This document shows positions 1-64,000 of a stretch of DNA of 64,000 bases, in pieces (position 1 is the first letter of the stretch; the number at the start of each line of letters is the position of its first letter). The position numbers and the translations under genes were made by a program. This stretch comes from a virus (Duplodnaviria; Caudoviricetes): positions 81,843 to 145,842 of IMG/VR virus record IMGVR_UViG_3300035101_000015, one strand, 5' to 3'. The notes under the pieces were generated by a model, which saw nothing but the letters and a program-made list of their open reading frames with translations, was not told where the DNA came from and did not search any database.

Positions 1-14735: not shown

Positions 14736-15253
14736 CCCGTGCCAGTCACCGGCGGCTTCCCGCCGAGGACGTTCGGATTCACCATGCTACCAGACTGACG
14801 TGCCTGGGCGAGGTTTCGCTGGATGCCCGCCTTCGTGCTCTTGACGGCTTCCGGTCCGACCAAGGCCAAGTGTGCAGCACGAGCCAGCCCCAGAGCAATC
14901 TTCTCCAGCTCCTCCGGGGGCTCGATGCCATACCACCCACATGCCTTGACGAGGTTGGCTGCCGCAGTCTTCTGCGCCACCACGGGCAGCTTGTCTGCGG
15001 TCTTCATGAAGTACTCGACGCTGAGTGCGGTGTTGCCAGCATCACTGCAGGCGAACTTGCGGAGCTCCACGTCTCCATCCTGCAACACCAACGCGTACAG
15101 GTCGTCGGGCAGCTCGGCCCGTCGCTCTGGTGGTAGATGCTCAGCGTTCTTGATGAGGTCGGGTACGGACTCTTGGGTCGGGAAGATGGAACGAAGAACC
15201 GCCCCGTTGTAGTCGTCGCCGGCGTCGATGACCAGGCCGCTGAGCTTCTCCAT
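14732..15253 (-). CDS. Hypothetical head-associated protein
   Basis: GGAGG SD before ATG at 15253 (MEKLSG); LPDDLYALV..RKFA and ELEKIA motifs. Confidence 0.72.
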   Translation of the reverse strand: MEKLSGLVIDAGDDYNGAVLRSIFPTQESVPDLIKNAEHLPPERRAELPDDLYALVLQDGDVELRKFACSDAGNTALSVEYFMKTADKLPVVAQKTAAANLVKACGWYGIEPPEELEKIALGLARAAHLALVGPEAVKSTKAGIQRNLAQARQSGSMVNPNVLGGKPPVTGTG

Positions 15254-15315
15254 GGGTCCTCCAGGGGAGCGTAATCGCGCAGAACTGCACTTGCAAGAGT
15301 ACATCGGGGCCCGGG

Positions 15316-15321
15316 GATAAG
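15316..15321 (+). promoter_or_regulatory. GATAAG putative promoter element for the replication cluster
   Basis: In the divergent intergenic gap, about 40 nt before ATG 15361. Confidence 0.45.
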
Positions 15322-15360
15322 GGAATCGGACAAGAGGCCATAGTAGCCATAGGAGGACGA

Positions 15361-15972
15361 ATGAGTCAGAACGGACAACCCGGCTGTTTCGGGGTGCAGT
15401 GGGACGCCAACGCAGTCGAATGTCGTGGGGGCCTCGACCCCAACTACGCCCACCCGCAGAACGGGGGCAACCGCCGGGAGATGTGTCGGTGGTACTCCCA
15501 GTGTTCTGCAGCGACGAATCACCAGCGCCTCCAGAGCGCTGCGAAGGTGGTGCCTCCACCACCGCCAGTACAATCGCCACTGCTCTCTCAGCAGTCTCTG
15601 GTGAGGCCACCTGCACCGAGCGTGGTTGCCCCACCAGCACCGATGACCGCCATCGTGCCCCAGGCGCAGGCGCAACCCCAGCAGCCGAGGGTGATTCATG
15701 GACCGCCACCGGCACAGCAGATTGCCTACGTTGGCAATCAACCCTACACGCAGCCAATCCATGCTGCTATGCCGACCATGGTTCCGATGAACCAGACGAT
15801 GCAGGGCGCCCAGACCAACAGTTTCCTGATGGTGCCCGAGCCAGAGGACGAGGAAGTCCCCTGGTCCGCCAGGCTCTGGCGGAACACCTACCGCGCGATG
15901 GGCAAGGCCGCGTTCATGACGTTGGCCAACTTCATAGACTTCAACCCGATTGGAAGACACCGCCAAGACTAA
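15361..15972 (+). CDS. Hypothetical protein: N-terminal Cys cluster plus Pro/Gln-rich region
   Basis: AGGAGG SD; CFG...C...C...C pattern. Confidence 0.7.
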   Translation: MSQNGQPGCFGVQWDANAVECRGGLDPNYAHPQNGGNRREMCRWYSQCSAATNHQRLQSAAKVVPPPPPVQSPLLSQQSLVRPPAPSVVAPPAPMTAIVPQAQAQPQQPRVIHGPPPAQQIAYVGNQPYTQPIHAAMPTMVPMNQTMQGAQTNSFLMVPEPEDEEVPWSARLWRNTYRAMGKAAFMTLANFIDFNPIGRHRQD

Positions 15973-15990
15973 CGGTGGTACAACCCGCAC

Positions 15991-17760
15991 ATGTACGTTG
16001 TGAAGCGTGACCCCAACAAGGGGTACATCGACACATGGCTCTGGGTGCCTCGCAGCTACATCAACGTCGATGGCACCAAGCAGAGCTTGACCCATGTCTT
16101 CACCGACAGGGGAGGAGGCATGAAGGTCATCGAGCTGTTCCAGGAGGCTCCGTACCACTTGCTGGTACCACGAGCCTTCTGGACCCCGGCCGAGCTCCCG
16201 TTCGAGGTGGTGGACTGTCGTCCGCTCAACTACGAGCAGGTGAACTTCGCCTCACGCATCAAGCTGGACCACCGGCTGCAGGAGAACCTGAAGGGAGCAC
16301 ATGAGTTGCTACCTACGGGTGATGACGTCCAACGCAAGTCGCTCAACGCCATGCAGATGGCGATGGGCGGAGTGCTGCAGCTCGCGTGTGGCAAGGGCAA
16401 GACTCCGGTCGCCCTTCGCCACATTGCAGACGCTCAGATGCCCGCACTGGTGATGGTGGACAACACCCAGCTACTCGAGCAGTGGCAGAAGGAAATTGAC
16501 CAGTTCCTCATCGTACCGGGAGGCATTGGCATTATTGCCGAGGGGAAGAAGGACTGGAAGAAGGGTCTCGTACTCGGGACCTACATCTCCGTCGCCAACT
16601 GGGCGGAGAGCATGCCTGAAGAGGTGCGCCGATTCTACGGCAACGTCTACTGGGACGAGGGACATCACCTCAGCGCGCCCGTGTTCTCGAAAACTGCCCC
16701 TCTATTCTACGGGCAGCGGTACTGCCTGACTGCGACTCCCGAGCGCGTGGATGGCTACCACATCATTGCCGACCTACACGTCGGCGAAATCCTGCACAAG
16801 GACCTCACGCAGCCACTGAAGGCACGGTTCATCTTCTACTGGACCGGGCTAGAGCTGGACCTGACGGACCCACAGTGTGATGTGCTCGACAAGAACAGGG
16901 AGATTCACTCGTCGAAGGTGTTCAAGTACTTCGGCAGGTGGAGACAACGGCTCTGGATGATTGTCCAGGACTGCATCGATGCCGTACAGTTTGGACGCAA
17001 GGTGCTGGTCGTAGGCTCGAGCATTGACGAGGTGGTCAACCTCATGGCCATCTGGACGCGTGGGGCGTACACCGACCTCATCACCGACATACCCTACCCC
17101 CAACCCCACGAGGTCGGTGAGACCCTGACACCGCTGCCATTGAAACCAGCGGAGGGCAAACGGCTCGAGGTGAACCTGGAGAAGCAGAGGAAGAAAGTGG
17201 CCGCTGGGAATCTCTCTGCACTGCAGCAGCAGGAGGCAGAGGGTCGACTGGCTTCCATCGAGCTCGACTGGCAGAAGTACCAGGTCCACAAGAAGTGTGA
17301 GAACCTCAACGATAGACGAAGGCAGAAGTTCATCGATGAGCTAACTGCCGAGAACAGCACCGCTGGGTTCATGACCTACGGCGTTCCCGCCAAGACCCGA
17401 CAGGAGTTCGTGCGAACCAGGGATGTGACTTTCGCCATCATGAAGTACGGGAAGGAGGGGCTCGACGCCCCTCACCTCGACACCATCTTGGTGAGCACTC
17501 CATTCTCCCAGAAGGGAGGGCTGCAGCAGCTCATGGGGCGCATCACCGGCCGGCCCATGCCGGGCAAGAAGAAGTGCATCGTGGCGTTCTACCGGGACAA
17601 CATCGGTGCCATGCACGGAATGTGCGACAAGCTGGAAGGACACCTTCGACAGTGGCCCATCGATGAGGGTGGGCCTCTCGACTTTGAACACGTCAACAAC
17701 CCGAAGAGGATACGGTGGCAGAAAGCATCAAGTTTGAAGGACGCCTTTGGGCAGTCGTGA
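15991..17760 (+). CDS. Superfamily 2 (DExH) helicase
   Basis: LACGKGKT, WDEGHH, LTATPER, EGLDAP, QLMGRI. Confidence 0.9.
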   Translation: MYVVKRDPNKGYIDTWLWVPRSYINVDGTKQSLTHVFTDRGGGMKVIELFQEAPYHLLVPRAFWTPAELPFEVVDCRPLNYEQVNFASRIKLDHRLQENLKGAHELLPTGDDVQRKSLNAMQMAMGGVLQLACGKGKTPVALRHIADAQMPALVMVDNTQLLEQWQKEIDQFLIVPGGIGIIAEGKKDWKKGLVLGTYISVANWAESMPEEVRRFYGNVYWDEGHHLSAPVFSKTAPLFYGQRYCLTATPERVDGYHIIADLHVGEILHKDLTQPLKARFIFYWTGLELDLTDPQCDVLDKNREIHSSKVFKYFGRWRQRLWMIVQDCIDAVQFGRKVLVVGSSIDEVVNLMAIWTRGAYTDLITDIPYPQPHEVGETLTPLPLKPAEGKRLEVNLEKQRKKVAAGNLSALQQQEAEGRLASIELDWQKYQVHKKCENLNDRRRQKFIDELTAENSTAGFMTYGVPAKTRQEFVRTRDVTFAIMKYGKEGLDAPHLDTILVSTPFSQKGGLQQLMGRITGRPMPGKKKCIVAFYRDNIGAMHGMCDKLEGHLRQWPIDEGGPLDFEHVNNPKRIRWQKASSLKDAFGQS

Positions 17761-18149
17761 CGGCAGCGAGTGGCCGTCGATTCATCGGTGAGGTGGTGAC
17801 CGTCACGGAGGATGAGGAGTCGGAGGTCATCAAGTTCATGCGACTCGACCCCGCCTACGAAATCACCACCCTCATGAGGCCAGTGCCTACAGGGCCGAGG
17901 CCAGACGAGATGGCCATCCAGCGCCAGACGTTGGTGTTCCCAGTGGATGCTTGTGCGTACGACTGCTCCGTGCAGTTGTCGTATCCGTCCGAGGTTCACT
18001 TCGCTGACGACTTTCACGAGAACGACAGACGGATGTTCATCGACCAGATTCGCATGGTGCGAGCACAAATGGTCGAGGGTCGGGGACAAAAGCTGGGGCT
18101 GGCAAAACCGCCACCCGGCTTCGACCCAACCAAGTTCAAAGGAAGCTGA
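17715..18149 (+). CDS. Hypothetical protein
   Basis: GAGG SD, GTG start, in operon. Confidence 0.7.
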   Translation: MAESIKFEGRLWAVVTAASGRRFIGEVVTVTEDEESEVIKFMRLDPAYEITTLMRPVPTGPRPDEMAIQRQTLVFPVDACAYDCSVQLSYPSEVHFADDFHENDRRMFIDQIRMVRAQMVEGRGQKLGLAKPPPGFDPTKFKGS

Positions 18150-18153
18150 CTCG

Positions 18154-18969
18154 ATGGTAGCTCCTGACTACAACAAGACGCTGCCCGTGCTGCAGCAGCA
18201 GTGGTCACGGTGCCAGAACTGCGAGCTCGGGCAGCGACGAGTGAAGGTCGGCGGACAGTTCGTGTTCGGCGAGGGCACCCCCGGTGGCATTCTGTTCATC
18301 GGGGAGGGACCCGGCAAGGATGAGGAGAAGGAGGGCCGCCCGTTCATCGGAAAGAGCGGGCAGGTCCTCCGAGACGTGCTGGGTCAGCTCGGTCTAACGG
18401 ATGTCTCCTACATCACTAACACCGTATGCTGCAGGAGCTGTGCCCAGCAGTTCAGTAGGGAAGGACAACCGCAGACGTACGACGATGGTCAACCACGAAT
18501 CGCAGACCAGCCACCGACGACGTTGCAGGTGCATGCCTGCTCACCTCGCCTGTACGAAGAAATCTACCTGGTCGACCCAGTACTCATCGTGACACTGGGA
18601 GGTGGTGCAGCGGAGGCCATGCTGCATCGTGCTGTGACCATCACATCGGAGTGCGGGAACGCATACGTCGTGAAGATTCCTGGGGCGGCCACCGTCCCCC
18701 AGCTTACAGAGAAGAGGCAGCAGTGGCTGCGCAAGGTGAAGAAGCAGTGGGTAATGCCCACCGCACAGAACTACGTCGAGTACCACTGCGTGCTCAACCT
18801 TCACCCAGCCTACGTGCTGCGCAACCTGAAGGACGAGAGACCTGGCAACCCAGCAGAAAGGTTCTTCGAGACCATGAAGCTGGTGAAGAAGGTGTACCTC
18901 AAGTACCTGCGAGAAGTTTTCGGACAAGCACAACAAGACGAGACCGTCTATACGGAGGAGCATGGCTAG
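18154..18969 (+). CDS. Uracil-DNA glycosylase, family 4
   Basis: CQNCEL, FIGEGPGKDEEKEGRPFIGKSG, YITNTVCCR, HPAYVLR. Confidence 0.9.
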   Translation: MVAPDYNKTLPVLQQQWSRCQNCELGQRRVKVGGQFVFGEGTPGGILFIGEGPGKDEEKEGRPFIGKSGQVLRDVLGQLGLTDVSYITNTVCCRSCAQQFSREGQPQTYDDGQPRIADQPPTTLQVHACSPRLYEEIYLVDPVLIVTLGGGAAEAMLHRAVTITSECGNAYVVKIPGAATVPQLTEKRQQWLRKVKKQWVMPTAQNYVEYHCVLNLHPAYVLRNLKDERPGNPAERFFETMKLVKKVYLKYLREVFGQAQQDETVYTEEHG

Positions 18970-19399
18970 GCACAACGAGGTCCCCATCAACAGCGTCCCG
19001 GAGGTCGCTGCGTTGGAACAGACCAAAGCACGCATGAGAAAGTTCATGGAGGACAACTCCCAGTTCTTCGAGTGGTGGACCGAGCTCGTGGAGGAGTACA
19101 ACGACCGTCTGCAGGCAGCAGAGAAGGCAGTGAGAGCCCGCCAGGTCAGTTGTGGCGAGCTCGAGCTCGGCTCGTACCAGACGAGGTACGACTGGGAGTA
19201 CATGTACGAGCGCTACGGGCGCGAGGGTTTCCTCGAGCGCGGTGGCAAGCTCAACACCGTCGTCGTCAAGGACGGTGACAAGAAGCGGGTCGACATGCAG
19301 ATTGACTCTGGGAAGATTCCTGCCGAGGACGCCCAGCACATCCGAAAGAAGGGACCCAAGTTCACCATCCCCAAGCCCATCGGGATGCCATCGCTATGA
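18962..19399 (+). CDS. Hypothetical protein
   Basis: GGAGGAG SD; coupled ORF. Confidence 0.7.
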   Translation: MARHNEVPINSVPEVAALEQTKARMRKFMEDNSQFFEWWTELVEEYNDRLQAAEKAVRARQVSCGELELGSYQTRYDWEYMYERYGREGFLERGGKLNTVVVKDGDKKRVDMQIDSGKIPAEDAQHIRKKGPKFTIPKPIGMPSL

Positions 19400-19707
19400 A
19401 CTGGGCTGGGACGCTGGAGAAGTACGGTTGGCGGGCGGACGAGGTCGGCAACGAGCCCTTCCACCCGCTGGCGCTCCAAGCACAGCAGGCGCGTGCCAAC
19501 GGTCAATCCGTGGCGCGCATCAGCACTACCGTGGGAACCTCTGAGGGATATGGCGACATCAAGGTGAGCTTCACCGTCAGCGTCGACTGTGTCCAGGCCG
19601 AGGCCACCATGAACCTGGCAGGCGAGGCTGCCTTCCTGAAGGCTGTCGAGCTGGTGAACGATAGTGCTCGCTTCCTCGGCATGACCGAGTTGGTGCAGAA
19701 ACGATGA
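19396..19707 (+). CDS. Hypothetical protein
   Basis: ATGA overlaps on both sides. Confidence 0.7.
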   Translation: MNWAGTLEKYGWRADEVGNEPFHPLALQAQQARANGQSVARISTTVGTSEGYGDIKVSFTVSVDCVQAEATMNLAGEAAFLKAVELVNDSARFLGMTELVQKR

Positions 19708-20060
19708 GCGTCAAGGGAACGCTTCGTGGTTCTGAGCTGGTCCTCGGTCGACTGACCGTGGACTGGCTCACGCAGCCATCGCTCACCATCACCGCACTCG
19801 CTGCCATCGTCGACTCGACGACTGGAGCGACGCACGCGTGGCTGGATGGCAGACAAGTAGCGTGGTCTTCGCACACGGCTAAGGCACTGGAGGCTCTTCG
19901 CAAGAGTGTCGAGTCCGACATGGCAGCGGTTCACCTCATTGGTGGTGGTGCTACCGGGCCAGTGGACGAGAGAGGACTCGAGGCGTCGGAGGGTGGTCTG
20001 AGCGAGCACCTGGGTACCGCCTCCGACAACTCGGATGAGGGAGGCACGCCTTCCATCTAG
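19704..20060 (+). CDS. Hypothetical protein
   Basis: ATGA overlap; in operon. Confidence 0.65.
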   Translation: MSVKGTLRGSELVLGRLTVDWLTQPSLTITALAAIVDSTTGATHAWLDGRQVAWSSHTAKALEALRKSVESDMAAVHLIGGGATGPVDERGLEASEGGLSEHLGTASDNSDEGGTPSI

Positions 20061-20181
20061 CCCTAGATGTTGGGGTGCAAAAGCCAATCGCCCCAACACC
20101 TTGTGGCGCACACGAAAAGCGTTGACCGGCCCACGGTAACCCGTACCGTGGTCAGTCCGCGCAAGGCTCACGTGGGTGCGT

Positions 20182-20187
20182 GATAAG
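20182..20187 (+). promoter_or_regulatory. GATAAG putative promoter element upstream of the helicase
   Basis: About 25 nt before ATG 20212, ahead of an AGGAG SD. Confidence 0.45.
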
Positions 20188-20211
20188 GGCTAGCGCGAAC
20201 AGGAGAATAGG

Positions 20212-21606
20212 ATGGCGTCATGGGAACACCAACTTCTTTCGAGAATCATCCGCACAGGCGACATGAACACGGTGCTCCAGTGGGGCATCGGCTACGAGGA
20301 CTTCCTGACGAGTGAGGGAAGAGCCATCTTCCAACACATGCTCGGGTACTTCCAGATGCCCGAGACTTCGGGCGCCGTACTCGGGCCCTACGCACTGCAG
20401 CAGCACTACCCTACCTTCCATCTGTGCGACGACGGTTCGATGACCATCGACTCCCTCTGTCACGAGGTGCGTCAGAATCGAATCAAGACTGAGGGACACG
20501 AGCTCATCGTCAAGGCGAGCGAGATGCTCCAGATGAACCCGATGGCGGCGGTCAACCACCTATCCAACGGGTCCAACTACCTGCAGTCCATCGGCACTAC
20601 GCGCAAGACGGACGTCTTCATGGACGAGTCCATGGGACGAACGATGCAGCGCTACGAGCTGAAGGAGCAGGGCGTCGACATGTCGGTGTGCCCGATGCCG
20701 TGGGAGCCGTTGCAGGAGGCCACAGGTGGCCTCGAGGAGGAGGACTACGTCGTCATCTACGGACGACCTAAGTCGATGAAGACGTGGGTGCTCGCATTCC
20801 TCATTGCCTGGTGCATAGACCAGGGAAAGCGGATGCTCATCTACACGAAGGAGATGACGGCCGACAACATCTTCCAGAGAGTGGCAGCGGTCCTCGCTGG
20901 AGTTCGGTATCACGAGTTCCGGCGTGCCCGCCTCAACCCAGAGGAGAAGGCAGCCATCTACGCAGTGTGGCGGTACATCTACGCCATCCGGCAGCAGCAG
21001 CCCATAGTCTGCCTGTCCGCCAAGGATGCAGGCCATGGAGGCGACACTGTTCCATGGCTGCGCAGCAAGGTGGAGCAGCACAGACCCGACATCTGCTGCA
21101 TCGACGGGATGTATCTGATGTCCAGCACGAGCGCCAACCCTCGACAGAAGGACAACGCTCGGGTGAGAGACATCAGTCGTGCCTTGAGGCAGATGAACCT
21201 GGATACGCGTGTGCCTATCATCTCCACCATCCAGGCCAACCGAGAGGCCGCGAAGCACTCAGATGCGAACCTGGATGAGATTGCGTTCTCGGACGCCATC
21301 GGACAAGACGCCACGCTCGCCATGCGGGTCATCAATGAGAAGCACCAGCCAACGCTGGCACTCGTAGTTGGTGGCTCACGCGAGTACGACCTGGAGGGAT
21401 TCCGCATCTACGGGCTGCCTGCCTACAACTTCGGCTACGCCGGACCGCTCACCACTGCCGAGGTGCTTGCTGCACAACAAGCGGACAACCCAGAGGTAGC
21501 AGTCGGCAAGCAGGGTCGTAGGAAGACTGCTGCAAAGCAGGTACAAGACATGAGCGAGGTCGCCCAGGCGGCCCAGAAATTCCAGAGCATGAACACGGAG
21601 GACTGA
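20212..21606 (+). CDS. Replicative DnaB-like (SF4) helicase
   Basis: YGRPKSMKT Walker A, YTKEM, CIDGMYLM, IQANR, SDAIGQDA. Confidence 0.88.
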   Translation: MASWEHQLLSRIIRTGDMNTVLQWGIGYEDFLTSEGRAIFQHMLGYFQMPETSGAVLGPYALQQHYPTFHLCDDGSMTIDSLCHEVRQNRIKTEGHELIVKASEMLQMNPMAAVNHLSNGSNYLQSIGTTRKTDVFMDESMGRTMQRYELKEQGVDMSVCPMPWEPLQEATGGLEEEDYVVIYGRPKSMKTWVLAFLIAWCIDQGKRMLIYTKEMTADNIFQRVAAVLAGVRYHEFRRARLNPEEKAAIYAVWRYIYAIRQQQPIVCLSAKDAGHGGDTVPWLRSKVEQHRPDICCIDGMYLMSSTSANPRQKDNARVRDISRALRQMNLDTRVPIISTIQANREAAKHSDANLDEIAFSDAIGQDATLAMRVINEKHQPTLALVVGGSREYDLEGFRIYGLPAYNFGYAGPLTTAEVLAAQQADNPEVAVGKQGRRKTAAKQVQDMSEVAQAAQKFQSMNTED

Positions 21607-22649
21607 TGGACGTACAGGCGGAGGTCCTCGCTGTCGCTCAGTCGTACCTACGCAAGGTAGGGCGCTCGGGCGCCGAGAACATCATGGCCATCTGTCCCTT
21701 CCATAGGAAGCTGGACGGGTCCGAGGAATCTACTCCGTCATTCTCCATGTCCCTGACGAAGGGGGTGTACTTCTGCCACGCGTGCCACGCCAAGGGCAGC
21801 TTGTACACCTTCTTCAAGGAGCTGGGACTCGACCGGCAGACCATCAACTTTCGATACGGTTTGCTGCTCGATGGTGTGGCGAAGAACATGCCGGCGCGCC
21901 CAGACCCTGGGCGCCCGCGTGAGATATGGGTCGACCTTGAGTCGGCAATCGATGAAGCCCTGCTTGGTCTGTTCGACCACGATGTGACCGCCCTGCTCCC
22001 CGACTTCGACCCAGAGACGTTGAACCACTTTGACGTTGGATGGGACGGGTGGTGGAACCGCGTCACCTTCCCCATCCGGGACATGGACGGAAAGCTCATC
22101 GCCATCAGTGGCAGGGCGGTCTACCCAGAGCAGGAGCCCAGGTACAAAATCTACGAGGAGGAATACAAGGTCTGGGACTTCCCGCCCCGCTACGGATGGA
22201 ACAAGCGTACCGCCCTCTGGAACGCTTGCGCGGTCTACCCAGAACTTCATCTCCACACCCCCGACCAGGGATTCATAGTGGTGGTGGAGGGGTTCAAGGC
22301 TGCCATGTGGGTGTGGCAGGCAGGGATAACGAACGTGGTAGCCCTGCTCGGAAGTTATTTGTCCTGGGAGCAGGGGTGGATACTTGAACGCCTCGGCGTC
22401 CCGGTGTACTTGTTCTTGGACAACAACGCTCCAGGGTGGGCAGGTCAGATAGACGCAGCCGCCCGGCTTACAGAGAAAGGGGTGACCGTACGATTCATCG
22501 AGTACCCGTTGAGGCTGCAAGATGATGAAGACGCACAGCCCGACAGCCTTACCGAGCTTGAAGTACTACAACAAAAGGCGAGAGCGCCTCACTACAGAGA
22601 CTGGCTGCTGAAGCAGCATGGAGAACGGCATGGCATTCGGCAAGGATGA
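21606..22649 (+). CDS. DnaG-type DNA primase (CHC2 zinc finger plus TOPRIM)
   Basis: CPFH..E..PSF..YFCHAC, RVTFPIRD...ISGR, VVEGFKA, FLDNN. Confidence 0.9.
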   Translation: MDVQAEVLAVAQSYLRKVGRSGAENIMAICPFHRKLDGSEESTPSFSMSLTKGVYFCHACHAKGSLYTFFKELGLDRQTINFRYGLLLDGVAKNMPARPDPGRPREIWVDLESAIDEALLGLFDHDVTALLPDFDPETLNHFDVGWDGWWNRVTFPIRDMDGKLIAISGRAVYPEQEPRYKIYEEEYKVWDFPPRYGWNKRTALWNACAVYPELHLHTPDQGFIVVVEGFKAAMWVWQAGITNVVALLGSYLSWEQGWILERLGVPVYLFLDNNAPGWAGQIDAAARLTEKGVTVRFIEYPLRLQDDEDAQPDSLTELEVLQQKARAPHYRDWLLKQHGERHGIRQG

Positions 22650-24072
22650 CACACAGCTATCGAACATCCCCGTCTATGGCTCCTCTGGGAGCTTCACTCA
22701 GACGGGGCACACCTCAAGCGTGGCGCGCAGGGGCAGGAGCAAGATGCCCTACTGGCGCAATACACTCGAGCTGAGCGAAGACCCTCAGCGACCAGACCGC
22801 ATTCGGCTCATTCCAGCCGACTACAAGCAGCACGTGACTGACCCAGGAACTGGTCAACTCGTGGAGATGTCCCGCCCCTTCGTGGAGTTCCGAGAGCACT
22901 TCCACGCATCCAGCAATCGAGGTGCAATCTGCAGCGCGGGACCGCGCTTCCTCGACAAGCAGAATCGAGACCCCTGTCGTGGTTGCGACATCTGGGAGGA
23001 GGACAAGGCAGAGCGCGACGCGAAGAAGGCTCGAGGTGATGAGACCAAGGGGCCCAATCGCATCTCGCGCATGGACAAGTTCGCGTTCACCGCACTGGAC
23101 TACGCGTACTACTTCGAGATGCCGCAGACAGACAACCGCACTGGCCAGTTCCGCATGAACCCGAAGACCAACCAGCCCTACATGGAGTGGGTCAAGGCGT
23201 TCAACCCACAGGACCCGGTGTTCACTGGGCGCAAGTGGCGAGAAGGCTCCACGCGACCGTGGATTATGCCCAAGACGCAGAAGGACAAGCTGGTCGACCG
23301 CAACATCATCATCGGCAACCAGTGCCTGGCATGTGGGCAGCCGGGGATGTACTCACGCGGTTGGTACTGTGGCAATCCTCAGTGCCGACAGCTCATCTTC
23401 GACCCCAACAACACGACGCTCAGTCTGGATGAGCAGAAGACGAAGTCCCGTGAGCTCTACACTTGCCCACACTGCAGCACGCGGTCGCATCCCGTCGAGG
23501 TCGTCCAGTGCTTGCACTGTGGTGGTGACAAGCGGGCCCAGATTTTCGATGTGGACCTGTACGTCTACCTGGCGCCCACAGGCAACGGGAAGCAGAAGAG
23601 TCTGGAGATTGTGACACACAGCGCACCAGGGCCTGTCGTGTTGCAGGACCCGGAGTCGATGAAGTGGGTCAAGCCCCTCAAGCTCATCGAGCGGTTCGCA
23701 CCCACGGCCCTCGAGGAGCAGGCGAAGCTGTGGAACATCACCACCCCAGCGCCTGCACCACAGCCTGCGGCACCTCAACAGCAACAGTGGGCACCACCCC
23801 CAGGAGCTCCGGCAGCGTACGCGCCGCCTGCCCCTGCGCCCGCAGCAGCCATGCCGCCAAACCCGATGGGAGCGCCTGCCGATGCGGCCGGCAACCCCAT
23901 CTATCAGCCACCCATGGCGCCTCCCCCGGCGCCGGCTCCGGTGGCCCCACCTCAACCCCCACCACCGATGGCGCCGCCAGCGCCTCCGGCTCCTCCAGCC
24001 ACGCCAGCCCAAGAGGGTGACGTAGCCTCCATGCTCGCAGCATTGGGCGGAGGTTCCGGGAACAATAGCTAG
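22630..24072 (+). CDS. Putative single-stranded DNA-binding protein with zinc fingers and Pro-rich tail
   Basis: Lies between primase and polymerase; IRLIP..F.EH..C..CxxC pattern recalls gp32-like SSBs; low-complexity tail. Confidence 0.5.
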   Translation: MAFGKDDTQLSNIPVYGSSGSFTQTGHTSSVARRGRSKMPYWRNTLELSEDPQRPDRIRLIPADYKQHVTDPGTGQLVEMSRPFVEFREHFHASSNRGAICSAGPRFLDKQNRDPCRGCDIWEEDKAERDAKKARGDETKGPNRISRMDKFAFTALDYAYYFEMPQTDNRTGQFRMNPKTNQPYMEWVKAFNPQDPVFTGRKWREGSTRPWIMPKTQKDKLVDRNIIIGNQCLACGQPGMYSRGWYCGNPQCRQLIFDPNNTTLSLDEQKTKSRELYTCPHCSTRSHPVEVVQCLHCGGDKRAQIFDVDLYVYLAPTGNGKQKSLEIVTHSAPGPVVLQDPESMKWVKPLKLIERFAPTALEEQAKLWNITTPAPAPQPAAPQQQQWAPPPGAPAAYAPPAPAPAAAMPPNPMGAPADAAGNPIYQPPMAPPPAPAPVAPPQPPPPMAPPAPPAPPATPAQEGDVASMLAALGGGSGNNS

Positions 24073-24078
24073 GGACCA

Positions 24079-24116
24079 GGCGCCCGCTCCTACCTTTTCT
24101 CCGGGGAGCGGGCGCC
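24079..24116 (+). terminator. GC-rich hairpin between the SSB-like gene and the polymerase
   Basis: ggcgcccgctcc...ggagcgggcgcc. Confidence 0.5.
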
Positions 24117-24135
24117 GAATCCCGTCTGGTGAAAC

Positions 24136-26079
24136 ATGACAGGTTGGAACATCGACGTTCCCACCACGGACTACTACGGACCGTGGCCCGGGGAACCAAT
24201 GCACGAGTTCGATGCTGACGCAGTCCAAGCACTCGTCAACGAGCTTCAGGCTCAGCCACTCATAGCCATCGATACAGAGACGACCGGCCTCACTCTGTGG
24301 AAGGACCTTCCTCTGTACTGGTCGCTGGCGTGGGGGAACAAGCGCTGCACGCTACACGCGAGCATGCTCCACTACTTCCAGGGCGTCTTCAACGACCCGT
24401 CCAAGTGGTGGGTGTTCGCCAACGCGAAGTACGACGCGCACATCTTAGCCAACGTGAGTACCTTCTTCGCAGGGAACCTCGTGGACACACAGGTGATGCA
24501 CGCGCTGCTATACGAGGACAAGCCGCACCGACTCAAGTTCATGTGCAAGCACATCTTGGGCTGGACGTGGGGCGACTTCGAGGACACCTTCGGCAAGATT
24601 GGCAAGCGCCAGAGTGCCGAGGACGTCATCCGCAAGGCGGAGCGTGAGGACTTCCCACTGCTGGTCGAGTACGCAGCCAATGACGCGTGGGGAACCCTGG
24701 GCGTGTTCAACGAGCTGCGTGGACAGCTCGAGCGCGCCGGCACGCATTCTCTCTTCAGGAGCAAGCCTCCCTACATAGAGAACCTGTGGGACCTCTTCTA
24801 CAAGGTGGAGGTTCCCTACACGAAGTGCCTGTGGCGCATGGAGCGACACGGCATCAAGGTAAATCGGCAGACGCTGGAGAACGCCCGACCGCAAGCCGAG
24901 GCTGAGCTGGACCGCATCGGGCGCGAGCTGTTCCGCCTGCGCGGGCAGCCTGTGAACATCAACAGCACACCGCAGCTCAAGAAGTGGCTCATCGACGAGA
25001 AGGGACTCAAGCCCATCAAGTGGACGAAGGGCGGGAAGAAGGGCATCCGTCAGCCCAGCACCGACGCACAGTTCCTACAGCACTACGCCGACCAAGGTGT
25101 GGAGGAGTGCGCGCTCATCCTGCAGCACCGTGACTACTCCAAGCTGCTGGGGACGTACATCAACGGGCTGCACGAGCTGCTCGACCCAGTGGACCGCATC
25201 CACACGAAGTTCAACCAGGACGTGGCACGCACTGGACGACTGTCGAGCTCGGAGCCCAACCTGCAGAACATCCCACGACCGGAGAACGACCACTGGAACC
25301 TACGTGGCGCCTTCGTCCCCGAGGATGGCTACACGATGCTGTGCCTAGACTACGCCCAGTTGGAGATGCGGCTGCTGGCCGCTGCCTCGCTCGAGCAGAG
25401 CATGATTGAGATGATTCACTCGGGCAAGGACATCCACATGGGCAACGCCGAAATCGTCTTCGGGCTTCCCTACGACGACATCAAGGCAGCCAAGAAGAAG
25501 GACAAGGCCGACTTCACCGAGTACGACAAGCAGTGCATGGCTGCTCGGTCAGCCGTGAAGAACATCGGCTTCGGCATCCTGTACGGCATGGGCCCCAACA
25601 AGATGGCGAACGACTTGGGCATAACAGTAGAGGAAGCTGAGGCGAAGATTGCTCAGTTCCTCGATACCTACCCTGCAGTGAAGGCATTCACCGAGGAGGC
25701 GGTTCAGGAGACGGAGCGCACCGGCTACGCATTCACCGTGCTCGGCCGACGGCGCAACATCCCCGAGATTGCCTCCAACAGTCGTGCCGAGCGAAGTCGT
25801 GGTGAACGGCTGGCGGTGAACACCCAGATTCAGGGTAGTGCTGCTGACGTGGTGAAGATGGCCCAGATTCTCTACGACAAGCTGGGCTTCGAGCGTGACT
25901 TCGGTTGCCGCATGCTCCTGCAGGTTCATGACGAGCTCGTGTTCGAGTGCCCCAACCAACACGTAGACCATATGCTGGGGGAGATTCAGGAGATGATGCA
26001 GCACCCATTCAGTGAAGACCTGGCTGTCTTTCTCGAGGCAGATGGTGGCAAGGGCACTTCATGGGGTGAGGCGAAGTAG
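24136..26079 (+). CDS. DNA polymerase family A (3'-5' exonuclease plus polymerase)
   Basis: IDTETTG, NAKYD, YAANDA; TGRLSSSEPNLQNIP, DYAQLEMR, KNIGFGILYG, NTQIQGSAAD, LQVHDEL. Confidence 0.97.
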   Translation: MTGWNIDVPTTDYYGPWPGEPMHEFDADAVQALVNELQAQPLIAIDTETTGLTLWKDLPLYWSLAWGNKRCTLHASMLHYFQGVFNDPSKWWVFANAKYDAHILANVSTFFAGNLVDTQVMHALLYEDKPHRLKFMCKHILGWTWGDFEDTFGKIGKRQSAEDVIRKAEREDFPLLVEYAANDAWGTLGVFNELRGQLERAGTHSLFRSKPPYIENLWDLFYKVEVPYTKCLWRMERHGIKVNRQTLENARPQAEAELDRIGRELFRLRGQPVNINSTPQLKKWLIDEKGLKPIKWTKGGKKGIRQPSTDAQFLQHYADQGVEECALILQHRDYSKLLGTYINGLHELLDPVDRIHTKFNQDVARTGRLSSSEPNLQNIPRPENDHWNLRGAFVPEDGYTMLCLDYAQLEMRLLAAASLEQSMIEMIHSGKDIHMGNAEIVFGLPYDDIKAAKKKDKADFTEYDKQCMAARSAVKNIGFGILYGMGPNKMANDLGITVEEAEAKIAQFLDTYPAVKAFTEEAVQETERTGYAFTVLGRRRNIPEIASNSRAERSRGERLAVNTQIQGSAADVVKMAQILYDKLGFERDFGCRMLLQVHDELVFECPNQHVDHMLGEIQEMMQHPFSEDLAVFLEADGGKGTSWGEAK

Positions 26080-26128
26080 CTGGTGGGGCCTCCCGAGGTC
26101 GGGTATCCTCTGACCAAAGGAGGCCACC

Positions 26129-26308
26129 ATGCCCGAGAACGATGAAGGAATGGACAAGTTCGGTGTAGATGAAACGCAGGGACTCTCTTCCGAGGAGCAG
26201 GAGAAGCGCGCCGCCAAGGGCTGCCCACGATGTGGGAAGGAGCTCGTCAAGCACGGCGCGGTCATCCTCTGCCCCGACTGCGGAAGTGAGCCCTTCGAGA
26301 AGGGCTAG
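26129..26308 (+). CDS. Small zinc-ribbon protein (59 aa; not in the ORF track)
   Basis: AAGGAGG SD; MPENDEGMDKFGVDE...GCPRCGKELVKHGAVILCPDCGSEPFEKG. Confidence 0.75.
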   Translation: MPENDEGMDKFGVDETQGLSSEEQEKRAAKGCPRCGKELVKHGAVILCPDCGSEPFEKG

Positions 26309-26309
26309 G

Positions 26310-27677
26310 ATGGCAACACGGAAGAAGGGAAAGAAGAAGACTACGAAGAAGACCACGAAGAGAGCGGCGGTGAAGAGGACTCCCCCGCCGCCCGTGGTCA
26401 CAGGAGGGGGCGAACCGCTGGCGTCACTGGCGGTCGCTCCTCCCCCACCGCCCACGACGGACCAGGCATTCCTGGAGCGTCAGGCGGCACTCGATGCAGT
26501 GGCCAATGCCTTCAATGAAGATGGTCACATGGTCATGGTGCGTGGGGATGAGGCGCCCAATCCCTACATCCTGCGGCGGCCCACTGGCATCATGGAGCTC
26601 GACATCGACCTCGCTGGTGGCTGGCCTGCTGGTGGAGCGTGCTTCGTCTCCGGGCCGGACAACTCCGGCAAGACGTGGCTGATGCTCCAGACGATGGCAA
26701 TGCAGCAGCGCATCTACGGACAGCGTTGCGTGCAGGCTATGGCCATCACTGAAGGTGGCTTCCCATACGACCAGTGCATGCGGGTCGGGCTGCGCATCGC
26801 AGTGCCTGACGACATGATTCGCCAGTGGCAGCAGGTACGCGTCCAACGTGGCCTAGCCCCCTACACGGTGCAGGACCTCACCTACTTCAAGGAGCAAGTA
26901 GGCGACTTCCGCATCATCCGTGGGTCCACTGGTGAAGAAGTGTTGAGCGTGCTCCTCCAGGTCATAGGAACCCGAGCATGCTCCATCGTATGCGTCGACT
27001 CGCTACAGGGGCTCCGTCCCCTTGCCGATGCAGACAAGGAGATGGATGAGGCATCCAAGCGCGCGGCACACGCCTCGATGATTACCGAGTTCTTCAAGCG
27101 CTACATCCCCATCACCACAGGGCTGTCGGGAGTGAACTCGACCACGCTGCTGATGACGCAGCAGGTACGCTCCAACTCTGCCAAGGCAGAGGCTTCAGCC
27201 AACATCCAGAAGTACCTGAAGGATTGGGCCATCGCTGGCTCCTACGCCGGTCGTCACTACAAGCTGGTCGACCTCATCTTGTACGACGGCGCTGTCGACA
27301 AGCGGGAGGTGTCAGGGCAGGGCAAGATTGCCGTTGGCAAGACCCTGAAGTGGGAGTTCGAGAAGGGCAAGGCCGGCACCCACGACAACATCCAAGGCGA
27401 GGTCCAGTACCGGTACATGCTCAATGACGGTACGGCATTCCCACCAGGTGTCGACTTCCTAGGCACTGTCATGGACTCCGCACAGCAGCGTGGCGTCCTC
27501 CGCAAGGTGGGGAGCAAATACACACTGGTGCGACCAGACACCAACCAGGTGCTGGAGGAGTACTCCGCCCCGAGTCTCAAGGCGTTCAGGCGCTGCATGG
27601 AGCTCGACGAGGAGTTCGAGATGTCCGTCAGGCTGGAGGTACTCGCAGCAGCAGGTGTCCAATGCCTCTATCAGTGA
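26310..27677 (+). CDS. RecA/UvsX-like recombinase
   Basis: PTGIMELDIDLAGGWPAG, SGPDNSGKT, VCVDSL, TQQVR. Confidence 0.9.
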   Translation: MATRKKGKKKTTKKTTKRAAVKRTPPPPVVTGGGEPLASLAVAPPPPPTTDQAFLERQAALDAVANAFNEDGHMVMVRGDEAPNPYILRRPTGIMELDIDLAGGWPAGGACFVSGPDNSGKTWLMLQTMAMQQRIYGQRCVQAMAITEGGFPYDQCMRVGLRIAVPDDMIRQWQQVRVQRGLAPYTVQDLTYFKEQVGDFRIIRGSTGEEVLSVLLQVIGTRACSIVCVDSLQGLRPLADADKEMDEASKRAAHASMITEFFKRYIPITTGLSGVNSTTLLMTQQVRSNSAKAEASANIQKYLKDWAIAGSYAGRHYKLVDLILYDGAVDKREVSGQGKIAVGKTLKWEFEKGKAGTHDNIQGEVQYRYMLNDGTAFPPGVDFLGTVMDSAQQRGVLRKVGSKYTLVRPDTNQVLEEYSAPSLKAFRRCMELDEEFEMSVRLEVLAAAGVQCLYQ

Positions 27678-28174
27678 AGGTACGACTCGACTACGACGAC
27701 ACGCCGCGCACTCCCTACATCACCATCAACGTACGCACGGATGATGGTCAGGGAGCCTCGCAGCCCATCAACTACTTCAACCTATTTGGCAGCGAGCACG
27801 TCGTCTTCATCCTTCCTCCCGAGGGTGGACGCCCGATGAAGAAGAAGGCCATCAAGAAGCGGTCAGAGAAGCAGGAGACGAAGCGCATCGAGGCAGTCGG
27901 GGGTCGCCGCCACAGTGGAAGCGGCTCCCGTGCCGGGTATAAGTCCGACGGTAGCGTCGGTAACCGCTATCGAATGGAGAACAAGTTCACTACGGCCGAA
28001 TCGAGACGTGTGGAGCTGAAGGAGCTACGCAAGCTGAGAAGCGAGTGCCTGAATGGGCAGGTTCCCGTCTTCAACATCGACTTCCAAGACAAGCACACTG
28101 GCGCCACCAAGGAGAGCTGGGTGCTCATCCCTACCAAGGAGTGGGAGAGGCTAGCCAATGCTGAGAACGATTGA
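27662..28174 (+). CDS. PD-(D/E)XK nuclease, Holliday-junction-resolvase-like
   Basis: SEKQE..GGRRHSGSGS...KSDG...MENKFT pattern. Confidence 0.6.
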   Translation: MPLSVKVRLDYDDTPRTPYITINVRTDDGQGASQPINYFNLFGSEHVVFILPPEGGRPMKKKAIKKRSEKQETKRIEAVGGRRHSGSGSRAGYKSDGSVGNRYRMENKFTTAESRRVELKELRKLRSECLNGQVPVFNIDFQDKHTGATKESWVLIPTKEWERLANAEND

Positions 28175-29009
28175 GGAGCTGAGAGCGCTCGATGCACCTA
28201 CGAGGCAGGCGCTCGTCCACCACGCCATGCAACTCTCCACGCTGTGGTACCAGTGGAAGCTGCAGCATGATGGAGCGTTCACCATCACGGTGAAGCACGA
28301 GACGTCCAGAGAGCGGAAGACGGGCGTGCATGCCTCCGAGCTGCACGGCTGTCTCCGCAAGCTGGTCTATGCCGTTCGTGGTGAACCACGTCAGAGCGGC
28401 AACCGCGACGTGAACATGCAGCGCCGCTTCGACATCGGCACCATGACCCACGAGCTCATTCAGCACGAGTTCAAGGAAATGTGTGCTTGGCTGAGGCAGT
28501 ATGGGACCGAGCTCTACTTCGATGCGGAGGTGCCCATCCACCCAGGGCTCGGAGGTGTCGCCCAGGGGTATCACATGTACTCCAGTTGCGATGGTGTCTT
28601 CACCTTCTGCACCCAGGGAGCCCCCTACCTACGCGTAGGGCTGGAAATCAAGACGTCGTCGTACCTCGAGTTCGACAAGCTGACGAAGCCGAAGGAGGAC
28701 CACGCTTGGCAGACGTGCATGTACCAACGTGCGCTCGACCTGCCGTACATGTGGGTTCTCTACTACAACAAGAGCAACAGCAACACGACACCCAGCGAGG
28801 CGCCGTGGCTGTTCCAGTTCAACGAGCCACTATGGAGTGGCACCATCGAGCCACGCATCATGAGTGCGTACCAGATGGCCAGTGCAGGCCAGCTACCCGC
28901 ACGTGAGGAAGGCCGACCGTGCGGGTGGTGCGCGTGGGCGTGGACTTGTAACCCCAACTGCATGCGAAACAAGGAGGCTCAGGGCGGTAGCGCCGCCAGA
29001 GAGTTCTGA
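28158..29009 (+). CDS. Cas4-like / PD-(D/E)XK exonuclease
   Basis: HASELHGCLRK, GTMTHE, SCDG, LEIKT, QTCMY, C-terminal CGWC...C. Confidence 0.8.
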   Translation: MLRTIEELRALDAPTRQALVHHAMQLSTLWYQWKLQHDGAFTITVKHETSRERKTGVHASELHGCLRKLVYAVRGEPRQSGNRDVNMQRRFDIGTMTHELIQHEFKEMCAWLRQYGTELYFDAEVPIHPGLGGVAQGYHMYSSCDGVFTFCTQGAPYLRVGLEIKTSSYLEFDKLTKPKEDHAWQTCMYQRALDLPYMWVLYYNKSNSNTTPSEAPWLFQFNEPLWSGTIEPRIMSAYQMASAGQLPAREEGRPCGWCAWAWTCNPNCMRNKEAQGGSAAREF

Positions 29010-29587
29010 TGCTAGATGTACCCGAGCAGCTCGGGCTGTCGAATACCGAGCAACAGAACCTGCACCAGCAGTGGAGCACCTTCAACCAGGTGCAGCAGAG
29101 ATTGAAGCAGGAGGGATTCGTGCCGCTGCCGTACCCCCAATACGCGTGTCCAGGCTATCTGGATGTCGAAACGCTCACCGCACATGACTCACGCACTCTG
29201 ACGATGGAGTACGCCAAGTACAAGGCGTGGCGAGACTTCACTGCCGAGCGCCTGGCCTACTCCGAGCAGATTCTGCTGGAGACGAGCAACGAGATGAGCG
29301 CCATCGAGGCGCGCACGAAGAAGCGACTGCAGCAGGACTCCAAGAAGAAGTTCACGAAGGACGAGATTCGCGAGGAGGCCAGGAGCGACCAGCGCTACGA
29401 GCAGCTCAAGCTCCAGGAGCAGGAGAACAAGCAGCTCAAGGTCGCCTACGAGACACAGAGGGACCGGTTCTCCAACGGAATGAGCCTCATCTCGAGGGCC
29501 ATCACCATGCGTGGTCAGGACATCGAGCAGGGCAACCGAGGCAGCAACATCGGTGCCACTGGGACGCAGAGAGAGTTCGGAGGATGA
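29009..29587 (+). CDS. Coiled-coil protein (possibly UvsY-like recombination mediator)
   Basis: Helical, charged; next to RecA and nucleases; function inferred from context only. Confidence 0.55.
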   Translation: MLDVPEQLGLSNTEQQNLHQQWSTFNQVQQRLKQEGFVPLPYPQYACPGYLDVETLTAHDSRTLTMEYAKYKAWRDFTAERLAYSEQILLETSNEMSAIEARTKKRLQQDSKKKFTKDEIREEARSDQRYEQLKLQEQENKQLKVAYETQRDRFSNGMSLISRAITMRGQDIEQGNRGSNIGATGTQREFGG

Positions 29588-30087
29588 TTCACATCACCAT
29601 ACCGAGCATCCCCATTAGCTCCAACAACGCGTACTTCACGATGGTGAAGAGGCAGGGCAAGGGCAAGTCGACCCCCATCCGTGTGCTGACCCCCAAGGGG
29701 AAGAAGTACAAGAAGGAGACGGCAACCTACATCACCCGCCACTATCCCAGTGAGCTGAGGTTCTTTCAGCCCAACGTGCCGTACGCGTTGTTGGTCCACT
29801 TCATCTTCGGGGATGAGGTCACCCTGCTCAACAAGGGGTACCCAGAAAAAGCCAAGACTCGGTATAAGAAGCTCGACGTGGGGAACCGTCTCAAGCTATT
29901 TGAGGACGCTCTCACTGACGCAACCGGATGCGACGACTCGCAACACTGGATGGTATCCCTGAGCAAAGCCTGCGGTAGGTCCGACGAGACTCACCTGTGG
30001 GTTTGGAACATGGAAGATGAACCCTACAACCCCCTCGTCAACATCCGAGACACGCTCCTCGCCGCTGGCGAGTTGCAACAGGACTGA
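29584..30087 (+). CDS. RusA-like Holliday junction resolvase
   Basis: PISSNNAY; KLDVGNRLKLFEDAL..DDSQ matches the RusA DxDN..K..D..DD pattern. Confidence 0.8.
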   Translation: MIHITIPSIPISSNNAYFTMVKRQGKGKSTPIRVLTPKGKKYKKETATYITRHYPSELRFFQPNVPYALLVHFIFGDEVTLLNKGYPEKAKTRYKKLDVGNRLKLFEDALTDATGCDDSQHWMVSLSKACGRSDETHLWVWNMEDEPYNPLVNIRDTLLAAGELQQD

Positions 30088-30430
30088 GCTCTACCAGCTC
30101 TGCCGGAGGTCTGGTATCAACGTCCACCCCGGCACACCAAGAGAATGGCTACTCGGGTATCTCACCGGAGAATACGACGCTCCTCCCATGGCCGAGGAGG
30201 AGCACCCCGTCGACAAGTGGAGGCTTGGAATCATCAGCTTCCTTCTGGACTACTGGGAGCGTGTACACCCTCAGTTGAAGTGCCCAGCGAAGAACATGAA
30301 GCACTCTGACCCAGCGCAGCGCAATGAGCGGCCCTGCTTCGGGTGCTCGGACCTGCAGGTGATGACCTGCGTGGCCGACAACGCCAGGAATGAAGCTCGC
30401 ATACGTATGTACCAACCAGGGAGAAAGTAG
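30017..30430 (+). CDS. Hypothetical Cys-containing protein
   Basis: In operon; CPA...PCFGC...C; start uncertain. Confidence 0.6.
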   Translation: MNPTTPSSTSETRSSPLASCNRTELYQLCRRSGINVHPGTPREWLLGYLTGEYDAPPMAEEEHPVDKWRLGIISFLLDYWERVHPQLKCPAKNMKHSDPAQRNERPCFGCSDLQVMTCVADNARNEARIRMYQPGRK

Positions 30431-31388
30431 CGTGCAGCAGAACATGATTTCGATTGCCAACGCGCCGCGCGACCTCGCGGCCCTGACTCAGCTCAAGCGT
30501 CGTCAGCTCTACCTGCTGGCAACCAACCTGAAGCTGTTGAACGACGAGCAGCGGGAGTCGGCGTTCCTCGCCATGAGTCCCGAGCAGCAGGCAGGCACCG
30601 TCCTCCAGGGCCTCCAGGCCATGGATGCAGCCGGTGGTGCCCCGATGGAGGTAGCTCCGGCAGCACAGCCACAGGTCGCCCCGGCGGCGGTCCCAGTGGC
30701 TGCAGCTCCGCCCCAGGCTCCTGCACCTGTAGCACCAGCTCCGGCGGCCCCGGCCATACCCCCTGCAGGGTATGCGCCAGCTCCGATGGCCCCACCACCC
30801 GCACAGCCGGTCGCGGCGCCGCCCCCACCGCAGATGCCAGCTCCGATGGCTCCTCAGCCTCCCCAGGCACCTGCCGCTCCACCGATGCCCATGGCTCCAC
30901 AGGCGCCCCCACCGGCTCCTGCAGCGCCTGTGGCCGCACCACCGATGCCTCCACAGCCGGTGGCACCTCCTCCGCCCCAGGCACCGCCCCCGATGGCCCC
31001 TCAGCCTGTGGCAGCTCCGCCGGCCCCTGCGCCTGTACCCATGGCTCCACAGGCAGCACCCCCAGCCGCCATGCCTCCGAGGACCCCACAGACTGCCACC
31101 GACCCAGGTGCCAGTGCGGGAGGGCCCGCTCCGCAGCTTCAGCAGCTCGTGGGCATCCTGACGAAGATGAACGCTGGACAGGAGGCCATGGCGAAGGGCC
31201 TCGATGGCCTGAGCAAGAACGTCAACGGCTCCGTCCTGCTTCAGCGGGTCATCCTCCAAATCCTACTCACGCTCGCAGAGCTGCAGGGGATGGACCAGGA
31301 TGCACTCATCAAGCAGGTGAAGCTGGGTGACGCCGACGCCGTCGAGAAGTTCATCGCCGCGCTGGGAACCAGCCAGGGAAAATCCTGA
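30390..31388 (+). CDS. Pro/Ala-rich protein ending at a G-GGA-AAA slippery site (start probably 30432 or later)
   Basis: Long Pro/Ala/Gln low-complexity linker; ends ...cag gga aaa tcc tga. Confidence 0.75.
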   Translation: MKLAYVCTNQGESSVQQNMISIANAPRDLAALTQLKRRQLYLLATNLKLLNDEQRESAFLAMSPEQQAGTVLQGLQAMDAAGGAPMEVAPAAQPQVAPAAVPVAAAPPQAPAPVAPAPAAPAIPPAGYAPAPMAPPPAQPVAAPPPPQMPAPMAPQPPQAPAAPPMPMAPQAPPPAPAAPVAAPPMPPQPVAPPPPQAPPPMAPQPVAAPPAPAPVPMAPQAAPPAAMPPRTPQTATDPGASAGGPAPQLQQLVGILTKMNAGQEAMAKGLDGLSKNVNGSVLLQRVILQILLTLAELQGMDQDALIKQVKLGDADAVEKFIAALGTSQGKS

Positions 31389-31579
31389 GCCGCATCTGGC
31401 CTGGGGCAGTACTACCCAAGGCTGATGAGCTGGTTCAGGTCAGCTCTCCCGGGGAGGCCGCCGCGTGCGGTCTCCCCGTGAGCAAGCGAGGAATCGGAGA
31501 GCACGCGTACGATGTGCCCACCTAGCCCGTCGTGGGGATTGGGCTCGAGGTAGCGGAACGCGTCGTGTAGGAGGTCACC

Positions 31580-31987
31580 ATGGATGTCACGCACGATTGC
31601 GAGCTTGCAGCCATTGCCGCCAGGGAACCCTGGAGGCAGAGGGTGGGCTACCCGAACACGGTCGACGACCCGCTCTGGTCCCCCGAAGAGCACGAAGAGT
31701 GCGACGGGGAGCTGGAGCAGGAGGAGGGCGCCAAGTACTGGTGCTGCTCCAAGTGCGGCTACATCGGCTGGTCAACTTCCGGCAAGCACTATCCGATTCT
31801 TCACCCGAGGGAGTTCTTCGAGTGGTGCAGGGAGTTCTTCTTGATGAGCCGGCGTGAAGACACCGAGCTCACAGAAGAGGAAATCTCCGACCAGATGCTC
31901 TTCCTCATGGGCGTTGTGCTCAAGCACGCGTCCACGAAGAAGCCCGAAGAGATTCGGGACTTCGTAGAGCGAATAGCCGCCCTCTGA
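31580..31987 (+). CDS. Hypothetical zinc-ribbon protein
   Basis: AGGAGG SD; WCCSKCG. Confidence 0.7.
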   Translation: MDVTHDCELAAIAAREPWRQRVGYPNTVDDPLWSPEEHEECDGELEQEEGAKYWCCSKCGYIGWSTSGKHYPILHPREFFEWCREFFLMSRREDTELTEEEISDQMLFLMGVVLKHASTKKPEEIRDFVERIAAL

Positions 31988-31992
31988 TGGCG

Positions 31993-32023
31993 GGGAGGGG
32001 CTCGGGACCCTCCCTTTTAGCCC
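31993..32023 (+). terminator. Terminator at the convergence of the replication and virion clusters
   Basis: gggaggg...ccctccc followed by TTTTAGCCC. Confidence 0.55.
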
Positions 32024-32424
32024 CTCTTCTTTCGGATGCGCACACCAGTCATTCTGGGAGCTCGAGGTGTACTTCCTGTCAGCACACGCCTGCCCTTCAG
32101 CACACCAGTTGTGCCAGTCACCGGGGCAGACGCTGGTGTGACCCTGCGGGTAGGCTTGACACCAGATGTCGTCGAGTAGCGACCTAGCCGACCAGTGATG
32201 GCACTTGTAGTCTGCGTCACAGGAATGAATGGACGCAGTGCAAACCTCGAGGGCTTCTGACCCGTACCCTGTGGTGAGAAACTCGGACCTGGCAAGTCGA
32301 GAATCTCCGGTGGGGGTGTGGGTCCTGGGGGTACGGGCGGTACGTAGGTCTGATAGGGTCCATACCCAAACGTCACTGTGAGCGGCCCAAATGGGATGCT
32401 CGTCCTAGCAACGAAACCAATCAC
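32017..32424 (-). CDS. Hypothetical basic protein
   Basis: GTGA overlap with the upstream gene. Confidence 0.55.
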   Translation of the reverse strand: MIGFVARTSIPFGPLTVTFGYGPYQTYVPPVPPGPTPPPEILDLPGPSFSPQGTGQKPSRFALRPFIPVTQTTSAITGRLGRYSTTSGVKPTRRVTPASAPVTGTTGVLKGRRVLTGSTPRAPRMTGVRIRKKRG

Positions 32425-32933
32425 GTTGCAGCCCCACGACGGGCAGGTACGTTGGGCTGCGGGTTGATACCGTTGCCGTACTCGTCACGAATCTCCCACG
32501 TCTTCAACGGAGTGGTGTTGTCATCATCGAATAGAACGAGCTGGCCTGGATTGCCTGACGTTTGCTCCATGCGATTGGTAGCCAACTTCCGTAGGAGCTC
32601 AGAGTTCGTCCCCAGCGTGTCGATGTCCTCCTGCGTCACCTTGATGGGCTTCGTACCAGAAGCATTGAGTAGTGGAGCTGAGTCACTCACCTGAATGTAG
32701 GCAGAGTAGGTATCTGGACCGTACGTAGTGAAGAACGACCCGGGGATGTCGAAGTAGTAGAGCCCTGGCCGCTGCGTACTCTCCGAAACGGTGGCAGAGA
32801 CTGAGGCAGAGTCATCCGGTGCAACTGTGGTTATGGTGAACTTGTCGGAGGTGAGTCCAGTCCTCGGTGTACCGTCGCTGGCGACCACACCGAACCATAC
32901 CCGTAGGCTGCTTCCAACAACTCCCCAGTACAT
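32421..32933 (-). CDS. Putative virion structural protein (beta-rich)
   Basis: Ser/Thr-rich; PGLYYFD; LVLFDDDNTTPL; coupled. Confidence 0.6.
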   Translation of the reverse strand: MYWGVVGSSLRVWFGVVASDGTPRTGLTSDKFTITTVAPDDSASVSATVSESTQRPGLYYFDIPGSFFTTYGPDTYSAYIQVSDSAPLLNASGTKPIKVTQEDIDTLGTNSELLRKLATNRMEQTSGNPGQLVLFDDDNTTPLKTWEIRDEYGNGINPQPNVPARRGAAT

Positions 32934-33319
32934 CAGACGATGGCTCCTTGACCCTTCGAGGCATCGATGAGGCCAGCGCTGTTGTTGGTGATGAGACTCA
33001 CGCTGTTCTGTACCTTCACGTCAGCGATGTTGTGGTTGGCACCATACGATATGACGGTGTAGCTCCCATCCTCGAACTCTACGGTGTAGGGAGACAGAAT
33101 CTCCACGAACCTGGCGTAGGTCACACCGGAGAGCACCTTCTCGGTACTGTGTCGATGAGTGTCCGGGAAGGGCATACCCTCCACATCATCCTCGAGCTTC
33201 TTCAACTCAAGACGAAACCAGTTGACGTCGAAGTTGTAGAAGCCCCCGCCGAGGTCCACGAGGTCGGCCTGGGGAACGTGAATGACGTTCGTGTTGCCCC
33301 AGTCAACGCTGATTGCCAC
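32933..33319 (-). CDS. Putative virion structural protein
   Basis: GGAGG SD; in virion operon. Confidence 0.6.
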   Translation of the reverse strand: MAISVDWGNTNVIHVPQADLVDLGGGFYNFDVNWFRLELKKLEDDVEGMPFPDTHRHSTEKVLSGVTYARFVEILSPYTVEFEDGSYTVISYGANHNIADVKVQNSVSLITNNSAGLIDASKGQGAIV

Positions 33320-33755
33320 CCTCCAACTCCTTGATTCGTTTCTTCGCAGCCCTGAGCTCAGTGTGGAGCTCTACGATTCGCTCCTGCAGCTCCTGCTCGT
33401 TGCCGTTGGTACGCGTTAGGTGGTTCTGTAGTACCTCATTCTGGTCAGCAACCTTCTGCTTGAGCTGCGTGATTTGCTTCTCCTTCGACCTTAGCAGGTC
33501 CCATGCCGAGAAGAGCTGCTGCTGTGCTACATCAGCCGCGTGGTTCATGGAGCTGGATAGTTTCGATAGGTAGGAAATCTTCCTATCGTCTGGCCATTCC
33601 TGGAACTTCTCACCCCATTGCAGAGTGGCGATGTTGCTTTCCATGCCCGGCAGACGCTTCAAGGACTTCAACTGTCCAAGCGTGTCTGGCTCAAAGTCTG
33701 GGTAGCCCAGAATCTCGGTTGCAGCAGGTACTTCAGAATCCTTGGGCTCAGTCAT
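33303..33755 (-). CDS. Coiled-coil hypothetical protein
   Basis: Heptad-like C-terminal half. Confidence 0.65.
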   Translation of the reverse strand: MTEPKDSEVPAATEILGYPDFEPDTLGQLKSLKRLPGMESNIATLQWGEKFQEWPDDRKISYLSKLSSSMNHAADVAQQQLFSAWDLLRSKEKQITQLKQKVADQNEVLQNHLTRTNGNEQELQERIVELHTELRAAKKRIKELEGGNQR

Positions 33756-35562
33756 CTCTCACCATCTGAACGACCTTCGTCAGGCCATTCACGTTGTCCA
33801 CGGTGTCGGTGAAGCGTACCGCCTTGTAGAGAGGACTTCCAGTACTCTTGCGCACGCGTCCCAAGACCGGCTGGTCCACCGTGAAGGACCGCGTAGCTTG
33901 AATCTCCCCATTCACATCGGTCAGCCCCTCCAGCACAGCCCCTGTACTGGTGATGGTCCCGGTGGCAGGTGTAGCTGGCGTGCCAGTCACCGCGTACGTG
34001 TAGGCGTTCACCCCCGTAACCGTAATCTGAAAGACGCCGTTGTACTCCTGCTGGTCTGCACCTCTAACGACCACCTTGTCGTTGGTCACTAGGCCATGTG
34101 CGGTGTGCGCTACGGTAGCTGTCGAGCCAGAGCGGGTGATGGTGACGCTTTCCTCATAGGGCAGGTCACCTGTGCCGTCCGCAGCCTCTACCAACACACG
34201 AGCATTCTGCAGGTCTGAGTCGTTCTCGTCCCTCACATTGATGAGCGTCGTCACCGGGTCGATGACGATGTTCACCGTCGCCCCGGCGCTCTTGTAGCTG
34301 AAGTTCCCAGTGCCGCCGACGATGTTGATGGTCACAGTGCCACTGGTACGTGCGACGTAGAACGTCGAGTCGTTCTGCGCATTGCTGGCATTGAAGCCAC
34401 TGGTGGTCATGCCTCTCAGTGTGATGGATGTAGGCGACGACGTACCGAACTCGATGGCGTGGTGTGCGTTCGTCCCCTTGCTGAACGTCATGTCGTCCAA
34501 GTAGCCATCGGGGTCGGTAGCCACGTTCCACACCAGCGCCGAGGCGTCAGCAGCCACCGTAGGCGTGAGCACAAAAGAACCGGTCATGTCGGTTCCTGGT
34601 GCCGTGATGGCGTTGCAGCCGGTGAAGATGCTGTTGCTACATTCGCTAGTCGACAGGAACGTAAACGTGTTCATGCCAGTGAACTGGCACCTCTTCGCCG
34701 TGAACGTCCCCGCTGTGACAACGAGCGTCCCCCTGCTCGTCGTGCCGAGAGAGCGAATCTGGTAGTTGGTCCATTCGACGTTGCTGCTGGCGTTGACAAC
34801 CTCAAAGCGGTTGAAGGCCGACGTGACCTTCAACGTATCGAGGATGTTGATGACTCGGTCAGAGTCTCGCCAGTCGACCGCTGTGGATACGGTCCCCATT
34901 TGCAGGAAACCCTGGAACAGGTACGTACCCTTGATTTCCTGCAACAACCCCCATCGATTGGTGCTGCTGTTCGCCGTGGCCTCGCATCCAGCAAGCGTGG
35001 CGTAGTTGGCCGCCTCACCAGCCGTCGCGTCGATGCGACACCGACCGTAGCGCATCGCGTCGATGGCCCACGGAGAGCCCTTCGTTGGGCCGCCAGTGGG
35101 AAGACTGGCTTGGCCGCCAAAGTACTGCAGCGTCGCACCAGGAGTGCCTGTCGTGGCATCCTGTGCCACCGTCGGGTTGACTGGATAGGGATTCCAAAGA
35201 CCGAAGACTTCGGTGTCCGACCCACCGACGTACCACTGCTTGTAGTCGCCGGAACCAGACCCAATCAGAAGTTGGATACCACCACTCGCACGAGCGGCGA
35301 CCGAGTTCATGGTCGCGTGCGCCAGGAACATGATGACGGCGCCATCGGTCGGGACAGTAATCCCAGAGCCGTAGTTGTAAATCATGCCCCTGGTTGCACT
35401 CGCCCAAGCGTTCTTGGAGATGCAGTTGTTGCCCTGGATGTAGTAGTCCGTCTCAGGCGCGTTCAGACCAGCAGGCCCACCTCCGAGCGCTGTCCACCCA
35501 GTGGTACTAGCGAACTCGATTTGGATGGTCGAGAGGTCCGTGACATAGGACGGAGCCGCCAT
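33748..35562 (-). CDS. Putative virion/tail-associated structural protein
   Basis: Thr/Gly/Ser-rich beta composition; TVAHTAHGL..DKVVV..EYNG.FQIT module. Confidence 0.65.
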   Translation of the reverse strand: MAAPSYVTDLSTIQIEFASTTGWTALGGGPAGLNAPETDYYIQGNNCISKNAWASATRGMIYNYGSGITVPTDGAVIMFLAHATMNSVAARASGGIQLLIGSGSGDYKQWYVGGSDTEVFGLWNPYPVNPTVAQDATTGTPGATLQYFGGQASLPTGGPTKGSPWAIDAMRYGRCRIDATAGEAANYATLAGCEATANSSTNRWGLLQEIKGTYLFQGFLQMGTVSTAVDWRDSDRVINILDTLKVTSAFNRFEVVNASSNVEWTNYQIRSLGTTSRGTLVVTAGTFTAKRCQFTGMNTFTFLSTSECSNSIFTGCNAITAPGTDMTGSFVLTPTVAADASALVWNVATDPDGYLDDMTFSKGTNAHHAIEFGTSSPTSITLRGMTTSGFNASNAQNDSTFYVARTSGTVTINIVGGTGNFSYKSAGATVNIVIDPVTTLINVRDENDSDLQNARVLVEAADGTGDLPYEESVTITRSGSTATVAHTAHGLVTNDKVVVRGADQQEYNGVFQITVTGVNAYTYAVTGTPATPATGTITSTGAVLEGLTDVNGEIQATRSFTVDQPVLGRVRKSTGSPLYKAVRFTDTVDNVNGLTKVVQMVRDD

Positions 35563-35579
35563 ACAGATTCACCAAGATG

Positions 35580-37976
35580 CTACGCATCGCTCTGCCGAAT
35601 CGCTGCGACTGAAGCGTTCGAGGAGCCGAAGACTGCATTGGCCTCAAAGGTCTTGATGGGAGTGGACCCACCATCACGAACTCGAACGAAGAGGTTGCGG
35701 TCCGACTGGTAGACGCCTGTGAAGCCTTCGCTGGAACCGTTGGCGAGCACATCCACGTAGGCCAGGAAGACATCGTTGTCGACGTTCGCCGGGTCTCCGC
35801 TGTAGCTTGTGGATGGAATGGTGAAGGTACTACCAGTCCACGACACGTAGTCCTGCCGCTTGTAGATACCACTGTTGAGCTGTACGCGCAGACGGCTGTT
35901 GTTGGGGTCCTGACCATTGGAGGGTGTGTCACCCGCAATGGGCACCGCCTCTGCACCAGTCTTGACCACCACTGAAGTCTCAGTTCCGCCGCTGAGCGCA
36001 GTGCTGAGCAGCCACTGACCCTTCTCCAACGCCGAGCCAGTACGTGGGCCCACCAGCACACGGTCCTCTCCACTCACCAGACCGGTCACCGTGAACGTGA
36101 CGTTGTTGGGTGGGATGCGCAGGGTACCTGTCAGGTCAGTGAACTTGTCCTGAGCACCGACATCGTTCGGGTCGAAGCCAACACCAAAGGCGCCGATGAT
36201 GTTCGTACCGGTGGACTGACCGATGGAGGGAGTGGAGACGGTACGTGGGGTAGGTGCTCCATTCACCAATGCTTCAGCGGTAGAACCACGCTCGTAGATA
36301 GGCAGGTCATCCACTGGAGCGGAGCCGGCCAAGCGCTGAATCCAGATGGTTCCTGTCAGTCCCTGGTCGTCAACAGCGAGCATGCGCCCTTCACCACCAG
36401 CCTTGTCATCATCAGTGATGGTGGCGTTGATTTTCGCAGTTGCCCCGGAACTGAGTCCGGTGATGTCATCATTGTCCGCCAGGATACTCCCGGCGATGTT
36501 CTCCAGAGCGACGATGAGCGTACCGGCGGTCCAGTAGAGCACCTTACCGGCATTCTTGATGGTACCACCACCATCCGGCTCGAAGGTGACGTATTCACCA
36601 ACGACGAATGAACCAGACTCGTTGTCAGTAGCGAGCTCAGTGCCCCAGTACAGCACGGCGTTCTCAGTGAACGGGCCATTCTGCTCGCCGTCATAGTCAA
36701 ACTCGTGGGTGATGCCACGGAAGGTCTCACCAGCCTGCCCGTAGAACAGCGGGCTTCCTTTGACGGTGAACCATAGGTCACTGCCCGCACTGCCTGTCCA
36801 ACCACCACTGTCCTCTGCGCGGTTGCCAGTGTGAGCACCTGCTGCAGCTCCATCGACATGGACGTAGTCTGTGGCAGTCCCATCAGCATGACGGACAACG
36901 ATGAAGTAGGCGTTGCCTGCCGTCAGCGTGATGTTGTCGTTGAAGCGGAAGACGACCTCCTGGTAGGTGGAGCTCAGTAGAGAGGTCAGCACAGGCTCAG
37001 AAGTAGCCAGCGCGGACCCCGTAGGCGCACCAGGAGTGGCATCATCGGAGTCGTAGAGCTCCGCCACCATGGTGCCTGTCGGAGAGCCAGCGCCAACCTT
37101 GAGGCGGAAGCGAGCCTCTACCAGCTTCTCGGAGATGGTAGCGTGCGGGTCGAACTCCTGGCCCTGACCAGTAATGGTCGCGTTGTCGACGACGTAGTCA
37201 GTGCCTGTATCCGTTCCATTGTCGACGATGTGAGCACGCTGAGTCTTCTGCTTGTTCCACTCATAGGTATCGTTGAGGCTCTGGCTGCCCTTATCGTACT
37301 GCGAGTAGTAGGGCTCACCAGTGCCATCACCATCGATGTCGATGAGCTGGTAGCCCTCAGTATTGGCGATGGTCGTCCAGCCCTCGATGGTGCTGTCTGA
37401 GCTGTTGTTGTTGATGTCGTCGACCGTTGAGATGGCCGAGACGGATACACCAAGACCGAGGGTGACCGAGAACTCCGCGTAGGTGTCACCAAGCTCTCGC
37501 GCCATTGTCAGAACACGCTTGCCGTCGATGTCCGCTCCACCCTCACGCGTCTTGATGAGGAACTGGGAGATGATGTTCTGCGCGGGCACAGCGTTGATGC
37601 CAGTGCCCCAGAAGGGCACCAGTACCTTGTCATCCTGGACCACTATGATTTCGGTTCCGGACTGCACCGTACCCACGATTTGCAACCCGGAGTACTGCGT
37701 GTTCCCTCCATCCTGCGTGATGCTGCAGTCATAGAGGTGCATCGCGACGGTATCGTCGATGTTGTAGGGCGAGTTCAGCGAGAAAATCTTGTCAGTGGAG
37801 CGCTCGGATGGCGTGTCGCTCGTGATGTCGATGAGGTCATCGCCAGATGCCTGGGCGTCATCAGCGAGGTCCTGCAGCCACCTGTGAAGCTGAAGCCCCG
37901 TGTAGTACGTCGAAGCTCCACCGGTCCATCGGATGTTGCCACTGGAGTCAACAGAGATGTCGTCACCGATTGCCAT
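35580..37976 (-). CDS. Putative virion structural protein (798 aa)
   Basis: Acidic, Gly/Thr/Asp-rich; GAGG SD. Confidence 0.65.
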   Translation of the reverse strand: MAIGDDISVDSSGNIRWTGGASTYYTGLQLHRWLQDLADDAQASGDDLIDITSDTPSERSTDKIFSLNSPYNIDDTVAMHLYDCSITQDGGNTQYSGLQIVGTVQSGTEIIVVQDDKVLVPFWGTGINAVPAQNIISQFLIKTREGGADIDGKRVLTMARELGDTYAEFSVTLGLGVSVSAISTVDDINNNSSDSTIEGWTTIANTEGYQLIDIDGDGTGEPYYSQYDKGSQSLNDTYEWNKQKTQRAHIVDNGTDTGTDYVVDNATITGQGQEFDPHATISEKLVEARFRLKVGAGSPTGTMVAELYDSDDATPGAPTGSALATSEPVLTSLLSSTYQEVVFRFNDNITLTAGNAYFIVVRHADGTATDYVHVDGAAAGAHTGNRAEDSGGWTGSAGSDLWFTVKGSPLFYGQAGETFRGITHEFDYDGEQNGPFTENAVLYWGTELATDNESGSFVVGEYVTFEPDGGGTIKNAGKVLYWTAGTLIVALENIAGSILADNDDITGLSSGATAKINATITDDDKAGGEGRMLAVDDQGLTGTIWIQRLAGSAPVDDLPIYERGSTAEALVNGAPTPRTVSTPSIGQSTGTNIIGAFGVGFDPNDVGAQDKFTDLTGTLRIPPNNVTFTVTGLVSGEDRVLVGPRTGSALEKGQWLLSTALSGGTETSVVVKTGAEAVPIAGDTPSNGQDPNNSRLRVQLNSGIYKRQDYVSWTGSTFTIPSTSYSGDPANVDNDVFLAYVDVLANGSSEGFTGVYQSDRNLFVRVRDGGSTPIKTFEANAVFGSSNASVAAIRQSDA

Positions 37977-37992
37977 TGTAGTTCCTCTTGCT

Positions 37993-38493
37993 TCACTTCA
38001 TTGAGCTAACCGCCCAGACGCTCAGTCCGAACACCGTGGCAGCACCGACCGCACCCACGATAATACCGAAAGTCCTGGTGTTATACCAAGGCGGGCCCTT
38101 GCGGAGCTCACCCTCAAGCTCTGCGCTTTTCTTCTCCACGCGTTCTAGGCGTGTCTGCAGGTCAAGACGAATCTCCTTGTGGGCGCTCTCCTCGATTTCC
38201 AGCAGTCCCTGCCAGTAGTCTCGCTCATTACTCTGCAGACGGCGCGCCGACGTGTAGCAGAGGTCGAGCTGGAGCCTGTACTGCTCCATGTAGTTCGCCC
38301 AGCGCAGCGCAGTGGCAGGGTCGTAGAGCTGGCCGGAGAACGGAGCCTTCTCTCCTTTGGTGAGTACCACGATGTTGTCGTCACCAGATGGCACGGGCGT
38401 GAGCTCGAACCGTGGTACGGGAGGCAGCTCCGGTACCTGTGCGGACAGGAAGGCTGGGAAGAGGAAGATGAGCAGGAAGACGCGCCAGTTCAT
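37993..38493 (-). CDS. Exported/membrane coiled-coil protein (spanin-like topology)
   Basis: N-terminal signal-like segment, coiled coil, C-terminal hydrophobic helix. Confidence 0.5.
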   Translation of the reverse strand: MNWRVFLLIFLFPAFLSAQVPELPPVPRFELTPVPSGDDNIVVLTKGEKAPFSGQLYDPATALRWANYMEQYRLQLDLCYTSARRLQSNERDYWQGLLEIEESAHKEIRLDLQTRLERVEKKSAELEGELRKGPPWYNTRTFGIIVGAVGAATVFGLSVWAVSSMK

Positions 38494-41400
38494 TGCTTGG
38501 CCTCCATCAGCTTGGCGAGCTCGAGCAGCATGGCCACTTTGATGTGCTGCTGTGGGTTCTTGCCCAGCATAGCCTTCATCATCTCGACCTTCATGGTCAT
38601 CAGCCCACTAAAGAGCTTCTTGGGGATGTGAGCCCGGTAGGCAGCGATGGCCTCGTCCCTGTTGTCGAACCCTAGGAAGACCTTGTACTCGTCGAATGTC
38701 CCATCTGGCTTCCTCTGGATGGCCCAGAACGCATGCTCAGACTTCTTCTTGGGACCAATGAAGACGTCCAGCCCATCATGGTCCCCACCCAGAGTACGGG
38801 GGATGTGCCCGTAGTCGTACCGGTAGCGCCGGCTCCAAGGCTTGCCCTTCTCGTCCCGGCCCATCATCACGAAGCCTCGGGGGCGGTCGACGCTGATGGG
38901 GATGCCCTGAAAGTCCAACTTGAACTTCGTGCTGTCGGTACTGGCCGGCTTGCCCTTGTACAGGCCCGTCGGGGCCGCTGCTGCCTTCTGCTGGACCGGC
39001 AGCGGGCGGCGGCGCGGGACAGCCGGCGCCGGGGGCGCGGCCTGCTGTGGGGCGGCCTGGGCCGCCTGCGGAGCTGCCTGTGCTGGCTGCTGGGCCGGAG
39101 CAGGCTGGCCAGCCAAGTGCTGACCCAGGGCGGTGCCGCCCGCTGCCGCCCCGCCGGCGGCGGCCCCGCCGGCGAGGGCCGCGCCACCGGAGAAGCCCTT
39201 GCCGAACTGCCCAGTGTAGAAGCGACGCAGCATGGGGCTCATGAGCGGCTGCTTGCCTGGGTCGAGCAGGCCGCTTCGGGCGCCCATCGGGTTCGACTCG
39301 ATGATTTTGAAGCCCCCACCTTTGACCGGAGCAACGTCGAAGGCAAAGGAAGTCCTACGGTGCTGCTCAGGCAGCTTGTCTACGATGTCCTGCACATACT
39401 TCGACGCCTCGCGCATCTTCTTGCGCCTGAGTAGCGACAGGGGATTGTAGCGAGGAGATGCAAGCGACGGGTCCACCTGGCCGGCAAAGGAGTGGACACG
39501 AATCTCCTCCGAGGCTGGGTTGCCGACGAGCTTCGACGCCAGCCGACCGAGCACTCCGGGGCGCTCGAACTGGACCTTCTTCTGGCTCAGCGCAGCCTTC
39601 GGGTTGCGCATGATGTCCTCGAGCACGCGTCCAGCGTAGGCAGGGTCCTTCTTCGCAGCGGTGTAGAACTTGTCCCAGTCGGACGACTGAGCGAACTCCC
39701 CTCCTTGTGCGCGCAGCTTGGCACGCAGCTTCTTGGACTCGCCTTTGGAGTAGTCACGCCAGAGCCTAGCGAAGTCGTCCGACTCCATTGGGAATTTGCC
39801 ACTGGCCTGAGCTCCGCCTACGTCCTTGAGGACGAATCCGCCTTTCCCGTACTGCTTCTGCAGCCGTTGCTGCAGCTTACCTACGAACTCCTCCTGCTGC
39901 TTCATTCCTCGAGGAGGCTTCTTCAACCCCATCTCCTTGAGGATGGACCTGACGTGGTCGCTCACACCTGCACTTTCAGGAAGGGCTCCAGGTGCATGGC
40001 GCTGAAAGTATTGATACTCCTTCAGCTTATTCTCACCGATGAGCTCATTGAGGCGAGATGCTGCACGCGTGCTGTGTGGGTCCGGTGTCGTAGCGCTACG
40101 CACCCAGGCAGTCTCTGTCTCAGGGTCGAAGTGATGAACTGCAGCTCGCACCTTCTTCGGGCGCTTTGGCTGGGCACCACCGGTGTAGACCATCTCATCA
40201 GCACTGTGACGGATGCGGTCGATGAAGCGCCTCGCACGACCCTTTGGCGCCTTCTCAGACACCGAGCGCACGAACTTCCCACCCGAGCCCTCTTGAATCT
40301 TCCGCAGGAAGGGGTCCGCACTGAAGCGCTTCTTGCGCATCGCCGCGTAGATGAGAGGAGCTGCAGCGGCTGCCGTACCCAGACCAGCAAGCAGCGGAGC
40401 CTTGCTCCTCCTACGCTTCTCTCCCTCCTCCTTGGCCACCTTCGCCATTGCGGTCTTCACGTCCGGTGGGATGTCCTGGTCGAGGTGGAAGCTCTTGAAA
40501 GCTGGAGCTCTGGGGGCGTAGTGCATCGGTGCTCTCTGCATTGTAACCCGCGCCTGCAATCCCTCATACTTCGAGGGGTTCTGGAGCATGTCCTTCTTCA
40601 TTGCGTGGGACATACCAGTCCCTACGCGTCCAATCACCGGGCCACCCTTGGTGTAGGAGAACTCGAAACCCCCGGCCATCGTGCCTTGGCGCTTCGTGCC
40701 CCTCTCGGGGAAGACGGAGCGCACGAACACATCCTTCTCTGCCTTGAACTTCGCCTTGACCGGTGTTGGCTTGTCCCGATGCCACTCGACCACACCCTCC
40801 TCAGTGGAGGGCTCGCGGCCTGCCTCGATGTCCGCAATCAGCTTCCGCTTCGCGGCGGGTGTACTAGCAGTCCTAGGCCGAGATAGCCACGGAGCTGCTC
40901 CCACTGCTTGCGCGAGAAGTTCTCGCTTCTGAGCGTATGGCAAACCCTCGACGTCCTTGCCTTTGAAGCGCGTGACGTCGAAGGCGACTGGGACGAGCCG
41001 CCCTTCTTGCTTCTGTTTCTCACGGCTCTTCCACACTCCTGCATTCAGAATACCGCCGACTCGAGCAGCCGGCAGAGCCTTTCCCCTATCATCCACGGCA
41101 TAGAGCTCTCCTCTCAGAATGGTGTCCTTGAGCCCAGACGGAGTCTTGCGCTTGTGGAAGCCTGGCAGCTTCTGCGTGTGGTCGATGACCCCAGAGGCTC
41201 TCTCCGTCGGGCGGTAGCTGAAGACGCGTGGAGTGGTTCCTGGAGACTTGAACTGGTACAGAACGTGGGCACCATCAATCTTCGCCTGTAGCTCGGTGTT
41301 TGGGTCATCGGTGTTGAGCTGTCCAACGCCACGCTCCTTGTACTTCGGCTTGCTCGAGGGAAGTAGCTGACTGGGGCCTGCCTTTCTGGACGGTGTGACG

Positions 41401-42200
41401 TTCTGCACCATCCAGTCACCACCTTTGGTACGCCTCAGAGCGAACTCCTGGTTCTCCTTGCCCTTGTAGACGTTGAACCGGACATCCTTCTTGCTCGAGT
41501 GCAGGACCTCTGCCTTGTCCCTCTGCGCGAGCTCGACGTCGCCCTTGCCATAGCCCTTCTCGATGCGCCCCTTGAAGTCCATGTAGCCGATGGTGTGGGT
41601 CGGCTGCTGCACGGCCAAGGTGTGCTGGCCTGGCGGCGGGAGCCCTCCACGCATCGCCCAGGAGTGAGCTCGGCCGGTCCGGGGGTCCCCGAGCCTCAAG
41701 TCAAAGTGCTCCCCCGCCCGCTCGGCCTGGTGACGGTGCAGAGCCATCTCCCAGGTCCTGGGGGTAGTGAATTTGGGCAGCGCGCGGATGGCCCGGCTGG
41801 GAATACCGGGGGCGAACTCACTGGCCTTCTCGAGCTCCTTGGCGCCCACAGTGACGTGCAGAGGCGCCCGCCCGAGCCCGTGCTCCTTCCGCAGGGCCTG
41901 CACCTGCTCCCACTTCACCGGCATCAGCTTGTACTGCCGGCCCTTCTTGGGCTGTGGGGCGGAGATGACCCTAGGGTCGAGCTTCATGCCCTCAGCCGGC
42001 AGGTCCCCGAGCTGCTGGGCCAGGAGCTCCTTCTGCTTGACCCGCTTGAGCTCCTTCGGCCGGACCAGCGTCAGATGGTGACGTGGGCCGAACCTCTCCG
42101 CCCGGTACGCCTGCTCCGCCTCTGGGACTTTCCCGACAATCAGCTCCGGCGGCACGTCGGCGTACCGGAGGATTGAACTCTTGAGCTGGGTGTCCGGCAC
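38490..42200 (-). CDS. Multidomain polyprotein: 2H phosphoesterase / LigD-type 3'-phosphoesterase / ATP-dependent ligase / ATP-grasp / inorganic pyrophosphatase-like
   Basis: HLTL..HVTV (2H); HQAERAGEHFDLRL..SWA..LAVQQPTH..YMDFKGRIEKGYGKGDV (PE); AKIDG, RGEL, AFDV, EEGVV, KAK, VGTG (ligase plus OB); FVLKD..EIRVH..FDV..IIESNP (ATP-grasp); YDYGHIPRTLGGDHDGLDVFIG..DEYKVFLGF (InPase). Confidence 0.82.
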   Translation of the reverse strand: MPDTQLKSSILRYADVPPELIVGKVPEAEQAYRAERFGPRHHLTLVRPKELKRVKQKELLAQQLGDLPAEGMKLDPRVISAPQPKKGRQYKLMPVKWEQVQALRKEHGLGRAPLHVTVGAKELEKASEFAPGIPSRAIRALPKFTTPRTWEMALHRHQAERAGEHFDLRLGDPRTGRAHSWAMRGGLPPPGQHTLAVQQPTHTIGYMDFKGRIEKGYGKGDVELAQRDKAEVLHSSKKDVRFNVYKGKENQEFALRRTKGGDWMVQNVTPSRKAGPSQLLPSSKPKYKERGVGQLNTDDPNTELQAKIDGAHVLYQFKSPGTTPRVFSYRPTERASGVIDHTQKLPGFHKRKTPSGLKDTILRGELYAVDDRGKALPAARVGGILNAGVWKSREKQKQEGRLVPVAFDVTRFKGKDVEGLPYAQKRELLAQAVGAAPWLSRPRTASTPAAKRKLIADIEAGREPSTEEGVVEWHRDKPTPVKAKFKAEKDVFVRSVFPERGTKRQGTMAGGFEFSYTKGGPVIGRVGTGMSHAMKKDMLQNPSKYEGLQARVTMQRAPMHYAPRAPAFKSFHLDQDIPPDVKTAMAKVAKEEGEKRRRSKAPLLAGLGTAAAAAPLIYAAMRKKRFSADPFLRKIQEGSGGKFVRSVSEKAPKGRARRFIDRIRHSADEMVYTGGAQPKRPKKVRAAVHHFDPETETAWVRSATTPDPHSTRAASRLNELIGENKLKEYQYFQRHAPGALPESAGVSDHVRSILKEMGLKKPPRGMKQQEEFVGKLQQRLQKQYGKGGFVLKDVGGAQASGKFPMESDDFARLWRDYSKGESKKLRAKLRAQGGEFAQSSDWDKFYTAAKKDPAYAGRVLEDIMRNPKAALSQKKVQFERPGVLGRLASKLVGNPASEEIRVHSFAGQVDPSLASPRYNPLSLLRRKKMREASKYVQDIVDKLPEQHRRTSFAFDVAPVKGGGFKIIESNPMGARSGLLDPGKQPLMSPMLRRFYTGQFGKGFSGGAALAGGAAAGGAAAGGTALGQHLAGQPAPAQQPAQAAPQAAQAAPQQAAPPAPAVPRRRPLPVQQKAAAAPTGLYKGKPASTDSTKFKLDFQGIPISVDRPRGFVMMGRDEKGKPWSRRYRYDYGHIPRTLGGDHDGLDVFIGPKKKSEHAFWAIQRKPDGTFDEYKVFLGFDNRDEAIAAYRAHIPKKLFSGLMTMKVEMMKAMLGKNPQQHIKVAMLLELAKLMEAKQ

Positions 42201-42238
42201 CTCACCAGCCTACCAGAGCACCGTGCAAAACGGGACGC

Positions 42239-42778
42239 TCAACTGCTCAGAAGCTGGTCTGCGGTGTCATCATACCAGCGCTCGATGCGGCGGCTCCATG
42301 GCCAGGTCCAGAAGTACTGGGCGTTGGTGAAGTGGCCAATCATGCGCCGGCGGTACTCCGAGTCTCTCAGCAAGTGCCCACCGTAGTACTCCATGTCGGC
42401 CCGCATGCTCTCCTCGTAAGCCTCCATCTCGTACTTCATGCGGAAGTAGGCGAAGAAGCAGGGGAACCAGAGCAGGAGGTACTTGATGGCGTACCAGAGG
42501 AACCACGTCTTCGCACGCTGGCGCATGTGGACTCGTTCGTGCCTGAGGATGGCAGCTCTCCCCTCCCATGGCCAGCTCATCCACCTGCTCGGTGTGTAGA
42601 CCGTGTAGCCGATGGTGGTGGTGAAGGTGAGCATGAAGGAACGCATAAGCCCGAAGGTGATGATGAGCAACCCGATGTTGCAGAGCTTCATCAGCGTACT
42701 GTCGGCCTTCGGCACCAGGCGGAACTCCGGGAACTCCTTCTGGGTCTCGGTCACCACGAGCTGCATCGGGTCATCCAC
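42239..42778 (-). CDS. Hydrophobic protein with HExxH motif (putative metallopeptidase)
   Basis: ILRHERVH..Q, EMEAY; hydrophobic segments; follows the holin/spanin-like genes. Confidence 0.6.
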   Translation of the reverse strand: MDDPMQLVVTETQKEFPEFRLVPKADSTLMKLCNIGLLIITFGLMRSFMLTFTTTIGYTVYTPSRWMSWPWEGRAAILRHERVHMRQRAKTWFLWYAIKYLLLWFPCFFAYFRMKYEMEAYEESMRADMEYYGGHLLRDSEYRRRMIGHFTNAQYFWTWPWSRRIERWYDDTADQLLSS

Positions 42779-43160
42779 GAGCGCGCCTCCCTACCTCTAG
42801 CAGGTACTCGTTCAGTGCATCCGGGTCCTCCAGGAGCTCGTCGACCTTTCCCTCCTGCTCCTCAGTCAGGTCGTTGACAGCCTCCTGGTGCTCCTCGATG
42901 ACCTTGGCCGACTTGCGCAGCAGCTCGGACTTGGCCTTCTCCCTCTCCGCTGCAGCTCTGGTCTCGACGTCGGCTATCTTCTTCTTGGCGGCATCGCTCT
43001 CGTGGTCGTCGTTGACCACCACGACCTCACCATGACTCCGACCGGTCAGGTAGATGACCAGGGCAAGAGGGAACAGAAGGACCCACATCCAGTACTTCTT
43101 GAACCAGGGCCACGCCTTGGTCCTCAGCCACCCCCAAACCTTCAGCAGGAACAGAGGCAC
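42771..43160 (-). CDS. Single-TM coiled-coil protein (inner-spanin-like)
   Basis: N-terminal TM then charged coiled coil. Confidence 0.5.
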   Translation of the reverse strand: MPLFLLKVWGWLRTKAWPWFKKYWMWVLLFPLALVIYLTGRSHGEVVVVNDDHESDAAKKKIADVETRAAAEREKAKSELLRKSAKVIEEHQEAVNDLTEEQEGKVDELLEDPDALNEYLLEVGRRARG

Positions 43161-43161
43161 T

Positions 43162-43551
43162 CTACACCTCCGGTGGCAGCTCCGCCGGTGAGTCTGGCAG
43201 CTTCACATCCACATCGTACTGCTTGAGGATGAGCTTCTTGAGTACCTTGTAGAGGAACCCACTGAACCAGGCAATAGTGCAGGCCACGAAGAGCTTGCTG
43301 ATGTACCCCTCAACATCGCCGAACAGGAACTTCGACGGGATGAAAGCGTACACGGCACCGAACACCAGCGGGATGGCATAGAGGATGACCTGGTTGTACC
43401 ACTGAGAGAACTTCGTGACGTACGGGTTCTTCTTCTTGAGGTGCGGCCAGATGAGCTCGACGATGCGCCGAGTGAAGAAGACAGCGATGACCACCATCAC
43501 GGCCAGGGCGAGCACGCCCGGGATGTTCAGGTTCTTGAGCAGGTCATCCAT
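43162..43551 (-). CDS. Putative holin (3 TM)
   Basis: 129 aa, three hydrophobic helices, charged C-terminus. Confidence 0.55.
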   Translation of the reverse strand: MDDLLKNLNIPGVLALAVMVVIAVFFTRRIVELIWPHLKKKNPYVTKFSQWYNQVILYAIPLVFGAVYAFIPSKFLFGDVEGYISKLFVACTIAWFSGFLYKVLKKLILKQYDVDVKLPDSPAELPPEV

Positions 43552-43559
43552 ATTCCCTC

Positions 43560-45080
43560 CTACGCCAGTTGTGAAATACTAGGATTGAGCTTCCTAGAAA
43601 GTACGGCTTGGATGATGGGTGTCCCCTGCGATGCCTTCACAGCAATCTGGTATGAGCCCATGCCGTAAAGCCTCGGACCCGGAGCGCTGGATGAGCTGAC
43701 CCTCCAGCTACTGCCGACGCTCGCTTGCGTGTACCAATTCCTACCGTTGTTCCAGGAGAAGATGAGCTGACCATAGGGCTCATCTACACCAGTACCGTGA
43801 GTGGCGGACACGACGTAGAGTCCACCAGTAAGACGAGCAACATCCCAGAAATTCCACTCTCCGACTGCCCAGCTCGAGCGGGTGGTCCAAGTGTCTCCTT
43901 GGTCCGTGGTACTTCGTATGATGCCACTACTTCTGCCGACGACCATACCGTAGTAACCCAGCATCACGATGCCGCTGACAGTGGAAGAGCCCAGGTCATG
44001 AGCTTCGGTCCAGACACCAGAGCCCGCAGCGTTAGCATTTCTCCAGTAGACCTTACCGTCGGTACACCCTGCCCACATACGACGTCCAGTAGCTGCACCG
44101 CTGGCGACGCAGGTAACAGCAGGGCCACTGCCTACAGACTCCTCAGACCATGCAGCACCGTTCGTGGCCATCAGAACCTTGTTGCTGCCTGCTTCGTAGC
44201 AGCACCACAAGTTGCTGCCGGAGACGCAGATACCACGCAAGTTGCTGTAGGCAGTGGGCAGCGTCACGTGAGACCAGGAGATGCCCCAATCAGTACTCCG
44301 GGCTATGAGCTGGTCCGATGATGCAGTCTTGTGCCCCAGGCAGGCGCACATGATTCCATTTGAATCCCCAGCGATGTCTCGTACGAAGTAGGTGTTTCCG
44401 AAGTCATGCTCCGTGTACCAATCGTGTCCAGTACCCGAGCGCATGATTCTCGCATCGGTGTCACCAGCGATGTTCCCATCGTACACCATGGTACCGAGGT
44501 AGTACTTGTCGTTGTAGGGATTGAGGTACAGGGTCTCCACGTTGTAGTGCTCTGCGTACCTTTCAGAACCGCTCCACCCAGCACCAGTGTTGGGAGCGAC
44601 AGGAGTGAAGTCGAGCAGCTTGTTCATCGCTCTAATGCCCACGTTCTCATCGAACATATCTCTGGAGATTCGACGTGACGCGAACGCGGCCGTGTAGCCC
44701 ACCTCATTCATGCTGCCATCCTTTATGCAGGTACAGCAGATGATGAAGTCACCTTCTGTCAAGGATGGGATGATGGCCAACTCATTCTGCGCGAGCGCTT
44801 GGTAAGACTGCTCTATGACAGCCGGCAGGTTGAGCTTGAAGGCAGCAGTACTGGCCTCGTGCCGAACGTGAATATACAGCTCGTCGCCTTTTGCGATTGA
44901 GGGAAGACCGGAAACGATGTTCACGGTGATAGTGATGTCACCAACCAGACCGGTAGGAATGTAGATGTCCAACGAGCCATCGGCATAGGGGTTCCAGTCA
45001 ATGACCATACTCCCAGCAACCGGCTCGTACTTCGTCCTGTGGCCAGGGACATTAGCTTGTACTCTCGTGAAGTCGCTCAT
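43560..45080 (-). CDS. Beta-propeller (BNR/Asp-box) putative receptor-binding/tail protein
   Basis: Asp-box-like repeats RSTDWGISW, TTDQGDTW, SWNNGRNW. Confidence 0.65.
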   Translation of the reverse strand: MSDFTRVQANVPGHRTKYEPVAGSMVIDWNPYADGSLDIYIPTGLVGDITITVNIVSGLPSIAKGDELYIHVRHEASTAAFKLNLPAVIEQSYQALAQNELAIIPSLTEGDFIICCTCIKDGSMNEVGYTAAFASRRISRDMFDENVGIRAMNKLLDFTPVAPNTGAGWSGSERYAEHYNVETLYLNPYNDKYYLGTMVYDGNIAGDTDARIMRSGTGHDWYTEHDFGNTYFVRDIAGDSNGIMCACLGHKTASSDQLIARSTDWGISWSHVTLPTAYSNLRGICVSGSNLWCCYEAGSNKVLMATNGAAWSEESVGSGPAVTCVASGAATGRRMWAGCTDGKVYWRNANAAGSGVWTEAHDLGSSTVSGIVMLGYYGMVVGRSSGIIRSTTDQGDTWTTRSSWAVGEWNFWDVARLTGGLYVVSATHGTGVDEPYGQLIFSWNNGRNWYTQASVGSSWRVSSSSAPGPRLYGMGSYQIAVKASQGTPIIQAVLSRKLNPSISQLA

Positions 45081-45089
45081 TGGTAGCCC

Positions 45090-47123
45090 CTAGAGGTAAT
45101 CCGTTCTGGTCATCAGAAATTTCTCATCGGTGGCGTCGTACACACCTTCCCACTTGAAGGAACCAACAACACCTGGAGGGAGAGCAGAATCGCTCCCGCT
45201 GAACCTGAACCCACCGACGAGAGCTGTCCACTGCATCGTGATGTCCGCACCAAGAGTGCTTCGCACAATCACGGTGATGTGGTCCCCGTCCTCAGGGTAG
45301 CACACCGAGTCATCTAGCTTCACTTCCAATGTAACAGCGTCGCCAGCAGCGGCAGTGACATTGAACCGGATGGAAGCCGTCCCAGGAGTGGCATCCCAAT
45401 CAAGGCTCCCACTCGGACGAACCTGTGGGTCCCACGTCCAACTGGTTGTGCCCGCACTGGCTCTGAAGCGCACATCGCACAGCGTACGGAAGCCGGTACA
45501 CTGAACCTCCTTCACAAGGATGTCGCCATCGCCAAGCAGCGTGCCTCGCCAGTCGCGCTCGCCGGTCTTCTCGTTGAATGCACCCCACTGCAGCGCGAAG
45601 TTCTGCTTGAGGGGATTGGGTATACTGTCGGACCGGTACAGCGATGATGCCGCGAAGAAGGGAATCCTTTTCAGCGCTGTGTCGTTACTCCCGTTCATGT
45701 AGGGGAGGCTGAAGAAACCTACCTCACCACCATCTACTTCACCAGCCATGGTGAGGAAGGTCGGCTGAACCCACTGCACGTCGGTCAGTGATTCATCTGC
45801 AGTGAATCCAGTGGACCCTTGTAGTCGGTCCAACAACAGGTCGGTGTTGTTGGAAGTTGAGATGCTACCCACTCGGTAGACTTCTCTCTTACCACCTGAC
45901 CGAGTGAGTACTATCAGGTCCAGCCCCGCACGTAGGGAGGTTCTGTACTCTCCACCACCTGTGTCTCTTCGGGTGTATGCTGGGCTATCCAGCCGAATGC
46001 TGGTGGAACCACCGCCACCGGTGGGATTGCCGGTAGCCGTGGTTCCTGTAGGAGGAATGTTGGTGTACGTGCTGGTCGTGTTGATGGAAGCGTTGATGCT
46101 GAGCGCTGCAAAGTCGGCCAAGTCAGTTCCAGGATTTCCACTCTCAGCTCCGCTCAGCGTTCCCAGAATCGGTCGTGACAAGCTCAAGAAGCCGATGTTC
46201 CCATTCTTGGCTATGTTCTTGACGCTGTACGAGATGGCTTCGTGAGTGGCCTTGAACTTGGCGAGGAACTCATCCGGGTATCCAGCGGTGTAGTCCTCAT
46301 CCGGTGACTGCACTTCTAGCGCTTGCCCATCACGGATAATTCGAGCGCCGGAACCAGGGGTGTTCAGAACCGGAGCAGGAAGACTGGATTCTGCAATCTC
46401 AGTAGCCCTACGGTACACCTCATCCAACCCGAACAGAGGGTGAGAGTTGCCACTGACTGCCCAGAAGTGTAGGTCCATCAAGCCGCGCCAAATAGCTTCG
46501 CGCTCCGCTTCCACCGTTCTCGCAGTGCTGGTACGAATGCCGTACGTCAGCTTGTAGGTACCGGAAGGCAATGGAATGGCAAACCGCACCGTGGGGTTGG
46601 TGTACCACCCTTGACCGATGACACTCACCCCGAATGTCCCAGTGTCAATTCCTGACACGACCACTGGGTTTGTACCGTTGTAGACGGTACGACCGGATTG
46701 GTCAGCGAGCTGCAGCAGGTCACCGACTGACGTAGCTGGGTCGTCGCCAACAAACACATCACCGGTAATCTGGTAGCTGCTGACGCCACCACTGATAGAT
46801 TCGATGAACCACTTCGGAGTGCTGGTACGCAGGATGTCGTCTATGACATCACAGTTTTCGGAGAGTGCACGTAGACCACGATTGGTGTTCTGGCTTGTGG
46901 CGTCCTCACCGAAGGCGACGAAGTAGGTGTACTGGTTGACGCCAGAGCTCTTCTGAACATCCGCATTCGCTGCACCATCGGGCCCACCGATGCCCTCACT
47001 CTGTACGTTGACGCGGTCATATGTGTGGCCACCGATGGTGCCCGTACCTCCAGGAGAGGTCGGGAAGGTCTCTGAACCGAAGAGGTGGTAGGTGGGGTCC
47101 TTGAAGCGGTGGAACTTACCCAT
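45090..47123 (-). CDS. Putative tail fibre/baseplate-associated protein
   Basis: Gly/Thr/Ser-rich; NRGLRALSEN motif near the N-terminus; in tail cluster. Confidence 0.55.
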   Translation of the reverse strand: MGKFHRFKDPTYHLFGSETFPTSPGGTGTIGGHTYDRVNVQSEGIGGPDGAANADVQKSSGVNQYTYFVAFGEDATSQNTNRGLRALSENCDVIDDILRTSTPKWFIESISGGVSSYQITGDVFVGDDPATSVGDLLQLADQSGRTVYNGTNPVVVSGIDTGTFGVSVIGQGWYTNPTVRFAIPLPSGTYKLTYGIRTSTARTVEAEREAIWRGLMDLHFWAVSGNSHPLFGLDEVYRRATEIAESSLPAPVLNTPGSGARIIRDGQALEVQSPDEDYTAGYPDEFLAKFKATHEAISYSVKNIAKNGNIGFLSLSRPILGTLSGAESGNPGTDLADFAALSINASINTTSTYTNIPPTGTTATGNPTGGGGSTSIRLDSPAYTRRDTGGGEYRTSLRAGLDLIVLTRSGGKREVYRVGSISTSNNTDLLLDRLQGSTGFTADESLTDVQWVQPTFLTMAGEVDGGEVGFFSLPYMNGSNDTALKRIPFFAASSLYRSDSIPNPLKQNFALQWGAFNEKTGERDWRGTLLGDGDILVKEVQCTGFRTLCDVRFRASAGTTSWTWDPQVRPSGSLDWDATPGTASIRFNVTAAAGDAVTLEVKLDDSVCYPEDGDHITVIVRSTLGADITMQWTALVGGFRFSGSDSALPPGVVGSFKWEGVYDATDEKFLMTRTDYL

Positions 47124-47126
47124 GGC

Positions 47127-47735
47127 TCATCCAAATCGCAGTGTCCAAATCACCTCGAGCTCGAAAGCTGAGGTCTTGGAGATGGTGTCAAAGGTGTCGT
47201 AGGCGACGATGTTGTTTCCGTAGAAGGCCGGGTTCGCGTCGCTCAAGAGCATCCCGACCTCAGATAGAGGCACGCTGATGAATGGGGAGAAGCTCACTTC
47301 TTCCAACGTGTAGAGTCGCTTGAAGGTGACGGAGGTGGGTGTGTCGTGCTCCGCTGGCGCTTGTACCTGCCCAATCCAGACGCCGGAGCTCACCTGCACT
47401 GGACGCTCTAGGCGAAGCACGGTCGGGTCTACATCGGTCTGGTTGAAGCTGCCCACCGGCCCATACGTATCGAGTGGCGGAGCATCGGCGAAGTCGGGGG
47501 CAATCTGACGGCTGCCACCGATGCCGAAGCCGAAGTACTTGACCCGCTCGTCGTTCTGCGGCGTATCGGGGCTGAACGACTCGAAGGCTATGAGCTGGGA
47601 TAGCCATTCCCGACCGTAGTCGAGGAAGATGTTGTGCCCTTCACGACGAGCCACAATCTTGCCTCGCTCGCGGGCGGTGATGAAGAGGTTGCTCTTCACC
47701 GCAATGTCTTCACTGAGGTTGAACTTGCCTCTCAT
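47127..47735 (-). CDS. Baseplate/tail-collar-like protein (paralogue of the upstream gene)
   Basis: HNIFLDYGREWL, YFGFGIGG, LERPV, SEVGM, AYDTFDTI. Confidence 0.6.
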   Translation of the reverse strand: MRGKFNLSEDIAVKSNLFITARERGKIVARREGHNIFLDYGREWLSQLIAFESFSPDTPQNDERVKYFGFGIGGSRQIAPDFADAPPLDTYGPVGSFNQTDVDPTVLRLERPVQVSSGVWIGQVQAPAEHDTPTSVTFKRLYTLEEVSFSPFISVPLSEVGMLLSDANPAFYGNNIVAYDTFDTISKTSAFELEVIWTLRFG

Positions 47736-48406
47736 GCAAACCGTACCCGCCAGATGAACTCCAGCTCGCTGTTGTCGTCAATGAGGATTGTATCAAAGCC
47801 CACGTAGGCTACCAATGTGTTCCAGGGGTCGCCGTCTGGGTCGGCCGCCGAGGTGTACAACCCAGCCTCGGAAATCGGGAGCTCAGTCAGCGCTCCGTAG
47901 ATGTAGTCGCCTGAGCTGGCATCCAGCAGGGCGTGGACAGTGACCTCGTAGAGCGTCTGATGTGTGGTGTAGAGATTGGGTGGCTCGATGAACCACCTGT
48001 CACTGGGGTCACCTGGATAGGGGTTGAGGCCACCAGTGCGCCTCACCGGGCGCTCCAGTGTCTCGATGAGCGGGTTGATGGGCGTCTCTGCGTTGTACTG
48101 CTTGCCGTCGCTGTATCCCGTCATCGTGTAGTCGGGGGCGTAGCGAAGTGGCGCTACGTTGACGGGGTATGCCGACAGGATGGGGTCGATGTCCACCAGT
48201 GGGTTTCCTTGTTTCACCCCACCGATGCCGAGGCCCATGTACTTCAATCGGTCAGAGCGCTCCGGTATCGGAGCAGCGAATGGTCCCAGCAGGCCCACCA
48301 TCTGAGCGAGGTATTCCCTACCCACCACGGTCCAGACGTTGTGAATCTCTCGCTTCTCTACGAGCTCACCACGCCGGCGGTGCAGGATGGTGACGTTCGT
48401 GCTCAT
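47732..48406 (-). CDS. Baseplate/tail-collar-like protein
   Basis: HNVWTVVGREYL, YMGLGIGG, LERPV, SEAGL, AYVGFDTI; ATGA overlap at 48406. Confidence 0.6.
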   Translation of the reverse strand: MSTNVTILHRRRGELVEKREIHNVWTVVGREYLAQMVGLLGPFAAPIPERSDRLKYMGLGIGGVKQGNPLVDIDPILSAYPVNVAPLRYAPDYTMTGYSDGKQYNAETPINPLIETLERPVRRTGGLNPYPGDPSDRWFIEPPNLYTTHQTLYEVTVHALLDASSGDYIYGALTELPISEAGLYTSAADPDGDPWNTLVAYVGFDTILIDDNSELEFIWRVRFA

Positions 48407-51400
48407 GGTGGCCCCACCAAGCTCAAGGAGCCACAATAGTCACCAGCCTGCATAGCCGGAACGCTACCATAGAATGGGTCGGTGACGCCCATGTCGTACG
48501 TCCACGCACTCGGGCCACTGACTCTGGTGAGGATGCGGACCCATTCAACGGTGATGGCCGCCTGGTCCTGCTTGCGGATGCTCACCTGAATCACATCGCC
48601 TGCGGTCACGGCCAGGCTGATGGAAGCGAGAATCTCGGTGTTGATGTTGGCCCAGAAGTCGTAGGTAACCTCGGTCACAGCAGTGACGTTCCGAACAACC
48701 AACGTCATCTGCACGCCATATGGTGGGTCCGTCCCCGGAGGCACAGGTGTGCTATCCGTCCACCCCAGCATGGCCAGTCGCACCTGAGACAAGGTACCTG
48801 TCTCATTGGCCACGGTGTCACTGAGCGTGAGCACGTACCCGGTAGAGCCGGCTGGGATAGAGAAGCCCGACCCAGGGGCAGCCTCCGTCTCGTCTCCGGT
48901 GAACATCTCGTAGACGGAGGGAGCGGTGCCGTAGTAAGGGTCCGTCACTCCCTCATCGAAGGAGAAGACTGAGTCGAACGTGGGGGTGAAGTCCGAAGCA
49001 AACGACTCGCACACGTACACGTCGAGCTCGTCGCCAGGGCACAGCCACGTCTTGTCGAAGCCCCACAGAACAGGCTCTACAGACAGGGGCCAGTAGGTGG
49101 GACTCGTGCTCGGGTCGTCGTCGCTGTCGAAGTCGTTCCGCCAATTGCCGTTGTGACCAGCGGGGTCCCCAGGCCATGGCTGTCCACCACCAGGCCACGT
49201 CTGGTCGAAGATGTATGACGCCCCCAAGCGGTCCGCGCAGAGGGCATCATCCAGCGTAAGAACACCACTCATCGTGACGGTATCGTTGACGCTGATTTCA
49301 TCCCCATCCACATCCGAGGCGTAGAGCTCAACGATGAACTTGGGGTAGGTGTAGGTCGGCTTGATTTTGAGGATGAAGTTCCGAACGAAGAGCAGCGAGC
49401 TCAGGTTGAAGGCGCGCCCATCCACTCGGATGGCGAAGGTGTGGAACTTCTGCACCTCGGTGAACACGCCCTGGTTCAGGATTCCCTGGAACCAGTCTGG
49501 GTCCTTGACGTAGTCGACGACTTCCGCACCCTCCACCAATGGGTCGAAGCGGGTGACGGTGTCACCAACTGCGTACCGCTGCCCCGTGTCCGGGTTCTCC
49601 TCTAGGTCGAGAATCTTCGGGAAGGTGTAGGAGCGGACGATTTCAGGATTGTCTGTGTCACGGATGAGGATGCGACCTTGGTCACTGAGGAGGTCCTTGC
49701 GAATCTCCTCGATGGTGCCATCCTCCTCAGCGAATGGCAGGCCCAGGAGAATCTGGGAGCCGATGCGCAGGTTGCGCACGGTTGGCCCGTAGCTGCGAGC
49801 GTAGAGCAGGCCCGAGACGGCACTGAGGTAGTCGACGTTTTCCGGGAGCTCCTCGAGCTGGTCACGCGTGAGCTCCACGGCCAGCCCGAAGTTGGCCTCG
49901 ATGGTGGGGCTGTTGTCGAGGTAGGTGTACTCTGCCCAGAAGCGGTCCGGTGGTCTTTCACCCTCGAAGACGTCGGGTCCACCAGCCTGCCCAGCGACGA
50001 AGCGGATGCAGTTGCGACCACGATACTCCTCGATGAAGAAGTCGAGGTTGCGGCGCAGCGTCGACTCGTCTTCATCCAGCACCACGCGTTCTTGGAGGAC
50101 TGGTATGTCGACCACCAGCTCATCAACTGGGATTCGGCCCTTGCGCGTGATGCTCGCCAGCCGAACCGACAGGCCCTCCGTCGCCACGTAGTGCCCGATG
50201 GGTGCGAAGTCCACCGGCAACCTCGAGGGAAAGGTCTCCGATGCTCCATACGCCGTCGTCTCTACGACACCGGAGTACTGCTCCAGAGAGGACAGTGAGG
50301 TGTTCTCCTCGACCACCTCGGCATCCACGTAGTCACCCTGTGTGACAAGGCCGTTGTAGAAGTCGAGGAGCTCGGAGCTAATCCACCCACAGATGGTGTA
50401 CTCCTGCGCAGGCAACGACGTGTCTGATGGGACCGTAGCAGCAAGGCCCTCTTGAACAACTACACGCTGGTAGGGGTAGTCATCGGTGGCGTCGGTCACC
50501 ACCCGGTCGATGACATGCGCCACATCCCCCAGGACCAAGAATGCGCCTTCCAACGCCAGGCCGCTCAACGACCGGTCTACCTTGAATGTGCGCTCTTTGG
50601 TGGCGACTGCGTAGCCAGAGCCAGTGATGGACCCGTTCGTGTCCCCAACCGTGAACAGTGACGAGCTCGTATCCGAGGCAACCGTGAAGGCGAATGGGGC
50701 GTCGACTCGGATGATGTAGCCACCAGCAGTCGTCTCCACGAGGTGGGCATCCATACTCGGATGGACTTGCTGGCGTAGGTACCGACCAAGACCAGCTACG
50801 AAGGCTGGAGGGTCGATAGGGTCCAGCGCAGAGAAGGCGATGACCTGGTCCTCCGCGAAGAGAGGAGAGGACAGAACGAGCCGAGTGTTGCTCACCCGTG
50901 CAGACGTGAACTCCACTGACTGGACTCCACCAAAGACCGGGAAGGTCTTGGTGAGCTCTGGGATGGGCTCAGCTAGCAACGTGTCGTAGTGGAGCCACCG
51001 CCGGATGAACGTGCGCTGGATGTCCCGGATGCTCTTGGAGTACTCGTGCTGCCACAACGTGTAGAGCTCGGTGGCAGCTACCTGCGCCAGGGAGCCCCAG
51101 AACACCTGCAGGCGGTCCGCATCCTCCACGATTTGCCAGAAGTCGGCGATGTAGTCGAAGAGGAACCCGAGGTTTGGGGTACACGCTCGAGGGAGTGGGG
51201 ACTCGAGCACGTTGATGAGGGTCGTCGCCCGCTGAAGTCCGGTAGGCGTACTCCACAGCACCCCATCGAACACTTGCAGGTCGAACACGTAGAAGCCAGG
51301 CACGTCAGGGTAGAACGTGGGCTTGGCCGTCGTACGCCCTGAGATGCCCACCTGACGCACGAGCTTGTAGGAAGTGTTCAGCAGGTCGTCTGGAATCTGA

Positions 51401-52578
51401 GGGCGCTCCACCACCACGTAGAACGGAATGGTGTCCCCTGGAGGGATGGAGGAGATGGTGTAGCTGCTGCCACCCACCGTGATGACGTCGCCAACTTGAA
51501 TGGGGTTGACCGTGTTCTCCAACCCGAGCTCGGTGGAGAAGAACTGGTCGGTGAACCCAGTAGCCGGCACCTCGGGCTGTGTGTACCCATCAGCTCCAGC
51601 GAAGACGAACTGGCTCGTCTCCGGCGCATCGATGAGCCGCCACTCGTACTCGAGGTCTTCACCTTCTGGGTCGAAGCTGGCGCTGCCGTCGAGCTGGACT
51701 ATGCCGCACAGCCGCACTGCCTGGTCCGGGCCGATGATGGCGCGTGGTGGCAGGTTCGGGATGAGCGTCTTGTAGCCCATGTTGTAGTGGAAGAGCTCCA
51801 CCGTCGATGGGTTGCTGACCGAACCTCTGACGCTGTTGGCGATGCGGTCGATGGTGGGGAAGGTCGAATCCCAAGACCACAGGATGGGCAACAACGCTCG
51901 AAGCACGTGCCCCGTGGAGTCGGTTGTACCAATCTCACCTGGAGTGATGTCAGCAGCGCCTGTGATGAATAGGTAGGCCAGACCCGCTGCTACGTCCACC
52001 ACCATGCGGACGTAAACCTCTTCACCCTCAGAGAACCATTGGTCGCTACCGGGAATGATGTAGAGGTACTTGTCTGCTGGAGTCACCCCCGAAGGGTTGA
52101 GCTCATGCCCAAGTTCCAGGTCGTTGGTGCCACTAGCGAACTGGAACGCTCCGGTGTAGCCAATTCCCGACTGCGAGAACATGAGGGCAGCGCAGGGCCC
52201 AGAAGCGTTGTTCACCCCAAAGAGGATGTGTTCGTAGACGAGGTCGCTGAAATCTGGAGGCAGCTCGTGGAAGTTAACCCTCCACTCAACCGTGAACGTC
52301 TCAGTGACCGTCAGGTCGATGTCGAGGATACCGGGTGTGGTGGGCCAAGAACCGCCAGAGCGGATGTTGAAGCTGCTGATGAAGAACTGAACGGAGTCAC
52401 CGAGTGTGGTGGTCTCTATGAAGACCTGAACCCGGTCCATGTCATTGGGTTGACGCACGCCCATTAGGTCGAAGGCATTCCAGACCGGACTGTTGGGGAT
52501 GTGCTCCTCTTCAGTCGTTGGAGTGCCTGTGGAGCCCCAAGCTCCACCCCACGGGACATTGCCATACCCACCAGACAT
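48403..52578 (-). CDS. Large baseplate wedge-like protein with PKD/Ig-like domain
   Basis: QLDGSASFDPEG..YEWRL PKD motif; GPTVRNLRIG; LKIKPTYT. Confidence 0.6.
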   Translation of the reverse strand: MSGGYGNVPWGGAWGSTGTPTTEEEHIPNSPVWNAFDLMGVRQPNDMDRVQVFIETTTLGDSVQFFISSFNIRSGGSWPTTPGILDIDLTVTETFTVEWRVNFHELPPDFSDLVYEHILFGVNNASGPCAALMFSQSGIGYTGAFQFASGTNDLELGHELNPSGVTPADKYLYIIPGSDQWFSEGEEVYVRMVVDVAAGLAYLFITGAADITPGEIGTTDSTGHVLRALLPILWSWDSTFPTIDRIANSVRGSVSNPSTVELFHYNMGYKTLIPNLPPRAIIGPDQAVRLCGIVQLDGSASFDPEGEDLEYEWRLIDAPETSQFVFAGADGYTQPEVPATGFTDQFFSTELGLENTVNPIQVGDVITVGGSSYTISSIPPGDTIPFYVVVERPQIPDDLLNTSYKLVRQVGISGRTTAKPTFYPDVPGFYVFDLQVFDGVLWSTPTGLQRATTLINVLESPLPRACTPNLGFLFDYIADFWQIVEDADRLQVFWGSLAQVAATELYTLWQHEYSKSIRDIQRTFIRRWLHYDTLLAEPIPELTKTFPVFGGVQSVEFTSARVSNTRLVLSSPLFAEDQVIAFSALDPIDPPAFVAGLGRYLRQQVHPSMDAHLVETTAGGYIIRVDAPFAFTVASDTSSSLFTVGDTNGSITGSGYAVATKERTFKVDRSLSGLALEGAFLVLGDVAHVIDRVVTDATDDYPYQRVVVQEGLAATVPSDTSLPAQEYTICGWISSELLDFYNGLVTQGDYVDAEVVEENTSLSSLEQYSGVVETTAYGASETFPSRLPVDFAPIGHYVATEGLSVRLASITRKGRIPVDELVVDIPVLQERVVLDEDESTLRRNLDFFIEEYRGRNCIRFVAGQAGGPDVFEGERPPDRFWAEYTYLDNSPTIEANFGLAVELTRDQLEELPENVDYLSAVSGLLYARSYGPTVRNLRIGSQILLGLPFAEEDGTIEEIRKDLLSDQGRILIRDTDNPEIVRSYTFPKILDLEENPDTGQRYAVGDTVTRFDPLVEGAEVVDYVKDPDWFQGILNQGVFTEVQKFHTFAIRVDGRAFNLSSLLFVRNFILKIKPTYTYPKFIVELYASDVDGDEISVNDTVTMSGVLTLDDALCADRLGASYIFDQTWPGGGQPWPGDPAGHNGNWRNDFDSDDDPSTSPTYWPLSVEPVLWGFDKTWLCPGDELDVYVCESFASDFTPTFDSVFSFDEGVTDPYYGTAPSVYEMFTGDETEAAPGSGFSIPAGSTGYVLTLSDTVANETGTLSQVRLAMLGWTDSTPVPPGTDPPYGVQMTLVVRNVTAVTEVTYDFWANINTEILASISLAVTAGDVIQVSIRKQDQAAITVEWVRILTRVSGPSAWTYDMGVTDPFYGSVPAMQAGDYCGSLSLVGPP

Positions 52579-52580
52579 AG

Positions 52581-53417
52581 CTACCTACGAACTCCTGCTG
52601 TAGCCCACATAGGCGCCGTATCCCAGTTCATCGGTGGCATCACTCGAAGCGGTACCATTGGAGCACTGAAGATGAAAGGGTCTGGTCGTCTCTCGCCATG
52701 TCGATGGACAATGTGCTCCTTCCACGGCTCCTCACCTGTCACTATCCTCATGTCGACGGAGTCGAACTCGTAGATGTAGTCGTTGGACATCGACGCGTGA
52801 GCGACCAGGTCATCACTAGCCATCCAAGTGTGGCTGTGGCCACCTTCCCACCTCAAGTAGAGCAGATGATGGATGCTCGCCGACCAGATACGTGCCCCGA
52901 GCTTCATCATCTCGTGACACCACCGAATCTCCTCTGCCTCCTTCTGCTCGTGGAAAGCTCGCCCTTCCTCTGCGCGGAATACCAATGTGGGACCATGCAC
53001 ATGCATGGCGTACTTGTTCTGACCCTTCTCATTGAATAGAGCCATGCCCCGTGACGGAGTGGCAACGAAGTGGCGCTGCTTGCCGTAGACTTCCGCCTTC
53101 CCACTCTCGATGAGCTCAACCATCTCCGACAGGTATGCAGGTCCATACCAATCATCGTCATCCCACATCGAAATCCACCCGCCACCACGGTCACGGATGG
53201 CGTACATGCCTTCATTCCGAGCGTGGCTCTGATGCCCACGACTGGTAACAACGAGGTGTGGAACAATGCCCAAGCGTTCGCACCCTCCAACAGCATCACC
53301 ATTCTCGACGATGCAGAGCCGCTTGTCTGGATGCTCCTGCCGTCGGAAGTTGTCCAGGACCCACGGAATCTGCTTCTCCCGACAGCAAGGAACGACGACC
53401 CAAATATGCGTACTCAT
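52581..53417 (-). CDS. Glycosyltransferase family 2 (GT-A fold)
   Basis: VVVPC, ARNEGM, ISMWDDDDWYGPAYL; TGATG overlap with the upstream gene. Confidence 0.8.
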   Translation of the reverse strand: MSTHIWVVVPCCREKQIPWVLDNFRRQEHPDKRLCIVENGDAVGGCERLGIVPHLVVTSRGHQSHARNEGMYAIRDRGGGWISMWDDDDWYGPAYLSEMVELIESGKAEVYGKQRHFVATPSRGMALFNEKGQNKYAMHVHGPTLVFRAEEGRAFHEQKEAEEIRWCHEMMKLGARIWSASIHHLLYLRWEGGHSHTWMASDDLVAHASMSNDYIYEFDSVDMRIVTGEEPWKEHIVHRHGERRPDPFIFSAPMVPLRVMPPMNWDTAPMWATAGVRR

Positions 53418-54157
53418 CAGAAGTGCGCTCCCCACCAGTTGACGTTCACGCCAGCACCACCAGCTCCCGCTTCGGCAAAAGCTACAACGGCGTTCGCGCC
53501 ACGCAGAGCAGACCCACTCAGAGTACAGTCCATACCGTAGGTGCCTGCCGCACCCTGAATGTTGTATGCAGCAGAAGCCCCCAAGGCGGAAGAATAGTTA
53601 GCGTTGAAGAACGAGGTCTGGGTGTCCTGGTACGAGGAGACGGTCTGGCTGCCATCGATGCCAGTACCGCGTATCACGAGGGCGCCGGCGGTCACCGTCG
53701 TGATGTCGATGTCCATGTCACTGAACACGCCGCCAGCACCGTAGCTGACAGTGTTACTCGCCTCTGGAGCCTGCTGTTCGGCGTTGTAGATGTCGATGGC
53801 GCAACCGTTGCCATTCTGAACTTGGTCGCCAGGGTAGTTGTCCTCGTTCCACCTCACCGTAATGGTGTTGGTACCGGCGGATGGGTTCAGCAGGTACCAG
53901 ATGTCTATACCGACCTGAAACCCAGTCTGCTCGTAGTGTAGGTGTGCCCCAAGAGTGAGAGATGAAGACCCATACGTCATCTCATCACCAGAGTAGAGAG
54001 CAGTAGTGCCTGAGTTGCCACGAGACATGGCGCACACCACCAAGATGCGGTTGGAGTTGCTCCCAACCGTATGGCTCCAACTCAACTCGAACGGAGGGGA
54101 GCCGGGCACCGACCACTGCGATGCATTCCCGCTGGTATTGCCGATGCCGATGGCCAT
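53417..54157 (-). CDS. Putative virion structural protein
   Basis: Ser/Gly-rich beta protein; SWSHTVGSNSNRILVV. Confidence 0.55.
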   Translation of the reverse strand: MAIGIGNTSGNASQWSVPGSPPFELSWSHTVGSNSNRILVVCAMSRGNSGTTALYSGDEMTYGSSSLTLGAHLHYEQTGFQVGIDIWYLLNPSAGTNTITVRWNEDNYPGDQVQNGNGCAIDIYNAEQQAPEASNTVSYGAGGVFSDMDIDITTVTAGALVIRGTGIDGSQTVSSYQDTQTSFFNANYSSALGASAAYNIQGAAGTYGMDCTLSGSALRGANAVVAFAEAGAGGAGVNVNWWGAHF

Positions 54158-54160
54158 CGC

Positions 54161-64000: not shown

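Follow-up and report, generated by a model that had tools for sequence, protein, structure and literature searches.

A large-phage protein with a LigD-type phosphoesterase–ligase core, a probable new form of the polyvalent effector proteins

Phage polyvalent proteins, for example the P1 DarB-like and the MuF- or portal-fused proteins, were described by Iyer, Burroughs, Anand, de Souza and Aravind (2017, J Bacteriol; PMC5512222), who list InPase and 2H among their phage-specific modules and also discuss the clearing of PPi. The 2H versions in that paper were never found with RNA ligases, and its main text makes no mention of a DNA ligase, LigD, NHEJ or an R2K module. Here we describe a protein from an uncultured large phage (available sequence 146 kb, genome 78 % complete) that combines 2H and InPase with a LigD-type phosphoesterase, a DNA ligase and an R2K-like ATP-grasp. 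An earlier sequence-only reading of this DNA had not recognized the fusion as described; this stands for the parts missing from the main text of PMC5512222, and fails for polyvalent proteins with 2H and InPase as such, which were known.

The protein is encoded in the window, by which we mean the whole stretch of 64,000 nucleotides that was analyzed, as a single uninterrupted open reading frame of 1236 aa that runs on the minus strand from a GTG start at 42200 to 38490. An independent JGI contig of 16 kb encodes an identical 1236-aa protein. From N to C terminus, this very basic polypeptide on a viral contig carries five catalytic domains: 2H, LigD-type 3'-phosphoesterase (PE), ATP-dependent DNA ligase, ATP-grasp, and InPase. 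Its features are:

38490–42200, minus strand: whole open reading frame, 1236 aa; lysine 9.5 %, net charge +92
41832–42149, minus strand: 2H phosphoesterase module, residues ~18–123 (Pfam 2H-SAK; motifs HLT42 and HVT115)
41820–41828, minus strand: junction mark K125-A-S at the 2H/PE border, in a low-pLDDT linker (motif and AF2)
41400–41759, minus strand: LigD-type PE, residues ~148–267, with six catalytic residues retained
40746–41318, minus strand: ligase nucleotidyltransferase domain, residues ~295–485 (motif residues from K307-I-D-G to K482/K484)
40476–40745, minus strand: ligase OB-fold domain, residues ~486–575 (Chlorella virus ligase OB region; AF2; Foldseek)
40434–40457, minus strand: junction marks K582-T-A and K587-V-A, where a conserved PE(G/D)(V/I)KTA closes the core
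40335–40400, minus strand: Ala-rich hydrophobic helix before the ATP-grasp, residues 601–622, a possible membrane anchor
39201–40313, minus strand: R2K-like ATP-grasp carboxylate-amine ligase module, residues ~630–1000 (AF2 and conserved residues)
39108–39200, minus strand: Gly/Ala-rich helix closing the ATP-grasp module, residues ~1001–1031 (AF2/sequence)
38931–39107, minus strand: Ala/Gln/Pro-rich disordered linker with K1072-A-A and K1084-P-A (AF2/sequence)
38568–38927, minus strand: phage-type InPase domain, residues 1092–1211 (PF18823; D1140-x-D1142-x-x-D1145)
38493–38567, minus strand: conserved C-terminal tail with K1221-V-A (homologue alignment, motif)

High lysine content was also observed in the RNA polymerase of this phage.

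All five domains named by the sequence-only reading are real, and its coordinates for them err by no more than some tens of bases, except that the ATP-grasp module begins earlier, at ~residue 630 (nt ~40313). That reading had named missing profile support for 2H, ATP-grasp or InPase as its own refutation. All three domains were upheld, 2H and InPase by their own Pfam matches and ATP-grasp by its AF2 fold together with the R2K_3 matches of its homologues.

Residues 23–121 match Pfam 2H-SAK with 41 bits, above the cut-off of 27 (E 2.5e-10). The 2H superfamily is defined by a pair of H-x-T/S motifs, one in each half of a duplicated lobe, and this motif pair is present as HLT42 and HVT115. Both are retained in P0021, the sole relative with a 2H module, which is C-terminal there and N-terminal here. 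AF2 modelling did not confirm the 2H fold, giving residues 1–128 a pLDDT of only 30–50 because the alignment in this region held just two sequences, and a search for shorter 2H homologues to deepen it found none. The match to phage InPase, a family I inorganic pyrophosphatase, is strong (PF18823, residues 1092–1211, E 1.3e-27, 96.8 bits against a cut-off of 26.8), and D1140, D1142 and D1145 align to the PPase signature with its D-x-D-x-x-D metal site.

The PE contains a complete catalytic set (H157, H165, D167, R169, H202, Y206), matches LigD_N over residues 155–234 (E 3e-10) and aligns with PDB entries 3P4H, 3P43 and 3N9B. The ligase motif residues that follow, K307-I-D-G (307–310), R330, E365, F407-D408, E468-G469 and K482/K484, are invariant, including the K307. 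DNA_ligase_A_M scored just under the cut-off in the protein scan (residues 304–433, E 6e-5) and over it in a six-frame genome search (27.1 bits); the ligase also matches PHROG_114 (E 1e-12), and a DNA_ligase_OB_2 match was found in one relative. The AF2 model of the ligase has a pLDDT >90, and its top Foldseek matches are without exception DNA ligases, including LigD (6NHX and 1VS0), with no Rnl-type or RtcB ligase among them.

Although this protein has no direct Pfam match in its ATP-grasp, the AF2 model (pLDDT 89.9) matches LysX/ArgX, Ddl, RimK and PsnB, and the key residues can be assigned (K725, K792, Q873, E899-x-R901, D955, E968-x-N970). Pfam R2K_3 is matched by 33 of 60 homologues, R2K_2 is also matched in the family, and most relatives are stand-alone proteins of ~450 aa. 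The domain is of the carboxylate-amine (peptide/amino-acid ligase) type near the R2K clade. Its nearest folds are LysX/ArgX, RimK and Ddl, and it is not a nucleic-acid enzyme.

Comparison with relatives on ~60 metagenomic phage contigs shows that the PE-ligase core alone is retained and the rest is exchanged, the swapped modules being SNF2, GNAT, SET, NUDIX, peptidases, a P-loop kinase, InPase and 2H. Residues ~125–590 are common to 24 close homologues, the InPase tail to 17, and the inserts include GNAT, SNF2, SET, a PF05708 peptidase and an AAA_18 P-loop domain. Homology among relatives ceases at PE(G/D)(V/I)KTA, the end of the core. In 33 IMG/VR loci, the core occurs alone (~460–520 aa) or fused to SNF2, NUDIX, GNAT, Peptidase_C39 or DUF4269, and 2H, ATP-grasp and InPase are each missing from most relatives. 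Since PE-ligase alone is kept while its companions are shuffled, the chain resembles a series of effectors that can be separated, and we favor a new form of the phage polyvalent effector proteins over one five-step machine.

The module borders carry a recurrent mark. Known prohead proteases cut after (L/I)-x-E or (S/A/G)-x-E; the mark found here is K-x-[AS]. The 1236-aa protein contains 9 copies where 19 would be expected, and 6 of these 9 sit in linker, which makes up 12 % of the chain (P = 1.6e-4). Among homologues, 52 of the 60 boundaries between modules have a mark within 12 residues, where chance would give 13.7 ± 3.4; these sequences are related, and the effective sample is below 60. The linkers bearing the marks have low pLDDT, and K-x-[AS] is enriched 2–3 times in the open reading frames adjoining the terminase. 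Genome searches detected no head protease and no MPTase peptidase, PF18818 (MPTase) being absent across the whole available genome; an upstream protein of 179 aa has an HExxH motif and no family match.

With these observations, we consider that the gene probably encodes a polyvalent (multi-effector) protein of four separable units: (a) 2H, (b) PE plus DNA ligase, (c) the R2K-like ATP-grasp between two hydrophobic helices, and (d) InPase, of which unit (b) is the sole part conserved across the family. A peptidase, either the head protease of the phage or a different one, would cut the chain at its linkers, and the products, probably brought in with the virion, would work at an early stage of infection. 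We infer this packaging, cleavage and injection; the high lysine content of the protein may reflect only nucleic-acid binding. PE-ligase could strip 3'-phosphate or 3'-ribonucleotide blocks and reseal nicks or breaks made in phage DNA by host nucleases, or alternatively seal genome ends. The 2H unit may open 2',3'-cyclic phosphate ends, or destroy cyclic or 2'-5' nucleotide signals. InPase may clear PPi and so pull ligase adenylylation forward, or hydrolyze a nucleotide signal, and at the membrane the ATP-grasp would tag a protein of the host or the phage with an amino acid or a peptide. More tentatively, and with less than even expectation, we suggest that a clade of large uncultured phages carries a LigD-like end-cleaning ligase in the virion, frees it at Lys-x-Ala joints and uses it to repair or seal the phage genome before its genes are expressed, alongside a membrane-directed, protein-tagging ATP-grasp. 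If true, the phage would inject its own DNA repair as a counter-defence to the nucleases of the host, active in the first seconds of infection.

The gene neighborhood leaves some room for a protein that is never packaged, namely an intracellular accessory or main phage ligase or repair enzyme, tethered to the membrane by its helices and co-made with membrane neighbors. The sequence-only reading had put the gene inside a virion gene cluster; this is not confirmed. No PHROG or Pfam virion family is matched among the neighbors, the frame sits outside the head/terminase module, with the terminase ~50 kb away, and on either side are genes for small membrane proteins, which could form a lysis cassette. 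The 1236-aa frame is translationally coupled to one of these proteins, its stop shares 4 nt with the start of the gene that follows, two hydrophobic helices lie within the chain, and no other ligase was found in the 146 kb available. However, a second, canonical ligase of ~450 aa occurs in relatives (G001, G003, G005, G008, G010), and the contig of the window stops 3.6 kb before the syntenic position of this gene. The closest complete relative has such a separate ligase in addition to its PE-ligase, and therefore the PE-ligase here is probably specialized. The junction marks and module shuffling also suit cargo or effector proteins, and the InPase module is elsewhere fused to virion proteins: its PHROG and tblastn matches are minor head, portal, structural and DarB-like proteins, and the sequence of the Pa193 portal gp19 contains an InPase domain (PMC11456595). 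We regard the unpackaged enzyme as unlikely.

Somewhat less likely still is the model of the sequence-only reading, in which all five domains form one packaged and injected heal-and-seal assembly line, with ATP-grasp in the repair chemistry. Its idea of end healing and sealing is well taken to the extent that 2H, PE and ligase are confirmed and make a plausible set: their order is chemically sensible, all active sites are intact, and PPi removal, as discussed in PMC5512222, would favor ligase adenylylation. A 5'-kinase is absent from the protein, and a P-loop kinase-like domain ahead of PE-ligase in the relative P0024 could supply this missing step; yet that domain has no similarity to the polynucleotide kinases in the PDB. 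Against the single five-step kit stand an ATP-grasp of carboxylate-amine ligase type with mostly stand-alone relatives, and homologues that conserve PE-ligase only and replace the others with SNF2, GNAT, SET or NUDIX, the pattern of polyvalent proteins (PMC5512222).

Finally, an RNA (tRNA) repair enzyme that partners a Ro60/Y-RNA/tRNA locus against anticodon nucleases is highly improbable. In its favor, 3'-ribonucleotide ends are substrates of LigD PE and LIG, the 2H domain is matched best in Pfam by the version from 'Swiss Army Knife' RNA-repair proteins, and the same genome encodes Ro60 with tRNA-like RNAs. Against it, the ligase has the fold, OB domain and top structural matches of DNA ligases, the 5'-kinase is lacking, and Ro60 is on the opposite strand at a distance of 31 kb. 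The link to that locus proposed earlier also gave a negative co-occurrence test: TROVE is present in 1 of 12 PE-ligase phage genomes, and absent both from the closest complete relative and from all 9 with a completeness of 90 % or more.

The polyvalent multi-effector reading can be set against four known systems. Like T4 internal proteins and Alt, and the head cargo of phiKZ and SPN3US, the protein is basic, bears end-of-module motifs, and is presumed to travel in the head for delivery with the DNA; those proteins are cut at -x-E sites, whereas the marks here are Lys-x-Ala and no protease gene was found. With the R2K clade (CDC123/R2K.2/R2K.3; Burroughs, Zhang and Aravind 2015; PMC4431377), the ATP-grasp module shares the fold, the pre-ATP-grasp domain, the conserved Lys, Lys, Glu/Gln, Asp and Glu of R2K.3, and a predicted role in peptide-tag modification during phage–host conflict. 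It differs by its standard E-x-N (E968 and N970, invariant in the family) in the last strand, where R2K.3 has a defining E-x-G-D, by lacking a Pfam match of its own, and by its fusion into a polyprotein.

Beside bacterial LigD of NHEJ and the archaeal stand-alone PE enzymes (PDB 3N9B, 3P4H, 3P43, 1VS0, 6NHX), the PE-ligase has the PE-to-LIG order of LigD, and it shares the catalytic His-His-Asp-Arg-His-Tyr of the PE, ligase motifs I, III, IIIa, IV and V, and the OB fold. In contrast to bacterial LigD, it forms part of a phage effector chain and lacks both a POL (polymerase/primase) domain, for which the protein has no Pfam or NCBIfam match, and Ku (PF02735), for which the 78 %-complete genome has none; identity is low, with 65 bits in the NCBIfam LigD equivalog models against a cut-off of 989.

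From the described polyvalent proteins, the chain departs in its conserved core of LigD-type PE and DNA ligase, in its R2K-like ATP-grasp, and in a 2H that adjoins a DNA ligase, where the 2H versions of PMC5512222 occur without RNA ligases. It also has Lys-x-Ala/Ser junctions in place of an MPTase domain, with no fusion or recognizable adjacency to MuF, portal or other head genes. In common with them, it joins unrelated enzymes in one phage polypeptide (five, where at least two effector or enzymatic domains define the class), its domains are shuffled combinatorially among homologues, signature modules are present (InPase and 2H here, SNF2, GNAT, NUDIX and peptidases in relatives), and the predicted role is an early one in the conflict with the host.

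The polyprotein is encoded by a single unbroken ORF (1236 codons, starting at GTG; window 38490-42200, minus strand), and an identical protein is called on a separate 16-kb JGI contig. The window is the final 64 kb of a 145,842-bp IMG/VR contig with a completeness of 78% (CheckV). The source virus is a large phage of lytic type and has no close relative among 50,697 GenBank phage records.

Together with the domain matches and models described below, this reading frame confirms the sequence-only reading of five enzyme domains on one chain, including the 2H phosphoesterase, the LigD-type 3'-phosphoesterase (PE), the ATP-dependent ligase and the pyrophosphatase-like (InPase) domain that it had named. 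The Pfam family 2H-SAK matches residues 23-121 above the cut-off (E 2.5e-10), and both H-x-T motifs are present (HLT42 and HVT115). The only relative with a 2H module is the metagenomic homologue P0021 (36% identity), which carries it at the C-terminus and retains both motifs. Because further homologues could not be gathered (a search for shorter 2H-module homologues found none), AF2 gave no reliable model of this part (pLDDT 30-50). LigD_N (Pfam) matches residues 155-234 (E 3e-10), and this region aligns with the solved enzymes 3P4H, 3P43 and 3N9B (Candidatus Korarchaeum, Methanosarcina and Pseudomonas LigD). It retains H157, H165, D167, R169, H202 and Y206, which correspond to the His-His-Asp-Arg-His-Tyr set of Pseudomonas LigD. 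DNA_ligase_A_M (Pfam) at residues 304-433 (E 6e-5) scores slightly below the cut-off in a protein scan and above it in a six-frame search; PHROG_114 ("ATP-dependent DNA ligase") matches at 1e-12, and several NCBIfam LigD models give weak matches that span PE and ligase in the same order as in LigD. In an alignment of 25 sequences, the ligase residues K307, D309, G310, R330, E365, F407, D408, E468, G469, K482 and K484 are invariant. The AF2 model of PE and ligase (residues 145-585) has a pLDDT above 90, and the top Foldseek matches of the ligase are all ATP-dependent DNA ligases (E 8e-12 to 1e-8), including archaeal ligases, T4, LigD, human Lig1/3/4, Lig E and ASFV, with no RNA ligase among them. 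At the other end of the chain, PF18823 (InPase, Pfam) matches residues 1092-1211 (E 1.3e-27), and D1140-x-D1142-x-x-D1145 lines up with the signature by which family I pyrophosphatases bind metal.

Pfam and PDB sequence searches with the middle module (residues 592-1075) gave no match. An exhaustive HMMER search with this module recovered 237 relatives, mostly stand-alone proteins of 430-480 aa. An alignment of 60 sequences revealed invariant K, Q, R, D, E and N residues (K792, Q873, R901, D955, E968 and N970 in the polyprotein) and nearly invariant K725 and E899, which together are the classical ATP-grasp constellation. Among the 60 aligned members, 33 match R2K_3 and 13 match R2K_2 in Pfam, and ESM Atlas features agree with this assignment. 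The AF2 model (pLDDT 89.9) matches LysX/ArgX, D-Ala-D-Ala ligases, RimK, PsnB and PurK (E 1e-6 to 5e-4). From the conserved residues, the R2K matches and the modeled fold, we conclude that the module is an ATP-grasp enzyme of the carboxylate-amine ligase kind: the sequence-only reading had the ATP-grasp right, but this is not a nucleic acid enzyme. Its nearest clade is R2K, members of which were predicted by their describers to tag proteins with peptides when phage and host are in conflict (PMC4431377). Unlike R2K.3 with E-x-G-D, the polyprotein retains E-x-N. Hydrophobic helices flank the module at 601-622 and about 1001-1031.

A search of 5.8 billion proteins identified 24 proteins that share residues of about 125-590, the PE-ligase core, with 42-76% identity. 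This core is N-terminal in 22 of the 24 homologues, and an InPase tail is common to 17 proteins from the same search. Between and around core and tail, the homologues carry GNAT, SNF2 helicase, SET, PF05708 peptidase, AAA_18 P-loop, second InPase or 2H modules. A scan of IMG/VR added 33 core loci, mostly on contigs of 100-200 kb, in which the core is either the entire protein (460-520 aa) or part of a fusion with SNF2, NUDIX, GNAT, AAA_18, Peptidase_C39 or DUF4269. All family proteins are rich in lysine. A kinase-like domain in the metagenomic homologue P0024 was considered as a polynucleotide kinase, for which PDB provided no support.

The borders between modules are marked by K-x-[AS] (Lys-x-Ala/Ser). 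The polyprotein contains 9 such tripeptides versus 19 expected from composition (Poisson P = 0.009), and 6 of the 9 lie in linkers between domains or in the tail, which together make up 12% of the chain (binomial P = 1.6e-4, with linker limits set after the models had been viewed). These linkers are low-confidence stretches in both AF2 models. In 30 homologues the mark occurs within 12 residues of 52 of 60 module boundaries, defined as points where BLAST homology to the polyprotein begins or ends, although the effective sample is below 60 because the homologues are related; in 2000 rounds of random placement the count was 13.7 +/- 3.4 and never exceeded 26. In nearly all members PE(G/D)(V/I)KTA closes the ligase, and similarity ends immediately beyond. 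K-x-[AS] is also over-represented 2-3 times in ORFs adjoining the terminase gene. As for a protease, six-frame searches of the genome found no MPTase and no match to a T4-type prohead protease (the control was likewise matchless, so that the protease search carries no weight), and a PDB sequence search with a candidate 223-aa ORF from the head region came back empty. Two further proteins may be recorded here: a 731-aa ORF near the terminase has 14 K-x-[AS] versus 4.9 expected, and an 810-aa protein encoded outside the window (genome 9765-12197, minus strand; K 10.2%), with InPase as its sole recognizable domain (E 5e-38), has 22 versus 13.9 expected.

The polyprotein gene lies within a co-directional minus-strand run that extends from 63460 to 32017.

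Features of the window
15991-31388, plus strand: replication block with helicases, primase, family A DNA polymerase, UvsX-like recombinase and Cas4-type exonuclease
52581-53435, minus strand: family 2 (GT2) glycosyltransferase (E 4e-10), among giant acidic ORFans (1187-1391 aa)
Same minus-strand run: giant acidic ORFan proteins of 1366, 1187 and 1391 aa, the 1391-aa one with a weak PKD match
42239-43551 and 37993-38493, minus strand: four small membrane-type proteins that bracket the polyprotein
Neighbor of the polyprotein: 129-aa multi-pass membrane protein, with 86% identity to its counterpart in the closest relative and much better conserved than its neighbors
Neighbor of the polyprotein: 129-aa protein with a coiled coil and a single membrane helix at the N-terminus
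Upstream of the polyprotein: 179-aa protein with a HERVH (HExxH) motif
Downstream: 166-aa protein with signal peptide and C-terminal anchor, its gene start overlapping the polyprotein stop

The small bracketing proteins might serve in lysis as a holin/spanin-like set or act together with the polyprotein. The HExxH protein is a candidate processing peptidase, a role without support from any family match. We rejected a conserved gene neighborhood, as the neighbors are common to the closest relative only. PHROG and Pfam scans of 30 neighbor and head-region proteins returned only the terminase, the GT2 glycosyltransferase and the weak PKD match; three neighbors compared by tblastn with 50,697 phage records had no match, and an ESM Atlas search with a 677-aa neighbor was uninformative. 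These searches neither bear out nor contradict the earlier placing of the polyprotein inside a virion gene cluster. The large terminase subunit is encoded at genome 68552-70381, about 50 kb from the polyprotein gene, and the ORFs next to it (genome 61602-74256, outside the window) have no PHROG head-family match. Six-frame family searches of the genome for tail sheath and gp25 were negative. Relatives of the InPase domain (PHROG, tblastn) bear annotations of the minor head, portal, structural, tail or DarB-like kind, which lends indirect support to carriage of the polyprotein in the virion. The deposited sequence of the portal gp19 of Pseudomonas phage Pa193 (PDB 9b41 chain L) has an InPase-like domain at 636-728; the published cryo-EM model covers residues 94-528, with the InPase region outside, and the domain is unmentioned (PMC11456595). 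Elsewhere in the run, two adjacent paralogues of 202 and 234 aa (window 47127-48436, minus strand) both match PHROG_5417 (unknown function), and the pair is kept in the closest relative.

The polyprotein contains the sole ligase detectable in the 145,842-bp contig and might accordingly be the only replicative ligase of this phage. This explanation is weakened by the relatives, five of which (G001, G003, G005, G008 and G010) encode, in addition to the PE-ligase, a separate ligase of the ATP-dependent type (about 450 aa). In the closest complete relative, G001 (186.7 kb, terminal repeats), this is a canonical 457-aa ATP-dependent DNA ligase (G001:C1:111763-112329). Since the contig starts at a position corresponding to about 108.1 kb in G001, 3.6 kb short of that gene, the missing 22% of the phage genome probably holds a canonical ligase as well. 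Given this break and the second ligase in the relatives, the PE-ligase is most likely a second, specialized ligase. A six-frame family search of the genome (78% complete) found no Ku. The suggestion that the polyprotein may work with the Ro60/tRNA locus is not supported: of 12 genomes that encode the PE-ligase core, just one has the TROVE (Ro60) domain, which is missing from all nine that are at least 90% complete and from the closest relative.

On balance, we favor the reading that the polyprotein is a polyvalent effector in which the conserved working part is a LigD-like ligase that cleans DNA 3' ends, and in which flexible linkers with Lys-x-Ala marks connect this part to a 2H phosphoesterase, a membrane-flanked ATP-grasp of peptide-ligase type and a pyrophosphatase. 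The chain would probably be cleaved into pieces that act early, possibly after delivery by the virion; its packaging, cleavage and injection, and all substrates of its modules, are what we infer. Known virion-delivered counter-defenses, such as Dar proteins, Alt, Ocr-like proteins and virion RNA polymerases, act on host factors by blocking or modifying them. Our literature search found no paper on delivery of a DNA ligase that carries a domain for 3'-end cleaning, and nothing that links LigD to polyvalent proteins or virions. If the PE-ligase is injected, damage repair would represent an anti-restriction strategy of a new class, and the unit would also be a compact LigD-like enzyme that functions without Ku or polymerase. 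The family also supplies numerous substrates on which the proposed processing signal Lys-x-Ala can be tested and, with modules shuffled about one constant core, is a clean natural experiment.

Polyvalent proteins were defined by Iyer et al. 2017 as a constant core with freely swapped effector modules, with InPase and 2H among the phage-type-specific modules (PMC5512222). Their 2H versions were never seen alongside RNA ligases, and the main text mentions neither DNA ligase, LigD, end joining, peptide ligase nor R2K (PMC5512222). The polyprotein family shares with them the fixed core, the exchanged effectors and the InPase and 2H modules, and it adds two modules to their repertoire, the PE-ligase and the R2K-like ATP-grasp.
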